From an uncultured Microbacter sp. (GTDB lineage Bacteria > Bacteroidota > Bacteroidia > Bacteroidales > Paludibacteraceae), in NCBI GenBank assembly GCA_963678825.2, contig CAXXPB010000042.1, positions 87,344 to 151,343 of the forward strand: a DNA stretch of 64,000 nt. Reading direction: 5' to 3'. Both the position numbers and the translations under genes were made by a program. Positions 1 to 64,000 of this stretch are shown here, piece by piece (within the stretch, counting starts at the first letter, position 1; each line of letters begins with the position of its first letter). Below the pieces are notes generated by a model. It was not told the DNA's origin. It searched no databases and saw only the letters and a list, made by a program, of their open reading frames with translations.

Positions 1-766
1 TACGAAGATTACCACCGTTAAAGTCAGCCAGGCGCAACTCAGTTTTACGCGCTTGCTGCCACAAGAAACGATTAAGTATCTTGTTGGCATTTCCCAGTCC
101 TTTTTCAATATCGTCACCGGAATGCCCACCTTTCAATCCTTTTACACTTATCTTAGCCCAAAAATAACTTTTGGGAGCCATTGCCGGTGTGTATGCCAAA
201 GTTGCTACCGTATCTATACCGCCGGCACAACCGATAAATATCTCACCATCTTCTTCGGAATCCAGATTAAGCAACACACTACCTTTCAGAGCACTGGCTC
301 CCAAAGCAGCTGCTCCTGTAAGTCCGGTCTCTTCGTCAACGGTAAACAGACATTCAATCGGACCGTGTTCTATATTTTCGGATGCCAATACCGCTAACGC
401 AGCAGCGATGCCGATTCCATTGTCAGCACCAAGAGTGGTTCCTTTGGCTTTCAACCAGTTATCTTCAATAAAAATATTTATCGGATCGGTTTCAAAATCA
501 TGATTCACATCGCTATTTTTCTCACACACCATATCAACGTGTGCCTGCAAAATGACCGCCGGTGACTTCTCTTTGCCGGCAGTTGCAGCTTTACGCATAA
601 TCACGTTTCCGGCAGAATCAACTGTTGTTTCAACACCTAACTTTTCGCCGGTCGCTTTCAAATAGGCAATAATTTTACCCTCTTTTTTTGAAGGACGAGG
701 AACCTGACGAATCTCATCAAAGAAGCTCCAAAGAAGCTTCGGTTCTAAATCATTAAATACTGACAT
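1..766 (-). CDS. pepD: Aminoacyl-histidine dipeptidase (M20C), 3' end outside window
   Basis: Manual translation from ATG at 766: MSVFNDLEPKLLWSFFDEIRQVPRPSKKEGKII...ILQAHVDMVCEKNSDVNHDFETDPI...TTLGADNGIG; not in the ORF track because truncated. Confidence 0.9.
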   Translation of the reverse strand, partial: MSVFNDLEPKLLWSFFDEIRQVPRPSKKEGKIIAYLKATGEKLGVETTVDSAGNVIMRKAATAGKEKSPAVILQAHVDMVCEKNSDVNHDFETDPINIFIEDNWLKAKGTTLGADNGIGIAAALAVLASENIEHGPIECLFTVDEETGLTGAAALGASALKGSVLLNLDSEEDGEIFIGCAGGIDTVATLAYTPAMAPKSYFWAKISVKGLKGGHSGDDIEKGLGNANKILNRFLWQQARKTELRLADFNGGNLR

Positions 767-856
767 GATCTTATTTTTTTGTTTTTTGTGTGTCTGTGAA
801 TGTTTCAGACGACATTCTATACGCAAAGGTAACAAGAATGAGTGACAAACACATAC

Positions 857-886
857 AAAAAAGCCTCCGATAATACCGGAGGCTTT
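857..886 (-). terminator. Intrinsic terminator after GT2 gene
   Basis: AAAAAAGCCTCCG-ataatac-CGGAGGCTTT hairpin with T-tract on the minus strand. Confidence 0.8.
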
Positions 887-907
887 ACATATATAAAAGT
901 AACTGCT

Positions 908-2068
908 TTATTTCCACTTAAAGATACTCTTCTTACTAAATATCTTGATATAAAGGCTTATCATTGGCAACATTATATCAAACATCAGAAGAGAAAAATA
1001 AAATTTACGTTCATCAAACTGTTTGGCTATTTTATTGACAACAATCATTTGTACTGCATAACGAGCCAAAAAGAGAAGACCGGCAACTACTCCGAATACC
1101 CAGGGAGACAATATGGCAATCGCGCAAATCAAGGCATAGAACAATCCACGTGACCCCACTTCTACACTGATACGCAGCAAACCATCTGTCTTATAGAAAG
1201 AAGAGGTCGACAAGTGTCTTTCTTTCTGTCGGAACCAGCTTCTGAAAGTAGATTTCGGAACTGACCACGTAACACTTTCTGCCGATATTTCCACCCTTGT
1301 ATTGTACTCATTAGCACCGTTATTCACAAATAAATCATCATCTCCAGACTGGATAGCAAGCGACTTTGAAAAGCCTTTCATTCGCAGGAAGGTTTCTTTC
1401 CGATAAGCCATATTTCGCCCCACACCCATGTATGGATGACCGTTAAGAGCATACCCCAAAGACTGCATCCCTATAAAAAGTGTATCGAAAGAGATCAGGC
1501 GACTCATAAAGCCTTTTTCGTGCATGTAAGCACCATACCCCAGTACAAACTCCGTACTTTGGGTGAAATTCCGTGCCATAATTTCAATCCACTTACTACC
1601 TGTAGGTTTACAATCTGCATCTGTAAAAAGCAGCACATCGAACTTTGCCGCCTTAATACCAATTGTCAGCCCGAGCTTTTTGGTGCTACGAATATTGGCA
1701 TTTTCCGGGACAAACGTGCGATAGAGATTCGGATAAGTAAGGTTTAAGTCCTGGAGCAAATCGGAAGTTTCATCGGTCGAACCGTCATTTACAACAATCA
1801 CCTCAAAGCAGGGATAATCCTGTTCCAGGATCGCGGGAAGAAACTGACGCAGGTTCTCCGATTCATTCTTTGCACAAATAATAACAGATACAGGAGGCAG
1901 ATCTTCTACAAACGGAACTATACCGTTGTCTCTTTTTTTCCTGTATTTAATAATAGATGCGAAGCGAAAACTATAATAGTAAATCTGTATTCCAAACACT
2001 ACCAACAAAACGGCCATCAAACAATAGTCGATTGCCGTCAAACGTTGTAGGGAGGCTAAAATATTCAT
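908..2068 (-). CDS. Family 2 glycosyltransferase, membrane-bound (PgaC/IcaA-like)
   Basis: VSVIICAKNE, NDGSTD, FTDAD, GDDDL and QKERH (QxxRW-like) motifs; terminal TM helices. Confidence 0.85.
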   Translation of the reverse strand: MNILASLQRLTAIDYCLMAVLLVVFGIQIYYYSFRFASIIKYRKKRDNGIVPFVEDLPPVSVIICAKNESENLRQFLPAILEQDYPCFEVIVVNDGSTDETSDLLQDLNLTYPNLYRTFVPENANIRSTKKLGLTIGIKAAKFDVLLFTDADCKPTGSKWIEIMARNFTQSTEFVLGYGAYMHEKGFMSRLISFDTLFIGMQSLGYALNGHPYMGVGRNMAYRKETFLRMKGFSKSLAIQSGDDDLFVNNGANEYNTRVEISAESVTWSVPKSTFRSWFRQKERHLSTSSFYKTDGLLRISVEVGSRGLFYALICAIAILSPWVFGVVAGLLFLARYAVQMIVVNKIAKQFDERKFYFSLLMFDIMLPMISLYIKIFSKKSIFKWK

Positions 2069-2126
2069 CTCGATTTATCTTCAGCGAATTTAATTTTTCA
2101 GTTGATTGCCTGTTCTTTCTAAATTT

Positions 2127-3284
2127 TCAATCCTGATCGGAATAATAAACTCCGGGCAATTTTCTCAGGTTATAGCGGGATGCCATAATTTCGCCATACG
2201 CACCTGCAGAACGAAGAGCAATCAAATCACCCCGTTTTGTTCCGTTGAGCATACGGGCTGTTCCAAAAGTATCGGACGATTCGCAAATCGGGCCCACAAC
2301 ATCATACGGTTCAAATGCTTCGTCGGAAGTAATATTTTCGATATGGTGGTATGCCTGATAAAGAGCAGGACGAATAAGGTCGGTCATGCCGGCATCTACA
2401 ATCGCAAATTTTTTGGTAGTTCCTTCTTTCACATAAAGCACCTTGGTGATCAGGCTACCGCAAGAAGCCACCATGGCACGTCCCAGCTCGAAGTGAAGCT
2501 GTTGACCGGGGCGCAATTGCAGATGATTGTGGAACACCTTGAAGTATGCCTCAAAATCGGAAATAGGAACATGATTAGGATGTTGGTAATTAATTCCCAA
2601 ACCACCACCTACATTGACATGTTCCAGTTTCAATCCCTTTTGTTCGAAGAAATCCTGAATTTCGTTTACACGAACGCAAAGATTCTGGAACGGGCACATA
2701 TCCGTGATTTGAGACCCGATATGAAAATGAATTCCAACCAGTTCTACATTAGTCAGGGTTTTAAGCAGATCAACCACCTTGCTCATATCCTCCATATTGA
2801 AGCCGAACTTATTTTCGTTCAATCCGGTAGTGATATAGTGGTGTGTATGAGCATCTACGTTAGGATTGATGCGCAAAACCACACGGGCTTTCTTCCCTTT
2901 GGCAGCTGCCAGTTCGTCAATTACTTCCAGTTCGGGAATCGATTCTGCGTTGAAACAGAAAATATTGTTTTCAAGTCCCAGATTGATTTCCCAGTCAGCC
3001 TTGCCTACTCCAGCAAAAACCACTTTATCGGAAGAGAAACCGGCTTTGATAGACGCTTCCACTTCGCCACCACTCACACAATCAGCGCCAAAACCGGCTT
3101 TGGCTATTGTTTGAAGAATCCGGTCGTTAGCATTTGCTTTTACCGCATAATGAACATGATAGCCATAACGTTCGGCTTCTGTTTTAGCAGCCTCAAGATT
3201 CTGCTTCAACAATTGCAAATCATAAAAATAAAAGGGTGTTTCAACCACCCTCAGTTTATCGACTGGAAAAGATCCTTTTACCAT
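2127..3284 (-). CDS. lysA: Diaminopimelate decarboxylase
   Basis: YAVKAN PLP lysine, HFHIGSQ, GPICESSD, AGAYG; downstream of aspartate kinase. Confidence 0.95.
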   Translation of the reverse strand: MVKGSFPVDKLRVVETPFYFYDLQLLKQNLEAAKTEAERYGYHVHYAVKANANDRILQTIAKAGFGADCVSGGEVEASIKAGFSSDKVVFAGVGKADWEINLGLENNIFCFNAESIPELEVIDELAAAKGKKARVVLRINPNVDAHTHHYITTGLNENKFGFNMEDMSKVVDLLKTLTNVELVGIHFHIGSQITDMCPFQNLCVRVNEIQDFFEQKGLKLEHVNVGGGLGINYQHPNHVPISDFEAYFKVFHNHLQLRPGQQLHFELGRAMVASCGSLITKVLYVKEGTTKKFAIVDAGMTDLIRPALYQAYHHIENITSDEAFEPYDVVGPICESSDTFGTARMLNGTKRGDLIALRSAGAYGEIMASRYNLRKLPGVYYSDQD

Positions 3285-3419
3285 AGATTCTATATTTTAA
3301 CATGCTAACTTACCAAACAGCGTTCTGCGAAGCTAATATGCCAATTATCAGATATCAGATTCTGTTGAACCGACTAATTGACATATTTGCTAATCTGTTT
3401 ATTAGCAAATTATTATTCA

Positions 3420-4727
3420 TTAAAAGATTAACTGTAGAGCCTGAAGTGCTTTAATCTTGTCGTCTTTTTTAACGAGGAACGAAATATTGTAGTTGCTTCC
3501 ACCATACGATACCATACGAATAGGCACATCTTTCAAAGCATTTACCACAACTGACTGCAAACCAACATATTCATAGTAAAGATCACCTACTACGCAGATA
3601 ATCACCATATCTGTATCTACCGTAACCGTACCCAATTTTTTCAGGTCGTTCACAATTTCTTCAAGATGCTTGGTCTTATCGATTGTCACAGACATACCCA
3701 CTTCCGATGTGGTCACCAAATCGACCGGAGTCTGGTAACTTTCGAAGATTTCGAATACTTTACGCATAAAACCATAAGCCAGCAACATACGGCCCGATTT
3801 GATTTTTATGGCTGTAATTCCGTCTTTTGCAGCTACTGCCTTGATTTTCCCATGTTCCGTTTCGTTTGAAATAAACGTACCCGGAGCCGTAGGATCCATC
3901 GTATTCAAAAGACGAACGGGAATATTGCTCAGTTTGGCCGGCAACACACAGGTTGGGTGAAGAATTTTAGCCCCGAAGTAGGCCAACTCGGCAGCCTCTT
4001 CAAAATGAAGATTACGAACCGGTTTGGTACCTTCCACAAAACGGGGATCGTTATTGTGCATTCCGTCAATATCTGTCCAGATCTGAACTTCTTCGGCCTC
4101 GAGAGCAGCGCCCAGCAAAGAAGCTGTATAATCACTGCCTCCACGTTGAAGGTTGTCGATTTCGCCATAGAAATTACGGCAGATATATCCCTGTGTAATA
4201 TAGATTTCCGCATCAGGATTCAGCTGCAATTGTTTTGCTGTATTTTCGCGGATATAAACATTGTCCGGTTCACCGTTTTTATCAGTCTTTACCATCTCAA
4301 GGGCTGGCAACAAAACCGATTTCACACCAATTTCTTTCAGATAGATGTTCATCATCGTAGTGGAGAGCATTTCGCCCTGCGCCAAAATAATTTTCTCTTC
4401 AAAAAGAGTAAAGATGCTTTTTGAGAAAGTACGGATGTAGTTGAGCAGTTTTTTTATTTCTGTTTCAGCTTCCAGCCTTGTTTCATCGGTAGAATAAAGT
4501 TCCTTGATTGTATTCAGATACTTCTTTTCGAGAGTATTGATAACTTCCATGGCTCCTACCGGATTTTTTTTATAGAAATAATCGGATATTTCTACCAACG
4601 TATTGGTAGTGCCCGACATAGCCGACAGGACTACAAGATTTTGATTACCATCACAAATCAACTTCGCGACATCCTTGAAGCGTTGAGACGTTCCTACAGA
4701 CGTTCCTCCAAATTTTAATACCTTCAT
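3420..4727 (-). CDS. lysC: Aspartate kinase
   Basis: KFGGTSVG, RGGSDYTA, WTDIDG, C-terminal ACT domains. Confidence 0.95.
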   Translation of the reverse strand: MKVLKFGGTSVGTSQRFKDVAKLICDGNQNLVVLSAMSGTTNTLVEISDYFYKKNPVGAMEVINTLEKKYLNTIKELYSTDETRLEAETEIKKLLNYIRTFSKSIFTLFEEKIILAQGEMLSTTMMNIYLKEIGVKSVLLPALEMVKTDKNGEPDNVYIRENTAKQLQLNPDAEIYITQGYICRNFYGEIDNLQRGGSDYTASLLGAALEAEEVQIWTDIDGMHNNDPRFVEGTKPVRNLHFEEAAELAYFGAKILHPTCVLPAKLSNIPVRLLNTMDPTAPGTFISNETEHGKIKAVAAKDGITAIKIKSGRMLLAYGFMRKVFEIFESYQTPVDLVTTSEVGMSVTIDKTKHLEEIVNDLKKLGTVTVDTDMVIICVVGDLYYEYVGLQSVVVNALKDVPIRMVSYGGSNYNISFLVKKDDKIKALQALQLIF

Positions 4728-4871
4728 TTTCTGAAAAATAGTGGTGTTCTGTTTGTTTTTGAAAAATCATGCAAATATAACTTTTTTCCCCGACTTTCAA
4801 GGCAAAAAAGTGAACAAAATTAACCGTTTAGATACCTGACAAAAGCAAATCAGATATCATACCGCCGCCTT

Positions 4872-5135
4872 TTATCCTCTTTTCAGGACATCGTCGAACA
4901 AAGCTTTCACCTCTTCCTTATAAATTCCGCCTTCATGCAGCTTTTCATCTCCGAGATAAAAAGTCGGCACATAGTAATAATCGAATGAATCGGCGCGCTC
5001 TTTTTCTACGTTTTCATCCACAACTTCGAGTTCAATTTCCTTGTATGCTCCGTCCTTTTTCAGTTCATCGATATAGCTCAGCGCCCGACGACAAAACGGA
5101 CAGGTTTCCTGTATAAATAATGTTAGTTTAGGCAT
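4872..5135 (-). CDS. Glutaredoxin/thioredoxin-like protein
   Basis: CPFC motif and YYVPTF cis-Pro segment. Confidence 0.85.
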   Translation of the reverse strand: MPKLTLFIQETCPFCRRALSYIDELKKDGAYKEIELEVVDENVEKERADSFDYYYVPTFYLGDEKLHEGGIYKEEVKALFDDVLKRG

Positions 5136-5139
5136 AAGT

Positions 5140-5312
5140 TGATTTACAATTTAAACATTTACGATTTACCATTTAGGAATCTGAAGTTCCAAGTTTCAGA
5201 TTTCAAAATTTCAGGCTGAGCTTCGATTAAAGAGTCCAAATTACAAATATCCACATTCTCAAATTATCATATTGGCACATTGGCACATTGTCAAATTGTC
5301 AAATTTTCAAAT
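5140..5312. repeat. Degenerate 7-mer and 8-mer tandem arrays
   Basis: ATTTACA/ATTTACG/ATTTACC heptamers and ATTGGCAC/ATTGTCAA octamers. Confidence 0.8.
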
Positions 5313-6476
5313 TGATTTCACCGCTTTTTCGATGCGGTTCATAGCTTCTACCACCAATGCGCGGGGGCAACCCACGTTAATGCGTTGGTGGCCTTCTCCT
5401 CCGGGGCCGAAGGTTGGTCCGTCATTCAGTCCGAGCCCGGCCTTTTCGATCATCAGCTTACGCAAAGCTTCGTTGCTCAGTCCCAGTTCCGAAAAGTCGA
5501 TCCACACCAAAAACGACGATTCGGGCATCATCGCTTTTACTCCCGGAATATTTTTCTCGCAGTAATCGACAACAGTTCGGGCATTGCCTTCCAGATAATC
5601 AACCATCTGAAGGAGCCACTCTTCGCCCTGCGTATAAGCCGCTTCTGTTGCAACAAAACCAAAAAGGTTCACATGCAGATCGACATGCTCCATCGCCATT
5701 TCAAATTTACGGCGCAAGGTCGGATTCGGAATCACATAATACGAATTAATTAATCCCGGTACGTTAAAGGTTTTGCTCGGCGACATAAACGTAACCGAAT
5801 TATCGCGGGCTGTTTCCGAAATCGAAGCAAACGGAATATGCCGCAAAGCATGATAGGTCATATCAGCATGAATTTCGTCGGAAATAATCAAAACGCCCTT
5901 CGACGCGCACATTTCGGCCAGTTTCTCAAGCGTTTCCCGGTTCCACACGCGCCCGCCGGGATTGTGCGGATGACAGAGAATAAATAACCTTGCGTTATCG
6001 CTCAACTGTTTTCCCAATAGATCAAAATCCATTTCATAACGACCATTCACCTCTTTCAAAGGATTGTAAACCACTTCACGACCGTTACCGCTGGGCACTT
6101 TGAAGAAGGGAGGATACACCGGCGGTTGCACAATCACCTTATCACCGGGTTGCGTAAACGTATTCACTGCAAAACCCAATCCCGTCACGATGCCCGGCAC
6201 AAAACCGAACCATTCTGCATCGGCTTCCCAACCGTAACGGCGCTTTTGCCAATCAGCACATATTTTTTTCAAACTGAGAGGAGGAATCGTATAGCCAAGA
6301 ATCTCGTGTTCAAGGCGTTCTTTCAAAGCATCTGTAATGAATTGTGGCGTACGGAAATCCATATCCGCCACCCACATGGGTATCACGTTCTCTGTTCCAA
6401 ACACCTTTTCTCTCAGGTCATATTTATAACAGCTTGTATTTTCTCTGTCTATTTGTTCATCAAAATTATATTTCAT
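5307..6476 (-). CDS. patB: MalY/PatB-family PLP-dependent C-S lyase (cystathionine beta-lyase)
   Basis: PMWVADMDF, CHPHNPGG, SDEIHAD, SPSKTFN motifs. Confidence 0.88.
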   Translation of the reverse strand: MKYNFDEQIDRENTSCYKYDLREKVFGTENVIPMWVADMDFRTPQFITDALKERLEHEILGYTIPPLSLKKICADWQKRRYGWEADAEWFGFVPGIVTGLGFAVNTFTQPGDKVIVQPPVYPPFFKVPSGNGREVVYNPLKEVNGRYEMDFDLLGKQLSDNARLFILCHPHNPGGRVWNRETLEKLAEMCASKGVLIISDEIHADMTYHALRHIPFASISETARDNSVTFMSPSKTFNVPGLINSYYVIPNPTLRRKFEMAMEHVDLHVNLFGFVATEAAYTQGEEWLLQMVDYLEGNARTVVDYCEKNIPGVKAMMPESSFLVWIDFSELGLSNEALRKLMIEKAGLGLNDGPTFGPGGEGHQRINVGCPRALVVEAMNRIEKAVKSI

Positions 6477-6568
6477 TGTCTTGTCTGATTTATGAAGAGC
6501 AAATTTACTCTTTTTGAACCGAAATCCTTATATTTTCGTTTGAAGCGGCTATTAATTGCAAAACGAAA

Positions 6569-6821
6569 ATGATTATTCGCAAAGTGACCGCTAAACACCG
6601 GAGGTGTTATCCCAAAAATAACGTCGGAATTTATCCCGACAAAAAAAAGGAAGTCGTATTTTCACCTAACGCTGTAAGCGTTTCCCCTCCACAGGGAAAC
6701 CGCTATGCGGTTCAGAGAACAGATTATTCCCTTTGCACTTGCACCGGGATAAATCCCAGCGTTATTTTTGGGTTACGACGTTGTCGTAAAAAGCCCCTTG
6801 GGTCATTATGTAGATGTTCAT
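6569..6821. mobile_element. Palindromic non-autonomous element (REPIN/MITE-like), family A copy 1
   Basis: Colinear with 38496-38748; imperfect terminal IR and internal GTCGGAATTTATCCCGAC hairpin. Confidence 0.75.
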
Positions 6822-6957
6822 GAAAATGAATATCGGATTTGACGCACAAATCCGGTTAAGGGTTTACTGCAAATCGGAGAGCAGCGTCAGCTAATAACCG
6901 CACATGCAATTCACGGGGTTATCATAGCCAGTCATTACATGACAAACATGCAGATAA

Positions 6958-7046
6958 AATGGCTTGAAAAACCTCATTTACATAACCACAGGTCTGCGAC
7001 CTGCGCAAAGACAACCTTCTACCGACACGACCTGAATGGTCGGACA
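6958..7046. repeat. REP-like element family C, partial copy
   Basis: Matches 40658-40746 (AATGGCTTGAAAA.CCTCATTT.CATAACC.CAGGTCTG.GACCTGCGC...CGACCTGAA.GGTCGGACA). Confidence 0.75.
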
Positions 7047-7163
7047 TGTCTTAACAACGGACACTTTCATTTTTTAATCCGGGTTCACTTTTAATCACAC
7101 AAGACGAATCATACCTTACTGTATTCCAAAAGAATATATCATGCATTAAAAATTAAACAAACC

Positions 7164-7194
7164 TTTGGGTGATACAAAAAATAGTGTAACTTTG
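7164..7194 (+). promoter_or_regulatory. Bacteroidetes housekeeping promoter for manC
   Basis: TTTG (7164-7167), 19-bp spacer, TAACTTTG (7187-7194). Confidence 0.7.
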
Positions 7195-7246
7195 CTTGCA
7201 TAACCAGCATAAAACAACAATCTTATATTCAATTGGTTAAAAAACT

Positions 7247-8320
7247 ATGGAAAATAATTATTGTATCATCATGGCAGGCGGAATCGGCAGCCGCTTCTGG
7301 CCGTTCAGCCGAAACAACCGTCCCAAACAGTTTCTCGATTTTTTTGGAACCGGTCGTTCTCTTCTTCAAATGACATTTGACCGATTCAGCAAATTCGTAC
7401 CAACACAGAACATTCTCATTGTCTCCAATGTTATCTACAAGGATCTCATACTAGAACAACTTCCCGAAATTTCAGAAAATCAGGTATTGCTCGAACCCTG
7501 CCGTCGCAACACGGCACCCTGCATTGCCTATGCCGTACACCGCATCAAATCACAAACCGATAAAGCCAATATTATTGTAGCGCCATCCGATCATCTTATC
7601 TTAAAAGAAGACGAGTTCGGAGCTACAATTCGCAAAGGTCTGGATTTTATCAAAAAAAATGATTGTCTGCTGACGTTGGGCATCAAACCGAGCCGTCCTG
7701 AAACCGGCTACGGCTATATCCAGATTGCCGATGGAAAAGGATCACTTCGAAAAGTTTTGACTTTCACAGAAAAGCCGGATTTAGAGCTGGCCAAGGTTTT
7801 TATGAAAAGTGGAGAATTTTTCTGGAATTCAGGCATATTTCTCTGGAATTTGCAAACTATCGATACTGCCTTTGAAAAACTATTGCCCGAAATGCAGCAG
7901 AAGTTTTCGCAAGGCAAAGACATTTACAACACAGACAAAGAGCAAGCATTCATCAATGACGCTTTCCCTTCCTGCCATAATATTTCTATCGACTACGGTA
8001 TCATGGAAAAAGCCGATAACGTGCATGTATTAACGGCTGACTTCGGATGGTCCGATCTGGGCACCTGGGGCTCGCTCTACGATTTATCGAACAAAGACGA
8101 TAATAAAAACGTCACCCTCAAGTGTAACGCTCAGTATTACAACAGTAAAGAAAACGTTGTAACACTTGAACCGGGCAAACTGGCGGTTATCGACGGTCTG
8201 GAAGGTTATATCGTTGCCGAATCGAACAACGTACTGCTTATTTGCAAAAAAGAGAACGAACAACATATCCGGCAATTTGTTACCGACGCACAGGTAAAAT
8301 TCAAAGATGAATATATTTAA
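7247..8320 (+). CDS. manC: Mannose-1-phosphate guanylyltransferase
   Basis: IMAGGIGSRFWPFSR, PKQFL, ETGYGYI, WNSGIF, WSDLGTW. Confidence 0.93.
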   Translation: MENNYCIIMAGGIGSRFWPFSRNNRPKQFLDFFGTGRSLLQMTFDRFSKFVPTQNILIVSNVIYKDLILEQLPEISENQVLLEPCRRNTAPCIAYAVHRIKSQTDKANIIVAPSDHLILKEDEFGATIRKGLDFIKKNDCLLTLGIKPSRPETGYGYIQIADGKGSLRKVLTFTEKPDLELAKVFMKSGEFFWNSGIFLWNLQTIDTAFEKLLPEMQQKFSQGKDIYNTDKEQAFINDAFPSCHNISIDYGIMEKADNVHVLTADFGWSDLGTWGSLYDLSNKDDNKNVTLKCNAQYYNSKENVVTLEPGKLAVIDGLEGYIVAESNNVLLICKKENEQHIRQFVTDAQVKFKDEYI

Positions 8321-8362
8321 CCCGGCAATTTGAAAATTTGGGAATTTGAAAATGTAAAAATT

Positions 8363-8390
8363 AAGCGCAAATCAATCGTATTTGCGCTTT
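8363..8390 (+). terminator. Hairpin terminator after manC
   Basis: AAGCGCAAAT-caatcgt-ATTTGCGCTT followed by T-rich sequence. Confidence 0.6.
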
Positions 8391-8485
8391 GTTCATTTTC
8401 TCGATTAGAGTATATAGTCCGATTAAGCATTTCAGGAATTTACCAGTAAAGAAGAGTGCTCGCAATAGCGCACAGAACTGTTATT

Positions 8486-8639
8486 TTCATAACTCCGTCC
8501 TTCAGGGCGGAGGCAAAAGATGAAGAGTATTTTTATGGGCTTCAGCCCTGATGATAAAAGATCGGGAAAAACGATTCAGGGCTAAAGCCCATTCTTAAGC
8601 ATAGGTCTGTTACTCCGCCCTGAAGGACGGAGTAATGAA
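8486..8639. mobile_element. REP doublet (REPIN-like), family B copy 1
   Basis: ACTCCGTCCTTCAGGGCGGAG and inverted CTCCGCCCTGAAGGACGGAGT enclosing GGGCTTCAGCCC/GGGCTAAAGCCC; matches 58068-58213. Confidence 0.8.
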
Positions 8640-8716
8640 TCTGTTTTAGACATAAACTTGATCGGCATACCATCCATCTTCAAATCCCCAAATATCCAAA
8701 TCCTCAAATTAGTTTT

Positions 8717-10813
8717 ATGAAGCAACTGATTTTTACTTTATTGATTATGACTTTATGCGCAACTCCTTCCCATGCAAAAGACGAAGCCAAGCTGATTGAA
8801 AAAAGCGACTTCAAAGTGCAGAACGGAGTGATGCCCCCCGAAGCGCTCTGGGCTCTCGGTCGTGTGGGCGATGTGAGTGTTTCGCCCGACGGCAAAAAAG
8901 TGTTGTACAGCGTGCGCTACTACAGCGTGGAGCAAAACAAGAGCAACGCCGACCTGTATATGATGAATGTTGACGGCAGCAACGTACAACGCCTTACCCA
9001 AACGGCAAAAAGCGAAGGCAGTCCGGCTTTCAGCCCCGACGGCAAACACATCGGCTTTACTTTTCCCGATAAGGATGGTAACGACCAGTTTTTCGAAATG
9101 ACTCTGGACGGTCAGGATCGCAAGCAAATTTCGTCTATCGAGGGCGGCATTGAAGGATTTAAATATGCGCCCGACGGCAAACACATTCTTTACATCAAAC
9201 CCGTCAAAAAGGAGAATCCGCACGAAAAGCTCTTTGCCGGACTCGACAAAACAACGGGCCGCGTGAACGAAGACCTGATGTACCGCCACTGGGACGAATG
9301 GGTGGATAGCTATCCTCATCCTTTCGTAGCCGATTTCGACGGCAGCAAGCTGAGCAACGACACCGACCTTTTGCAGGGCACTCAGTTCGAATCGCCGATG
9401 CGCCCGATGGGTGGCGTAGAGCAACTGGCATGGTCGCCCGACGGCAAAAAAATTGCCTACACCTGTCGCAAAAAGGTGGGCAAAGCCTACGCCCTTTCCA
9501 CCAATTCGGATATCTACCTGTACGATATTGCCGCCAAAACCACCGAAAATATTTCGGAAGGGATGATGGGCTACGATATCAATCCGGTATTCTCGTCCGA
9601 CGGCAAGAAAATTGCCTGGGAAAGCATGGAACACGACGGCTACGAGTCGGACAAATCGCGCCTGATGGTGTACGATTTTGCCACCAAAACCGCCAAAGAT
9701 TATACCCAGAAACTCGATCAGAGCGTTCACAACATCTGCTGGAGCAAGGATAACAGCAAGCTCTACTTTATCAGTCCGTTCCACGGCGTGGAAGATATTT
9801 TTGTGGCCGATGTCAAGACAAATGCCATTCGCCGCGTGACCGAAGGCGTGCATGACTATCTCTCTATCGATTTGGCAGGCAAAAATCTGATCGGATCACG
9901 CCAGTCGATGTCGGCTCCTACCGAGATCTTCTCGATCAATCCGGCCGACGGCAAAGAGGCCCAAATCTCGTTCGAGAACAAGGAGCTGATGGCGCAACTC
10001 AAAATAGCTAACGTGGAAGGTCGCTGGATTAAAACCACCGACAACAAGGATATGCTCACCTGGGTGATCTACCCGCCGAATTTCGACAAAAACAAGAAAT
10101 ACCCCACCCTGCTCTTCTGCGAAGGCGGACCTCAAAGCATGGTGAGCCAGTTCTGGAGCTACCGCTGGAACATGCAGATTATGGCTGCCAACGGCTACAT
10201 CGTGGTGGCTCCCAACCGTCGCGGATTGCCCGGTTTCGGTCAGGAGTGGCTCGAACAGATCAGCGGCGACTACGGCGGACAAAACATGAAGGATTACCTT
10301 TCGGCCATCGACGCGCTTGCCAAAGAACCGTATGTGGACAAAGATCACCTGGGATGCGTGGGTGCCAGCTACGGAGGATTTTCGGTGTACTGGCTGGCCG
10401 GTCACCACGACAAACGTTTCAAAGCCTTTCTGGCACACGACGGCATCTTCAATCTGGAACAGCAATATTGCGAAACCGAAGAGATGTGGTTCGTCAACTG
10501 GGATTTGGGTGGCGCCTACTGGGATAAAAACAACCCCACGGCACAACGCAGTTATGCAAACTCGCCCCACCGCTTTGTCGACAAATGGGACACTCCCCTT
10601 ATGGTGGTTCACAGCGAAAAAGATTACCGCATCGTGGCATCGCAGGGAATGGCGGCCTACAACGCCGCCGTGCTGAGAGACCTTCCGGCTCGTTACCTCT
10701 ACTTCCCCGATGAAAACCACTGGGTAACCAAGCCACAAAACGGAATCCTGTGGCAACGCACCTTCTTCGACTGGCTGGATAAATGGCTGAAAACGCCCGA
10801 GAACTCGAAGTAA
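8717..10813 (+). CDS. S9 family peptidase (dipeptidyl-peptidase 5-like), secreted
   Basis: Signal peptide, PD40 propeller repeats (SPDGK), GASYGG nucleophile, DYRI, DENHW. Confidence 0.92.
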   Translation: MKQLIFTLLIMTLCATPSHAKDEAKLIEKSDFKVQNGVMPPEALWALGRVGDVSVSPDGKKVLYSVRYYSVEQNKSNADLYMMNVDGSNVQRLTQTAKSEGSPAFSPDGKHIGFTFPDKDGNDQFFEMTLDGQDRKQISSIEGGIEGFKYAPDGKHILYIKPVKKENPHEKLFAGLDKTTGRVNEDLMYRHWDEWVDSYPHPFVADFDGSKLSNDTDLLQGTQFESPMRPMGGVEQLAWSPDGKKIAYTCRKKVGKAYALSTNSDIYLYDIAAKTTENISEGMMGYDINPVFSSDGKKIAWESMEHDGYESDKSRLMVYDFATKTAKDYTQKLDQSVHNICWSKDNSKLYFISPFHGVEDIFVADVKTNAIRRVTEGVHDYLSIDLAGKNLIGSRQSMSAPTEIFSINPADGKEAQISFENKELMAQLKIANVEGRWIKTTDNKDMLTWVIYPPNFDKNKKYPTLLFCEGGPQSMVSQFWSYRWNMQIMAANGYIVVAPNRRGLPGFGQEWLEQISGDYGGQNMKDYLSAIDALAKEPYVDKDHLGCVGASYGGFSVYWLAGHHDKRFKAFLAHDGIFNLEQQYCETEEMWFVNWDLGGAYWDKNNPTAQRSYANSPHRFVDKWDTPLMVVHSEKDYRIVASQGMAAYNAAVLRDLPARYLYFPDENHWVTKPQNGILWQRTFFDWLDKWLKTPENSK

Positions 10814-10836
10814 TTCCAAACGGATATGCACACCGT

Positions 10837-10874
10837 AAAGGCTTCATTGAATCGTTATATTCAATGAAGCCTTT
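10837..10874 (+). terminator. Intrinsic terminator
   Basis: AAAGGCTTCATTGAAT...ATTCAATGAAGCCTTT inverted repeat then T-rich tract. Confidence 0.85.
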
Positions 10875-10967
10875 GTTATTTTTATTTCTCCCCTCACGAC
10901 CAATTAGCTTAATAATTATTTTTTTATACCAGCCACAAATTGCATTTAATTTGTTAATTATTTATCG

Positions 10968-10975
10968 TATGTTTG
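10968..10975 (+). promoter_or_regulatory. Putative -7 box reading into the cassette-like array
   Basis: TATGTTTG fits TAnnTTTG; the -33 box is not canonically spaced. Confidence 0.45.
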
Positions 10976-11115
10976 CAGAGGAAATCAATTCGCTTCGGAG
11001 CGTAAGTAACTAACGGTTATTGAGATTACAGACAGATTCTCGTTCAAGCTTAACGAAGTGTAGCTTGGCCGTAAAATAGAATCAGTTTGCAACTGATTAG
11101 CTTCATTGATTTTCA

Positions 11116-11191
11116 ATTCACTTTGTCGCTGGGCATCAGTGAACGCTCACGCAAACCGCCAATACCCTTAGCCTCGGCAGTTAGCAGCTAG
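11116..11191 (+). repeat. attC-like site, family Y right arm, ending at GTTAGCAGCTAG
   Basis: Shares ATTCACTTTGTCG with 45770-45782 and is complementary to the arm at 45739-45776; ends in GTT just upstream of an ORF. Confidence 0.55.
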
Positions 11192-11242
11192 CCGAAAAAC
11201 AATAATGCAATTGCAAGTTTAATTGACAATAACAAAAGAAAT

Positions 11243-12115
11243 ATGCAAGGAGTATGTAGGTTAACTCTAAAACAATGTGAACTTCAAAACTCACATATCT
11301 ATCCAAAGTTTGTAGTTGATTGGATGAAATCTACAGGCTCAAAATACCTAAGAAATTATACTACACCAAATAGGAGGCAGCAAGACGGTCTCAAAAAATA
11401 TTTATTATCTTATGAAGCAGAACAACTTTTTAGTATTCACGAAAAATGGTTTTGTGAAAATGTTTTTCATAAATATTTAGAGAATCAAACTCTTGAAATT
11501 GAATACAATGAGAGTTTATTTTATTTTGCAATTTCTTTTTTGTGGAGAATCTTAGTTCTTGAACTAGAACATCCCAATATTCAGACATTTAAATTTGTTA
11601 ACGAAATGAGAGAAGCTGAAAAAGAATGGCGAGACTTTCTTCTAAACGGAATCTACCCTTTAAATTATGACAGAATTCATTTAATACTATCAGACAATAT
11701 AAAAAATCACACTCTACCTAGTGGAAATGTTGAATACTTCTTTACTAGAAGTATGGATGGCACTACTGCTTTTAACGAGGAGTATAATAAATGTTCCATT
11801 TTTGCGAAGTTCTCCAAATTTATTTTTTTGGGGTTTATAAAAAGTCCAGATGAATCTGGTTTAGTTGGAACTAGAATAAATCCTATAAAAGGGATAATGA
11901 AAGCACCTCAAAAATTTGATAATATCGATGTGACAAGTTTCTTTCTTCACAGAATTCAGATTCTAGACAAAATGGAACTAGCTTCAGAGAATCAACAAGA
12001 AAAAATACTTGACGAAATAAGAAATAACCGAGAATTCTATCAAAACAGCGAATTATTCAACACAATGAATTTTGATAATGAAATGTATAAAAAAAACAAG
12101 AATAACAAATGGTAA
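11243..12115 (+). CDS. Hypothetical protein with degenerate HNH-like N-terminus (cassette gene)
   Basis: CRLT...SHIYPKF...QDGLK..LLSYEAE resembles the CxLC..SHIIP..LC..CE HNH-like pattern; low GC. Confidence 0.6.
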   Translation: MQGVCRLTLKQCELQNSHIYPKFVVDWMKSTGSKYLRNYTTPNRRQQDGLKKYLLSYEAEQLFSIHEKWFCENVFHKYLENQTLEIEYNESLFYFAISFLWRILVLELEHPNIQTFKFVNEMREAEKEWRDFLLNGIYPLNYDRIHLILSDNIKNHTLPSGNVEYFFTRSMDGTTAFNEEYNKCSIFAKFSKFIFLGFIKSPDESGLVGTRINPIKGIMKAPQKFDNIDVTSFFLHRIQILDKMELASENQQEKILDEIRNNREFYQNSELFNTMNFDNEMYKKNKNNKW

Positions 12116-12176
12116 TAATATAAACAAAAAACCTGCTCTGTTCATCCCATTATGCGTTTGATTATTAAGCAATACA

Positions 12177-12235
12177 ATAGCTACATAAGACAAATATATG
12201 CACCATGCAATGGCACATACACAGATGTTAGGCAC
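12177..12235 (+). repeat. Short attC-like site
   Basis: ATATGCACCAT-gca-ATGGCACATAC pairs fully only on the bottom strand (G.T wobbles); ends in GTTAGGC (12227-12233). Confidence 0.6.
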
Positions 12236-12252
12236 AAGTTAAACAATTAGAC

Positions 12253-12894
12253 ATGTACGGAATCCACAAAACATACAAAAGTGACTATCCAAATCAAGTC
12301 CACCAATTGAATCTTTCAATTTCTCAAAACCATTATTTATTGAAAAGTGGAGAGATTAAATATCAAATTAAAAAATTTGATGTCAATTGGAAGAATTACC
12401 AAAAGACCGGAAAAAGACATTTAGTTAACTTTCTAATCAGAGACCATTTTAGCAATTGCTTTTACGCAGAAATTTATCCCATTGATGAGACGCCAGATAT
12501 GAAAGAGTTTCTGTTTAATGCGTGGAGAGAAAAGGAAAAGTATGAATTTTGTGGTATTCCACATCTTTTAATCATAGGAAAACACATATTCGAAAAATTT
12601 CCAGAAATTGAAAACCTCGAGAAAAATATTGGTGTAAAAGTTCAATTAGCATCTAGTGGTTTCACTACTGGAGTTCGCTCACTAAGAGACTGGGAAAATA
12701 ATATCCGATTCGCACCATATTACAATAATTCTAAATACATCAAAGATTTTCAAAACAACACAGAACTTATTTGCCGCAGATTAAATATTCGAGACAGTGG
12801 AAAAACAGAACCAAATCTATTAAAATGGGCAAATAATAAACCTCAGGGAGGAATAATCAATGACAAAAAGAAATTTACTACTTTATTTAAATAA
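12253..12894 (+). CDS. Hypothetical protein resembling a Mu/rve integrase-core fold with degenerate DDE
   Basis: YPNQVHQLNLS, FLIRDHFSNCFYAEIY, FLFNAW...FCGIPHLLII mirror rve core motifs. Confidence 0.6.
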   Translation: MYGIHKTYKSDYPNQVHQLNLSISQNHYLLKSGEIKYQIKKFDVNWKNYQKTGKRHLVNFLIRDHFSNCFYAEIYPIDETPDMKEFLFNAWREKEKYEFCGIPHLLIIGKHIFEKFPEIENLEKNIGVKVQLASSGFTTGVRSLRDWENNIRFAPYYNNSKYIKDFQNNTELICRRLNIRDSGKTEPNLLKWANNKPQGGIINDKKKFTTLFK

Positions 12895-12945
12895 AGACAA
12901 CAAACCAGCACCTAACCCTCGTTGATCGTAGCATGCAAAACAGAT

Positions 12946-13078
12946 TCCCCCGCTCCCGCGCGAATCTTTCGCGTGGGCAAGCCAAACGTTAGGGTAAAAA
13001 CAAAATAGTAACAGCAGGTCGGCGAAACCAGAAAAACAAGACACAGCCACAGGATGCAATCGTGCAACAGTAGGGGGA
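12946..13078. repeat. REP-like element family D copy 1
   Basis: 29-bp identity GCTCCCGCGCGAATCTTTCGCGTGGGCAA with 45794-45822; distal GATGCAATCGTGC arm. Confidence 0.75.
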
Positions 13079-13143
13079 GACCTCCACATAGATAAGCTGT
13101 TGAAAATAAACCACTATTTTATCTACTATTTTGCCGTTCTTTA

Positions 13144-13881
13144 TTATAGCCATTTCACAGATATACTATCTTTCATCCATCTATATTTGATGATACTGTA
13201 GCTCCAAGGTACACTTTCGAGCAGTATATCGTATGCTTTGCTTTCGACCGTGAGTTGCAGCCCCTCATCGATTGCACAGATTTCTCCTTCCCGCTGTAAA
13301 AAACTTTCGCGCAGACCGGCTACCGAAGTATTCTTCAATTCCATCCAATTTTGAATAACTGCCCGCAACATACTATCGGTGGTTTCTTTTTCAGTATCCG
13401 TCAGAACTACGCTTTTCGGAATGGGAATATCAGTCTGAAAACCGGTCAACAGTTTATTGAAAGTCATCTGATGTTCGGAAAATTCTGTTCGTTCAAATAC
13501 CAGGTATTGTAGTACAAACAAAGTGCGTATCTGCGCATCACGATCTTTAAAACTCCCCGCTTCGGTTAACTCCAACCTATCAAACAATCTGGGCAAATAA
13601 GGAGTCAGGAGCGCTAAACCGGCATTATCAATAAAGGTTGGTTCCATAAATTCTTCTTCTAATATTTCATATTCAACAATTTGAGGAGAAAGCTTCCGTT
13701 CCGTGAGTTTTCCACTTAGCTTTTGATTCTTATTCTGCTGTATATCGTGTGACAACTGATTCAGTTCAGGCAAAGGCTGCGCTGTCCTTTTCTGAAGTAC
13801 TTGTGATTGCCGCAGTTTATTCTGTGTTAATAACCGCGATAAATAATATTTTAACAAAATCCGATTGGCATAGCAGGCCAT
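13144..13881 (-). CDS. Orphan, probably 5'-truncated contractile injection system tape-measure-like protein (CIS_TMP C-terminal domain)
   Basis: IDNAGLALLTPYLPRLF...NKLLTG...VIQNW..LKNTSVAGLRESFLQREG...AYDILLESVPWSYSIIKYRWM...VKW. Confidence 0.75.
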   Translation of the reverse strand: MACYANRILLKYYLSRLLTQNKLRQSQVLQKRTAQPLPELNQLSHDIQQNKNQKLSGKLTERKLSPQIVEYEILEEEFMEPTFIDNAGLALLTPYLPRLFDRLELTEAGSFKDRDAQIRTLFVLQYLVFERTEFSEHQMTFNKLLTGFQTDIPIPKSVVLTDTEKETTDSMLRAVIQNWMELKNTSVAGLRESFLQREGEICAIDEGLQLTVESKAYDILLESVPWSYSIIKYRWMKDSISVKWL

Positions 13882-13997
13882 CGATGATATGATAACGAAT
13901 CAGGGCATGTTAATTTTGTGGCATGATAATTCAGTAACTGGTTCGAAAACTAAAAATTACATGACAAAGTTAATATTATATTTTACATAATTCTCTT

Positions 13998-14110
13998 CCT
14001 CGTTCGCAGTAGCGTGTAAAGCAGATTAGGATTCGGCGCAGACTCTTCCTACTTTAGGATATAAAAGCAAGAAGTTTCTTTGAATGGGAATGACACGAAT
14101 AACCGCAAAT
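13998..14110 (+). repeat. Repeat family X (attC-like left arm)
   Basis: GTTCGCAGTAGCGTGTAAAGCAGATT..GTTCGGCG...ATAAAAGCAAG shared with 15539, 18723, 19184 and partly 12917. Confidence 0.75.
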
Positions 14111-14434
14111 CATCTGTTACATACACTGCCTTAGTAAACTCCAGGTGACACAAGTATGGCAGATTCTTAGTTCATGCTAACTGACAGTCAACGACCGAAG
14201 GAAGTTAAACTTGGACTGAACCAACGGTCAGCGAAGCTAAAAGATAACCAAGTTGTACTTGGTTGTGGCTGCAAACCACTCTGGTTTACAGCACAAGTTA
14301 CCGCTTCGCTCAAACTTACGCTAAATCGGACCGTCCGTTATGACCAATACTAAAAAATACAGATAAAATACGAATAAAATATAGATATTTTCATAGGTTT
14401 GATTATCTTTGTTCGGATAAAATACGAATATGAT

Positions 14435-15505
14435 ATGGATAAATTTCAAAACAAGCTAAATTTCAACTTTGGCGTAAATCAACAGATAATCAATAAAGTA
14501 AGCTTTATTGATTCATTTAGAGGCAAATGGAATCTTGTTGAACAGAAAGAAAATAATTATCTGAAAGAGCTTCGGAGAATTGCAACTATAGAATCAATCG
14601 GTTCCTCAACAAGAATTGAAGGAGTTCAATTAACTGACAATGAAATCATAGAGCTTCTTAAAAATGTGGAGATAACAAAACTTGTAACAAGAGACCAACA
14701 GGAAGTAGTCGGATATTATGATGTTCTGGAAATAATTTATGAAAGTTATCCTGAAATTCGCATCTCTCAGAATTACATTCAACAACTTCACCAAAGGTTG
14801 TTGAAATACAGCGAAAAGGATGATAGACACAGAGGGAACTATAAAAACTTATCTAATAAAGTCGTAGCAAACTATCCGGATGGAACTCAAAAGGTGATAT
14901 TTAACACGACTGAACCACACTTGGTTGAAAGTGAAATGAATGAACTAATTAACTGGACAAATCAGGAATTAGAAAAAAATGAAATACACCCATTAGTCAT
15001 AATAGCTTTGTTTATCTATGAATTCTTATCAATTCACCCTTTTCAGGACGGTAATGGTCGACTTTCAAGACTTCTGACAAATTTACTTCTGCTTAAAAAT
15101 AATTATCAGTTCATTCAATATGTATCATTTGAAAATTTAATTGAACAGAAGAAAAAGACTTACTATGAGGCTTTAATGGATGGACAAAAAGACAGAAACA
15201 CAGAAAATGAAAAAATAAATGCCTGGGTTCTTTTCTTTTTAGACTCATTGGAAACGTTAATTCACAGATTAGAACAAAAGTATAGCCTGTTTAAATCTAA
15301 AGGTGGATATTTGAGCGAAAGGCAGAAAAAGATTATGGATTTTATCTCTTCAAATCAGCCGATTAAACTAACAGATTTAGTACTTGCAATGCCCGAAATT
15401 TCAAGCCATACACTAAAAAAAGACTTGCTTTATCTTAAAACAGAACAATTTATCCAATCAATTGGCAAATATAAGGGGACAATATACATAAAAAAGGAAA
15501 GTTAA
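14435..15505 (+). CDS. Fic family protein with C-terminal HTH
   Basis: HPFQDGNGRLSR catalytic motif and SSTRIEG autoinhibitory motif. Confidence 0.92.
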   Translation: MDKFQNKLNFNFGVNQQIINKVSFIDSFRGKWNLVEQKENNYLKELRRIATIESIGSSTRIEGVQLTDNEIIELLKNVEITKLVTRDQQEVVGYYDVLEIIYESYPEIRISQNYIQQLHQRLLKYSEKDDRHRGNYKNLSNKVVANYPDGTQKVIFNTTEPHLVESEMNELINWTNQELEKNEIHPLVIIALFIYEFLSIHPFQDGNGRLSRLLTNLLLLKNNYQFIQYVSFENLIEQKKKTYYEALMDGQKDRNTENEKINAWVLFFLDSLETLIHRLEQKYSLFKSKGGYLSERQKKIMDFISSNQPIKLTDLVLAMPEISSHTLKKDLLYLKTEQFIQSIGKYKGTIYIKKES

Positions 15506-15506
15506 A

Positions 15507-15784
15507 GTACAGGCCATAATACACGTTCTTAGGTTTATCGTAGCGAATAAAACAGATTCAGGTTCGGCGTATGGCTCTGCCTACGTCGTGGATAAAAGCC
15601 GGAAATTTGGTTGAACGTAAATGACACGAATAACTGCAAATAGCTTACCACAAACATTGAAAGGCAAAATGGTTATGCTATCGTTCTAATTCGCGGCGAC
15701 TTGCGTAATTTGCGTTCAATACCTTTGAAACAGAAACGACTCGCCTCAAAAACCGCCACTACTCCTCCTATGCGAACCATTGTT
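15507..15784 (+). repeat. Longest family X element (attC-like) with a nested inner palindrome
   Basis: Starts at inverse core GGCCATAAT, inner IR 15611-15641/15688-15719, ends CTAC...TGCGAACCATTGTT complementary to the family GTTCGCAGTAG arm. Confidence 0.6.
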
Positions 15785-15891
15785 CTTAATTGTGAAAATG
15801 ATACCATAGAATAGATTTTCTTTTAAAATCCCTCTCAATAGATTAGTATTTCATCAAAACTTCCACATCTTTGTAGTCCAAATTAAACACT

Positions 15892-16563
15892 ATGGATTTT
15901 AAAGATAAAGAACTTATTATATTCGACTTTGACGGTACACTCATCAATAGTATTCCCGACTTAGCAACGGCTATCAATAAAATGTTGACGCATTTTAATT
16001 TACCAGACATAGAGATAGACCTCATTGCTTCATTTGTTGGAAACGGAGCTTCTATGTTGGTAAAGAGAGCGTTGAAACTTGCCATGCAGGACAAGGAACC
16101 AACGAATGATTTTTTCGCAGAAGCATTTGCGTTTTATCTTTCGGCATATAAAGAAGTATCGTGTCAGAAAACATTCACTTATCCGGGAGTAGTAGAAACG
16201 CTGAATTACCTTGATAAAAAAGGCTATAAGATGGTGATCTGCTCGAATAAACCGTTTGACTATATTGAACCGATTCTCGATTTTCTTTCCATTAAACCGT
16301 ACTTTAAACGTTGGATTGGCGAAGACTCAATGCCGGAGAAAAAACCTCATGCCGCCCCTTTGCTTTATTTAGCGAAAGAGATGAATACGACAGTAGAAAA
16401 AAGCATCGTGGTGGGTGACTCAAAAAATGATATTCTTGCGGCGCAAAATGCGGGGATGAATAGCGTGGGTGTGACCTATGGCTACAATTACAACGAGAAT
16501 ATTGCAGACTATAAACCAAGTGTAGTGTTAGATAGTTTTCCTGACCTACAAAAAATATTTTGA
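15892..16563 (+). CDS. gph: Phosphoglycolate phosphatase (HAD)
   Basis: FDFDGTLINS, CSNKP, KKPH, VGDSKND, YGYNY. Confidence 0.8.
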   Translation: MDFKDKELIIFDFDGTLINSIPDLATAINKMLTHFNLPDIEIDLIASFVGNGASMLVKRALKLAMQDKEPTNDFFAEAFAFYLSAYKEVSCQKTFTYPGVVETLNYLDKKGYKMVICSNKPFDYIEPILDFLSIKPYFKRWIGEDSMPEKKPHAAPLLYLAKEMNTTVEKSIVVGDSKNDILAAQNAGMNSVGVTYGYNYNENIADYKPSVVLDSFPDLQKIF

Positions 16564-16564
16564 A

Positions 16565-17998
16565 ATGAGTAAGATATACAATGTGGGCATCATCGGTGGT
16601 GGAATATCAGGTTCTGTCACTGCTTTGCAACTCTCCCAATACGGAATAGACAATATTTTATTTGAACAAGGTGAGAGCCTTGTGAATGGACCTCCGTTCT
16701 GCCACTTACACGCAGGAGGAAATCTTTACCCCGACATATCTATTGAGCAATGTAAACAGCTCATGCGTCAATCAATCGAAATGGCAAGACTATTCCCGCA
16801 ATCGATTGACGAAAGACCGACCTTTATCAGCGTTCCAAAATCAGAAAAACTGGATGTAAATAAGATTGAAGATAAGCTCAAACTTCTGGCAAATTACTAT
16901 CAGGAGTTGGTTGGTGAAGATACATCGAATGAAGTACTAGGCAATCCGGCCAACTATTACAAAGCCTACACGCACGAAGATTTGGTTGCACTGGCAAAAC
17001 AAGACACTGTAGAACAGCCCAAATCACACGATGAATGGATGGCCAACGCTATTAAATACATCGATTACGAAAGCTTAAAAATGCCGGTTTTCTTAGTACA
17101 GGAATATGGATGGAACCTGTTTCGGGTAGCCGCTCAGGTACAGTTAGCTCTGACTAAGACCAAAGAATGTGAGCTACAAACAAACACTAAAGTCACCGAC
17201 ATCAAAGACGTACGCGATCAGAATCCGGATTACAACTGGGAAATAAGCACGAATGATGCCGTCTACAAAGTGAAGTATTTAGTGAATTCATCCGGCTATA
17301 AAACGGCAAATATAGATGAATATCTACAGCTAAACTCTAACCGACTGATTGAATACAAAGCGGCCTATATATCCAAATGGCATAGTATTCCGGGCTTAAT
17401 TCCCGAAATGATTTTTCACGGAGAGCGTGGCAGTACGCACGGCATGGCTCAGCTAACACCCTACGATAACGACTATTATCAAATTCACGGCATGACCAAG
17501 GATATCACCTTGTTTGGCAACGGATTGATACAATCAAAAGAAGATGTATCACCAGCCGAATTTGACTCAGCTATCAAACAGAAAATTGCTCGTGAATGGA
17601 ATCAAAATGAAATCAACGAAAGAACTGAATCTGCCATCAGGTATGCAGCCCAATATGTACCGTCATTCAAATCGGCTACTGTGGGTGGGCCGCCCCTGCA
17701 TGGAGCACAGCAAATACCCGGAGATGACCCTAACCTAAGAGTAGGTGAAGTGTGTTTTCCATGTGAATCGTATGCTCGTTCTGAGATTGTAAAAGCGTCT
17801 TCTGCCTTAACGGTAGCCATGCAAATCATTCAGAAAATGCAGGAAGAAAACATTATTCCGGCATTTCAAACGAATGCAAAACAAAATGCACTACTTGACA
17901 GCATCTCCAAACCCGAGATTGATAAGCTAGCAAGTGACCTAGCCAGCCAACGAGGATATCCAAGCTCGCTTTCGCGACTACTTATTGAAAGGAAATAA
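16565..17998 (+). CDS. FAD-dependent oxidoreductase of unknown substrate
   Basis: GIIGGGISG Rossmann motif, CHLHAGGNLY; starts 1 nt after the gph stop. Confidence 0.8.
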   Translation: MSKIYNVGIIGGGISGSVTALQLSQYGIDNILFEQGESLVNGPPFCHLHAGGNLYPDISIEQCKQLMRQSIEMARLFPQSIDERPTFISVPKSEKLDVNKIEDKLKLLANYYQELVGEDTSNEVLGNPANYYKAYTHEDLVALAKQDTVEQPKSHDEWMANAIKYIDYESLKMPVFLVQEYGWNLFRVAAQVQLALTKTKECELQTNTKVTDIKDVRDQNPDYNWEISTNDAVYKVKYLVNSSGYKTANIDEYLQLNSNRLIEYKAAYISKWHSIPGLIPEMIFHGERGSTHGMAQLTPYDNDYYQIHGMTKDITLFGNGLIQSKEDVSPAEFDSAIKQKIAREWNQNEINERTESAIRYAAQYVPSFKSATVGGPPLHGAQQIPGDDPNLRVGEVCFPCESYARSEIVKASSALTVAMQIIQKMQEENIIPAFQTNAKQNALLDSISKPEIDKLASDLASQRGYPSSLSRLLIERK

Positions 17999-18055
17999 AT
18001 ACGTTACCGATTTGTAATCTGCAAGTAAAAATTGATTGAAAACATAAAACTCAAA

Positions 18056-18490
18056 ATGACAAAAGCGCCTGATATAATAGTTAAAACATTAGATTACCAG
18101 CCTATTAATATCTCTGAAAAATATTACAACAAGAACTTACTAATTCTCTTTTACAATAATGATTGTTTAGGTTGTACTGGTCGATCCCTTCCTTTAGCTC
18201 ATAAAATAATGCACGAATTTAAAGATCTGGAAGTAATTGGAATACATAGTAATTTCAACAGAGCTATTACGAAAGAAGAAATTATTGAAATATTTACCTC
18301 AAAGGCACTTCCTTTCCCTATATATATCGATGAAGAACATAAAGTTTTTGATTTGTATCAGTGTGAAGGAACTCCTCACTGGATTATAATTAATAAACTT
18401 GGAGAAAAGTACCGGTCATTTTTTGGATCACAGGAAAATATTCAAACAAGATTATGGTATTCTTTGAGTGAATTAACGCAAACTGAATAG
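18056..18490 (+). CDS. Redoxin/TlpA-like thioredoxin-fold protein
   Basis: CLGC motif, VIGIHS, GTPHW. Confidence 0.8.
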   Translation: MTKAPDIIVKTLDYQPINISEKYYNKNLLILFYNNDCLGCTGRSLPLAHKIMHEFKDLEVIGIHSNFNRAITKEEIIEIFTSKALPFPIYIDEEHKVFDLYQCEGTPHWIIINKLGEKYRSFFGSQENIQTRLWYSLSELTQTE

Positions 18491-18722
18491 TAGCAACGAG
18501 CAATGAAAAGCAAGTAAAAGGAGCTCTTACATGGTAAGAGCTATAAACAAAAGATCGGAGTCACGATTTCCTCAGCTTTGCATATTGCCTCCGTTCTGTG
18601 TCAGCAAGGGCAATAAAGACATTGAATTTCAACAATTAACGTAGATTGTAACATCTAATTAGACGATTAGGCAGACTTTTATAGTGATTTGATATTGTTT
18701 CTATAATCTCTTCAATCTCTCT

Positions 18723-18792
18723 GTTCATTGTAGCGTGTAAAGCGGATTAAGGTGCGGCATATGGCTCTGCCTACGCCGGATATAAAAGCAAG
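18723..18792 (+). repeat. Repeat family X, partial copy
   Basis: GTAGCGTGTAAAGCGGATT...ATGGCTCTGCCTACGCCGGATATAAAAGCAAG. Confidence 0.75.
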
Positions 18793-18915
18793 GCTCGTTG
18801 ATTTCCAATTCGTGCGGCAGCAGATAAAAAGCGCAAAAATAAACTATTTGAAAATAAATTAGTTATACTCAATTAATATACCTACCTTTGCGGAATAATT
18901 TTTTAATTACATGTT

Positions 18916-19107
18916 ATGAATAATGGTACAGTAAAATTTTTTAATGATTCAAAAGGATTTGGATTTATTAAAGAAGAAAAATCAGGAATTGAATATTTTG
19001 TTCATGTTTCAGGTTTAGTTGATGAAATCAAAGAAAATGATGAAGTTTCTTTTGATCTTCAGGATGGCAAAAAAGGATTAAATGCATGCAATGTTAGACT
19101 TTCGTAG
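18916..19107 (+). CDS. Cold-shock protein
   Basis: GTVKFFN, KGFGFI (RNP1), FVHVS (RNP2); TACCTTTG promoter box at 18883. Confidence 0.93.
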   Translation: MNNGTVKFFNDSKGFGFIKEEKSGIEYFVHVSGLVDEIKENDEVSFDLQDGKKGLNACNVRLS

Positions 19108-19135
19108 TCTATTTATCATATACATTTCAATTTGG

Positions 19136-19162
19136 GTCCCGCATTTAGCGGGACTTTTTTTT
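19136..19162 (+). terminator. Terminator after cold-shock gene
   Basis: GTCCCGC-attta-GCGGGAC-TTTTTTTT. Confidence 0.85.
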
Positions 19163-19183
19163 GCTTAAATATTCCGGCATCCC

Positions 19184-19375
19184 TTCGCAGTATCGTGTAA
19201 AGCAGATGCGGGTTCGGCCTATGGCTCTGCCTATGCCGGTGAAAATGCAAGAAGTTTTTTGAACGCAAATAACACGAATATCACAAATTACCGCAAATAA
19301 TCTGCATTGCGGCTACCATACCGAAAGGTTCTGATTTTGTCTTGAGTTGCGGGTACTTGCGCAATTTGCGTTCGA
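19184..19375 (+). repeat. Repeat family X copy with inner GAACGCAAAT/ATTTGCGTTC palindrome
   Basis: Colinear with 15539-15719. Confidence 0.75.
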
Positions 19376-19471
19376 TTCCACACAATCCAAACGCACAAAG
19401 ATAACAAAGGCGATTCCCCGATTATCGGAGAACCGCCTTTATCGCTTTCATAATCTATCGGCTACTGAAAT

Positions 19472-20380
19472 TTAGAAACGCATAAAGAAATTCCACGTTT
19501 CTTTGGCGATCCAGTTGACATCAGATCCGGGATCTTTAGCGGTGTCGGTATGACCACCCACGAATGAACCAAACATTACAGGATATTCAGCAGGAAGTCC
19601 TTTAATTTCAGTTGTGATATGAGTCGGAGTTGTGGCTAATGGTAATTCCGGCAATTGTTTCAATCCGTTATCTTCGGCATGAGTCAATACACAATATTTA
19701 CCACCCTGCTTTTTTTCATCAGAGTTGACATATTTACAAAGACCGTCCTGAGTACCTGTTGTACTAAAGTAAGCCAGAGGTTTGTGTTTGTTTTCAGGAA
19801 GATAAATGTTCCAGTTGGCCGGAGCATAACAAGCCACAGCACGAAGATCACTCTGAAATTCTAATGATAACGAGTAGGTAAACATAGCACCAAAGCTAAA
19901 TCCACAGCAAAATATGCGGGAGGTGTCGATGCTCAGCTTATCCTTAAACAATTTAAGCATATCGGCAAAGAAGAGATGATCTTTGTCATCACGTGTACGC
20001 CAGGGAGTTTGGTCGGTATATCCCTGAGGTGCAACGAAAATAACAGGGACATTATTTTGTTCGGCATAGGCTTTAAGACCATAATAGTTATTATCAACCA
20101 TTGTTTTCATACTTCCCCCCATCATGTGCATGGTAAAAATCAAACGGTAAGTTTTGTTTTTGTCGTAGTTCTTGGGAATATCGATGGTATATTGGCGTTC
20201 AAGCCCTGCACTTGTCATGGTATAAATCCCGCTCTTAAAACCTCCGAGGTCTTTACCGTAACCGGCACTGGGAGTTGGAGCATTTTTCAAGGGACGAGGC
20301 ACTTCTACTGAAATACCTGTTTGTGCATTGCACGAAAAAAATGAAGCTAAAAGGATAAAGATTACAAGTGTTTTTCTCAT
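19472..20380 (-). CDS. Secreted alpha/beta-hydrolase esterase (CE1/PHB-depolymerase-like)
   Basis: Signal peptide, FVAPQG, GFSFGA nucleophile motif, GGH. Confidence 0.75.
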   Translation of the reverse strand: MRKTLVIFILLASFFSCNAQTGISVEVPRPLKNAPTPSAGYGKDLGGFKSGIYTMTSAGLERQYTIDIPKNYDKNKTYRLIFTMHMMGGSMKTMVDNNYYGLKAYAEQNNVPVIFVAPQGYTDQTPWRTRDDKDHLFFADMLKLFKDKLSIDTSRIFCCGFSFGAMFTYSLSLEFQSDLRAVACYAPANWNIYLPENKHKPLAYFSTTGTQDGLCKYVNSDEKKQGGKYCVLTHAEDNGLKQLPELPLATTPTHITTEIKGLPAEYPVMFGSFVGGHTDTAKDPGSDVNWIAKETWNFFMRF

Positions 20381-20520
20381 GTTAGTGATTTTTAAATGAT
20401 TACTGATTATTTATTATTACTATGTATGCGTCAGACAGCTGACGGTCGTTTTTAAGTTTACTTTGCTATTACCTGCATAATTTGCGTTCTATCCTATTTT
20501 AAGTCAAGCTCTTGTTTCTG

Positions 20521-21159
20521 CTACTGAAAATCCAGCAACCTTAGAAAGAACACCGTTATATGGTTTATTATCTGCGACAGATGCAATATATTGAGATGCG
20601 CATAGTTTTCGAGCAGGATAATGCCCAGCAATACCGCTGTTCCCCATTTGTAGAGATTCATCATCAGCGTAGGATTGATGTCTTTTAGAAAGGTGAGGTA
20701 AACGTGCGAACCGTCGAGCGGAGGCAGCGGAATAAGGTTGAATACGAACAAGCCGATGTTGATGATTCCCGAAATAACTATCAGGTTGATAACGGCTATT
20801 CCCGTTTCGGTAGCATTGAAATAGGGATAGATAAAGAGAATCCGTGCCACTATCAACAGCAGTAGCGCCAGCAGGAAATTGGAGAGCGGTCCGGCAATGG
20901 AGATCAGAATCTCATCGCGGTGCTTGTGTTTCAGGTTGTCGGGATTGAAGCTGACCGGCTTGGCCCACCCGAAACCGGCAAAAATAATCAGAAAGAAACC
21001 CATCCAATCTATATGCCGCAACGGATTGAGCGATATACGTCCGTCGTCTTTGGCCGTGTTATCGCCCAGTCGATAAGCCGTATAGGCATGGGCAAACTCG
21101 TGTATGGTCAGGCCAATAATGGCTGCCGGAATAATCTTAATCGTTTCGGATAGCTCCAT
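20521..21159 (-). CDS. Site-2 protease (M50)
   Basis: HEFAH, AGPLSN, FNLIPLPPLDG. Confidence 0.92.
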   Translation of the reverse strand: MELSETIKIIPAAIIGLTIHEFAHAYTAYRLGDNTAKDDGRISLNPLRHIDWMGFFLIIFAGFGWAKPVSFNPDNLKHKHRDEILISIAGPLSNFLLALLLLIVARILFIYPYFNATETGIAVINLIVISGIINIGLFVFNLIPLPPLDGSHVYLTFLKDINPTLMMNLYKWGTAVLLGIILLENYAHLNILHLSQIINHITVFFLRLLDFQ

Positions 21160-21268
21160 GAATTTCTGTATTATTCTAAGTTTTGCTCGTGCCATATTTA
21201 GTACAAGCTTTCGAAAGACTCTACGCTCTTACACCAAGACATGTGTTATGGCTTTGCTATTCTTTCTT

Positions 21269-22306
21269 TCAAAAGTATGTCTTAACAGCGAACTCAAACT
21301 GGTTGATGAATATCTCTTTAAATTTTGATATGTTATTTTGTTCATAAAACAATAACATCGCCTTCTTGTAGTCTATCGAATCTACTGTTCTGAATGAAAT
21401 CGGACAATATTTGTAGTTCATTAAAATTGCATTACTTACAATTCTTGCCGTTCTTTTGTTTCCATCCATAAATGGCTGAATGTATGATATCAGCACTAAA
21501 GTCAACAGCGCTTTTTCAAATATATCCTCTTTTTTATTCACCAGTTCACAAGCAGATTCCAAAGCTTCACGTATTTGAAATTCATTGTCAAGCGGGCGAT
21601 AATTCGTACCCGAAATACCCACTCTCCGTTTTCTTAAATGTTTGTCAACTGCCAGATCTTTGATGAGCAAGCTATGTATGTCTTCAATTTTCAAAATTGA
21701 CAATGGCATTAAATAGTCCGGATTTTCGACAATAAAATCTATAGCATCTTTGTGGTTCAGAAGCATAATGGCTTCTTCTTTTGTTTTCCCGGCTGCAGTT
21801 TCTTTGTCTTTAAGCAACCTTTCAGTTTCAAGCAACGAATAAGTATTTCCTTCAATCTGAGACGATTTCCAGCTTAAATCAATGGCAAGTCGTTCAAGTT
21901 CTTTTTTGCATTCAAAATCAGATAGTTGAGATATATTTTCAGTATATTTTGCTTGTAGGTCAGTCAGCTTTGAAAGCTCAGTTTCATTCAGGATTTCAGC
22001 CTTGTCTAATAATTCAAAAATATCCAGATTGAACTCTCCTTTAATTTTTCGTTCATCAATTTCCTTCTCGTAATAACTATCTAAGTCAATTGGACACAGT
22101 AATTCATAAGTCGGTGAAATGGAATACCTAGTTCCTTTTCCTTTGCCTTCCGAAATTATGTACTTTTCGGTTAGAAGCTGAGATAAAAGTCGTTTAACCG
22201 TCGCATAGCTAATCGAAGTCGCAAACTCTTTGTGAATTTCTCCGGAAGAGCAGCTTGCATGATTCTGGATGAAATTTAAGATTTCATTTTGTCTCGTTTC
22301 TTGCAT
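21269..22306 (-). CDS. Fic family protein with N-terminal wHTH and non-canonical motif
   Basis: QPFMDGNKRTAR (His replaced by Gln), SSQIEGN. Confidence 0.88.
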   Translation of the reverse strand: MQETRQNEILNFIQNHASCSSGEIHKEFATSISYATVKRLLSQLLTEKYIISEGKGKGTRYSISPTYELLCPIDLDSYYEKEIDERKIKGEFNLDIFELLDKAEILNETELSKLTDLQAKYTENISQLSDFECKKELERLAIDLSWKSSQIEGNTYSLLETERLLKDKETAAGKTKEEAIMLLNHKDAIDFIVENPDYLMPLSILKIEDIHSLLIKDLAVDKHLRKRRVGISGTNYRPLDNEFQIREALESACELVNKKEDIFEKALLTLVLISYIQPFMDGNKRTARIVSNAILMNYKYCPISFRTVDSIDYKKAMLLFYEQNNISKFKEIFINQFEFAVKTYF

Positions 22307-22512
22307 AATTCAACATGTTATGGCTCACAAATATACAAAATATGGCTCATAATTCACCGTAAATGAGCTTTATTTTCTTTACGATGAGCCACACAGACGA
22401 TGTCTATGCGAGTTTTGATGTAGGCCGGAGTCACACACGAATTTCAATCGGCTTGACATTGTTGTGAACTGAGGGATATAAATAACATCACGCAAGATAC
22501 TCTGATCAATCC

Positions 22513-23133
22513 TTATCCCTTTACCCACTCCACAATATCGGCCGGCACCCGAAATGTTACGTCGGGAGTGATTCGTTCGGGATGACGACTACCCCACCCC
22601 GCCAGTCCGAATTTGACTCCGGCTCCATGAGCGCACCGGCAGTCGTATACCGTATCGCCGATGTAGATGGTCTGCCCGGCTCTTGCACCCGAAACTTCCA
22701 GAAACTTCAGCATCGGTTCGGGATCCGGCTTGTGCTTTTCGGTTTGATCAGAACACACCACATAATCGAAAAGATCTGCCAGTCCGAAAGGAGCGAACTC
22801 GTGCTTAAACTCGTTTTGCGTTTTGGAGGTGACAATGCCGGTTTGCAGGTTCATTTCCTTCAGCAACACCAGCATTTCTCGGATACCGTCGAAAACCTTT
22901 GCTGTATGGAAGAATTGCTGAAAAAAGAAGTTCCACCGCAGATTGGCCTGTTGCACATCCTCAATGCCGAACATCGGCAAAGAATCGGAACCGGGCAACC
23001 CGAAAGCAAATTCCAGATCCTTCAATGAAAACTCTTTGCCGTAATCGGTCTTCAGCATACCCTGCAAGCCACACAGCACCGCCTGTTCGGTATCGATCAG
23101 TGTGCCGTCTATATCAAAAACTATTGTATTCAT
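22513..23133 (-). CDS. HAD family hydrolase
   Basis: FDIDGTLID, VTSK, HKPDPEP, IGDTVYD. Confidence 0.9.
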   Translation of the reverse strand: MNTIVFDIDGTLIDTEQAVLCGLQGMLKTDYGKEFSLKDLEFAFGLPGSDSLPMFGIEDVQQANLRWNFFFQQFFHTAKVFDGIREMLVLLKEMNLQTGIVTSKTQNEFKHEFAPFGLADLFDYVVCSDQTEKHKPDPEPMLKFLEVSGARAGQTIYIGDTVYDCRCAHGAGVKFGLAGWGSRHPERITPDVTFRVPADIVEWVKG

Positions 23134-23161
23134 TCAAGTTTTTCAGTTATAAATGGCAGAA

Positions 23162-23965
23162 TTATTTCTTTTCCGCCTGTTTTGCCCTGATATACTTGGC
23201 CATATCCACCATCGGAGCAATCCAGATTTCGTTTTCATGCGCCTTCAGGAAATGGAGCAACTTACAGTGCGCCTCCAGCGACACATTAATATTGTGTCCG
23301 CCACCTACGCCGTGAAACAGAAAGACCAGTAAAGTATGCGACTCCAACGCCTGTTTCACAAGACCTGTCATATAATCGCCTCCCTCACCGTTAATCATAT
23401 AACAACGAATATCATTCAGATCGACTTCGTTGCTATGCTGCATTGCAGGGATGACACCGCGGGCTCCGGTAAATTCTTTTTCAAGAGGCTTATAAAAATC
23501 GACACCGCCAATTGTTCTATCGCCACAGGGATAAGCGAACGAGCGTTCGGTTTTCCCGTCGATTGCCTGCAGAAGGCTATTTGTGATCCGTATCTCAGTC
23601 TGAGCACGTGCCACCGTAAATTTACTAAGATCACCCTCTGCCGTCACCCATGACCGCCCTGCCATGTTCCCGTCGCAGGGATGAGTAAGCGTATGGTTGC
23701 CGAGCTCGTGTCCGCGTTGCGCAGCTGCTCTCCATTCGCTCATTCGTTTTGCTACCACCGGCGACTGTCCGATAATATAAAAAGTTCCTTTAAGACCTAC
23801 CGAATCAAGGGCCGGTATGGCATTGTCGAGATCAACATCAATCGCATCGTCATAGGTAAGAACTACAGCACATTTTTTGCCGTTCCAAAGTTCATTTTGC
23901 TGAGCATTAGAAAACTGAAACAAAACAGTTGAGACAATAAAGGCCAGTAAGATTTTACGGTTCAT
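23162..23965 (-). CDS. Polysaccharide deacetylase (CE4/NodB-like), secreted
   Basis: LTYDD, HELGNHTLTH, FAYPCG, FLFHG; signal peptide. Confidence 0.85.
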   Translation of the reverse strand: MNRKILLAFIVSTVLFQFSNAQQNELWNGKKCAVVLTYDDAIDVDLDNAIPALDSVGLKGTFYIIGQSPVVAKRMSEWRAAAQRGHELGNHTLTHPCDGNMAGRSWVTAEGDLSKFTVARAQTEIRITNSLLQAIDGKTERSFAYPCGDRTIGGVDFYKPLEKEFTGARGVIPAMQHSNEVDLNDIRCYMINGEGGDYMTGLVKQALESHTLLVFLFHGVGGGHNINVSLEAHCKLLHFLKAHENEIWIAPMVDMAKYIRAKQAEKK

Positions 23966-24337
23966 AGGATAAAAAGGGTATAAACAATTAAATGCAAGCA
24001 GCATATTTCTTAACAAGAAGACAAACTTACAGCTTTCTTTTTACAACTTAAAACGGCTCATAAGCTTTTTGAATTATACAGAATCAGAAATATACAAGAA
24101 GGTCAAATCAATTAAGCAGGCAAATAAAATACAGAGAAACACAAACAGACGTCGTTGACCAACCGTCTTGGATATAATCTCACAATATCCCAGATGGTTA
24201 ATTTGCGAAATAAATTTCCATCTTGCTAGAGCAGAAACGAAAACCTCCACTTTTTTTGATTAAAATATCTAAAAAGCAAGATTTGAACACATTACTAAAT
24301 TTATTAAATCTATTTTTGTACAAACATTTTAATTTAG

Positions 24338-24751
24338 ATGAATAGCGACCATCATTTAGAGCGTATAAACAAAACTATCGAGTACCTGAAGGAAAATCCC
24401 GGGAAAAATATGTCACTGAAAGAGGTTGCTTCAATTGCAATGTTTTCTGAATATCACTTCCACCGGATTTTCAAAAAAGTAACAGGAGAAACACCCCGTC
24501 GTTATATTAAACGGCTGCGGATGGAGAAAGCATGTACTTATCTAAAAAATGATGAATCAATTGAAATGCAGGAACTATGGAGCCGATTGGGTTACAGCAC
24601 GGCATCACATTTCAGTAAAGATTTCCGGATTTTTTACGGATGCACTCCATCGCAATACCAGAAAAAAATAAAGGAGCAGAAGATCAATGAAATCAAAGCA
24701 GGGATCAAAATAATGGAGCATCAGCCCTCGCCGGAAAAGCAAAAAGTCTGA
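24338..24751 (+). CDS. Stand-alone AraC-family DNA-binding protein
   Basis: FSEYHFHRIFK, LGYSTASHFSKDFR...TPSQY. Confidence 0.85.
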   Translation: MNSDHHLERINKTIEYLKENPGKNMSLKEVASIAMFSEYHFHRIFKKVTGETPRRYIKRLRMEKACTYLKNDESIEMQELWSRLGYSTASHFSKDFRIFYGCTPSQYQKKIKEQKINEIKAGIKIMEHQPSPEKQKV

Positions 24752-24933
24752 GACAAAAAATATCAGACACGAAACAATATGCTTTTAAGAAGCATTGAGC
24801 AATAGGTTAGTTTTGCTCAACGTAAACCAAATATCTAAAGAGAGAACCGCACCGTGCAAACGCATGGCGCGGTTTGTCGTTTCCAAACCTCATGGATACC
24901 TGACACCCTTCCTCAAAACACTAACGGGAGCAA

Positions 24934-27204
24934 TCACAACTTAAGAATCAACGTACTTGGAATATCTTTCAACCAACGGCTCTCACGGTCGAGTTCCGCT
25001 TTCCAGCTATTAATACTTATCAGCAACAGGTCATGATGACGCATCATTTCGCGGGTTACCTTCGATTCATGAACCGTCTGAATATGATTCGGAGCTATTT
25101 GTCCAATATTTCGAATCGTTTCCCGAATATCCGATGAATGTTTCAACGCCTGACGGCTGTCTATCACTGTCACCTGCGAATCTGCATTCGAGATCAGCTT
25201 CTGAGCATAGCCGATTAAAAATGAATCTTCGGGCGACAACAAAGCGACCAGTACCCGGTCGGGTTTCACAAAATTTTTATCGATCAATATACCTACAGGC
25301 ACTTCGCTTTTAGCCACAATCAGTCGTGTTTTTTCATCAAAAGGAGAATTTTCGAACAGTTTTTCTCTTCGGGTCATTTTATTGAGCAAATGATCGGGAT
25401 TGATGATGCGTGCCGTAAAACCGAGAATTTTCCCCAATACACTGCCCTCAAAAATTGACTGTCCGATTCCGATCAGCAGCAAATCGTAATTGCCTTTATT
25501 CGCCATCTGGGTTATTTCCGTCTCAATATCATTGGATGCTTTGAACAAAGTAGCAACATTCACATTCAAACGGTTCGATTCTGCAATAATCGGGGTAAAA
25601 CTTTCTTCTTCGTACTCTGCGGCATTAAACTGGTTCAGGTCATTATTCGGAGAAAGGTGCATGGCCGTAATCATCGAATTACCACTCTGCTTACTGGTAA
25701 GGCTATAGGCCAGACGGAGCAATGCCACACTCCGCTCCGGATTCGCAAACGACACTAGTATTTTATACTTACTAATACGGCTGATGGTCGTCGAAACCTC
25801 CTCTTTGCCCGGTTTAAAGATTTTATTTATAAGGTTTAGCGCAGGACCTGTAATAAATGTCGTTACTAACGCCATTATCACCATCATGGCAAAAACCGAA
25901 GGGGATAAGACTCCCAGATCATAACCGATATTCAGCACCACCAGCTCCATCAATCCCCGGGTATTCATCAAGGCACCAATCGACAAACTGTTTCGCCAGT
26001 TCTGTCCCACAAAACGTGCAGCCACGGCACTCCCCGCAAACTTTCCGACCACGGCAACAAGGATAACACACCCTGTCACCTGCCAAAGGTAAACATCGTT
26101 GAGCAGTCCGATTTGTGTGCGCAAACCGGTAAACACAAAATAGAGAGGAAGCAAAAGCACCAGCGCGATATCTTCAATTTTTTCGATGAAAATATTACGG
26201 AATTTCTCGTTATCAGGCATCATGGTGCCCGCCATAAATGCTCCGAATAAAGCATGAATACCAATCAATTCTGTGGCATACGACGAAAGCAGCAAAATCA
26301 GGAAAAATATTGCAACAATTGGTTTACTCAGGTTTTCGCGCGAAGTATGCAAGTCACCGACCCGTTTCAAAAACGGACGCACACCTTTGATCATTATAGC
26401 CACGTAAACAATAGCCAACGCAATTACATACAGCGAACTGGCAAACGATCCGGCTTTCACAATGGCAATAACCGCGGCCAACAGGCACCATGCCGTAATA
26501 TCATCGACCGCCGCGCAGGTAATGACCACCGAACCGAGATGCGTTTTATGCAGTCCCCGCTCCTGCACTACCCTCGCCAGCACCGGAAAGGCCGTAATGC
26601 TCATTGCAATTCCGATAAAAAGCCCGAATGAAGTAAAAGGCACTCCGACCGGTGCAAAGCTCCGATAGATGGCGTACGCCAGTCCGAGACCCAGTGCAAA
26701 CGGAACAATTATGCTGACCTGACTGATAACAAACGCATCGCCTGCATTCTTCTTCACCACTTTCAGATCGAGTTCCATCCCCACCATAAACATGAACAAG
26801 ATCAACCCTATCTGACTAATAAACTGAAGATTGCCCAACGATGCAACAGGAAACAAGGTAGAAAAGAAATGGGGAAAATAATGACCAACAACAGAGGGAC
26901 CCAACACCACACCTGCAATGATTTCGCCGATCACAGTAGGCTGTCCAATTTTGGTACAAATCCAACCGAACAGTTTCGCTACCAGGATAATGGTAACTAT
27001 TTGCAACAGAAGAATAGCCAGCGGATGTCCGAAATTGACTCCCAAAGACTGAACAAAGGCTGTCCACATACTACTATCGCTGACATGCGTCACAACCGAC
27101 TTTCCGCTCTCCAGCCCTTTTCCGGCATGGAAAAACCACACCATCAATGCAGAAAAAACTGCCATAACCACAACGTAAAACCCTGTATTTTTCAAGCGAT
27201 GCAT
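24934..27204 (-). CDS. Cation:proton antiporter (CPA2) with C-terminal USP-like domain
   Basis: QPTVIGEIIAG, ITAFPVLAR, MNTRGLMEL; many TM helices. Confidence 0.9.
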   Translation of the reverse strand: MHRLKNTGFYVVVMAVFSALMVWFFHAGKGLESGKSVVTHVSDSSMWTAFVQSLGVNFGHPLAILLLQIVTIILVAKLFGWICTKIGQPTVIGEIIAGVVLGPSVVGHYFPHFFSTLFPVASLGNLQFISQIGLILFMFMVGMELDLKVVKKNAGDAFVISQVSIIVPFALGLGLAYAIYRSFAPVGVPFTSFGLFIGIAMSITAFPVLARVVQERGLHKTHLGSVVITCAAVDDITAWCLLAAVIAIVKAGSFASSLYVIALAIVYVAIMIKGVRPFLKRVGDLHTSRENLSKPIVAIFFLILLLSSYATELIGIHALFGAFMAGTMMPDNEKFRNIFIEKIEDIALVLLLPLYFVFTGLRTQIGLLNDVYLWQVTGCVILVAVVGKFAGSAVAARFVGQNWRNSLSIGALMNTRGLMELVVLNIGYDLGVLSPSVFAMMVIMALVTTFITGPALNLINKIFKPGKEEVSTTISRISKYKILVSFANPERSVALLRLAYSLTSKQSGNSMITAMHLSPNNDLNQFNAAEYEEESFTPIIAESNRLNVNVATLFKASNDIETEITQMANKGNYDLLLIGIGQSIFEGSVLGKILGFTARIINPDHLLNKMTRREKLFENSPFDEKTRLIVAKSEVPVGILIDKNFVKPDRVLVALLSPEDSFLIGYAQKLISNADSQVTVIDSRQALKHSSDIRETIRNIGQIAPNHIQTVHESKVTREMMRHHDLLLISINSWKAELDRESRWLKDIPSTLILKL

Positions 27205-27314
27205 GACGACCTCCTTTTTTGTGCAAAGATTATGCAAAAAAGATGATAAAATCAAGGCTGGAGAGTCCTGTCAAAGGGGATTTTGCAATAAGACAGAAAA
27301 ATTTTGTAAGGAAA

Positions 27315-28031
27315 TCAGTGAGTGGTTTTCTGCACAAAAACGCTACGGTAAGCCTCGCTCAGATGAAGCGTCAGCAAACCTTCGTCCGCAGGCAGATTCG
27401 TTACGATTTCGTCGTGAGAAAAATACCGGACTGCCCGTAGCGCAATAATTTCCTGCTTATTAATCTGGCAGAACTTATCGGAAGGTAGCAGAACCAGGAG
27501 TTTTTCGAAGGAAACATTCTTCAGAATCAATACCGAACCATCATCGAATGTTGCCGCTTTATCGCGACTATCAATGGAAGAAGTGGCAATATAGAGCACC
27601 TTATCGAAAAACAACAAAGCCCTGCCTTTATTCGTATTCAACCGTACAAAAGCGGGCTGATTCTGTAATAGTTCGAGACGCTTGGCCGCCTTTTCCACAG
27701 CAATTTGCAGGCGCTCTTTTTGAATCGGCTTCACCAGGTAATCCACCGCATCAATATCGAATGCATCCGTAGCATATTGTTTGTAGGCAGTGGTAAAAAT
27801 CACCGGTTTACCATTCAGGCATCGGGCAACCGACAATCCATCCATTCCTGTCATTTCAATATCGAGAATTGCCAAATCAAAGTCTGTTGCTGCAGCCTCT
27901 TCCAGAAAAACGGCAGGATCAGCAAACGCTTTCATCACAACCAGGCCGGATATCTGCTCGCAAAGCATTTTCAGATAAGCCAATCCCGGCAATTCATCAT
28001 CGAGCAGCAGACACTTCAGAGGCTTTGCCAT
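27315..28031 (-). CDS. LytTR-family response regulator
   Basis: LLDDE, LDIEM, FTTAY, DYLVKP. Confidence 0.88.
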   Translation of the reverse strand: MAKPLKCLLLDDELPGLAYLKMLCEQISGLVVMKAFADPAVFLEEAAATDFDLAILDIEMTGMDGLSVARCLNGKPVIFTTAYKQYATDAFDIDAVDYLVKPIQKERLQIAVEKAAKRLELLQNQPAFVRLNTNKGRALLFFDKVLYIATSSIDSRDKAATFDDGSVLILKNVSFEKLLVLLPSDKFCQINKQEIIALRAVRYFSHDEIVTNLPADEGLLTLHLSEAYRSVFVQKTTH

Positions 28032-28761
28032 TGAGATCAATCGTTAAATGAGCTGTATATGTATTGTTCTCCACCTCGCGATCCAAACGATAGTGTCCGT
28101 TGTAAAGTATTTGCAGACGTTGCTCTAACGTGGCAGAGCCGATACCACTCTTCTCTTTGTGCAGAGCCGTACGCGAAGAAATTTTATTGGCGACTGTAAG
28201 CGAAAATATTCCCTGTCTGAATTCAAACGAAACAGCAATAAAAGCATCACCACTTTGCAAATCGGCATGTTTAAACGCATTTTCAATCAGATCGACCGAA
28301 ATAAGAGGAGCCATTACCTTTGTCCGGTAAAGCGGATCGGATTCGTCCGTTTTATTTTTCACATTCAGGGCAAACAGAGGGCTCACCTTTATTTTATTGA
28401 TTTCTATCAAATTGAGAGCAAACTCAATTTCCTCCTGAGGCGTAACAAAAGAACCGTTACTTTCATACAGAATATAGTCGAGCACGTTTGCCAGCTTATC
28501 CATGGCATAATAAGTCTGGTAGGCATGCGACTGGATAGAATTAAGAATATTTTTAAAAAGATGAGGATTCAGCTTAGCTTCAATAGACGGCAATTCGGTT
28601 CTTTCTATTTTTTTCGTCAGTTCTCCGCACAATTGCTCAAAACGCTGTTTTTCGGTTTTAGCACGACGTGCTGCTTTGTAGAAATACACAGAGGCAAGGC
28701 TCAGAAGCAACAATGCCCCTGCACTTAAAATAACATATATGATGACAAACGTATTATCCAT
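27997..28761 (-). CDS. LytS-type histidine kinase with a single TM helix
   Basis: KLNPHLFKNILNSI, LIENAFKH, SGIG. Confidence 0.88.
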   Translation of the reverse strand: MDNTFVIIYVILSAGALLLLSLASVYFYKAARRAKTEKQRFEQLCGELTKKIERTELPSIEAKLNPHLFKNILNSIQSHAYQTYYAMDKLANVLDYILYESNGSFVTPQEEIEFALNLIEINKIKVSPLFALNVKNKTDESDPLYRTKVMAPLISVDLIENAFKHADLQSGDAFIAVSFEFRQGIFSLTVANKISSRTALHKEKSGIGSATLEQRLQILYNGHYRLDREVENNTYTAHLTIDLNGKASEVSAAR

Positions 28762-28869
28762 TTCTATTATAAAACAGTTCAAAGATAGCAGATTTTTCAT
28801 CAGCAACCACAATAATATTCTTTTGACAGAATATGCATCAAAGTGCAATATTTGCTAAGTTTTGATTAT

Positions 28870-29020
28870 CGACCCCTCCTAACCTCCCCAAAATGGGGAG
28901 GAACTCACCTGTAAAACGAGTAAAATTGGTTCATTTTACAAAGTTACAGCCCCCACTTTGGGGAATCGAAGATCAGCGAAGCTAATGGGGGTCAAAGAAT
29001 AAAACATCAAGACGACTTCC
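28870..29020. mobile_element. Palindromic element family E copy 1
   Basis: Near-identical to 48462-48612; CCTCCCCAAAATGGGGAGG hairpin, GACCCC...GGGGTC ends. Confidence 0.8.
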
Positions 29021-29042
29021 TATACGCCAATTTGTGATATCG

Positions 29043-29114
29043 AAATCTTTATAAAATCTTTATACTCTGCTTTTGCTTCTTTACAATCCCCTTATGACTT
29101 CCGTTTTACTTTTG
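29043..29114 (+). promoter_or_regulatory. KdpE-type direct repeats and kdp promoter
   Basis: Tandem 11-mer AAATCTTTATA x2 (29043-29064), further TTTACA, -7 box TACTTTTG (29107-29114). Confidence 0.65.
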
Positions 29115-29159
29115 CAGTGAAAATAGCGCGAAGGTGATTCGCTTAAAAATTGAGAAACA

Positions 29160-30845
29160 ATGAGTACATTTATTCAACTGACCCTCTTCTTAGGGGCACT
29201 TATCCTTCTGACTCCCATTTTGGGGAAATATATAAAGAAGGTAATTGGCGGAGAGAAACACTTCCTGACACCGGTTTTCGGATGGCTCGAACGGTTAATC
29301 TATCGCTTTTGCGGTGTCGATCCGCAACAAGAGATGAACTGGAAGCAATATCTGTTTGCTTTGCTTTGGTTCAATTTCTTTGGCTTTGTGGTTGTATTTA
29401 CCCTGCAAATGACGCAAGCCTGGCTACCGCTGAATCCGGCTAAAGTGCCGAATACTTCCTGGCACCTTGCCTTAAACACGGCCATCAGTTTTGTTACCAA
29501 CACCAACTGGCAATCGTACAGCGGCGAAAGCACGATGAGTTATCTCACGCAAATGGCGGCTCTTGGCGTACAGAACTTTTTAAGTGCGGCAACCGGTTTG
29601 GCGGTATTAATCGCACTAATGAAAGGCCTGATCAAAAACACGAAGCAACAACTCGGAAACTTTTGGGTAGACCTGACCCGTTCGGTAATTTACATACTTC
29701 TCCCGCTATCTATCCTCTTTGCGGTGGTTTTGGTAAGTCAGGGCGTTGTGCAAACATTCTCGACCTATACCGATACTACAACGCTGGAAGGCGTTAAGCA
29801 GGTCATTCCGCTTGGTCCGGCAGCCTCACAAATTGCCATCAAACAACTGGGAACCAATGGCGGAGGCTTCTTCGGCGTAAACAGCGCCCATCCGTTTGAA
29901 AATCCGACACCTTTCTCCAATTTTCTGGAAATGCTTGCCTTGCTGCTTATTCCAGCAGCATTGACATACACTTACGGACTCTTTATCGGTTCCAAAAAAC
30001 AGGGATGGACACTTTTCGGTGCCATGCTGATTATTTTGTGCGTAGGTCTGGGCGTGTCGCTTTATGCCGAATACGCGGCCAATCCGGCATTGCATATTGC
30101 AGGTTCGATGGAGGGAAAGGAGACCCGGTTTGGCATCGTGAACAGCATTATTTGGTCGACATCTACCACAGTTGCTTCCAACGGTTCGGTGAATGCGATG
30201 CACGACAGTCTCTCTCCGCTGGCCGGTTTGGTTGCCATGTTCAATATGATGCTGGGTGAAGTGGTTTTTGGAGGCGTTGGTTCCGGCTTGTACGGCATGA
30301 TAGCTTTTGTAATACTGACCGTTTTTATTGCCGGACTGATGGTGGGACGTACTCCCGAATATCTGGGAAAGAAAATTGAATCGTTCGAGGTGCGGATGGC
30401 GCTGATTGCCGTATTGGCTCCGGCTGTCTGTATCCTTGCCTTCACGGCCATAGCCGTCAGTACACATGCCGGGCTTGCCGGGTTAAACAATAAAGGGCCG
30501 CACGGCTTGTCGGAAATACTCTATGCCTTCACTTCAGCTTGTGGCAACAACGGCAGCGCTTTTGCCGGACTCTCGACCAATACTCCGTTTTATAATGTGC
30601 TATTATCGATATGTATGCTGGTTGGCCGCTTTGGAGTCATTATTCCGATGATGGCAATTGCAGGCAGTATGGCCGGAAAGAAAGTAACGCCGGTCTCTTC
30701 AGGTACGTTTCATACTGACAACGGGATGTTTCTCATACTATTGATTTCTGTTATCATTATTGTCGGCGGATTGACTTTTTTCCCGGCTCTTTCATTGGGT
30801 CCGATTCTGGAACACCTGCTGATGCATGCAGGAATGACGTTTTGA
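29160..30845 (+). CDS. kdpA: K+-transporting ATPase subunit A
   Basis: TNTNWQSYSGE, LGTNGGG, SNGS, NNGSAFAGL. Confidence 0.97.
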   Translation: MSTFIQLTLFLGALILLTPILGKYIKKVIGGEKHFLTPVFGWLERLIYRFCGVDPQQEMNWKQYLFALLWFNFFGFVVVFTLQMTQAWLPLNPAKVPNTSWHLALNTAISFVTNTNWQSYSGESTMSYLTQMAALGVQNFLSAATGLAVLIALMKGLIKNTKQQLGNFWVDLTRSVIYILLPLSILFAVVLVSQGVVQTFSTYTDTTTLEGVKQVIPLGPAASQIAIKQLGTNGGGFFGVNSAHPFENPTPFSNFLEMLALLLIPAALTYTYGLFIGSKKQGWTLFGAMLIILCVGLGVSLYAEYAANPALHIAGSMEGKETRFGIVNSIIWSTSTTVASNGSVNAMHDSLSPLAGLVAMFNMMLGEVVFGGVGSGLYGMIAFVILTVFIAGLMVGRTPEYLGKKIESFEVRMALIAVLAPAVCILAFTAIAVSTHAGLAGLNNKGPHGLSEILYAFTSACGNNGSAFAGLSTNTPFYNVLLSICMLVGRFGVIIPMMAIAGSMAGKKVTPVSSGTFHTDNGMFLILLISVIIIVGGLTFFPALSLGPILEHLLMHAGMTF

Positions 30846-30925
30846 TTTGAAAATTTGAGAATTTGAAAATGTGAAAATGAAATCTGTAATGTCTGAAAAA
30901 TTGAACATTAAACATTAAACAATCA

Positions 30926-33010
30926 ATGAGTACACAAGATAAAAAATCGTCGCAGCTGTTTAACCGGAAACTATTGATTCCGGCACTGAAAGACTCTGTC
31001 TTAAAGCTGCATCCGGGTAAACTGATCCAAAATCCAATCATCTTTATCGTTGGACTGGGTGCCGTACTGACAACCGGAATTGTTGTCGCAAATCTGTTTG
31101 CGGGTCACTTTTCTTCTTTCGACTTCCAGATTACCGTCTGGCTGTGGTTTACCGTTTTGTTTGCCAACTTCTCCGAAGCCATTGCCGAAGGAAGGGGAAA
31201 AGCTCAGGCGGAGACCCTGAAAAAGAGCCGGACACAAACCAAAGCCCGTCGCATGAAAGGAGACAAAGAAGAGTTGGTTTGGGCAACCGAATTGACACGC
31301 GGCGATCTGGTTGTGTGTGAAACCGGCGATCTGATTCCGGCCGACGGAGATGTGATTGAAGGTATTGCCAGCGTGGACGAATCTGCCATTACCGGCGAAT
31401 CGGCACCTGTAATCCGCGAGAGCGGAGGCGACCGTTGTGCTGTGACCGGCGGCACCAAGGTATTGAGTGACAAAATCATCATCAAGGTAACTTCCGAACC
31501 CGGCGATACCTTCCTCGATCGTATGATTGCACTGGTGGAAGGTGCCAAACGGAAAAAAACCCCCAACGAAATTGCCCTGAACAACCTGTTGCTCGGACTG
31601 ACAGCCATCTTCCTGATTGCGGTCATCACCCTGCCTCCGTTGTTCAACTACAACCTTACAGGGCAGCAATCGACTTTAAGCCTCACTATTTTGGTAGCGT
31701 TGTTGGTTTGCTTGATTCCAACCACCATTGGCGGCCTGTTGAGCGCGATCGGCATTAGTGGCATGGATCGTTTGTTGCAGAAAAATGTGATTGCCACCAG
31801 TGGAAAAGCCGTCGAAGCCGCAGGCGATGTGGATGTGCTGATGCTCGATAAGACCGGTACCATCACGCTCGGGAACCGCATGGCGACGGATTTTGTTACT
31901 GCCGACGGCGTATCGAAAGACGAACTGGCCGATGCAGCACAACTTTCGTCGCTGGCTGATGAGACACCCGAAGGCCGCTCAATTGTGGTATTGGCAAAAG
32001 AAAAATTCCATCTGCGCGAACGCCATATTCACGAAAATGACATCACATTCGTTCCTTTCACGGCACAATCACGGATGAGCGGAGTAGATATTCGTCTTCC
32101 GAACGGGAAAGTGCGTTCCATTCGGAAAGGAGCTACCGATGCTATCCGCAAATTTGTGCAAAACAACAATGGATTTTTTCCTCAAAATGTAACGGATAAA
32201 GTAGTCGAACTTTCGGGGCAGGGAGCCACCCCTCTGGTTGTTGCCGACGGTGATCGGGTGTTGGGCGTGATTCACCTCAAGGATATTGTGAAAGGCGGCA
32301 TCAAACATCGCTTTGCTCAGTTACGTACCATGGGCATTAAAACCGTGATGGTGACAGGTGATAACCCGTTAACAGCTGCCGCCATTGCCGCCGAAGCCGG
32401 GGTGGATGATTTTATCGCCGAAGCAAAACCGGAGGACAAGCTTTCCCGCATTCGTCAGGAACAGGCAAACGGACACCTTGTAGGTATGATTGGTGACGGC
32501 ACCAATGATGCTCCCGCTTTGGCGCAGGCCGATATCGGCATTGCGATGAACAGTGGCACACAGGCTGCCCGCGAAGCCGGCAATATGGTCGATCTGGATA
32601 GCAATCCGACCAAATTGATTGAAGTGGTGGAAACCGGCAAACAGTTGCTGATGACCCGGGGTTCGCTCACTACCTTCAGTATCGCCAACGACGTATCAAA
32701 ATATTTTGCCATCATTCCTGCTATTGCTGCGGGATTGTATGCCGGTGCAAACGGTCAGGGAGTGTTGTCGGCACTCAACATCATGCATCTTGCCACCCCC
32801 CAAAGCGCTATACTCAGCGCGGTTATTTTCAATGCACTGATCATTGTCTTGCTCATTCCGTTAGCATTGAAAGGTGTGAAGTACCGTCCGCTTTCGTCGA
32901 ACCGTATTTTGGCCAAAAACCTGCTGGTATATGGTTTGGGTGGGCTGGTGGTGCCTTTTATCGGCATCAAACTAATAGACATTACGTTACAGCTTTTACA
33001 TTGCATTTAA
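30926..33010 (+). CDS. kdpB: K+-transporting ATPase subunit B
   Basis: [19 protein letters not shown]. Confidence 0.97.
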
Positions 33011-33035
33011 CTCTCACAATATTAAATTATTGAAA

Positions 33036-33476
33036 ATGAAAACGAAATTATTAATGACTTTATTACTAATCAGTCAGTTATTATCTATCACATCCTGTTC
33101 TTCGCAAAAAGGACAATCAGGCAAAGGTAATATTACCGAATCAGACTGGGGTTTGGTATCTGTCAAAGCGGCCACAAGCGATTCGTTGTTGATGCCCCTG
33201 AAAGAAGAAGTACCCACCCTGAACGTTTTAACCGACGGCACAATAAAAGGCACTACTGGGTGCAATAGTTTTGAGGGTCAGGTGGCCGTAACCGGCTATA
33301 ACCTGAAGTTCGGGAACCTGCTCTTTACTCATGTGTCGTGTCCCGATAGAACCATCGAAAGCGCTTTTTATGCCACGCTCGATTCGACGGATAACTATAC
33401 GGTTGATCACGGCCATCTTTTATTGAAAAAAGGAGATAAAGTCCTGGCTAAATTTATGCCGCTGGATATGCGTTGA
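33036..33476 (+). CDS. META (HslJ-like) domain lipoprotein
   Basis: Lipobox ITSC, GTTGCNSFEG, THVSCP. Confidence 0.8.
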   Translation: MKTKLLMTLLLISQLLSITSCSSQKGQSGKGNITESDWGLVSVKAATSDSLLMPLKEEVPTLNVLTDGTIKGTTGCNSFEGQVAVTGYNLKFGNLLFTHVSCPDRTIESAFYATLDSTDNYTVDHGHLLLKKGDKVLAKFMPLDMR

Positions 33477-33530
33477 ATAGCAAACACCGCAATTCGGGGC
33501 TATTCGTTTTAATTAATAAACTTTGAAATA

Positions 33531-34265
33531 ATGTATAAGATTCATAGATTTTCGATGCTAAAATTTTGTGCAGTTGTTGCTTTTACTGTTGTGTTCTTTC
33601 CGGTAAAAGCACAAAATAACAATAACCATTTTTCTATTTCGGCCGATGTTGTTAGTTCCTACGTCTGGCGAGGTGTAGCACAAGAAGGTTCGCGGGGCGG
33701 TTCTCCCAATGTTCAGCCGACCGTTTCGTATATCAATGGTGCTTTCTGTGTCGGAGCATGGGGCTCGTACGCATTTTCAGGCAATGTCAAGGAAGTTGAC
33801 CTGTATGCAACCCTGTCGTTACCCGATGCATTCTCTGTTACCGTTACAGATTACAACTGGAATAACGGAAACGATGGCAGCATCGGATATTTCAACTATA
33901 AGAATGGTAAAACGGGTCACGTTTTTGAAGGGACGCTGGCTTACGGAGGAACAAAATCTTTTCCTTTGTCAATCGCATGGAACACTATGTTATACGGTGC
34001 TGACAAAAAGACTAACGGCAATCAGGCGTTCTCTACTTACGTAGAATTAGGCTTGCCAATTACTTCGAACGTCAAAGCTTTTCTCGGCACCTCTCTGTTC
34101 GATAGTCCTAATTATTATAACAATGGTTTTTCTGTTATCAACCTTGGTCTTAAAGTGTCGAAAGAGATAAAATTTTCCGATTCTTTCAGCCTGCCTGTTT
34201 ATGGAATTATCGGAGCGAATCCTCAGTCCGAGAAAGCCTTCTTCATAGCAGGCGTTACATTGTAA
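33531..34265 (+). CDS. Outer-membrane beta-barrel (TorF-like putative porin)
   Basis: Signal peptide, SSYVWRG..Q, GAWGS, EVDLY. Confidence 0.7.
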   Translation: MYKIHRFSMLKFCAVVAFTVVFFPVKAQNNNNHFSISADVVSSYVWRGVAQEGSRGGSPNVQPTVSYINGAFCVGAWGSYAFSGNVKEVDLYATLSLPDAFSVTVTDYNWNNGNDGSIGYFNYKNGKTGHVFEGTLAYGGTKSFPLSIAWNTMLYGADKKTNGNQAFSTYVELGLPITSNVKAFLGTSLFDSPNYYNNGFSVINLGLKVSKEIKFSDSFSLPVYGIIGANPQSEKAFFIAGVTL

Positions 34266-34284
34266 AAAACAAAATTATAAACGT

Positions 34285-34860
34285 ATGAAAAAGTCTATAT
34301 TATCCGGTTTAAAAATATTACTGGCATTCACCGTGCTGACCGGAATGGTTTATCCCTTAATGATCACGGGGATTGCACAAGTAGCGTTTCCTCATCAGTC
34401 GAATGGAAGCATTGTTTCCATTGAAGGGAAAGCCCGTGGCTCGGAGCTGCTGGGGCAAGAGTTCAAAAGCGACCGCTACTTCTGGTCGCGGCCTTCGGCG
34501 TGCAGTTATGCCACGTTGCCTTCGGGAGCTTCCAATTGGGGTCCGACCAGCGACACTTTGCGCAAGACGATTGAAAAGCGAAGAGAGAATTTTATTATTA
34601 CCAATCGTCTACCGTTGAATACGGTGATGCCCAACGAAATGCTGACTGCGTCCGGTAGCGGGCTTGATCCGCACATTTTGCCCGAAAGCGCCACGCTTCA
34701 GATTGAAAGAGTAACATCGGCGCGTCATTTTTCACCGTCTCAATCGCAACAATTACATCAATTGGTAGCAAATCATACCGAACAACCTCAGTTCGGTTGC
34801 CTGGGAGAAAAACGGGTAAATGTTCTTGCATTGAACCGTGATCTGGATTTGTTGCGATAA
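34285..34860 (+). CDS. kdpC: K+-transporting ATPase subunit C
   Basis: GSELLGQ, YFWSRPS, TASGSGLDPHI, VNVLALN. Confidence 0.96.
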   Translation: MKKSILSGLKILLAFTVLTGMVYPLMITGIAQVAFPHQSNGSIVSIEGKARGSELLGQEFKSDRYFWSRPSACSYATLPSGASNWGPTSDTLRKTIEKRRENFIITNRLPLNTVMPNEMLTASGSGLDPHILPESATLQIERVTSARHFSPSQSQQLHQLVANHTEQPQFGCLGEKRVNVLALNRDLDLLR

Positions 34861-34996
34861 TTCGCGGTATATTTGCATACAAATGATAATAAAAACAGAA
34901 AATAACAAACCGACTTAAAATTTTACCATTAAGAAATTCAAATGATTAAGTGAAATCTTCATTCTCTTAATGCCTTCATGGTAAATAGATGTTTTT

Positions 34997-37696
34997 ATGA
35001 ATGTTTACGACGAAAACCGTCCTGATCCGGACGAACTGCTGGCTTCGTTGAAGGAGCAGGAGGATAAAAACAAGTTGGGCAAGCTGAAAATATTCTTCGG
35101 CATGTGCGCCGGTGTGGGTAAAACGTACACCATGTTGCAGGCTGCTCATCTGGAAAAGAACAAAAAAGCGGATGTGGTGATCGGGTATGTGGAAACACAC
35201 GGTCGCCCGGAAACGGAACAACTGGTGGAAGGATTGGAGATTATTCCTCCTTACCAGATCGTTTACAGGGGAACGCAATTCCGGGAGGTGGATATCGATG
35301 CTATTATTGCCCGTAAGCCGCAGGTGGTTCTTATCGATGAACTGGCGCATACCAATGCTCCTGGCAGTCGTCATGCGAAACGGTATCAGGATGTACAGGA
35401 GTTGATTAACAATGGAATCGACGTGTATGCAACCCTGAATGTGCAGCACATCGAGAGCCGAACCGATACGGTAACGCAAATCACAGGCGTTGCCATTCGC
35501 GAAACAGTACCCGACGATGTGTTGGAAGCGGCCGATGAGGTGGAACTGGTCGATCTGACTGCCGATGAGTTGCTTCAGCGTCTTGCCGATGGGAAAGTGT
35601 ATACTCCCGAACGATCGCAAGAGGCGGTGCGCAACTTCTTCCGGAAAGGGAACGTCACGGCTTTGCGAGAGATGTCGCTCCGGTTGGTAGCCGACAGGGT
35701 CGATAAGCAGTTACGGGAATATATGCAAACCCGTCGTATTCCCGGTCCGTGGAAAACAGGACTTCGTCTAATGGTGGCCATTGGCCCGAGTCCTTATTCG
35801 GCCTGGCTTATTCGCTGGGCCAAGAGTCTTTCGTATACCATGGATGCCTCACTAACGGCACTCTACGTGCAGAAAGCCGAAACGCTTTCGCCGGAGGATC
35901 AGGATCAGCTCAATAAAAATATTGCTTTGGCTAAACAGTTGGGAGCGCACTATCTCTCCACTACCGACGAAGATCTTTCGCGGGGAATACTGGCCATTGC
36001 CCAACGCGAAAATATTACCCATATCCTTGTCGGCAAATCGCAACGAAAAGGGCTGCATCAGTTGCTACGTCGTGATTTGGTTTCCAAACTTATTCACGAG
36101 AGTGGAGATATCGATATTTATGTGGTCGGAGCCAAGGAGGTGGCTAAAAAACAGCGTCATTTTACGTTTGCTTCGTCCGAATTCAGCTCGTCACCCAAAG
36201 CTTATCTGGCAAGTGCTGCGGCGATGCTGCTCACGGTATTTCTTTGTTATCTATGCAAAGGCTTTGTGGGCTATCAGGTTGTCTCCTATATCTTGTTGTT
36301 TGCCGTTTCGCTGGTGGCTCTTTTTTTCAGTACGGGGCCTATCCTGCTGGCTGCGGGACTAGGGGCATTATTCTGGGATTTTTTCTTTATCAATCCGCCG
36401 CTTACCTTTTACATTGCCAAGCCGGAAGATCTGATGATGTTCGGCACTTTCTTTTCGGTGGCAATCATCAATGGCATTTTAACTACCCGTTTACGCGGAC
36501 AGCAACGGTTGGCACGCGACCGCGAACAGCGTACAAACGCTTTGTACGAACTGTCGAAGGTGTTGGCTTCGGCCTCCGGAACGCAGGAGGTGATCGATCA
36601 GGCCGTGATGCACATACGCAAATACTTCAATATTGAAAGCGCGATCCTTTTGGGCGAAGACGATACCGGTTTGCAAACCTCCTTGTTGCCGGTGGATACT
36701 AAAATGCAACTGCAGACTGCAGAGCATAGCATTGCCGCCTGGGTATATAAACATGGGCGAAAAGCCGGAAAATATACCGACACCCTGCCGGCTACCGATC
36801 TCACTTTTTATCCGTTGAAAGGAAAAAGAATCAATACGGGAGTGTTGCTGGTGAAGCCCCACAAGCCGTTTCATGGAGAGATGGAGCTGTTTTGGGATAC
36901 GTTTCGAGTGCAGCTTACCAATGCGCTGGAACGCGAACAGCTCAACGAGGTTGCCCGCCGGGCTTCGGTGCTCAATGAATCGGAGAAGCTCTATAAAACG
37001 CTGTTCAATTCCATTTCGCACGAACTGCGCATTCCGGTATCGACACTGATGGGTGCCTCCGAAACGCTGTTGCAGCATAACGACGATGCCGAACTGCGGC
37101 AACAACTGGCGCAGGAAATTTTTTCAGCATCCGACCGTTTGAACCGCCTGATCGAAAACCTGCTCAACATGTCGCGCCTGGAGTCGGATCGCATCACACC
37201 GTCTATCAATTGGCACGACGTGCACGACCTTGCCAACAAAGTGCTTACAGATTTGCGCGACGAACTGGAACCATTCAATGTTGAGGTGATCATTCCCGAA
37301 AATATGCCGCTGGTTAAATTTGATTTCGGATTGATGGAACAGGTGGTACACAATCTGGTGTACAATGCCACCCAACACTCGCAACCCAAAACCACTATAC
37401 GAATCAAATTTTATTACGATCATCATCATTTGGTTATTCAGGTAATGGACAGAGGAACCGGTTTTCCTCCCGAATCTATTCCCTATCTTTGCAATAAATT
37501 CTACCGGGCCAACAATCGCGTTGCCGGAGGCATCGGCCTCGGGTTATCTATCGTAAAAGGGTTTGTGGATGCACATCAGGGAACTATCCGGTTTGAAAAT
37601 CGCGCACATGGCGGCGCCCTGATTACCATCAAGATACCGACCGGGAAATACACAATCGAAAATAAGGAAGATAACGAAGCACACGAAACACACTAA
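34997..37696 (+). CDS. kdpD: Sensor histidine kinase KdpD
   Basis: GMCAGVGKT, DELAHTN, USP, TM, GAF, SHELRIP, GIGLGL. Confidence 0.95.
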   Translation: MNVYDENRPDPDELLASLKEQEDKNKLGKLKIFFGMCAGVGKTYTMLQAAHLEKNKKADVVIGYVETHGRPETEQLVEGLEIIPPYQIVYRGTQFREVDIDAIIARKPQVVLIDELAHTNAPGSRHAKRYQDVQELINNGIDVYATLNVQHIESRTDTVTQITGVAIRETVPDDVLEAADEVELVDLTADELLQRLADGKVYTPERSQEAVRNFFRKGNVTALREMSLRLVADRVDKQLREYMQTRRIPGPWKTGLRLMVAIGPSPYSAWLIRWAKSLSYTMDASLTALYVQKAETLSPEDQDQLNKNIALAKQLGAHYLSTTDEDLSRGILAIAQRENITHILVGKSQRKGLHQLLRRDLVSKLIHESGDIDIYVVGAKEVAKKQRHFTFASSEFSSSPKAYLASAAAMLLTVFLCYLCKGFVGYQVVSYILLFAVSLVALFFSTGPILLAAGLGALFWDFFFINPPLTFYIAKPEDLMMFGTFFSVAIINGILTTRLRGQQRLARDREQRTNALYELSKVLASASGTQEVIDQAVMHIRKYFNIESAILLGEDDTGLQTSLLPVDTKMQLQTAEHSIAAWVYKHGRKAGKYTDTLPATDLTFYPLKGKRINTGVLLVKPHKPFHGEMELFWDTFRVQLTNALEREQLNEVARRASVLNESEKLYKTLFNSISHELRIPVSTLMGASETLLQHNDDAELRQQLAQEIFSASDRLNRLIENLLNMSRLESDRITPSINWHDVHDLANKVLTDLRDELEPFNVEVIIPENMPLVKFDFGLMEQVVHNLVYNATQHSQPKTTIRIKFYYDHHHLVIQVMDRGTGFPPESIPYLCNKFYRANNRVAGGIGLGLSIVKGFVDAHQGTIRFENRAHGGALITIKIPTGKYTIENKEDNEAHETH

Positions 37697-37807
37697 CTAT
37701 TTCTTTAGCAGAATGGTATTGCTTCGATGTTTATCTGTTTCTTCCGTGCATTCTGTGTGCGAAAATAGTTCACTATCTTTGTCCTTTGCTCTTTTTTCTA
37801 AAAGAAT

Positions 37808-38488
37808 ATGGCTGAAACAATACTGATAATAGATGATGAAAGCGCTATAAGGCGTCTGCTTGAAATAACACTTCAATCAGGCGGCTACACTATTCTGGAA
37901 GCCACCACCGGTAAAGACGGACTGATGATGGCGGCCAGTCATAATCCGCATCTGGTCATTCTCGATTTGGGATTACCCGATATGGACGGACAGATGGTTC
38001 TGAAGAAATTGCGCGAATGGTATGCCGGGCCTGTTATCATCCTTTCGGTACGCAGTTCGGAAGAAGATATTGTAAAGGCTCTCGATAGCGGAGCCAACGA
38101 TTATCTTACCAAGCCGTTCCGCACGGGTGAGCTGTCGGCCCGCGTACGTTCATCACTCCGTTTTTCGGCTCAGGCAAACACCATGCACTCTGTTTTCACA
38201 TTCAACAATCTGGAGATTGACGCTGTGAATCATATAGTCAAGAAAAACGGAGAAGTGATAAAGCTTACCTCCACTGAATTTTCACTGTTGGCACTGATGG
38301 CAAAAAATGCAGGGAAAGTTCTCACTCACACTTTTATTCTGAAAGAGATATGGGGCTATAGTTATCTGGAACAGACACAATATCTGCGGGTATTTGTCGC
38401 CCAGTTGCGGAAGAAGTTAGAAGATAATCCCTCCCTGCCCGTCTACATCATTACAGAATCAGGTATCGGCTATCGTTTCTGCGAATAG
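37808..38488 (+). CDS. kdpE: Response regulator KdpE
   Basis: LDLGLPDMDG, YLRVFVAQLRKKLE, GIGYRF. Confidence 0.93.
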   Translation: MAETILIIDDESAIRRLLEITLQSGGYTILEATTGKDGLMMAASHNPHLVILDLGLPDMDGQMVLKKLREWYAGPVIILSVRSSEEDIVKALDSGANDYLTKPFRTGELSARVRSSLRFSAQANTMHSVFTFNNLEIDAVNHIVKKNGEVIKLTSTEFSLLALMAKNAGKVLTHTFILKEIWGYSYLEQTQYLRVFVAQLRKKLEDNPSLPVYIITESGIGYRFCE

Positions 38489-38495
38489 AAACGAT

Positions 38496-38748
38496 ATGAT
38501 TATCCGCTAAGCAACCGGCAAACACCGGAGGTGTTGACCCAATAATAACGTCGGGATTTATCCCGACAGGGAGGGAAGTCGCATTTTTCACATAACGCTT
38601 ACAGCGTTTCCCTACAAACGGGATACCACTACGCGGTTCAGTGATTATATTGACCATCTTTGTGCTTGCACCCGGATGAATCGGGGCGTTATTCTTGGGT
38701 TACGCCTTTGGCGTAGAAATACCGTTAGGTCATTATGCGGATAATTAT
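38496..38748. mobile_element. Palindromic non-autonomous element family A copy 2
   Basis: TIR ATTATCCGC.../...GCGGATAAT; colinear with 6569-6821. Confidence 0.78.
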
Positions 38749-38760
38749 ATAAAACAATAT

Positions 38761-40083
38761 TTATATTTTCCGGGCCCGCCAGTTTCCGAAATGAAAATAG
38801 AGGTAGCACATCGTACCAAGTCCAAGCCAATAGACGATTTCGGACATCCAGGCAATCGCCACCGACCAGTGAAACACAAAGTTCACCACATAGTTATAGG
38901 CCATATACACCACCAGCGTTGTCATATCGAAAAGCAATGCCATGCGCGTATTTCCGGTTCCGGATAGCGCGTTGAACCAGATACATCCGAAAGCAAACAC
39001 GAACAACACCACGCAAAAAACATACATAGAAGGAACTGCCGCATTAACTAATTCGCTGTTATCCGTATAAATAGACGCCAGTATCCTTGGAAATAGCGCT
39101 GCGAGAATAGCTACCGGAATCACCGCTCCGAGCGCCACACGAAATTGCCTGCGAATGGTGGGCAACACCTCATCCGTTCGGCCTTCCCCTATCAGATTAC
39201 TCACAATGGTGCTGATGGTTTGCCCGAATGCCATCACCGGCAAGCCTAACAACGAGTAGAGACTACGGATAATATTAGAAATAGCCAGCGGACGCTCTCC
39301 GGTTTGTTCAATAAACATAAAGAACAAGAACCAGGTCGACACAGACAAAAAGATCTGCATCATAATAAACAGGGATATATCGAGAATCTGACGAACCGTT
39401 TGCCAACTAAACCGATGTGTCTCAAACAAGCCGAAACGCTTTGTATCAATAGCTTTACATGTATAAATGAAATAGAACAACGTAGTAGCTGCTTCTGCAA
39501 TGACCGATGCCAGCGCTGCCCCTCCGATACCAAGGCGTGGCAATCCCCAGTGCCCAAAGATTAACGGATAGTTAAGCAGAACATTTACTCCCGTCGTGAT
39601 AAAAGCACTCAATGTCAGCACCTTTGTCCGCATCACACCCACATAGAATGCCCGAAACATCAGGTTTATAAACGCAAAGAAGAAACCAAAGATACGGAAA
39701 TTGAGGTATTCAATAGTGGCATTGCAAACAGCGTGCGAATGAACGAAAGAACGCATCAACGGAGCTGCAAAAAAGAAACTGAGCAGAAAAACAAATAGCG
39801 CCAGCAGCAAGGTAAAAATCATTCCCTGATTGAAGACTTCGCCTATCTGTCGGTAGTTTTGTTCGCCATTACGTCTGCCAATTAATATTTGTGAGCCGGA
39901 GCTGAACCCCATCCCAACCACAAACACGGCAAGATAAAACACACCGGCAAGAGCAGATGCGCCCAGCTCCACTTCCCCCACTCTTCCCAGAAAAGCAGAG
40001 TCGGTAAGATTCACCAGATTCTGAGCCAATAGCGTCAGAATTATCGGATAAGTAAGCTGCCAAATATGTTTAAGATTGTACAT
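38761..40083 (-). CDS. MATE family efflux transporter
   Basis: About 12 TMs, DSAFLGRVG, NYPLIFG..G.P.LGIGGAALAS. Confidence 0.92.
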   Translation of the reverse strand: MYNLKHIWQLTYPIILTLLAQNLVNLTDSAFLGRVGEVELGASALAGVFYLAVFVVGMGFSSGSQILIGRRNGEQNYRQIGEVFNQGMIFTLLLALFVFLLSFFFAAPLMRSFVHSHAVCNATIEYLNFRIFGFFFAFINLMFRAFYVGVMRTKVLTLSAFITTGVNVLLNYPLIFGHWGLPRLGIGGAALASVIAEAATTLFYFIYTCKAIDTKRFGLFETHRFSWQTVRQILDISLFIMMQIFLSVSTWFLFFMFIEQTGERPLAISNIIRSLYSLLGLPVMAFGQTISTIVSNLIGEGRTDEVLPTIRRQFRVALGAVIPVAILAALFPRILASIYTDNSELVNAAVPSMYVFCVVLFVFAFGCIWFNALSGTGNTRMALLFDMTTLVVYMAYNYVVNFVFHWSVAIAWMSEIVYWLGLGTMCYLYFHFGNWRARKI

Positions 40084-40143
40084 AGAATCAATTTTCGAAA
40101 GCATTATTATTTTACCATCATAATCCTTTGCATTTTTTTATTC

Positions 40144-40635
40144 TTTGCCTGCGGCAGGCCTTACTTTTTGACGCAAAAAGTAAGCAAAAACAGTGACGGA
40201 AACGAGGTACGAGTTCTATGTGTCCTTTAAAGAATAAACACATATCACATAAAAGAACTCGTTCGCTCGGCCATGAAGAGATTTCGCATTTAAGAATTAG
40301 ATAAGGAGCTTCCGCCCCTATGACCCCGGCTTCCTTTTTGTCTTGCCACAAAAAGGAAGCAAAAAAGTCAAGTCTATGCCCGCTTCGCTCAAAAAACCGG
40401 CGCTCGTCAAGCTAAATTGTCCAAACTTGCCCCTTCCTTTCGTCAGGAGCTTCAAACAATGGACAATTTCACGCTTGCCTCTCTTGTTTTTTTGCTCACC
40501 GGACAAGGCCGCCCTAATCTGACGTAGCATTCTTTGCCAAAATCTTAAATGATTAATTCCTACTCACTCAAACAGCTTTTCGTCGATTTGGTATTTTGTT
40601 TATCCTCCGGATCTGGTTGCCTCACAAATTAAAAA
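40144..40635. mobile_element. Composite palindromic element family F with two nested inserts
   Basis: Three blocks shared with 50823-51010, separated by inserts 40201-40252 and about 40296-40542. Confidence 0.75.
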
Positions 40636-40640
40636 TTGAG

Positions 40641-40894
40641 TATCTGATATTCTGCCTAATGGCTTGAAAAGCCTCATTTTCATAACCGCAGGTCTGTGAC
40701 CTGCGCGTGAGCATAACTCCAACCTAAACGACCTGAAAGGTCGGACAAAGCTCAAAGTGATGCCTTTGACTACGTCGATTTGCAATTCAGGCATAGAAAA
40801 ACGGGGCATTGACAACCCGTAAGCCATTGGCATACGGGTATGAAAATGATGCCTTTCAGGCAAGATGAAACTCAATTAGGTGACATATCAGATA
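40641..40894. mobile_element. REP-like element family C, longer copy
   Basis: Outer IR TATCTGATAT/ATATCAGATA, internal hairpins; left half matches 6958-7046. Confidence 0.65.
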
Positions 40895-41100
40895 ATCATA
40901 TTACAAAAACAATTAGGTTCTATCAGACTTAACCTTCTATCATTAAGTCCTCCTGAACCCACGAAATCAAACAGATAGAATTGAACTTTCCGCAAATATA
41001 GAGTGATAAGACAAGAAAAGAGCCGACAAACTCAATAGCCTGTCAGCTCTTTTGACCGGCGAAACACTTTCTGAGAGGTTTCGCCAACAATCAGAAGTGA

Positions 41101-41568
41101 TTATTTATTTTGTACAAGTAACCATGCGTCGGCGAAACGTGACTGCAATTCAACTTTTGCACTGGTTGCCTGAGCATAATCGTCATAAGAAGCAATAATT
41201 ACACGGTACATATTGTTTTCGTTGACAACAACTGCCGGATTCTTGCCTTCTTTTTTTAATGTAGCAGCAAGGTTTTGAGCATTGAGCTGACTACCGAAGC
41301 TACCTACTACCACATGATATTTTTTATTCACCACATCCTGATTGGTCTCAGTTGCAATAGGTTTGAAATTTTCTTTACGAACATTTTCCTTTCCTGATAC
41401 AGGATTTGAAGGAACCTGAGCCTGTGTGGCCGGAGCAGCAATCACTGAAGATTGTTGTTCTGTCGACTGAGCTTTCGCGTATATACCTGCCGGATGTGTG
41501 GTTTTGCAGGAAACAACCAGAATAGACGGCACAATAAGAGCCAAATAAATTAATTTCTTCATCATCAT
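41101..41568 (-). CDS. SPOR domain lipoprotein
   Basis: Lipobox VVSC, YHVVVGSF, YRV, DAWLL. Confidence 0.88.
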   Translation of the reverse strand: MMMKKLIYLALIVPSILVVSCKTTHPAGIYAKAQSTEQQSSVIAAPATQAQVPSNPVSGKENVRKENFKPIATETNQDVVNKKYHVVVGSFGSQLNAQNLAATLKKEGKNPAVVVNENNMYRVIIASYDDYAQATSAKVELQSRFADAWLLVQNK

Positions 41569-41638
41569 AGAATTTAGAGTAAAAAGCTTTTTACAGCATA
41601 CAAAATTGCAAATTTCCTGTGAAATTAACAAGGGCTTA

Positions 41639-43030
41639 TTAATAGCCCAAAATTTTTAGCATCGATTTGTAACTTTGCTCTTTAGCAAACAGTTTAGTAA
41701 CGTATTCTCCGTTTTCATCCAGATCAATCACCACCACTTTCGGCGCAGGAATCAAACAGTGCTGTATACCTCCGAACCCGCTGAGTGATTCCTGATAAGC
41801 CCCCATATGGAAGAACCCGATGTACTGTTCGGTATCTTCTTTCATTGTTGGAAGGAACACCGCATTCGAATGAGCCTCAGCATTATAGAAATCTTCGCTG
41901 TCGCAAGTCAAGCCGCCCAGATGAACCCGCTGATAATCAGAATCCCAGTTATTGATGGCAAGGAAAACGTAACGCTGGTTAATAGCCCAGGTATCCGGCA
42001 ACGTTGTCATAAACGAACTGTCAATCATGTTCCACAACTCACGGTCGTTCTGCTGTTTCTGGTTGACGATAGAATAAAGCATTGCGCCACTTTCTCCTAC
42101 AGTATACGAACCAAATTCGGTAAAGATATGAGGCTCTGGCACCTCATTTTGAGTACAGATAGCTTTGATCTGAGCTACTATCTCTTCAGCCATGTAGTCG
42201 TAATCGTAAACGAAATCGAGGTGTGCCTGAATGGGGAAGCCACCGCCGATATTCAGACTATCAAGCGACGGACATATCTTCTTCATTTCGCAATAAAGAT
42301 TGACCGCCTTATTCAGTTCATTCCAGTAGTAAGCCGTATCCTTTATTCCCGTATTGATAAAGAAATGAAGCATTTTGAGCTCCACCTGAGGATTGTTCTG
42401 AATCTTTTCACAATAATAAGGAATGATATCATTGTAACGAATCCCCAGTCGTGATGTATAGAAGTCAAACTTAGGTTCTTCTTCCGAAGCGATTCGGATA
42501 CCTACTTTAAATTGAGGCTCGAACTCATTAAGCAACAAATCCAGCTCAAACTTATTATCAAGTACCGGAACTACATTATCAAAGCCAAGATTTATCAGAT
42601 TTTGGATATTCTCAACATAATGAGGACGTTTAAAACCATTACATATAACAAATGTATCGGGTTTAAGTTGACCGGATTCGAATAATGATTCCAGAATATT
42701 TATATCAAAAGCCGAAGACGTTTCAATATGAACACCGAGCTTCAGCACCTCTTCCATCACAAAAGAGAAATGCGAACTTTTGGTACAATAACAATAGTGA
42801 TAATCAGCATTATAATCCACCTTTGCCATTGCCACATTAAACATACGACGCGCCCGTTGTATCTTCTTGGCAATGCTTGGCAGGTAACTAACGCGCAGCG
42901 GAGTCCCGTACTGCTTGATAAGATCCATCAAAGGAACACCATACCAGTAGAGTTCGTTATCCTCTACAGTAAACTCTTCGTTTGGAAATTCGAAGGATTG
43001 TTCAATTAAATCGACATACTTGTTTTTCAT
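41639..43030 (-). CDS. speA: Arginine decarboxylase (short Bacteroidetes type)
   Basis: YCTKSSH, CNGFK, LTCDSED, GAYQE; fold-III PLP decarboxylase. Confidence 0.85.
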   Translation of the reverse strand: MKNKYVDLIEQSFEFPNEEFTVEDNELYWYGVPLMDLIKQYGTPLRVSYLPSIAKKIQRARRMFNVAMAKVDYNADYHYCYCTKSSHFSFVMEEVLKLGVHIETSSAFDINILESLFESGQLKPDTFVICNGFKRPHYVENIQNLINLGFDNVVPVLDNKFELDLLLNEFEPQFKVGIRIASEEEPKFDFYTSRLGIRYNDIIPYYCEKIQNNPQVELKMLHFFINTGIKDTAYYWNELNKAVNLYCEMKKICPSLDSLNIGGGFPIQAHLDFVYDYDYMAEEIVAQIKAICTQNEVPEPHIFTEFGSYTVGESGAMLYSIVNQKQQNDRELWNMIDSSFMTTLPDTWAINQRYVFLAINNWDSDYQRVHLGGLTCDSEDFYNAEAHSNAVFLPTMKEDTEQYIGFFHMGAYQESLSGFGGIQHCLIPAPKVVVIDLDENGEYVTKLFAKEQSYKSMLKILGY

Positions 43031-43320
43031 CCGAATATCAATTCTCTAAAAGAATAAATAAAATAAAAAGACAATTTATAAATAGCAAACAGAAAATCCA
43101 ACTCACTTGGATTGATAAAAAAAATCCAATCCAACTCACACGGATTTCACAAAACAAAATCCACTGACTAAAATTGGGCTACAAAAATACAAAATATTAT
43201 CGGATTCAGTTCATTAGCAAAGATAAAATAACAAGTCAAATCGAATAAGATTTACAAAAAAACGCAGCGTATTTGGAATGAATACTATAAGATGCTGTAT
43301 TCCAAGCAATTCACCCTTAG

Positions 43321-43493
43321 TCTTATCTAACCACTCCGCTTCGCTCGTCCCCTCCCGATAACTATCGGAACCAAAGGGGACAACACTCTTTGCGAAGTTT
43401 TAGCTCTGCCTTACGATTCATTGCTAAAATTGCAGATTCGTCTTCCCTTCATCAGAAGGGAAGTACCCGGGACGGGGGTAGGGTTTGATAAGA
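43321..43493. repeat. Palindromic element loosely related to family E
   Basis: IR TCTTATC.AACC/GGTT.GATAAGA, internal TCCCCT..AGGGGA and CTTCCCTTC..GAAGGGAAG hairpins. Confidence 0.6.
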
Positions 43494-43627
43494 AAGAGAG
43501 CTCATTGTCTGGTCGAAACTCATTTACTGCAAACACTTTTCACCAGAAACAGGCAACAAAAAAAGGGGAAAATGCGGATAAAAACCACATCCCCCCCCTT
43601 TAAGGAGTATACGTTAACTACTGTATA

Positions 43628-44500
43628 TTAGCAAGTTTCAACTTCTTTGTTGATCTTTTTTACAAGACCCTGAAGCACTGTACCAGGGCCGAGTTCGCGG
43701 AACCAGGTTGCACCGTCAGCTATCATGTTCTGAACAGTTTGTGTCCAACGTACCGGAGAGGTCAACTGAGCAATCAGGTTTTGTTTGATTACTTCAGGAT
43801 CAGTCTGAGGCTGAGCGTTTACGTTCTGATAAACAGGGCAAACCGGAGCTGAGAACTGTGTACGGGCAATAGCTTCTTCAAGTTCAACACGAGCCGGTTC
43901 CATCAACGGAGAGTGGAATGCACCACCAACCGAAAGAACCAAAGCACGTTTAGCGCCAGCAGCTTTCAGCAATTCACAAGCTGTCTGAATAGCTTCCACT
44001 TCACCGGAAATAACCAGCTGACCCGGACAGTTATAATTAGCAGGAACCACAATACCTTCAACCGAAGCACAAATCTCTTCCACTTTAGCATCATCAAGAC
44101 CGATAATAGCTGCCATAGTCGATTTTTGTTTTTCGCAAGCTTTCTGCATAGCCTGAGCACGTGCAGAAACCAGTTTCAATCCATCTTCAAATGAAAGAGC
44201 ACCTGCTGCAACCAATGCTGAAAATTCGCCCAAAGAGTGACCGGCAGTCATTTCCGGAGCAAATTCTGCACCAAGGGTTTTAGCCAGAATTACAGAATGA
44301 AGGAAAATTGCAGGTTGCGTTACTTTTGTCTGACGCAGATCTTCGTCAGTTCCTGCAAACATTAAATCCGTGATACGGAATCCCAGAATTTCATTTGCTT
44401 TTTCAAAAAGTTCCTTTGCCAAAGGATTGTTATCATACAAATCCTTACCCATTCCTACGAACTGGGCTCCCTGACCGGGAAATACATAAGCTTTTTTCAT
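43628..44500 (-). CDS. fabD: Malonyl-CoA:ACP transacylase
   Basis: FPGQGAQ, GHSLGE, GAFHS. Confidence 0.96.
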   Translation of the reverse strand: MKKAYVFPGQGAQFVGMGKDLYDNNPLAKELFEKANEILGFRITDLMFAGTDEDLRQTKVTQPAIFLHSVILAKTLGAEFAPEMTAGHSLGEFSALVAAGALSFEDGLKLVSARAQAMQKACEKQKSTMAAIIGLDDAKVEEICASVEGIVVPANYNCPGQLVISGEVEAIQTACELLKAAGAKRALVLSVGGAFHSPLMEPARVELEEAIARTQFSAPVCPVYQNVNAQPQTDPEVIKQNLIAQLTSPVRWTQTVQNMIADGATWFRELGPGTVLQGLVKKINKEVETC

Positions 44501-44948
44501 TGTAGTTATAGTTTTCTTAAGTTTAGATTAGGTACTTTTTCTTCGGATCAAACCGTTAAGAAGCACGTTCAACTAAAGTTATTTATTTACGCAACAGGCT
44601 AATACAGAACAACACAAGCACTAAGACAGCGCCAGTTTCTGTCCAACCCGAAAGCGGCACAAAGATAGGGATTTTTCTTTAATAGGAAGCGATTTTCTCC
44701 GTCCGAGAAGAATCAGGTTCGACCACATACGATGTTTTGATATAAAATATTATTTAAGCTAAATAATGTGTTATGTAAGAAATTGTGTAGATTTGGAGCT
44801 GAAAATTTTATTGGCACTTTGCCCGAAAAAGCAAGCTAAAACGTTTCCTTTTCGTATAAAAAGGAGCCGAAATGATATTTGGCTCTGAACATATACAAAT
44901 TTCAACTAAGTATATATACATGTGATGTTTCATCCAAAAATAGACAAA

Positions 44949-45698
44949 ATGACATCAAAAGAAAAAATTACAAAAGAGTTTACAGATTGCATTAACGATG
45001 CCGCACCAATACTTTTATTCCTACAAGGAAAATTAAAGAAAGAGTTGGCTGAAAAATATTCCCTTCCATACGAATATCAGAAATGGTATTCTAAGGCTCT
45101 AAAGGTTGTAGAATTCTTAGGGAAAGATCGATTTCAAGAGTTTAAGTCATATTATGAAATTGATCCAAAAAGGAAAACGATGGGTTATGGCAATTACTAT
45201 ATTCAAGACTATTTGAAAGGTGTAGCACCAAACAGATGGAACACTCCTGATTTTGACACCAAAGAAGAAACTCTTAAAAATGTATATAACCAATATACTA
45301 TTTTACGCTCTATTGGCGACAGAATTGATAGTGTCCTTTCAGATATACAAACAACTTTATTTGCAGAATTACAAGATATTGAACTTGACACAGCTCAAAG
45401 TTTATTGAAAATTAATTTGCGCTCAAGTGGTGTTATTGCGGGAGTAGTATTGGAAAGTTATCTCTCAAAAGTAACAGAAAACCATAGTTTAACTTTATCT
45501 AAGAAAAACCCAACTCTTTCTGATTTCAACGAAACACTTAAAAACAACAATATTCTTGACACTACAGTGTGGCGGAAAATTTCTTATTTAAGTGACATTA
45601 GAAATATCTGTGCGCACAAAAAAAATACAGAGCCTACTAAAGAACAAGTTGAAGAACTAATTACAGGTGTTCATTGGGTGACAAAAAATGTATTTTAA
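44949..45698 (+). CDS. Hypothetical protein with C-terminal HEPN-like domain
   Basis: AGVVLE...RNICAH (RxxxxH) motif; low GC. Confidence 0.7.
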   Translation: MTSKEKITKEFTDCINDAAPILLFLQGKLKKELAEKYSLPYEYQKWYSKALKVVEFLGKDRFQEFKSYYEIDPKRKTMGYGNYYIQDYLKGVAPNRWNTPDFDTKEETLKNVYNQYTILRSIGDRIDSVLSDIQTTLFAELQDIELDTAQSLLKINLRSSGVIAGVVLESYLSKVTENHSLTLSKKNPTLSDFNETLKNNNILDTTVWRKISYLSDIRNICAHKKNTEPTKEQVEELITGVHWVTKNVF

Positions 45699-45704
45699 TA
45701 AAAA

Positions 45705-45782
45705 AGGAAGGCTCATCACACACCTATGTTTATTAACTGACTGAGGGTATGTCTGCAGTTCTGCGCCCCATTCACTTTGTCG
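45705..45782 (+). repeat. attC-like site, family Y left arm
   Basis: Begins just after the stop (GGCTCATCAC); CTGAGGGTAT..GCAGTT.TGCG..TTCACT is complementary to 11138-11172. Confidence 0.55.
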
Positions 45783-45785
45783 TTC

Positions 45786-45947
45786 TCCCCCCTGCTCCCG
45801 CGCGAATCTTTCGCGTGGGCAAACCAAGCGGTAGCAACGAGCCCAGAAAAAGAACGGAATCAAATTTCAGAACAGTATAGTCTAGGCTTATGGGACTACA
45901 CAATCAGCAGAGTACGGCATGGTATCACGATGCAATCATGCGGCAGC
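45786..45947. repeat. REP-like element family D copy 2
   Basis: 29-bp identity with 12952-12980; distal CACGATGCAATCATGCG arm. Confidence 0.75.
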
Positions 45948-45971
45948 TATGTTAGCTTAAAACAATATACA

Positions 45972-46625
45972 ATGAAAAAAATAACACTTATCTTATTGTC
46001 CTTTACTTTGATAACTTTAGTCTCTTTTGGACAAAAAGCTCAAGACCTAATTACACCAAAGTTCAACGACAAATATTCTGATTTCGTCAAACGACTTGAA
46101 GCTGGGAAAACCGATATTAACTATACTGAATTTCGAGAAAGTTTTATCGAAAGTGAACAATTCAAAGTTGCTTCAAAAGCAAAGAAACAGTTTGAAAGCT
46201 TAAAACAGGAACTGTATACTCAAATGGACAAGTCTAATTCTCAGGAAATAATCAGAATTACAAAAGCCATGTTAAGTATTGACTACACAAGTATGTTGGC
46301 TCATAAAATTCTACGGCAGACGTATCAAACGATTGGGGATACCTTAAACGCAAGCAAATACAAAACAATTCAGTTTGGGCTTTTGCATTCGATAGCTGAC
46401 AGCGGGAATGGCAAAACTTGCGAGACAGCATGGCGCGTAGTTCAAGTTAGCGAAGAATACTTCATTCTTCAAATGCTGGGTGTTGAATTGACAAGCCAAA
46501 GCATTGACAACTCTAATGGGCTTTGCGACAAAATGATAGTAAGAACAAAAGATGGAGAAGAAAAGACTTATTACTTCGAAATAAGCAAAGTATTTGAAGG
46601 TTATAAAAAACTAGGGCTAAAATAA
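45972..46625 (+). CDS. Secreted hypothetical protein (DUF4919-like)
   Basis: Signal peptide; SIADSGNGKTCETAWRVVQVSEEY motif. Confidence 0.65.
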   Translation: MKKITLILLSFTLITLVSFGQKAQDLITPKFNDKYSDFVKRLEAGKTDINYTEFRESFIESEQFKVASKAKKQFESLKQELYTQMDKSNSQEIIRITKAMLSIDYTSMLAHKILRQTYQTIGDTLNASKYKTIQFGLLHSIADSGNGKTCETAWRVVQVSEEYFILQMLGVELTSQSIDNSNGLCDKMIVRTKDGEEKTYYFEISKVFEGYKKLGLK

Positions 46626-46863
46626 ACGCGAAAACACACCCAGCTGAGAGAGTGTTTATTGAAACCTACGAAAAGAGGATTGGGTGATGCGAGCTCCGAC
46701 TCGCATGAAAAAAATATCAGCGACTTGGAACTAACTCCTTTCTGTCGTTGACCGCTGGTTCGCTGCACCCTTCACTCAAGTACGATTTCATCGCGTAGGC
46801 AAGCCAAATGGCAGCAACGACTTATACCAGCTTATACAGATCGGACTCAAACTTATCCAACAA

Positions 46864-47631
46864 TTAGCGCAGGAGCAGTTCGCCAAAGAATTCGGGGCGA
46901 TGAAAACTGGGATTTGGGGTTACAATCGGGCTCCAGCTTACATAATGTTTCCGACTGGTATCGTCTCCACACTTGTAGAAATTACCCATGATTTTTTCCG
47001 GCAGATGAGACGGATCGACACCTAAGAGCTGAAACGGGATAGCTACCGTCAATTCCCAATTGAAGCTACCTTGCTTTTCATCAAAGGTTTTATTGCCAAG
47101 TGTGGAATAACGCAAAATTTGCTTCATCTCGTTTCCCGGTCTGTAATATGATTGCGTAGCTGACGGATGAATTTCCGACAAACAGGTTCCGATACAGTTA
47201 AATTCAAGATTGGTATAAACCGTCTGGTCGGTTCGCTTACAGAAGAACTCCACACAACTATCTTTCCAAACCGGATCCTGATCATTGCCATAAATAGCTT
47301 TTATCAGTTCATCCTGCACGGCATATTTGATAAAAATATGTGTGCGGGAACGGGCAATCCGAAACGTAACCGAAGGCTTATAGGGAAACTGAGCACTCCA
47401 GTTCAGACAGTCAATGCGACCTAATGTCCCTCTGCGATTCAGAATCGCTGCTGCAACATCCGGTGTTTTTTTATCCAGCTGCTTAAGGTATGGTACCTTT
47501 ATTCTTTGGGGAATAGTTGAAAGAGAGGCCGGTTTAGTCTCCTTTTCAGACGGGGATATGCCTGTTGTTTTACAACCTGCCAGACAAATCATCAACACCA
47601 CAAGCGTCAACGACGCCATTATTTTTTTCAT
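46864..47631 (-). CDS. CBM9-like lipoprotein
   Basis: Lipobox LAGC; VWKDSCVEFF, NFYKCGD, FHRPEFFG. Confidence 0.8.
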   Translation of the reverse strand: MKKIMASLTLVVLMICLAGCKTTGISPSEKETKPASLSTIPQRIKVPYLKQLDKKTPDVAAAILNRRGTLGRIDCLNWSAQFPYKPSVTFRIARSRTHIFIKYAVQDELIKAIYGNDQDPVWKDSCVEFFCKRTDQTVYTNLEFNCIGTCLSEIHPSATQSYYRPGNEMKQILRYSTLGNKTFDEKQGSFNWELTVAIPFQLLGVDPSHLPEKIMGNFYKCGDDTSRKHYVSWSPIVTPNPSFHRPEFFGELLLR

Positions 47632-47682
47632 CAACACAATCATCCAATAACAAAACAACACTCTTATCTTAAAGACTTTCGA

Positions 47683-48330
47683 CTAAACAAGCTTCAATTC
47701 TCCAAAGAATTCAGGACGGTGAAAGTCGGGTGCCGGAGTTGTGATTGGATTCCAGCTTAAATAGTGTTGAAAAGCGGTATCATCGGCACATTTATAGAAG
47801 TTACCTAATATTTTTTCAGGTAAATTTTCAGGATCGATTCCGAGCAACGCGAATGGAATGGCAACAGTCAACTCCCATTCAAACATGCCTTCCATTTCCT
47901 GAAAGGCTTTTGTGCCGATAGAAGGATAACGCAAGATCTGTTGCAACTCCTCCGGAGTGCGCAGCTCCGACTCATGACGGGTAATATGTTTGGCAGAATA
48001 GCAGGTTCCGATACAATTGAATTCAAAATTCATGTAACCGTTCTGATCGGCTCTTTTGCAGAAAAATTCCACACAACTGTCTTTCCACACAGGCTGCTGA
48101 TCTTTGCTATAAACTGCGCAAAGAACATTGCCATTGACCGTATATTTTATACAGATTGCAGATGCGGAACGGGCAATTCGGAAGGAAGTAATTGGTTTAT
48201 AGGGATATTGTTCCGGCCAGTTTATACTGTCGATACTTCCGGCATCGCCCTCTTCTGTAAGAATATCGGCTACCGACTCAATGGATGCATCATCCAAACG
48301 ATCTACATAGGGAACATTAATTGTCTTCAT
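47683..48330 (-). CDS. CBM9-like protein without signal peptide
   Basis: Same motifs as the neighbouring gene. Confidence 0.82.
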   Translation of the reverse strand: MKTINVPYVDRLDDASIESVADILTEEGDAGSIDSINWPEQYPYKPITSFRIARSASAICIKYTVNGNVLCAVYSKDQQPVWKDSCVEFFCKRADQNGYMNFEFNCIGTCYSAKHITRHESELRTPEELQQILRYPSIGTKAFQEMEGMFEWELTVAIPFALLGIDPENLPEKILGNFYKCADDTAFQHYLSWNPITTPAPDFHRPEFFGELKLV

Positions 48331-48461
48331 CGCCTCTATATTTTAAATACCTAACAAACTATCAGATAAAAAATCATCAAAAAAAAACACCTGTCCGGCC
48401 ACAAAAAGAACTCGTCATGGCTTTTCTTTAACAATATATTTTATTCTCAATTTTTACCTTC

Positions 48462-48612
48462 CGACCCCTCCTAACCTGCCCTAAATGGGGAGGAATTCGC
48501 CCTTAAAACGAGAAAAAAATTGCACATTATACAAAGTTACAGCCCCCATTTTGGGGAATCGAAGATCAGCGAAGCTAATGGGGATCACAAAATAAAAAGT
48601 CAAGATGACTTC
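48462..48612. mobile_element. Palindromic element family E copy 2
   Basis: Near-identical to 28870-29020. Confidence 0.8.
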
Positions 48613-48711
48613 TAAATAGTGCTCATGAACAGATATGCAATGATACAATTTTTTTAGCTAAAAAAAAAGAGGCTTTTTGTGAATAAGAAAAGAGAAAGTG
48701 TTATGACTAAA

Positions 48712-49887
48712 TTAGTTTTTCTGACAAAAAACCGCCTGTTTTTTGCCTCCAAATATCGTCACAGCAAACAAATAGACTTTTCCACCATCAGACAAGCCAA
48801 ACTTCTTCTTGATTTCTTCGGGTTTCGCAGGGAAATTGCGCACTGCAATATTCGCTTTCCTATCCGGCAGATTTTCCCTCATCGTTTGTTTATTCATCGC
48901 ACCGGCCGCCACAATCCGGAATACCCTCCCGGGAAAGTCGGGCAGTAACACATCCGAAGTATAAAGATGCGTATCGGGATGCAATTTATTCAAGCCGAAA
49001 CGACTGGTTACCAACCGAAAAGCTCCTGCTTTCATTATTGCGGCATTCGGTTCATAGAGATACGTAGAAAGTGCATCCGCAAAAGCAACGACAGACTGCG
49101 ATTCTTCTTCGGGTGTGAATGAAAAAACATCGTGACGCTCCGCGTCCAGATTCGCGCAAGTGATGGAATATGATGTAGCTCCCGGGCGGCATTCAAAGAG
49201 CAGCTCCTTGCATTCATTCTTCACTGCAACCACATGCACCCGACTCACACAACCCAGCTCTTTCACAGCTTGTGTAATATCAAGCATGGGAGAAGCTTTG
49301 ACAAGAATTTTATCCGCATATTGCCATAAAACCGGCAAAGCAGAAGGCACATCGGGCTCGCAATCGCCCAACCTGATCACTTTGTTTTTGTTTCCATCGC
49401 GACGGGCCGGATCAATATAGATACAATCAAAAGGACGATTCGCCTTCGTCAGGAACTCAATGCCATCGTCACAATAAGAATCCACCCCGGCTCCGCAAAC
49501 GCTGAAATTATGAGCCGCTATTTGCTCTAATTCGGCATTACGTTCCACATAACAATATCCCGCACTTCGGACAGACATAAACATAGCGTCAATGCCTAAA
49601 CCGCCTGTCAAATCAACCACCGAAAGATCTTCCACCAATGACGCTTTGTATTGCGCCGTTAGTTCGGAAGAACATTGCTCCATCGAAAGCTTAACCGGAT
49701 AAATAAAGTCTTCGTTTTCGACAAGCGAGGGAAATTTTTCTTTCGCTTTACGCTGGCCTTCTATTTGTCGCGCAGCAAATTCTACATCGACACCCGGATA
49801 TCGGGATGATGCAAGCAACAGCTTATGAGTATCATCATCTGCATGTTGCCGTATAAACGACTTTAGCTGTTCGTCCGGTTGAATCAT
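48712..49887 (-). CDS. Class I SAM-dependent methyltransferase with THUMP-like C-terminus
   Basis: EQCSSE, DLTGGLGID, IDPARR, KASPMLD, YEPNAAIMK. Confidence 0.85.
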   Translation of the reverse strand: MIQPDEQLKSFIRQHADDDTHKLLLASSRYPGVDVEFAARQIEGQRKAKEKFPSLVENEDFIYPVKLSMEQCSSELTAQYKASLVEDLSVVDLTGGLGIDAMFMSVRSAGYCYVERNAELEQIAAHNFSVCGAGVDSYCDDGIEFLTKANRPFDCIYIDPARRDGNKNKVIRLGDCEPDVPSALPVLWQYADKILVKASPMLDITQAVKELGCVSRVHVVAVKNECKELLFECRPGATSYSITCANLDAERHDVFSFTPEEESQSVVAFADALSTYLYEPNAAIMKAGAFRLVTSRFGLNKLHPDTHLYTSDVLLPDFPGRVFRIVAAGAMNKQTMRENLPDRKANIAVRNFPAKPEEIKKKFGLSDGGKVYLFAVTIFGGKKQAVFCQKN

Positions 49888-49902
49888 ATGCGTGAGCCGG
49901 AA

Positions 49903-50685
49903 TTATTTCTTGCACACGTAAATACTGGCTTCATAAAGCAGGATCAGGGGAATACAGACCGCAATCATCGAGAAAGGGTCAGCCGGGGTGATAATGCCGG
50001 CCAGAATCGCAATAATTACCACTGCATGACGGCGGTACTTCCGCATAAATTCACGTTTCAGAATACCGAACTTCGAAAGCAGATAAACCAGAATCGGCAG
50101 TTCGAAAACAGCGCCGATACAGATCAATGTTGTTGTAAACAGGCTGATATAAGAGCTCAGCGAAACCATATTTACAATATCGGGACTAACCTGATAGGTG
50201 AAGAAAAAGCGTATTGCAATCGGAAAAATCAAGCTGTAAGCAATCAGTACTCCGAGAAAGAAAAGCAAACCGCCGGAAACAAAAGTCCACACGATTGGAC
50301 GCCGTTCGTTCGGGTAAAGCGCCGGACTCACAAAACGCCACAATTCATATACAATGTAGGGAAGAGAAAGGATAAGTCCCAACCAGAAAGCGATATTAAG
50401 GTGCACCATAAACTGGCCGGTAAGTTCGTAATTGACCAATTTAAGGTTGAAATCTTCAAAACGAAGCGATGAAATATGCAGGTTCTGCCCAATGATATCG
50501 AGCCATTTGTACATATAGAATGTGGAGTTTTTGGGGGCAAAAATGACATCAAACACCCATTCTTTGGCACAAAAAACCACTACCATCATCAACACAATAG
50601 CTACCACCGCTCTGAAAAGCGTCCATCTTAACGCTTCCAAATGGTCCCAAAACGTCATTTCCTGTTCTTCGTTTTCCACACTCAT
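49903..50685 (-). CDS. tatC: Twin-arginine translocase subunit C
   Basis: FWDHLEALR, FVSPALY..E, FELP, ITPAD, LYE. Confidence 0.95.
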   Translation of the reverse strand: MSVENEEQEMTFWDHLEALRWTLFRAVVAIVLMMVVVFCAKEWVFDVIFAPKNSTFYMYKWLDIIGQNLHISSLRFEDFNLKLVNYELTGQFMVHLNIAFWLGLILSLPYIVYELWRFVSPALYPNERRPIVWTFVSGGLLFFLGVLIAYSLIFPIAIRFFFTYQVSPDIVNMVSLSSYISLFTTTLICIGAVFELPILVYLLSKFGILKREFMRKYRRHAVVIIAILAGIITPADPFSMIAVCIPLILLYEASIYVCKK

Positions 50686-50822
50686 AGTTTCATCTTATTC
50701 TACTTTCGCAAGCATCGCAATTTAGCTTGCCTCAAGGGATTAAAATATTATATTTTCAAATAGGCAGGTTTCTGCATGCGACTTTCCGATTAAAATTATT
50801 CCTTGCCATTCTTAATTTGTTT

Positions 50823-51010
50823 TTTGCCTGCGGCAGGCCTTACTTTTTGACGCAAAAAGTAAGCAAAAACATAGACGGAAAGAACTCGTTCGCTCGGCCA
50901 TGAAACCTTTTCTCATTATAAAATGTCTGTAGTTGTCCTACTCACTCAAACAGCTTTCCGTCAGTTTGGTATCTTTGTTTACCCTTCGGGGCTGGTTTTG
51001 CCAGAGATTA
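50823..51010. mobile_element. Palindromic element family F, un-nested copy
   Basis: GCCTGCGGCAGGCCTTACTTTTTGACGCAAAAAGTAAGCAAAAACA identical to the copy starting at 40147. Confidence 0.78.
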
Positions 51011-51083
51011 TCAAACAATAAAGTTCCATTTTATTTATCTGTTCATGCAGATTAGAATGGCTTTAACAAGCGAATTCCATTTA

Positions 51084-52331
51084 TTACTCAACCACCTGCA
51101 TACCTATCAACCGGTCATATCTTTCGCCCCATCCCCGGTAATAGGCATAAATCACATACTCGTTGCGGGTTTGCCACAAACTTCCTTCCATCGGCTGCAA
51201 CGAACCCAATGCCTCACCTTTTTTTACAAAGGCATACATATAGTTGTAACCGCCCTGCTTTAGTAAAACGGTTTGTTCATAAGCGCTGTGCTGAGCATTA
51301 TACTCCATCCGCACATTCCGGTCGAAAAGATTATAATTCAAAGCACCCAGGACATACAAAGAGCCTTCAAAAAAAGGTTTTTCGGTCGGAATCGTAAAAT
51401 GCACAAACATATAATCCGCATTCACAGAATCAGCCTCATCATTTTGCAGATTAACGACAAATCTTCCATTCGCATCTTCAATCTTCTCGTATGGCTTACC
51501 TGTTCTGGAGTTGTCCGGAAGCAAAGTGGCGTGGTAATACGGCGCATGATACTTAATATTGTCCACTCCATTGCCAAAGGTATAGATAGAAGAGCAGTCA
51601 AAGTTCCGGTACTCATTGCCACCTTCAAAAATCAAAGCACGGTTATTAACATAGGTTTGTTTGGAAGAGGTGGTATAGGACGGCTGCACTCCAAACACCT
51701 GATTATCGCATCTTTCGTTTTGACGAACCAGAATTTTCAATTCCGAAAACACATCTTTAATCGGGAACCGGCTGTTATCAACAGAAAAATCGAGCTGCTG
51801 GTAACGACGGTTAATTTCCAGGTCGGTATTTCCACGAAAGGTTCCTTCGATAGACACTTTCGGTTCCACCACGGAGAAACACGCCACAGCAACCACTTTA
51901 TCGGGATTATTATCCTCGTAAATGGCCACCCGGTAATTCCCTGAAATTTTAAATTTTACCTGATCATTTGGAAACCTGATTGCATAATGCGTATACAAAA
52001 AAGTCGTATTGAAGGACGACTCAAAATCATTTATCATTCCGGTGGATGAGCCGTCAATAGCTTCCATTTCGGTAATATTTGAGAGTGTCCAGTCTGCATT
52101 GCAATGCCGAATCGAATAGTAATAGTTTTTCCGGTCATGAGACATCTCATCAAATTTCACACAGATTCGATCCGCATCATCCAGGCGGATAACCGGCAAA
52201 GAAAGTTTTTGACCATCTACTCCGACCTGCAATGTCTTTATATTTTCAGACAACGGCATGGTTCTGTAGTGTTCCTGCGCTGACACACATAGCGTTGTCA
52301 CAAAAAAACATACAATCAAAAGACGTTTCAT
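51084..52331 (-). CDS. DUF5103 / type IX secretion plug-like protein
   Basis: Signal peptide; HCNADW, KISGNY, FEGGNEYRNFD, LLKQGGYNY. Confidence 0.75.
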   Translation of the reverse strand: MKRLLIVCFFVTTLCVSAQEHYRTMPLSENIKTLQVGVDGQKLSLPVIRLDDADRICVKFDEMSHDRKNYYYSIRHCNADWTLSNITEMEAIDGSSTGMINDFESSFNTTFLYTHYAIRFPNDQVKFKISGNYRVAIYEDNNPDKVVAVACFSVVEPKVSIEGTFRGNTDLEINRRYQQLDFSVDNSRFPIKDVFSELKILVRQNERCDNQVFGVQPSYTTSSKQTYVNNRALIFEGGNEYRNFDCSSIYTFGNGVDNIKYHAPYYHATLLPDNSRTGKPYEKIEDANGRFVVNLQNDEADSVNADYMFVHFTIPTEKPFFEGSLYVLGALNYNLFDRNVRMEYNAQHSAYEQTVLLKQGGYNYMYAFVKKGEALGSLQPMEGSLWQTRNEYVIYAYYRGWGERYDRLIGMQVVE

Positions 52332-52495
52332 CCGACACTGTTTAAGATTATGAGACTACTGTTCGGTATCCAACTACTCATTATCAACCAATCTTTGCAA
52401 AATTAAGGTATTTATGTCGTATCAAAACACTAAATACAAAAAAAGCTGCCGGCAATTTCATCACCGACAGCTTATAGATATTATCCTTGAAAAGA

Positions 52496-54016
52496 TTACA
52501 AATCAGTAATAGGTTTGTGTTTCGGAACCAAAAGCTTCATGCACAAGAAAGCGAGCAGGTAAGCAAACGCGCAAACGCCGAACATAATTCCGTATGCAGT
52601 AGAAACATTAGAAGAAATCAACTCCTTCGCATGATCCATCGCCTGAGGGCTAACAATTACCTCTTTCAGGTTATCAATCTTAATTTTATCGAGAGGAATC
52701 TGAGCAGTTTCCTGAATCAAACCCTGAGCTTTTGCCAAACCAACACCGATAGCGCGGTAATGATCTTCCAAACGACCGGCGATTTGTTGAACGGCAACAC
52801 CGCCCAAACCACCAAATGCAGCACCGATACCGGTTACAGTACCAACCGCTTTTTTCGGAAACATATCCGAAACAGTTGTAAACAAGTTAGCCGACCAGGC
52901 TTGGTGAGCCGCACCGGCAATACAAATAATTCCAATTCCGTATACGATACCGAAACCTGCCATCGTTTGTGTAAACAGCAAAGATAACGGAGCAATAGCA
53001 ATCAGCAACATCGAGGTCATACGGGCTTTGTAGGCAGCCCAGCCTTTGTTCATAAACGACATCGGAATAGAACCTCCGTAAACAGAACCGATGATAGCGA
53101 TACCAAACACAACGAAGTTCGAAACCATCACCCGTTGAGCAGTTTCTTCAGGAGAGAGACCTACGCAGAATTGTTGTTTTACATAAGTAGGCAACCAGAA
53201 AAGCAGAAACCACCAGATACCATCGGTCAAAAATTTACCAACCACGAACGACCAGGTCTGACGGTATCCCAGCATTTTGCCCCATGAAATTTTCTGACCA
53301 TGGTTAGCTGCATCATCGTCTACTTTTGGTTCGTCTTTGTCGCTATGAATATAATCGTATTCAGCTTGTCCGAGCTTCCCTTTTTCCAACATTTTTTTAG
53401 GAGTAGAATAGAAAATACTCCAGAAAATCAGCCAAAGAAAACCGATTACACCGGTAATGATAAAAGCCATTTGCCATCCATGCAGGCTTCCGAGAAACTC
53501 GGAGCCACTTGCCCAGGTGAGCAAACACCATGGAACGAAAATAGCACAAATCATAGCACCGATATTAGAACCCGAGTTAAAAACTCCGGTTGCAAGTGCT
53601 CTCTCTTTTTTAGGAAACCATTCAGCTACTGTTTTAATGGATGCCGGAAAGTTACCAGCTTCACCTGCTCCGAAAATACTTCGTGCAATACTATGTGCAA
53701 TAAGCGATTTACCCATTAAAGAACTTGCGATACCGGCAATTGACCACACAATAAGTGAAATTGCAAGGCCTACTTTAGTTCCTATTTTATCGATAACCCA
53801 CCCGGCTACTAACGTAAAACCGGCGTAGAATGCTGTAAAGACAGAAGTAAGGGTAGAGAACTCGGTAGAGCTCCAACCAAATCCTTCGGGAGAGCAGAAA
53901 TAATCTTTCAGGAACCCGATCACATTTCTGTCCATGTAGTTCACAGTCGTGGCAAAAAGGAGCAAAGAAGCAATCGTCCACCTGTATTTTCCAACTTTTT
54001 CAGTAACTGAAGTCAT
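52496..54016 (-). CDS. exuT: MFS hexuronate transporter
   Basis: NYMDR, GEAGNFP, EWFPKKERALATG, HQAWSAN; lies in the uxaC-kdgK-eda cluster. Confidence 0.85.
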   Translation of the reverse strand: MTSVTEKVGKYRWTIASLLLFATTVNYMDRNVIGFLKDYFCSPEGFGWSSTEFSTLTSVFTAFYAGFTLVAGWVIDKIGTKVGLAISLIVWSIAGIASSLMGKSLIAHSIARSIFGAGEAGNFPASIKTVAEWFPKKERALATGVFNSGSNIGAMICAIFVPWCLLTWASGSEFLGSLHGWQMAFIITGVIGFLWLIFWSIFYSTPKKMLEKGKLGQAEYDYIHSDKDEPKVDDDAANHGQKISWGKMLGYRQTWSFVVGKFLTDGIWWFLLFWLPTYVKQQFCVGLSPEETAQRVMVSNFVVFGIAIIGSVYGGSIPMSFMNKGWAAYKARMTSMLLIAIAPLSLLFTQTMAGFGIVYGIGIICIAGAAHQAWSANLFTTVSDMFPKKAVGTVTGIGAAFGGLGGVAVQQIAGRLEDHYRAIGVGLAKAQGLIQETAQIPLDKIKIDNLKEVIVSPQAMDHAKELISSNVSTAYGIMFGVCAFAYLLAFLCMKLLVPKHKPITDL

Positions 54017-54083
54017 AATTGTTTATAGATTTAAGTATAAAGGTGAAAGCGGAAAATGAAGATTCCATTTTCCGCTTAAAATA

Positions 54084-54752
54084 TTATTTCCGAACTTTTT
54101 TAATGATCGCCAAAGCATCGCTGCAAAGTTTGGTAATGCCAGCCCAATCCTGAGCTTTGATCAGGTCGGCCGGGAAAAGATTTGACCCCATACCCACGCA
54201 GGTAACACCTGCATCGAACCAACCTTTCAGGTTTCCTTCTTCGGGTTTCACACCACCGGTCACCATCAATTGCGACCAGGGCATCGGAGCTTTCAATCCT
54301 TTCACAAAGTTAGTTCCCAATACATCGCCGGGGAACACTTTGCAAAGATCACATCCCAACTCCTGAGCGAAGCCCACTTCCGAAACAGAACCACAACCCG
54401 GAGTGTACGGCACCAAACGGCGGTTTGCCACTTTGGCCACATCGGGATTGAACAGCGGGCCCACAATAAAGTTAGCGCCCATCTGAATATACAATGTTGC
54501 TGCTGGAGCATCCACAATAGAACCGATACCCAAAATCATTTCGGGACATTCTACAGCAGCGAATTTTACCAAATCACGAAATACTTCGTGAGCAAAGTCG
54601 CCACGGTTAGTAAATTCAAAAGCGCGAACGCCACCTTCATAACATGCTTTAAGCACATTTTTAGCTACTTCAATATCCTTGTTATAGAACACCGGAACCA
54701 TGCCGGTTTCTTTCATAGCAGCCAAAACCTGTATTTTTGAAAATCTTGCCAT
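54084..54752 (-). CDS. eda: KDPG/KHG aldolase
   Basis: FEFTNRG, KVFPG, TGGV, GMGS. Confidence 0.92.
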
Positions 54753-54761
54753 AATATTTCT

Positions 54762-54795
54762 ATTTACGATGTACGATTTAGAAATGTACGATTTA
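54762..54795. repeat. Heptamer array downstream of the four-helix-bundle gene
   Basis: ATTTACG ATGTACG ATTTAGA A ATGTACG ATTT. Confidence 0.8.
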
Positions 54796-55155
54796 AGCGT
54801 CGCCCATTTTTTCTCGCTTTGTAATAATGGATTTAGTTATAATTGCCAACAACTCTCCGGTTTCTCTTTTCAACTCTGTCAAAAGATCCGGCTTTATCAA
54901 CTCAGAATCAGCAATAACATCTAGCCAATATTCGGTTTCATCAAGTTCTTCTTCAACAATTTTCAACTTGTTTATAAAGTCCTTGTCCGATTTTGCTCTA
55001 CATGCTGCTCTGTAATTAGCTCCCGGCGAAGTTCCCGAACGAACTATCTGACTTCCAATTGCCTTTCCTGAAATAGTGTTAGGCAATTTGTCAACCATTT
55101 TAATAATGCGTCCCGAGAATTTTCTCAATCTCAATTTGAGTTCATCCGGAGTCAT
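54793..55155 (-). CDS. Four helix bundle protein (TIGR02436 / 23S rRNA-IVS-like family)
   Basis: [43 protein letters not shown]. Confidence 0.92.
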
Positions 55156-55176
55156 TGGTCTGTTTTTAAGATGAAG

Positions 55177-55243
55177 AATATACGATTCACGACCAAAATC
55201 GTTCAGATTTTAATCGTAAATCGTAAATTTTTAAATCTAAAAT
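55177..55243. repeat. Heptamer arrays upstream of the four-helix-bundle gene
   Basis: ATATACG ATTCACG then inverted AATCGTA AATCGTA AATTTTTA AATCTAA. Confidence 0.8.
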
Positions 55244-56286
55244 TATCTTGATACTCGTCCCGAGCCGTCACCTTTCATCAGATTTTCTACTTCAGGAACG
55301 GTTACCAGATTGAAGTCGCCATAAATAGTGTGTTTCAGGCAAGAAGCTGCTACGGCAAATTCGAGTGCTTTCTGATCATCGTTTGTGTAAGTCAGCAAAC
55401 CGTAGATCAAACCGCCCATGAACGAGTCGCCACCACCTACGCGGTCAACGATGTGAGTGATATCGTAATCTTTGGAGATTTTCAGAGAACCTTCTGAATA
55501 CAAACAACCTCTCCATGTGTTGTGATTAGCATTGATAGAACCACGAAGCGTTACAATTACTTTCTTAGCACGTGGGAATTTTGCCATCATTTGAGTACAA
55601 ACCGATTCAAATTCAGCTGCGTTCACTTCGCCACCGGTGTGTTCTACATCGAAACCTTCTGGTTTGATACCGAACACTTTTTCGGCATCTTCTTCGTTGC
55701 CCAGAATAACGTCGCAACCTTCAACCAAAGCAGGCATGACTTCCGACGCTGTTTTGCCGTATTTCCAGAGGTTTTTACGGTAGTTCAGGTCGCATGAAAC
55801 GGGAATGCCTAATTTGTTAGCGGTTTTGATAGCTTCGAGGCAAGCATCGGCAGCACCCTGCGAAAGAGCCGGAGTGATACCTGTCCAGTGGAACCAGTCG
55901 GCACCTTTCAATACTTCTTCCCAGTTAATCATACCCGGGGTAACTTCTGCAATTGAAGAGTGAGCACGGTCATAAACGACTTTGCTTGCACGGGCTATTG
56001 CCCCGGTTTCGAGGAAGTAAATCCCCACACGGTCACCACCTCGCACTACATTATCGGTTTTAACGCCATACTTGTGCAATTCGCTTAAACACCACTCTGC
56101 GATGTCATTTTTAGGCAAACGGGTAACGAACTGAGCGTTCATTCCGTAGTTAGCCAAAGATACGGCAACATTAGCTTCACCACCGCCAAAAGTAGAATTG
56201 AGGTGTGTTGCCTGACAAAAACGTTCGTAGCCCGGAGTGGCCAAACGAAGCATAATTTCTCCAAAAGTTACAATTTTCTTACTCAT
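55243..56286 (-). CDS. kdgK: 2-keto-3-deoxygluconate kinase (PfkB)
   Basis: FGEIMLRL, GGGEANVA, DLNYR..LW, DRVGGGDSF. Confidence 0.92.
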   Translation of the reverse strand: MSKKIVTFGEIMLRLATPGYERFCQATHLNSTFGGGEANVAVSLANYGMNAQFVTRLPKNDIAEWCLSELHKYGVKTDNVVRGGDRVGIYFLETGAIARASKVVYDRAHSSIAEVTPGMINWEEVLKGADWFHWTGITPALSQGAADACLEAIKTANKLGIPVSCDLNYRKNLWKYGKTASEVMPALVEGCDVILGNEEDAEKVFGIKPEGFDVEHTGGEVNAAEFESVCTQMMAKFPRAKKVIVTLRGSINANHNTWRGCLYSEGSLKISKDYDITHIVDRVGGGDSFMGGLIYGLLTYTNDDQKALEFAVAASCLKHTIYGDFNLVTVPEVENLMKGDGSGRVSR

Positions 56287-56452
56287 TGTATTGTTAGTGT
56301 ATTGATTAAATTGGTCTGCCAATTTTGCGAATGCAAAGAAACTGCTTTTTTCTCAATTAAACAATAACAGATTGTTACAAATAACCGTCACATTATTAGA
56401 ATTGTTCAGGTTTTAAGGCCTACAGTTTCTTTACATTGCTTTGAACGATAAA

Positions 56453-57859
56453 TCAGAACTTGAAGAAGTTGTTAGCGTTGTTATAGCTGATATCTTCTAC
56501 CATCTGACTCAGGAATGCCAGTTCGCTTGCCGGCAACTTACCCTTTTCTACGTCGGTTCCGATGAGGTTACACAGGATACGACGGAAATATTCGTGACGA
56601 GGATAAGAGAGGAAGCTGCGCGAGTCGGTCAACATACCCACAAAACGGCTCAACAGACCTAATACGGAGAGTGAATTCATTTGGGCAGTCATGCCGATTT
56701 CCTGATCGAGGAACCACCAGCCCGAGCCGAACTGAATTTTACCGGCAACGCTACCATCCTGGAAGTTACCGATCATGGTAGTAATCAAATCGTTGTCACG
56801 TGGATTAAGATTGTATAGAATAGTTTTGGCTAGTTTATTGTCGGTATCGAGACGGTTGAGGAATTTCGACATTGCCTTGGCAACGGTAAAGTCACCAATT
56901 GAATCGAAACCGGTGTCGGCACCTAAGCTCTTGAACAAACGGCTGTTGTTGTCGCGAATAGCTCCGAAATGGAATTGTTGTGTCCAACCGGTTTCCCAGT
57001 CCATGACGGCAAATTCAACCAACATTGCCGATTTGAATTTTACTATTTCTTCTTTGGTAAGCTCTTTGCCACCATATACTTTATTGAAGATGGCCTCGAT
57101 TTCGGTCTGTGTATAATCTTCAGCATAAAACTCTTCAATACCGTGGTCGCTCAACTTGCAACCTACAGAAGCAAAGAACTCGTGGCGTACGCGTAAAGCT
57201 TCAATCAGATCGGCAAATTTCGAAATAGAAACACCAGATACGGCGGCCAGTTTTTCGATGTATGCACGGAAGTTGGCTGCATTTTCAACGGCCATTGCTT
57301 TGTCAGGACGCCAGGTAGGAAGAACTTTAACTTCAAAGCCTTCGTTTTTCAGAGCAATATGATATTCGAGAGAATCAACAGGATCGTCGGTGGTACAAAC
57401 AACTTTTACGTTGCAGCGTTTCATCAGACCACGAGCCGAAAATTCGGGAGTACGCAACTTAGCAGTACATTCGTCGAAAATTTCTTTGGCAGTTTCAGGT
57501 TTGAGAAGCGTGTTGACCCCGAAAACAGAACGAAGTTCAAGGTGGGTCCAGTGGTAAAGAGGGTTACGCATGGTGTAAGGAACCGTAGCTGCCCATTTTT
57601 CAAATTTTTCCCAGTCGGTAGTATCTTTCCCGGTGCAGAAACGTTCTTCAATACCGTTGGTACGCATTGCACGCCATTTGTAGTGGTCGCCTTCGAGCCA
57701 AATCTGACCCAGGTTATCAAACTGGCGGTCTTTCGCAATAAATTCAGGGTTAAGGTGACAGTGATAGTCGATAATCGGCATTTTAGCCGCATGCTCGTGA
57801 TACAGTTGTTGCGCTGTTTCGTTGTCGAGCATAAAGTCTTTGTCCATGAAAGCTTTCAT
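56453..57859 (-). CDS. uxaC: Glucuronate isomerase
   Basis: IIDYHCHL, GDHYKWRAMR, GWWFLDQ, TDSRSFLSYPRHEYFRR. Confidence 0.97.
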   Translation of the reverse strand: MKAFMDKDFMLDNETAQQLYHEHAAKMPIIDYHCHLNPEFIAKDRQFDNLGQIWLEGDHYKWRAMRTNGIEERFCTGKDTTDWEKFEKWAATVPYTMRNPLYHWTHLELRSVFGVNTLLKPETAKEIFDECTAKLRTPEFSARGLMKRCNVKVVCTTDDPVDSLEYHIALKNEGFEVKVLPTWRPDKAMAVENAANFRAYIEKLAAVSGVSISKFADLIEALRVRHEFFASVGCKLSDHGIEEFYAEDYTQTEIEAIFNKVYGGKELTKEEIVKFKSAMLVEFAVMDWETGWTQQFHFGAIRDNNSRLFKSLGADTGFDSIGDFTVAKAMSKFLNRLDTDNKLAKTILYNLNPRDNDLITTMIGNFQDGSVAGKIQFGSGWWFLDQEIGMTAQMNSLSVLGLLSRFVGMLTDSRSFLSYPRHEYFRRILCNLIGTDVEKGKLPASELAFLSQMVEDISYNNANNFFKF

Positions 57860-58018
57860 ACGTATTCTTTTAGTATTATTTGGTATTATAATTAGATTCT
57901 AATTATCAATGCATTAGCACCGAAAGCACATTTACCGTGTTCGAGCACGAAGATAAGGATAAAATTTCAGAAGATGTTTCGTTTCTCAAAAAAATTTATT
58001 TTAATTCAACATTAAAAA

Positions 58019-58248
58019 AATGATTATCCGCAACATGACCTGTTAACGTCCCACATCCGAATTAGTATAACTCCGTCCTTTAGGGCGGAGAAAAGAAGAA
58101 TACGCATTCAGGGCTTTAGCCATGACTTCTCCAATTATCAGAAAACATCAATTTCAGGGCTAAAGCCCAGTTGATCATTGACTTTTTCATCTCCGCCCTA
58201 AAGGACGGAGTTAATAGAATCTGCGCAGGCTCCTTGCGGATAATCATT
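58019..58248. mobile_element. Family A outer TIR enclosing a family B REP doublet
   Basis: Perfect 15-bp IR AATGATTATCCGCAA/TTGCGGATAATCATT around the 58068-58213 REP doublet. Confidence 0.8.
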
Positions 58249-58273
58249 AAAAAAATATTATCCGGAAGCCTAA

Positions 58274-58981
58274 TCAGAAAGTCCCCGAAAGGCCAAGCTC
58301 GTCGGTTATGCAGAAAACCTGACTGTAAATATAAACTCCCATTTTATTCGTATTGAGCTTACGATTCAAGCGGAGAACGGGATGCCCGGGCCTCACACGA
58401 AAATGCTCCTGCAATTTGGCATCCGCTTTAATGGCAAAGATTTGCTGTACACCACCCGTAACCTCTATCTGATATTTGGTTCGTAGCAAATCAAACAACG
58501 ATTTATTTTCCAGATTCAAAGATGTAAAACGGGGAAAATTCAAATTAGGCAACATGGTAATATCATAAAACACCGGTTTCCCGTTGAGCGATCGCAGCCG
58601 TTCAAAATAAATACAACCGACCTCTTTTTCCACATCACTCAATTCAAAGGCAAACGCCTCTTTCCACGCTCGCACTTCCGGCCGACCGATAATTTTCGTT
58701 GTCAAAATGTTATCGCCCACAGCCGAAGTAGTACTCATCAACGACAGAATACCGATACCCTTCGGAACACCTTTCACAACGCTACCCTTCCCCTGATGTT
58801 TCAGAATGTAGCCATCCACCACCAGTCGATCAAGCGCCTTTCGCACCGTATGCCGTGCCACGCCATGCACAGAACTTAACTCATTCTCCGAAGGAAGCAA
58901 ATCTCCTTCGGCATACACTCCGTCCGTAATCAACCGACGTAATGTTTCATACAGTTTTTTATGTTCTGGGAGTTCTGCCAT
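58274..58981 (-). CDS. GntR family regulator (HutC/UTRA type)
   Basis: LPSENEL, VARHTVRKAL, GKGS; UTRA-like C-terminus. Confidence 0.9.
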   Translation of the reverse strand: MAELPEHKKLYETLRRLITDGVYAEGDLLPSENELSSVHGVARHTVRKALDRLVVDGYILKHQGKGSVVKGVPKGIGILSLMSTTSAVGDNILTTKIIGRPEVRAWKEAFAFELSDVEKEVGCIYFERLRSLNGKPVFYDITMLPNLNFPRFTSLNLENKSLFDLLRTKYQIEVTGGVQQIFAIKADAKLQEHFRVRPGHPVLRLNRKLNTNKMGVYIYSQVFCITDELGLSGTF

Positions 58982-59062
58982 AGCGTTAAAATAAAATGTT
59001 TTACGAATTACGGTTCAAAGGTAGAGATTGTCTATGATACCGCAAAACTTTTTTCAGTCAAC

Positions 59063-59177
59063 TTGTACGTACAATTATTATTTTTTATGCGTACAAATAT
59101 ATTTATACATCTGTATTTCAGATATATTAATTGATTTAAAAAATAACTTGTACATATATGTAATAGTTGTATCTTTG
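59063..59177. promoter_or_regulatory. Putative GntR operators and dehydrogenase operon promoter
   Basis: TTGTACGTACAA palindrome (59063-59074), variants at 59085 and 59148; TATCTTTG at 59170. Confidence 0.65.
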
Positions 59178-59278
59178 TATCCGACAGACGTCAAAAACCA
59201 ACATAAAGACACGGCAAGAACACTATTTTATAATATAACCGCCCAGAATTGAGGGCTACATCTTATTTCCAAATACTC

Positions 59279-60619
59279 ATGGCAACAGTAGTAATTATGC
59301 CCAAGCAGGGGCAATCAGTTGAAAGCTGCATCATCACGCAGTTCAACAAAAAAAAGGGAGACAGCGTCAAGCTGGGCGAACTCCTTTTCGCTTACGAAAC
59401 AGACAAAGCTTCGTTTGAAGAAGTATCTCCGGCTGACGGGATTGTTCTCGACATTTTTTTCGGCGACGGCGACGAAGTTCCCGTACTCACTAATGTGTTG
59501 GTGATCGGACAAACCGGCGAATCTACTGAAGAATTTCGCCCGGGAGGAACAGCAGTACCAGTAGAGAACAAAGGACAAGGAACAAAGAACAAAGAACCGG
59601 AAGTTCAAGCGACTGCTTCCGCAGCAACAGCATCAACTCCAACTACAGTGGTTTCAAGCTCAACCAATGGCGCGATTTCTCCGCGCGCCAAACATTTGGC
59701 TGAAAAGGAAGCTGTTTCTACAGGTGACATTCAAGGATCAGGTCCCAAAGGACGCATCATCGAACGCGACGTTCAGACGGCTATTGCTGACCGGCCAAAA
59801 CTTACTCCGCTGGCAAAAGCCGAAGCCAAAGCAACGGGTGCAACTGCAACAGAAGGCACCGGATTGGGTGGAAGCGTTACTGCCAAAGATTTATCGGCTG
59901 CTAAAAATCCTGTTTACGGCGTTGACTTTGAAGTCAAACCAGTCACCAATATGCGTAAAATCATTGCCAAGGCAATGCATGCTTCGTTGCAAAACTCCGC
60001 ACAGCTCACCCACCATTTAGGTGCAGATGCCCGCCGCATTCTCGAATTGCGCGAAAAGGTAAAGAAAGCGATGGAGAAAGGCTACCCTACTAACATCACA
60101 TTGAACGACATGGTAGGATTTGCTGTAATCAAAGCATTGAAAAAATTTCCGCAGGTCAACACTCACTTCCTTGGAGACAGCATCAAATATTTCAACAAAA
60201 TACATCTTGCCCTTGCCGTAGATACCGACCGCGGCCTGATGGTACCAGTAGTTAAGAATGCCGATGATCTTTCTATTCAAGGTCTTTCCAACCAATTCAA
60301 AGAAATTGCCAACGCATGCAAAAAAGGGAGCATTGACCCCGATTTACTTTCGTCGGAAGCTGCTACCTTTACCATTTCAAATCTCGGCAATTACGGAGTG
60401 GAAATCTTTACCCCGGTAATTAACCTGCCGCAGGCAGCCATTCTGGGCGTCAATACCATTGTTCCGCGACCAAAAGATCTGGGCAACGGGGCTTACGGAT
60501 TCGTTCCTTTTATCGGACTGAGCCTCACCTACGATCACCGCGCGCTGGATGGCGGCGAAGCAACCCGCTTCCTCAAACAAATTGCCATCGAGATTGAGAA
60601 CCTTGAATTTGAAATCTAA
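59279..60619 (+). CDS. Dihydrolipoamide acyltransferase (E2)
   Basis: Lipoyl ETDKA, E3-binding GSGPKGRI, DHRALDG. Confidence 0.93.
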   Translation: MATVVIMPKQGQSVESCIITQFNKKKGDSVKLGELLFAYETDKASFEEVSPADGIVLDIFFGDGDEVPVLTNVLVIGQTGESTEEFRPGGTAVPVENKGQGTKNKEPEVQATASAATASTPTTVVSSSTNGAISPRAKHLAEKEAVSTGDIQGSGPKGRIIERDVQTAIADRPKLTPLAKAEAKATGATATEGTGLGGSVTAKDLSAAKNPVYGVDFEVKPVTNMRKIIAKAMHASLQNSAQLTHHLGADARRILELREKVKKAMEKGYPTNITLNDMVGFAVIKALKKFPQVNTHFLGDSIKYFNKIHLALAVDTDRGLMVPVVKNADDLSIQGLSNQFKEIANACKKGSIDPDLLSSEAATFTISNLGNYGVEIFTPVINLPQAAILGVNTIVPRPKDLGNGAYGFVPFIGLSLTYDHRALDGGEATRFLKQIAIEIENLEFEI

Positions 60620-60703
60620 TTTGGAAATTTGCCAATCGGCTAATATGCCAATTAAATCGGTTTTAGCAGATTCAATGGTAAATCGTAAATCTTTAAATCG
60701 CAA

Positions 60704-62065
60704 ATGAATATGTTTGATTTAGCAATTATCGGTGGCGGCCCTGCAGGATATGTAGCCGCAGAACGTGCAGGCGCAAAAGGCCTGACAGTAGTACTGTTTG
60801 AAAAGAAAGATCTGGGTGGCGTATGCCTCAACGAAGGTTGCATTCCCACCAAGACTTTATTATATAGCGCAAAAACCTACGACAACGCCGTCCATGGCGA
60901 CAAGTACGGGGTGTTTGCCGAAAACGTCAGTTTCGACTTTGGCAAAATGATGGCCCGCAAAAATAAAGTGGTTCGCAAACTGGTTGCCGGTGTCGGCGCC
61001 AAAATGAAAGCACATCATGTAGAAGTTATCAAAGGCGAGGCTTTCATCAAAGGGCGTTCGGCTGAAGGAATTGAAATCACCAGCGGAGAAAACGCTTATT
61101 TGGCCAAAAATCTTTTGATATGTACCGGCTCCGAAGCATTTGTTCCTCCAATTCCCGGATTGAAAGAATCGGGCGACGTCATCCTGACCAACCGTGAAAT
61201 CCTCGCACTGAAAGAGCAACCGGCTTCGTTAGTTATCATTGGCGGAGGCGTTATCGGAATGGAGTTTGCCAGCTTCTTCAACAGCCTGGGCACCAAAGTA
61301 ACCGTTATTGAAATGCTGCCCGAAATATTGACCGGCATGGATACCGAAATGAGCGTCCTACTCCGCGAAATGTATGCCAAAAAGGGCATCGAATTCAACC
61401 TTTTAGCAAAAGTAACCGCCGTCAATGGTACCGAAGTAAGCTACGAAAAAGAGGGACAAACCTTCACCATCAGTGGCGATAAAATTCTGGTGAGCGTCGG
61501 TCGCCGTGCCGTAACACAGGGATTCGGTGTCGAAAATTTGGGTGTCGAACTTCTCAAGGGCGGCATCAAAGTGGACGAAAAGATGCGCACCAATATCCCG
61601 AATGTTTTTGCTGCAGGCGACGTGACGGGATTCTCTTTATTGGCACACACTGCCAGTCGCGAGGGCGAAGTGGTAGTGAACAATCTGACCGGAGGAAAAG
61701 ACGTGATGCGCTACAATGCCATTCCGGGCGTTGTCTACACCAATCCGGAAATATCGGGCGTCGGCCTTACCGAAGAGGCTGCCAAAGCAAAAAATATTGC
61801 CGTGAAAGTTGCCAAACTGCCGATGGCTTATGCCGGCCGTTTTGTTGCTGAAAACGAAGGTGGCAGCGGCCTGTGCAAAGTGATTGTCGGAGAAAAAAAC
61901 GGCGAAGTGCTTGGCGTTCATATGTTGGGCAACCCCTCCAGCGAAATGATTTACGGCGCCTGCATGGCCATCGAAGCCGAACTGACACTCAAAGAACTAA
62001 AAGAGGTGGTTTTCCCCCACCCGACGGTAAGTGAAATTTTCAAAGAAACCAGTTTTGAATTTTAA
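60704..62065 (+). CDS. lpdA: Dihydrolipoyl dehydrogenase (E3)
   Basis: GGGPAG, GGVCLNEGCIPTK, HPTVSE. Confidence 0.95.
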   Translation: MNMFDLAIIGGGPAGYVAAERAGAKGLTVVLFEKKDLGGVCLNEGCIPTKTLLYSAKTYDNAVHGDKYGVFAENVSFDFGKMMARKNKVVRKLVAGVGAKMKAHHVEVIKGEAFIKGRSAEGIEITSGENAYLAKNLLICTGSEAFVPPIPGLKESGDVILTNREILALKEQPASLVIIGGGVIGMEFASFFNSLGTKVTVIEMLPEILTGMDTEMSVLLREMYAKKGIEFNLLAKVTAVNGTEVSYEKEGQTFTISGDKILVSVGRRAVTQGFGVENLGVELLKGGIKVDEKMRTNIPNVFAAGDVTGFSLLAHTASREGEVVVNNLTGGKDVMRYNAIPGVVYTNPEISGVGLTEEAAKAKNIAVKVAKLPMAYAGRFVAENEGGSGLCKVIVGEKNGEVLGVHMLGNPSSEMIYGACMAIEAELTLKELKEVVFPHPTVSEIFKETSFEF

Positions 62066-62080
62066 CAACAAATTAACACA

Positions 62081-62107
62081 TAGAGACGTAGCATGCTACG
62101 TCTTTAC
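62081..62107. repeat. Single REP-like palindrome
   Basis: AGACGTAGCATGCTACGTCT perfect 20-bp palindrome. Confidence 0.7.
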
Positions 62108-62141
62108 AATCTAAGTTTCAAATTCTTAAAATAAAAATACC

Positions 62142-64000
62142 ATGCCTAAAAGTCTATTTGTCGATCCTGCACCTCTTTTTGAGGCAGGCGAAATTATCTT
62201 CAAACCCATTCCTGTTAACCAATATAACAAGACGATTCAGGACGAACTGAAAAGTAAAAATTTCTCAAAAGAAGATCTGTTGCATATCTATCACGATATG
62301 GCCATGATCCGTGAATTCGAGACCATGCTGAACCTGGTAAAAACAACCGGCGCTTACAGCGGCATTTCGTACAACAATCCCGGTCCGGCTCACCTTTCTG
62401 CGGGTCAGGAAGCAGCTGCTGTTGGTATGGCTTACACACTGACCATCGAAGACTTTATTTTCGGATCACACCGTAGCCATGGCGAAATTCTGGCCAAAGG
62501 GCTTCGTTCTATCCAACAATTAGACGACGCTGCGCTGACCAAAATCATGGAAGACTTCTTCGGTGGGACGGCTTACGGCATCGTGAAGAAAAATTTCAAC
62601 GGTTCGGCAAAAGATTTGGCAAAACGCTTCCTGCTTTACGGAATAATGGCCGAAATATTTGCCCGTGAAACCGGCTTCAACAAAGGCCTCGGCGGAAGTA
62701 TGCACGCGTTCTTCCTGCCTTTCGGTATCTATCCCAACAATGCCATCGTGGGTGGTAGCGGCGATATCGCCGTTGGCGCTGCGCTCTATAAAAAAGTGAA
62801 CCGTAAACCGGGTATCGTGGTGGCCAACATCGGTGATGCTTCCATGGCTTGCGGTCCGGTATGGGAAGGACTGATGTTTGCTGCCATGGATCAGTTCAAA
62901 CAGCTGTGGGGCGACGACATGAAAGGCGGTCTGCCGGTTGTCATCAACATTATGAACAACCAGTACGGCATGGGCGGTCAGACCCGCGGAGAAACCATGG
63001 GTTACGACTTTGCTGCCCGTATCGGCGCCGGCGTAAATCCCGAACAGATGCATGCCGAACGTGTAGACGGGTACAATCCGCTGGCCGTGATCGATGCTTA
63101 CCGTCGCAAACGCGAAATCCTCGACAACGAAAAAGGCGGTCCGGTATTGCTCGACGTGGTAACCTACCGTTATAGCGGCCACTCTCCTTCCGATGCTTCC
63201 TCTTATCGCTCAAAAGAAGAGATGGAGCTGTGGGAACAATATGACTGCATTGCTACTTTCGGCAAGAAGCTAATTGAATCCAAAGTGGCTTCGCAGGCCG
63301 ACCTGGATAAAATTCAGAATGAGATTAAAGAGAGCATGGTCGATGTGTTCAAACTAGCCATCGACGAAGAAATTTCTCCACGTATGGATTTGCACAAAAA
63401 TCCGGAATTACTGGGTGAAATGATTTTCTCCAACCAAACCGTGGATGCTTTCTCGGATACAACTCCCGAAGTGAACCATCCGTTGAGCGAAAATCCACGC
63501 ACCAAACAGATTGCCGGAAAAGTGCGTTACATCAAAGACAAAGAGGGCAATCCGGTATCGAAAATGAAACAGTACCAACTGCGCGACGGTCTGTTCGAAG
63601 CCATTGCCCACCGTTTCTACACCGACCCGACGTTGGTAGCTTATGGTGAAGAAAACCGCGACTGGGGTGGAGCTTTCGCCGTGTATCGCGGTTTGACAGA
63701 AGCACTTCCTTACCACCGTTTGTTCAACTCTCCGATTTCGGAAGCCTCAATTGTGGGCACTGCAATTGGTTACGCTATGTGCGGCGGTCGTGTGATTCCT
63801 GAAATTATGTACTGCGACTTCCTCGGGCGTTGCGGCGACGAAGTATTCAACCAGTTGCCCAAATGGCAGGCTATGAGCGGTAATATTCTAAAAATGCCGG
63901 TAGTAGTACGTGTTTCTGTCGGTTCGAAATATGGAGCACAACACTCACAGGATTGGACCTCTCTGGTGGCTCATATCCCCGGCTTGAAAGTTTGTTTCCC
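62142..64000 (+). CDS. Fused E1 alpha/beta 2-oxoacid (acetoin-type) dehydrogenase, 3' end outside window
   Basis: Manual translation MPKSLFVDP...HLSAGQEA..GSHRSHG..GDAS...NNQY (TPP motif) continuing to YGEENRDWGG..NSPISE; not in the ORF track. Confidence 0.88.
   Translation, partial: MPKSLFVDPAPLFEAGEIIFKPIPVNQYNKTIQDELKSKNFSKEDLLHIYHDMAMIREFETMLNLVKTTGAYSGISYNNPGPAHLSAGQEAAAVGMAYTLTIEDFIFGSHRSHGEILAKGLRSIQQLDDAALTKIMEDFFGGTAYGIVKKNFNGSAKDLAKRFLLYGIMAEIFARETGFNKGLGGSMHAFFLPFGIYPNNAIVGGSGDIAVGAALYKKVNRKPGIVVANIGDASMACGPVWEGLMFAAMDQFKQLWGDDMKGGLPVVINIMNNQYGMGGQTRGETMGYDFAARIGAGVNPEQMHAERVDGYNPLAVIDAYRRKREILDNEKGGPVLLDVVTYRYSGHSPSDASSYRSKEEMELWEQYDCIATFGKKLIESKVASQADLDKIQNEIKESMVDVFKLAIDEEISPRMDLHKNPELLGEMIFSNQTVDAFSDTTPEVNHPLSENPRTKQIAGKVRYIKDKEGNPVSKMKQYQLRDGLFEAIAHRFYTDPTLVAYGEENRDWGGAFAVYRGLTEALPYHRLFNSPISEASIVGTAIGYAMCGGRVIPEIMYCDFLGRCGDEVFNQLPKWQAMSGNILKMPVVVRVSVGSKYGAQHSQDWTSLVAHIPGLKVCF

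Follow-up and report, generated by a model that had tools for sequence, protein, structure and literature searches.

A partly decayed, recombinase-less array of a probable integron-like cassette system in Bacteroidales

The closest described systems to the locus analyzed here are the rAID-1 arrays of Bacteroidales as well as integrons and CALIN. Recombinase-associated acquired interbacterial defence arrays (rAID-1) were described from gut Bacteroidales and reported in over half of the sequenced members of the order (Ross et al. 2019, bioRxiv 10.1101/471110). They are defined by a 5′ XerD-like recombinase at least 44% identical to BF9343_RS08045, orphan immunity genes as cargo, and at least two co-oriented downstream genes with a GC content of at most 41% and repetitive intergenic motifs. 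In Bacteroidetes, hardly any complete integrons are known. The insertion specific to the integron integrase IntI is held necessary for attC recognition. CALIN, as defined by IntegronFinder, are clusters of attC sites without an integrase, and the definition used here was two or more neighboring attC sites with no integrase nearby.

The window, i.e., the whole stretch of 64,000 nucleotides analyzed, contains a cassette locus (Table 1) that is likely a satellite array, recombinase-less and partly decayed, belonging to an integron-like cassette system widespread in Bacteroidales. A decaying array of this kind, possibly with a divergent recombinase elsewhere, had been proposed in the initial annotation, and the proposal gained support from the site families, cores, and boundaries and from the absence of a recombinase in cis; all motifs quoted there were present in the sequence. 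The locus was hypervariable, its content being different in five species with flanks 91 to 95% identical in the sister-species comparison, and homology to the sister species restarted at about 15735-15766, past the array end. Window cassette ORFs had a GC content of 0.30-0.31 versus 0.425 for the genome, and no tyrosine recombinase was found on the window's contig C42 (174 kb). Downstream of the promoter box, the order was a chimeric attC, ORF1, an attI-like site, the ORF2 cassette, a REP-like element, a contractile-injection operon remnant, an attC-like hairpin, the Fic cassette, and a decayed inverse core, which amounts to one complete attC-like, one chimeric, and one attI-like site and two truncated inverse cores. 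The gene junctions of the window carried repeats of family A and of the attI-like and promoter-box types. The terminator and the TAnnTTTG box noted earlier upstream of the array were both found. The TATGTTTG box of family F also occurred 5′ of a recombinase gene on contig C65, 5′ of recombinase-less arrays on C66, three times in a repeat-rich part of C2, and at the head of the S9/HAD locus in four sister species, and it presumably drives the window array.

Table 1. Features of the cassette locus in the window and of the recombinase gene on contig C65
Feature	Position	Strand	Details
Terminator-like hairpin, end of peptidase S9 gene	10837..10874	+	16-nt perfect inverted repeat, then T run
Cassette locus	about 10,945-15,735		between peptidase S9 gene and HAD hydrolase gene
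Promoter-like repeat, family F	10945..10985	+	TATGTTTG at 10968-10975
S1, chimeric attC-like site	11003..11188	+	R″-like + family D/E 5′ half + family A 3′ half + R′
ORF1	11243..12115	+	290 aa, GC 0.30; own 3′ attC missing
S2, attI-like site	12160..12233	+	hairpin 12200-12206/12210-12216 plus CACATACACAGATGTTAG 12214-12231, GTT at 12227
ORF2 cassette, GTT to AAC	12227..12916	+	ORF 12253-12894, 213 aa, GC 0.31; inverse core GCACCTAAC 12908-12916
Repeat family C, REP-like two-hairpin element	12947..13075	+	adjoins truncated ORF2 cassette end
Contractile-injection-system operon remnant	13077..13985	-	fused ORF 13144-13881
Repeat family B copy	14002..14115	+	
S4, complete attC-like hairpin	14176..14345	+	R″ GCTAAC 14176-14181, family D body, family-A-type R′ GTTATGACC 14337
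Fic cassette	14337..15520	+	ORF 14399 (TTG) or 14435 (ATG) to 15505, GC 0.31
S5, decayed inverse core	15509..15525	+	GGCCATAAT + family-A spacer ACACG; remaining attC replaced by repeat B
Repeat family B copy at array end	15533..15645	+	
XerA/IntI-like tyrosine recombinase	C65:39626-41230		534 aa; behind Bacteroidetes-type promoter box

The genome is Paludibacter-like, and full copies of family A were found in arrays on C65, C7, and C59 and with one cassette on C66. The 19 full copies had the imperfect-palindrome layout of attC (..YTAAC-ACAC-GCCTATG ... CATAGCC-TCGGTC-GTTAK). In 19/20 cassettes, the first 9-10 nt from the GTT were perfectly reverse-complementary to the end of the same cassette (..AAC), compared to a mean of about 5 matching nt in non-cognate or same-site core pairs. 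The same start/end complementarity, the mark of a crossover in the core, was seen in all five cassettes inspected by eye in the lake MAG L026 (the one after the attI-like site and the next four) and in two cassettes of the sister genome G007, which were intact and occupied the same S9/HAD locus. The bottom strand was more stable than the top strand at 19/19 sites (mean, -32.3 versus -26.2 kcal/mol), a strand preference of computed energies, and the consensus bottom-strand fold comprised 35 pairs, 7 with compensatory changes and several fixed as G.T pairs.

A divergent tyrosine recombinase, postulated from the window alone, was indeed located on C65, immediately 5′ of an attI-like site (7-bp hairpin plus CACATACACAGATGTTAG) that is followed by arrays of attC-like hairpins of about 135 nt; we infer that it acts on the window sites in trans and on a single-stranded substrate. 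Its nearest solved relative was the integron integrase VchIntIA (2a3v; E value, 3.5e-37), and it was the best match of the genome to TIGR02249, scoring 205 bits where the cut-off is 265 (150 against 435 for PRK15417). In the alignment to VchIntIA, a stretch of 68 residues in IntI4 corresponds to 25 in the enzyme, leaving the IntI insertion short by about 43 residues. With the insertion missing and the scores under the IntI cut-offs, an assignment as IntI was rejected. Its N-terminal extension of about 255 aa contains three W..W-P repeats and had no match in Pfam or PDB. Homologues with 38-66% identity were present in 96/251 genomes of the order (38%), and a 53%-identical recombinase in L026 had the same layout with unrelated attC bodies. 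Recombination products were not observed; the read lay-out at contig level gave weak repeat-to-repeat joints only.

In the C65 array, every ORF lies on the recombinase strand. The cassette GC content is 0.28-0.34, and the number and orientation of the downstream genes and their repetitive intergenic motifs correspond to rAID-1. Among 20 proteins encoded by array cassettes on C65 and C7, Pfam searches identified HEPN, trypsin-like peptidase, isochorismatase, and DUF6966 domains, most proteins having no match, and no immunity-protein families. Membership in rAID-1 proper, with orphan immunity genes against contact-dependent toxins as interbacterial defence cargo, is a tentative reading, favored by the shared architecture and low GC and by the prevalence of recombinase homologues in the sampled genomes of the order, and compatible with the mechanism proposed below. 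It is made doubtful by the absence of immunity-protein families from these 20 proteins, by the window cargo of a Fic enzyme and two unknowns, and by the organism, which is environmental and not a gut Bacteroides.

Site S1 at the head of the window array is composed of R″-like AGTAAC/ACTAAC (11006-11014), a D/E 5′ half (11028-11104), and a family A 3′ half (11116-11184). Family A is an attC-like repeat of about 135 nt, and its half here has GTTAGCAGC at 11180 as R′ end. The fold of S1 was weak and no better than that of shuffles. ORF1 had no match in Pfam, NCBIfam, or PADLOC; a homologue with 81% identity lies within a family-A-type array of another metagenome, and homology to the ORF1 cassette elsewhere ends 3 nt past the stop codon. 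The end partner formerly assigned to the 11180 core, TAGCTACATAA at 12178, forms 5-6/9 pairs, the non-cognate level, and falls within the attI-flank homology, so it is unsupported; this pair, one of three proposed, was rejected as spurious, whereas the other two, around ORF2 and Fic, stood. The hairpin at 12195-12220, described as closing completely only on the bottom strand, is real and conserved. Together with CACATACACAGATGTTAG, it has five copies in the genome, with stems varying by compensatory changes, and two C.A/A.C mismatches in the window stem become G.T pairs on the bottom strand; it forms part of an attI-like site (12195-12233), not of an attC.

The core GTTAGGCAC (12227) and the inverse core GCACCTAAC form 7/9 pairs on the top strand and, as claimed, 9/9 on the bottom strand with G.T pairs, a value reached by only 4% of non-cognate core pairs. 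The initial annotation had staked its reading on whether homology breaks at the cores, and for the ORF2 unit the breaks fall exactly on GTT and AAC: at the DNA level, it is homologous to a cassette of another metagenome (L095) over exactly 12227-12916, and homology to L097 begins at 12227. A conflict-related role of ORF2 is suggested by its neighbors elsewhere, an AbiJ-like gene and restriction-modification genes.

The conflict-related character proposed for the cargo, suggestive for ORF2, was supported for the Fic gene, whose product matched the SoFic model of PADLOC with 3.4e-43. The gene at 14399-15505 encodes a Fic domain (PF02661; 2.5e-19) with an intact HPFQDGNGR motif (HPFQDGNGRLSR at about 15036-15071) of the HxFx(D/E)GNGRxxR type by which Fic domains were recognized. 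It resembles SoFic-type defence proteins in the model match and the kept HPFxDGNGR motif, its 63 bits lie far below the NCBIfam SoFic equivalog cut-off of 550, and its Fic function is predicted. The preceding S4 is the sole complete hairpin among the window sites, is strongly structured (z = -3.9), and closes R′ on R″ in the bottom-strand fold. The pairing of GTTATGACC (14337) with GGCCATAAT (15512-15520) around Fic was imperfect (8/9), as had been stated. The 9-mer TAAYACACG occurred 39 times in the genome, 20 times within attC sites. Fic homologues in four other genomes were bounded by GTT../..AAC cores complementary over 9-10/10 positions at 4/9 loci, compared to 4/90 non-cognate pairs, and in genome G111 a Fic cassette is flanked by C-type palindromes in the manner of attC sites. 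Some of the ORF1, ORF2, and Fic homologues in other genomes lacked flanking sites (L084, L094, and L073-74).

The entire interval 11116-15784 had been taken as cassette DNA, which was rejected for 12947-14115, about a quarter of it. The REP-like repeat, the contractile-injection remnant, and both copies of repeat B had been overlooked. A 26-nt piece of family B (12921-12946) lies just before the family C element, and family C has terminal inverted repeats of about 18 nt and adjoins truncated attC halves at 12947, 45789, and C66:8197. The segment 13077-13985 is a deletion remnant, a collapsed contractile-injection operon, in which 13077-13830 corresponds to the 3′ half of the tape-measure gene (PF19268) and 13835-13985 to the operon 5′ end, two pieces 18.4 kb apart in sister genome G010. 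Repeat B folded no better than shuffles, and families B, C, and D/E were also found in intergenic regions elsewhere in the genome without obvious cassettes.

Such dispersed families, a deletion remnant of an unrelated operon in the middle of the interval, and the chance-level partner of ORF1 could be accounted for by an ordinary hypervariable island, formed by homologous recombination across the conserved flanks and by dispersed REP-like or terminator repeats, with incidental GTT/AAC motifs. This is improbable, since the window sites share families with cognate-core arrays, intact cognate cassettes occupy the same locus in sister species, and the exact stop of ORF2 homology at the cores already disfavors it. 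An origin of the repeats as termini of small transposable elements (MITE/REP-type), with the genes as transposition passengers, is very improbable: the family C inverted repeats adjoining truncated attC halves would fit, but neither target duplications nor transposase genes were found nearby, family A has the integron-type offset, cassette starts pairing with the end of their own cassette rather than within one site, and the C-type palindromes of G111 flank Fic like attC sites. A canonical integron remnant (CALIN) with its IntI merely missing from the 89%-complete assembly is hardly credible, since, although the GTTRRRY-like cores, the R″/L″/L′/R′ layout, and the bottom-strand bias resemble classical attC, the best TIGR02249 match is the insertion-less C65 enzyme below the cut-off, physically joined to an attI-like site and array, as is its homologue in L026.

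In the preferred reading, an integron-like cassette system with recombinase-less satellites, a promoter box and the recombinase are followed by an attI-like site, made of a short hairpin and ..AGATGTTAG, and then by cassettes that are low in GC, run in one direction, mostly hold a single gene, and are spaced by long imperfect hairpins (inverse core ..YTAAC-ACAC-L″ ... L′-spacer-GTTAK.. core). Strand exchange within the GTTA core would insert and excise the cassettes, probably with the bottom strand in folded form as in integrons, and the cassette start (TTA plus 5-6 nt) would therefore be complementary to its own end. The S9/HAD locus probably represents a conserved chromosomal platform of the genus, with a promoter box and first site and without a recombinase gene. 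In this genome, the platform holds three cassette genes (ORF1, ORF2, and the SoFic-like Fic), each also cassette-borne elsewhere, with most sites chimeric or truncated and with the REP-like element and the collapsed operon in mid-array. The window array may be immobile today because the 3′ site of ORF1 is missing and the sites downstream of ORF2 and Fic are truncated. We give about even chances to a broader proposal, that Bacteroidales have a true functional integron analogue, in which an insertion-less XerA/IntI-like enzyme whose N-terminal domain has three repeats recombines attC-like hairpins folded from the bottom strand at GTTA, one enzyme copy serves several recombinase-less platforms in trans, e.g., the S9/HAD locus, and rAID-type arrays rest on this unrecognized site-level mechanism.

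The novelty lies in the combination of integron-grade site logic (cognate cores, attI-like site, and bottom-strand bias) with a recombinase that has no IntI insertion. Should this enzyme prove to act on the sites, cassette capture would have a second, independent solution, the abundant rAID-type arrays of gut Bacteroidales would gain a mechanism open to testing, and cassette cargo, much of which is defence-like, could be mined across a major phylum. The locus in the window is of value mainly as a natural record of array decay and of conserved recombinase-less platforms.

In common with integrons and CALIN, the system has a platform with a promoter and primary site, co-oriented promoterless cassettes, imperfect-palindrome attC-like sites with inverse core ..TAAC and core GTTA.., a predicted crossover inside the core, a better-folding bottom strand, cargo mostly of unknown function, and recombinase-less arrays elsewhere in the genome. 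In contrast to integrons, the C65 recombinase lacks about 43 insertion residues, scores below IntI cut-offs, and carries the N-terminal extension; a single promoter box precedes both its gene and the cassettes, which share one orientation, a hairpin is conserved in the primary site, and the attC-like sites, at 130-170 nt, are long and modular and combine several repeat families. From rAID-1, the system differs in that immunity-protein families were not seen among the 20 cassette proteins searched, and the likeness is one of architecture, GC, and prevalence. As far as the available part of the rAID-1 account describes them, both occur in the same order at very high prevalence and have an XerD-like recombinase at the 5′ end, co-oriented short low-GC genes, and conserved intergenic repeats likened to integron sites. 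Beyond that part of the account (bioRxiv 10.1101/471110), the arrays described here have a core logic, an attI-like hairpin, strand asymmetry, and recombinase-less platforms at conserved loci.

The intergenic pieces of the locus at ~10,945-15,735 of the window (C42:87344-151343 in an assembly of 3.85 Mb and 70 contigs) are repeat mosaics, and the families involved are spread across the genome. Full copies of the ~135-nt family A element, of which positions 11116-11184 constitute the 3' half, form arrays on other contigs of the same genome (table) with the layout ..YTAAC-ACAC-GCCTATG ... CATAGCC-TCGGTC-GTTAK... In 19 of 20 cassettes, the 9-10 nt starting from GTT were the exact reverse complement of the AAC-ending bases that open the next site, while non-cognate pairs, and likewise the two ends of one site, matched over only ~5 nt. 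Such complementarity between a cassette's start and its own end is the mark of strand exchange within the core, as at G/TT in integrons. The sites resemble attC in further respects. Computed single-stranded DNA folds favored the bottom strand at all 19 sites, with a mean of -32.3 kcal/mol versus -26.2 kcal/mol for the top strand. The bottom-strand consensus fold of the family A sites comprises 35 pairs; compensatory changes occur in 7 of them, and fixed G.T pairs, which would be C.A mismatches on the top strand, stand at several positions. Rfam gave no match at gathering score anywhere in the window, with chance-level matches only at 10800-19500. All array ORFs share their strand with the sites, and Pfam matches among 20 cassette proteins comprised HEPN, trypsin-like peptidase, isochorismatase, and DUF6966, most proteins being without a match.

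The genome yielded a single strong IntI-like match, a 534-aa tyrosine recombinase (C65:39626-41230) encoded directly upstream of the C65 array on the same strand. Its C-terminal 280 residues scored 218 bits with the XerA/'integron integrase' model, just below the cut-off of 220, and the IntI model gave 205 bits, below the cut-off of 265. The nearest solved structure by sequence was the integron integrase VchIntIA (E 3.5e-37), whose stretch of 68 residues holding the IntI-specific insertion corresponds to 25 residues here. Residues 1-255 contain three repeats with invariant W..W..P positions. This N-terminal domain (residues 1-262; L001:703-1488) is kept in 13 homologues at 32-47% identity; it was modeled with a mean pLDDT of 77, ~88 per repeat, as three predicted beta-beta-alpha-beta-beta-alpha units, and neither a Foldseek match in the PDB at E <= 0.001 nor a Pfam family was found for it. 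Among 251 genomes sampled from the order, 96 have a homologue of the recombinase, frequently at the end of a contig. In a lake MAG, a 53%-identical recombinase heads the same arrangement; the attC bodies there are unrelated, and 5/5 cores were cognate by eye.

Downstream of the recombinase gene, a short hairpin is followed by CACATACACAGATGTTAG, a combination with five copies in the genome whose stems differ by compensatory changes. It is the first array site on C65, C59, and C66, where the cassette that follows has cognate cores, and we named it the attI-like site. A family F promoter-like box with TAnnTTTG lies upstream of the recombinase gene and, where that gene is absent (C66 and the window locus), directly upstream of the array. 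That array platforms have lost the recombinase many times over is suggested by the many contigs from Paludibacter and other Bacteroidales (loci L044-L069; C59:2654-2830) that keep just the last 20-120 codons of its gene upstream of the attI-like site.

No tyrosine recombinase was found on contig C42. The window locus contains four long ORFs, and the three plus-strand genes have a GC content of 0.30-0.31 versus 0.425 for the genome. The 9-mer TAAYACACG occurs 39 times in the genome, with 20 of these occurrences within attC sites. The Fic protein retains the HPFQDGNGR motif and matched the PADLOC SoFic model (3.4e-43), and relatives of ORF2 adjoin an AbiJ-like gene and restriction-modification genes. 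The minus-strand ORF lies in a segment that, judged by its match to two operon pieces 18.4 kb apart in the sister genome G010, is a deletion remnant and no cassette. It joins the start of the operon (~15 codons) in frame to the final ~230 codons of the tape-measure gene; compared with G010 (C11:150517-169843), where the operon is at a different locus, ~18.4 kb have been deleted.

Features of the cassette system. Positions are those of the window unless a contig or locus is named.
Feature	Position	Strand	Remark
Family A array	C65 42.0-50.4 kb		8 full copies
Family A array	C7 143.9-151.9 kb		10 full copies
Family A array	C59 0.1-1.9 kb		3 full copies
Family A	C66		one copy
Box F	10945-10985		locus start
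S1	11003-11188		chimera of family D/E 5' half and family A 3' half, ends in GTTAGCAGC
ORF1	11243-12115	+	no family match (PADLOC included)
S2, attI-like	GTT at 12227		between ORF1 and ORF2
ORF2	12253-12894	+	no family match (PADLOC included)
ORF2 cassette end	12908-12916		GCACCTAAC
Repeat B fragment			26 nt, directly before repeat C
Repeat C	12947-13075		REP-like
Contractile-injection operon remnant	13077-13985		
CIS remnant ORF	13144-13881	-	only match, C-terminal half of tape-measure family PF19268; no PADLOC match
Repeat B	14002-14115		
S4	14176-14345		complete hairpin, z = -3.9; bottom-strand fold closes GTTAT on CTAAC
Fic gene	14399-15505	+	Fic domain
S5	after Fic gene		GGCCATAAT + ACACG, family A inverse core and spacer with transitions
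Repeat B	15533-15645		after S5
Family C, further copies	45789-45947; C66:8133-8197; G001 locus L016		
Family D/E	11028-11104; 14176-14330; C7:110.3-110.8 kb; C22:105.06-105.19 kb; G004 locus L015		

Cassette boundaries were compared across genomes, and the initial annotation's proposed check, that homology should break at GTT, turned out in its favor. ORF2 had 80 relatives at 35-82% identity in a large protein database and no match among 250 genomes of the order-level sample. A 75% homologue on the metagenome contig L095 lies between two unrelated attC-like sites, and its blastn homology to the window spanned exactly 12227-12916, the first base of GTT to the last base of AAC; homology of another locus, L097, also started at 12227. 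The ORF2 core pair matches at 7/9 positions on the top strand and at 9/9 with G.T on the bottom strand, a value reached by just 4% of non-cognate pairs. Fic homologues (30-72% identity) are patchily distributed (31/184 genera), and GTT../..AAC cores matching at 9-10 of 10 positions were found in 4/9 loci read versus 4/90 non-cognate combinations; in a fifth locus, the gene is flanked by C-type palindromes. An 81% homologue of ORF1 lies in a family-A-type array with homology over 11116-12118, and because this stops 3 nt past the stop codon, the window copy has lost its own 3' site. The previously proposed ORF1 inverse core, TAGCTACATAA (12178), was rejected, as it falls within the attI flank. 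For ORF1, ORF2, and Fic alike, some of the more distant homologues are not part of any array. The L095 array (26.6-kb contig), directly downstream of infC-rpmI-rplT and with cassettes for an acetyltransferase, the ORF2 homologue, and a DUF4919 protein, is another platform adjoining conserved genes.

The flanking peptidase S9 and HAD genes of four sister species were 91-95% identical to the window. The DNA between them differed, measuring 1.2 kb (G004), 5.4 kb (G009), 6.5 kb (G001), and 14 kb (G007), and homology was lost at ~10,820-11,090 and regained at ~15,735-15,766. All versions start with box F, followed by co-oriented low-GC genes spaced by the same repeat families; an attI-like site directly follows box F in G001 and G009, and G007 has family-A sites with cognate cores. 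The locus is thus a conserved platform without a recombinase. The single 213-aa cassette of G004, considered as an ORF2 homologue, was not homologous.

Other repeats accompany the sites. Family C (~125-190 nt) is bounded by terminal inverted repeats of ~18 nt (CCCCNGCTGCCGCACGAT ... ATCGTGCGGCAGCNGGGG) that enclose two hairpins. In at least three places it adjoins attC-like sites, either complete or truncated; it also stands between cassette-like genes in G001 and on both sides of a Fic cassette in another genome, G111. A second class of attC is one possible reading, a REP-like element targeting attC sites another. A candidate 77-nt attC from ACCTAAC (12910) to GTTAGGG (12979) was rejected, as its GTT lies inside repeat C, where other copies read GCC or GGT. 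Repeat B, some copies of which have a 3' arm (..CGTGCGGCAGCAG) in common with family C, is a doubtful attC candidate; it folded no better than shuffles in 5/6 folds, the sole marginal case being the minus strand of the 14002 copy (z -2.0), and had no cognate cores in G001. Family D/E is a long hairpin element (..CCTGATGGCGCAAG ... CTTGCGCTAAACATCAGG..) whose variable outer box pairs within the same copy, and both window copies are fused to family-A-type R' ends.

A second cassette patch was observed at 44912-45975, where a low-GC gene for a 257-aa protein, HEPN-like according to the initial annotation, is bracketed by GTGATG (44912) and CATCAC (45714). ACAC and the family A 5' half (45715-45785), repeat C, an R'-like GTTAGC, and a lipoprotein-like gene follow. 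The GTGATG core also starts the Fic cassette in G111 (L079). The two family A halves of the window, 34 kb apart, overlap by ~16 model positions (hmm 64-80) and may stem from a rearrangement or from separate truncations caused by other repeats. The region 18032-19306, downstream of the HAD and FAD-oxidoreductase genes, is possibly another small patch, with a low-GC 152-aa ORF (18032-18490) and repeat B at 18718-18809 and 19168-19306.

The earlier reading of an integron-like array, whose quoted motifs were all found in place, was thus upheld with corrections. The most likely mechanism of cassette movement would be recombination of the attI-like site with folded attC-like sites, a tyrosine recombinase making the exchange within the GTTA core; satellite platforms would be served in trans by the C65 enzyme. 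The window array itself appears to be mostly fossil: S2 and S4 are the only whole sites, S1 is chimeric, and those that should follow ORF1, ORF2, and Fic have been lost or truncated. Contig-level read lay-outs gave no usable joint for excision; the 14037-to-15572 joint had 26-nt sides and fits B-to-B repeat matches, and the other joints were single low-depth contigs. The feature is real, and the system behind the decayed window locus merits experiment.

Compared with integrons and CALINs, the site logic is alike, but the defining IntI insertion is absent here. IntegronFinder surveys found complete integrons to be almost absent from Bacteroidetes, and one tyrosine-recombinase classification describes an 'integron-like' subgroup with incomplete conservation of the insertion. 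A limited literature search found no paper giving the core logic for Bacteroidales arrays. No immunity families were seen by Pfam among the 20 cassette proteins. The closest described system is rAID-1 of gut Bacteroidales, in which an XerD-like recombinase accompanies low-GC genes of one orientation, and the repeats between these genes are 'reminiscent of integrons' (Ross et al. 2019, bioRxiv 10.1101/471110).

What the first reader, a model, noticed from the sequence alone, without database searches (positions are those of the whole stretch)
12253..12894. Cassette-borne, catalytically degenerate Mu/rve transposase core
Seen: a 213-aa protein with rve/Mu-A-like motif order (PNQVHQLNLS; LIRDHFSNCFYAE; NAW..K..FCGIPHLLII). 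The first catalytic Asp position is Asn, the DxG motif is lost, and there is no DNA-binding domain or TIRs. Inference: a domesticated RNase-H-fold protein kept intact as its own cassette, perhaps a decoy or inhibitor of transposable phage or another defence factor.
Basis: inference. Interest (0 to 1): 0.7.

Follow-up and report, generated by a model that had tools for sequence, protein, structure and literature searches.

The report
Dead Mu-type transposase core, stand-alone gene
This 213-residue gene encodes only the catalytic-core fold of a Mu-like phage transposase, with all three catalytic residues replaced; it belongs to an old, selected, mobile family found in defence islands and prophages, and its function, possibly jamming transposases, has not been tested.

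Summary

**What it is**
- An AlphaFold model (pLDDT 86.9) matches the TnsB, IstA and retroviral-integrase catalytic cores (Z up to 14.7).
- A profile of DDE-intact relatives hits the protein at E 1e-29.
- Those relatives are transposase A of Mu/B3/BcepMu-like transposable phages and sit next to a MuB-like ATPase.
- All 110 long relatives keep D-D-E. None of 105 short or fused representatives does. P0001 has N20, G109 and S143 at those positions.
- On the tree the dead forms are one side of a single branch with 99-100% SH-aLRT support.
- Eleven sequenced copies are intact, with pN of 0.15-0.34 against saturated pS. It is not a decaying fragment.

**Where it occurs**
- Neighbouring genes are never conserved.
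- The settings are defence or conflict islands (Hachiman, Gabija, restriction-modification, Abi/HEPN, toxin-antitoxin), a conjugative transposon, an integrative mobilisable element, a siphovirus-type prophage and a BcepMu-like transposable prophage.
- It is rare: 1 of 400 other genomes sampled in the phylum.

**What is not shown**
- "Cassette-borne" is only partly supported. The gene lies in a hypervariable, repeat-punctuated hotspot, but no canonical attC pair and no integron integrase were found.
- The decoy/inhibitor idea fits the data but is untested (about 30%).

This scan noted the same family earlier in other genomes (e1-2129563, e1-150258).

The parts
12253..12894 (+). Gene for the 213-aa stand-alone, catalytically dead transposase-A core (P0001)
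   Evidence: ORF. AF2 model with pLDDT 86.9 and pTM 0.85. TnsB/IstA/integrase fold, Z 12-14.7. Profile of DDE relatives hits it at E 1e-29.
12310..12312 (+). Codon AAT = N20, at the position of the first catalytic Asp (PNHVHQxD in active relatives)
   Evidence: Alignments: D in 110 of 110 long relatives; N/L/S/I/V/M in the dead family.
12577..12579 (+). Codon GGA = G109, at the position of the second catalytic Asp (DxG motif)
   Evidence: D in 110 of 110 long relatives; P or G in most dead forms.
12679..12681 (+). Codon TCA = S143, at the position of the catalytic Glu (KGxVE)
   Evidence: E in 110 of 110 long relatives; S/D/A and others in the dead family.
12911..12995 (+). Imperfect hairpin downstream of the stop (CCTAAC ... 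GTTAGGG) that encloses a GC-rich REP-like hairpin. It is attC-like but not canonical. It is context and has not been shown to belong to the gene.
   Evidence: ssDNA fold -16 kcal/mol, z -2.5. The 12947-13075 part recurs on other contigs. No RYYYAAC...GTTRRRY pair by strict pattern.

Best explanation
Shown: the gene encodes only the RNase-H-fold catalytic core (the equivalent of domain II-alpha) of a transposase A of Mu/B3/BcepMu-type transposable phages. It lacks the N-terminal DNA-binding domains and the C-terminal beta-barrel and regulatory domains. All three DDE residues are replaced (N20, G109, S143). It belongs to an old clade of such dead cores that separates from the active transposases on a single tree branch, is under purifying selection, has no conserved partner gene, and moves between defence islands, conjugative and mobilisable elements and prophages. 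Inferred (about 30%): it works without catalysis as a transposase mimic. It would enter or bind the transposition machinery of an incoming or resident Mu-like element (the transposase multimer, its DNA intermediates, or both) and block productive transpososome assembly. That would give superinfection exclusion or defence against transposable phages or related DDE elements, much as truncated transposase derivatives inhibit their parent enzymes.
For: Fold: Foldseek hits to TnsB at E 2e-7 and VIA-align Z 14.7 over 180 residues, with IstA and retroviral integrase cores next. Homology: phmmer links P0001 to 554-578-aa proteins. These are phrog_310 transposase (E 2.5e-45), sit beside a phrog_296 MuB-like ATPase, and match transposase A of B3-like, BcepMu, phiSHP3 and Mae-JY22 phages. 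The profile of these long forms hits P0001 at E 1e-29. Triad: D-D-E in 110 of 110 long forms and 0 of 105 dead forms. Single origin: one branch with 99-100% SH-aLRT support separates the dead forms from the DDE forms. Selection: pN 0.15-0.34 against pS 0.72-0.99, and 11 of 11 copies intact. Stand-alone: neighbours share no similarity. Settings: Hachiman plus XhoI restriction-modification; RloB/AAA_21, SymE and HEPN_AbiV; conjugative-transposon cargo next to Gabija; mobilisable element with Abi_C and BsuBI; HEPN_RES; polymorphic toxin/Imm44 and HEPN_AbiU2; a lone opposite-strand accessory gene (a 'moron') beside the tape-measure gene of a prophage. A member also lies inside a BcepMu-like transposable prophage, 3 kb from the phage's own active A and B genes, on the same strand just after an HTH regulator gene. 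The family is rare and patchy: 1 of 400 other genomes in the phylum.
Against: Close DDE-intact parents were not found in 400 genomes of the window's order. The named hosts of the parent clade are mostly not Bacteroidota, so a cognate target in this host is not identified. P0188 found no Bacteroides phage among 69 phage records. Several basic residues conserved around the active site of the active enzymes (K46, K48, R59, R137, K139, R188, R200) are lost, so binding DNA the way a transposase does is doubtful. The domains that in MuA contact MuB and drive tetramer assembly (established knowledge) are absent. Defence-island association is guilt by association and was not scored against a background.
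Confidence: 0.3

Rival explanations
1. It is a non-catalytic accessory protein of mobile elements that reuses the fold for something unrelated to transposition. Examples would be binding another nucleic-acid structure or a host or phage protein, acting as a sensor, regulator or anti-defence factor.
For: The gene is carried by elements that do not transpose by a DDE enzyme: a siphovirus-type prophage with a tyrosine integrase, a conjugative transposon and a mobilisable element. One nested clade is fused to TPR/ST7-like protein-interaction repeats. The protein is still basic, with pI 9.4. The family has its own conserved residues that the active enzymes lack: Y8, H17, S24, Q38, K40, Y71, E73, W91, G136 and F137.
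Against: No candidate ligand or partner has been found, and neighbours are never conserved. This reading does not explain the copy inside a transposable phage any better than the mimic idea does.
Confidence: 0.3
2. It is a still-active enzyme with a remodelled active site, for example a nuclease or phosphotransferase that uses H17, D64, H65, E73 and E148.
For: Several polar residues are nearly invariant in the dead family: N14 99%, H17 96%, D64 99%, E73 83% and E148 86%.
Against: The best-conserved of these (N14, D64, S67) are equally conserved in the active transposases. That points to a structural role, not a new catalytic centre. The three canonical metal ligands vary freely across the family: N/L/S/I at the first, P/G at the second, S/D/A at the third. 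No coordinates were available to test whether the residues cluster.
Confidence: 0.1
3. It is half of a two-gene module with the upstream 290-aa gene (11243-12115, phrog_26326), together forming one inserted cassette.
For: Both genes are on the same strand, 137 nt apart, and share low GC. A repeat of the C65 array family lies just upstream of the pair (11116-11206), and a hairpin lies just downstream.
Against: None of the sampled neighbours of the nine other homologue loci compared resembles the 290-aa protein. An earlier follow-up in this scan reached the same conclusion for a different neighbour (e1-2129563).
Confidence: 0.05
4. It is a decaying fragment of a full-length transposase with no function.
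For: It is shorter than any active relative and lacks the catalytic triad.
Against: There are 118-120 divergent clusters of the same length, separated from the active forms by a single branch. dN is far below saturated dS, and 11 of 11 copies have intact frames. The ORF ends are conserved.
Confidence: 0.02

Closest known systems
Transposase A of transposable phages (Mu, B3/D3112-like, BcepMu; PHROG 310; Pfam rve / DDE_2)
   Same: The catalytic-core domain is homologous: profile E 1e-29, and pairwise E 5e-11 between a family member and its own phage's transposase. They share the motifs PNxVHQ, DHxSG, FLxxAW and GxP, and a conserved Trp near the C-terminal end of the core. The fold is the same.
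   Different: The DDE triad is absent, there is no N-terminal end-binding domain, no beta-barrel or C-terminal regulatory domain, and no adjacent B ATPase. Length is about 213 aa against 550-620 aa.
TnsB of Tn7 and type V-K CRISPR-associated transposons; IstA of IS21 (solved structures 8rdu, 8aa5, 7svw, 7pik, 8q4d)
   Same: These are the best structural matches: Z 14.4-14.7, 168-181 residues aligned, rmsd 3.4-5.2.
   Different: Sequence identity is only 11-12%. No sequence-level hit to any PDB chain was found. Those proteins are active multi-domain enzymes that work with AAA+ partners.
Truncated or inactive transposase derivatives that inhibit their parent enzyme (Tn5 Inh, P-element KP repressor; established knowledge, not tested here)
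   Same: This is a functional analogy only: a transposase-derived protein without catalysis that could poison multimer assembly.
   Different: Those inhibitors are made from the transposase gene of the same element and keep multimerisation or DNA-binding domains. This family is a separate, ancient, horizontally mobile gene, usually with no cognate transposase nearby.
Integron gene cassettes
   Same: It is a single promoter-poor gene in a hypervariable array-like hotspot, followed by an imperfect hairpin with CCTAAC/GTTAGG ends.
   Different: No integron integrase scored over the cut-off. There is no structured site upstream. The strict attC core pattern is not met, and the flanks are not conserved in any homologue locus.

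Membership tests
DDE/RNase-H-like retroviral-integrase superfamily (rve clan) | RNase H-like beta-beta-beta-alpha-beta-alpha-beta-alpha core fold | tested here: met
   AF2 secondary-structure order; Foldseek E 2e-7 and VIA Z up to 14.7 to TnsB, IstA and integrase cores.
DDE/RNase-H-like retroviral-integrase superfamily (rve clan) | Catalytic Asp-Asp-Glu triad | tested here: not met
   N20, G109 and S143 at the aligned columns; 0 of 105 family representatives keep the triad, against 110 of 110 long relatives.
DDE/RNase-H-like retroviral-integrase superfamily (rve clan) | Match to Pfam rve (PF00665) or DDE_2 over the gathering score | tested here: not met
   No Pfam family at E<=1. Only language-model neighbours carry rve or DDE_2 in a minority of members.
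Transposase A of transposable phages (PHROG 310) | Sequence homology of the core domain | tested here: met
   phmmer links; profile A3 hits P0001 at E 1e-29 over profile positions 111-271; the long forms are phrog_310 and match phage transposases. P0001 itself has no PHROG hit.
Transposase A of transposable phages (PHROG 310) | N-terminal DNA-binding domains and C-terminal beta-barrel / regulatory domains | tested here: not met
   P0001 spans only the region equivalent to about residues 135-345 of the long forms.
Transposase A of transposable phages (PHROG 310) | Adjacent MuB-like AAA+ transposition ATPase and phage ends | tested here: not met
   The neighbours are a 290-aa phrog_26326 protein and a CIS_TMP fragment. 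No terminal inverted repeats were found.
Integron gene cassette | attC site (R''/L''...L'/R' hairpin with RYYYAAC and GTTRRRY cores) at the 3' end, and the R' core of the previous cassette at the 5' end | tested here: inconclusive
   The downstream hairpin runs CCTAAC...GTTAGGG with z -2.5 but fails the strict pattern. GTTAGGC lies 26 nt upstream of the start, but that region has no significant fold.
Integron gene cassette | Integron integrase (IntI, TIGR02249) with attI | tested here: not met
   The best match in the genome is 121.9 + 89.9 bits against a cut-off of 265, on another contig and without the middle segment of the model.
Known anti-phage defence systems (PADLOC-DB v2) | Match to a model of a known or candidate defence protein | tested here: not met
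   No PADLOC family at E<=1.

The most novel reading that the evidence does not exclude
A widespread, enzyme-free, single-gene immunity or exclusion factor: a catalytically dead copy of the Mu-type transposase core that poisons transpososome assembly of transposable phages (or related DDE elements). It would be traded between defence islands, conjugative elements and phages, including transposable phages that use it against rivals or to restrain their own transposase.
Probability: 0.25. Interest if true: 0.8.

Novelty: new variant of a known kind. Interest (0 to 1): 0.55.

Why it matters
Transposable phages replicate by transposition, so their transposase is an obvious but so far unexploited target for host or rival-phage immunity. 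If this family acts as a transposase mimic, it would add a mechanism (dominant-negative molecular mimicry of a phage replication enzyme) that is distinct from the nuclease, NADase and abortive-infection logic of most known systems. It would be a compact 640-bp tool for shutting down Mu-type transposition.

Even without that, the result has value. It defines an unannotated protein family with no Pfam, NCBIfam, PHROG or PADLOC model and at least 118 clusters at 50% identity. It gives the family a clear evolutionary origin and a simple, testable prediction.

Tried and rejected
- **Family libraries.** Pfam, NCBIfam, PADLOC and PHROGs scans of P0001 found nothing meaningful.
- **PDB by sequence.** A profile search of PDB sequences returned only chance hits.
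- **Cultured phages.** tblastn of P0001 against 50,697 phage records gave no match.
- **Homodimer prediction.** No verdict, so it is not used as evidence either way.
- **Expression.** No RNA holder was listed; read laying was not run.
- **Genome scan with the long forms.** The search for related loci with alignment A3 on genome contigs failed because no stretch was conserved enough.
- **Conserved partner.** All-against-all BLASTP of neighbours from ten loci gave no hits. The two roughly 330-aa upstream ORFs on viral contigs are unrelated.
- **Tape-measure link.** The CIS_TMP fragment next to P0001 and the tape-measure gene next to the prophage copy are unrelated, so that resemblance is coincidence.
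- **Integron reading.** No IntI scored over the cut-off. No canonical attC core pair and no conserved flanks were found at any homologue.
- **Terminal inverted repeats.** Only AT-rich chance pairs were found.
- **Charge comparison.** The dead and active cores are both basic, so this is not discriminating.
- **Recent duplication.** The idea that the phage-borne copy is a recent duplicate of its own transposase is rejected, because it nests deep inside the dead clade.
- **Literature.** Searches for an inactive-transposase defence or exclusion factor found no description. That is not proof that none exists.

Full report
**1. Observation**

The ORF at 12253-12894 (+) encodes 213 residues (P0001). 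All three quoted motifs are present. It lies in a low-GC stretch (0.33 against 0.42-0.52 in the flanks), between an S9 peptidase gene (8717-10813) and a HAD phosphatase gene (15892-16563). Its companions there are:
- a 290-aa protein of unknown function (11243-12115, phrog_26326);
- a truncated contractile-injection tape-measure fragment on the other strand (13144-13881);
- a Fic/SoFic-like gene (14399-15505).

P0001 has no Pfam, NCBIfam, PADLOC or PHROG family.

**2. It is a real, conserved gene**

A word-indexed search found 81 proteins at 35-82% identity, almost all 205-225 aa. The few that carry names come from Bacteroidota (Mariniphaga, Pedobacter, Flavobacterium, Zhouia, Chitinophagaceae), and one cluster is labelled Caudoviricetes. 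An exhaustive phmmer search found 240 cluster representatives at E<=1e-3.

Eleven copies with DNA in hand all have intact frames of the same length. Non-synonymous differences are 0.15-0.34 per site, against 0.72-0.99 (saturated) at synonymous sites. That means strong purifying selection.

**3. Fold**

AlphaFold2 on a 30-sequence alignment gave pLDDT 86.9 and pTM 0.85, with the strand and helix order of an RNase H-like core. The structural matches were:
- Foldseek against the PDB ranks TnsB of Tn7 and type V-K CRISPR-associated transposons first (E 2e-7), then IstA and retroviral integrase cores.
- VIA-align gives Z 14.7 over 180 residues for TnsB, 14.6 for IstA and 12-14 for integrase cores.
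- The best viral match is a siphovirus 'transposase'.

**4. Origin**

Among the phmmer hits are proteins of 554-578 aa in which the matching region sits at about residues 135-330.
- One of them, P0188, is phrog_310 'transposase' (E 2.5e-45).
- It is followed by a phrog_296 'DNA transposition protein', a MuB-like AAA+ ATPase, in a Mu-like early-region layout.
- By tblastn it matches transposase A of B3/D3112-like Pseudomonas phages, BcepMu, phiSHP3 and a Microcystis phage (E 1e-25 to 6e-39).
- About 100 further relatives are annotated DDE-type integrase/transposase and often sit on contigs of 35-45 kb.
- A profile built from nine long forms, searched over 400 genomes of the window's order, has P0001 as its best hit (E 1e-29, profile positions 111-271).

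**5. Catalytic residues**

I aligned everything to one HMM.
- All 110 long relatives carry D, D and E at three columns, in the motifs PNHVHQxD, LxxDxG and KGxVE.
- P0001 has N20, G109 and S143 at those columns.
- None of 105 short or fused representatives keeps the triad. The first position is N/L/S/I/V/M, the second P/G/S, and the third S/D/A.
- Residues conserved in both groups are N14, D64, S67, F86, L87, A90, G101, P103, G140 and W192. These look like fold determinants.
- Several basic residues conserved only in the active enzymes are lost: K46, K48, R59, R137, K139, R188 and R200.
- The dead family has its own conserved set: Y8, H17, L19, S24, Q38, K40, Y71, E73, W91, G136, F137 and E148.

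**6. History**

Maximum-likelihood trees of the core put all dead forms on one side of a single branch, with 100% SH-aLRT support (127 rows) and 99% (138 rows, 18 DDE forms). This fits one ancient loss and truncation followed by radiation into at least 118 clusters at 50% identity. One nested clade (11 of 14 long fused forms) has gained C-terminal TPR/ST7-like repeats.

**7. Genomic settings**

No neighbour is conserved. An all-against-all BLASTP of neighbours from ten loci gave no hit. The settings are:

| Homologue or locus | Setting |
|---|---|
| P0005 | Between Hachiman (HamA plus helicase) and an XhoI-type restriction-modification system, near a relaxase |
| P0020 | RloB/AAA_21, SymE and HEPN_AbiV |
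| P0029 | Cargo end of a Bacteroidota conjugative transposon, overlapping a 665-aa HATPase_c_3 gene and followed by Gabija |
| P0018 | Mobilisable element with two tyrosine recombinases, Abi_C and a BsuBI-type endonuclease |
| P0040 | Array with GYF_2 and HEPN_RES |
| P0055 | Bracketed by two IS copies, near SymE and FRG |
| P0046 | Polymorphic toxin/Imm44 and HEPN_AbiU2 |
| P0077 | DUF4238 with IS21 and IS66 |
| G109 (L073) | Three-gene islet between housekeeping genes |
| P0032 | Lone opposite-strand gene beside the tape-measure gene of a gut siphovirus-type prophage |

The most telling case is on IMG/VR contigs L047 and L049, where a 203-aa member lies inside a BcepMu-like transposable prophage.
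- It sits 3 kb from the phage's own active A gene (phrog_310, E 1e-146) and B gene (phrog_296, E 2e-93).
- It lies on the same strand just after an HTH regulator gene and before the lysis genes.
- It aligns directly with that phage's transposase core (E 5e-11), with S, P and S at the D, D and E positions.
- It is not a recent duplicate, because it nests deep inside the dead clade.

The family is rare. A profile scan found it in 1 of 400 other genomes of the phylum. No match to the gene was found in the 30 closest relatives of the window's genome.

**8. The 'cassette' label**

- In same-genus genomes the interval between the peptidase and HAD genes ranges from about 1.2 to 14 kb, with different content, and contains short repeats that recur across the genus.
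- In this genome, a repeat family that includes window 11116-11206 forms a same-orientation array at 1-2.7 kb spacing on contig C65. The array lies directly downstream of a 534-aa tyrosine recombinase that resembles integron integrases but scores under the cut-off.
- P0001 itself is followed by an imperfect hairpin (12911-12995, z -2.5) that encloses a REP-like element also found on other contigs.
- The upstream spacer has no significant fold and no copy elsewhere in the genome.
- The strict attC core pattern is not met, and no homologue locus shares the flanks.

So the gene is a discrete insert in a repeat-punctuated hotspot. An integron cassette in the strict sense is not shown.

**9. Mechanism**

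Shown:
- a transposase-core fold without catalytic residues;
- selection to keep it;
- independence from any partner gene;
- mobility;
- association with conflict loci, including a transposable phage.

Inferred: the simplest role that fits every setting is interference with Mu-type transposition by mimicry. That would mean superinfection exclusion when a phage carries the gene and defence when another element or the chromosome carries it. I rate this at about 30%.

Points against:
- No cognate transposase was identified in this host's order.
- DNA-contacting basic residues are lost.
- The domains that mediate MuB contact and tetramerisation in MuA (established knowledge) are missing.

The rivals are another non-catalytic role such as sensor, regulator or anti-defence (about 30%), a remodelled enzyme (about 10%), a two-gene module with the upstream gene (about 5%) and a dead relic (about 2%).

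**10. Comparison and novelty**

The family works from the scaffold of transposase A, TnsB and IstA but fails the defining tests of an active member: the triad, the flanking domains and the ATPase partner. It is an analogue, not a relative, of truncated-transposase inhibitors such as Tn5 Inh. I found no published description.

This scan has met the family before. Entry e1-2129563 called it a dead Mu-type transposase core beside a HEPN gene. Entry e1-150258 noted the AT-rich gene after a tape-measure stop. My results were reached independently and agree with both.

I class the finding as a new variant of a known kind, with interest 0.55.

Noticed in passing
G000 contig C65:39600-52000 (locus L069); window 11116-11206: A 534-aa tyrosine recombinase resembles an integron integrase but scores below the cut-off and lacks the model's middle segment. 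It is followed by same-strand ORFs separated by five copies of a roughly 90-bp repeat ending in GTCGTTAGC, at 1-2.7 kb spacing. One copy of this repeat sits just upstream of the 290-aa gene in the window. This looks like an integron-like cassette platform.
   Followed up: partly
window 10814-15891: The interval between the S9 peptidase and HAD phosphatase genes is a hypervariable hotspot. In same-genus genomes it measures about 1.2 to 14 kb with different content, and it is studded with several short repeat families that recur across the genus.
   Followed up: partly
window 13144-13881 (-): A 245-aa ORF matches only the C-terminal half (profile positions 245-463) of the contractile-injection-system tape-measure family PF19268. 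A same-genus genome (G010) has a stretch 86% identical at the DNA level. It looks like a stranded gene fragment.
   Followed up: no
window 14399-15505 (+) and 21269-22306 (-): Two Fic-domain genes. The first matches the PADLOC SoFic model (E 3e-43). The second carries an N-terminal Penicillinase_R-type winged helix.
   Followed up: no
window 11243-12115 (+): The 290-aa upstream neighbour has no Pfam family but matches phage family phrog_26326 (E 2e-43, unknown function). It is unrelated to the DUF4238 protein that neighbours another family member.
   Followed up: partly
L047 / L049 (IMG/VR prophage contigs), 67-12452: A BcepMu-like transposable prophage with B ATPase, transposase A, phrog_1748 and a Ner-like regulator on one strand. 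On the other strand it has an HTH regulator, phrog_10002, the dead-core gene, phrog_5663, endolysin and terminase. The dead core occupies an accessory slot between the regulator and the lysis genes.
   Followed up: yes
L065-L068 (contigs carrying P0144): The TPR/ST7-fused subfamily (about 500 aa) sits between comEC and a PemK toxin-antitoxin pair plus holA, next to IS21. This setting is different from that of the short forms.
   Followed up: no
L012-L016 (conjugative-transposon cargo): The dead-core gene overlaps the start of a 665-aa HATPase_c_3 gene by 44 nt, directly upstream of a Gabija pair. It could be an operon in this lineage only.
   Followed up: no
window 10835-10876: A perfect 16-bp-arm hairpin followed by a T run lies right after the S9 peptidase stop (fold z -6.5). 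It is a likely intrinsic terminator and marks the left edge of the islet.
   Followed up: no
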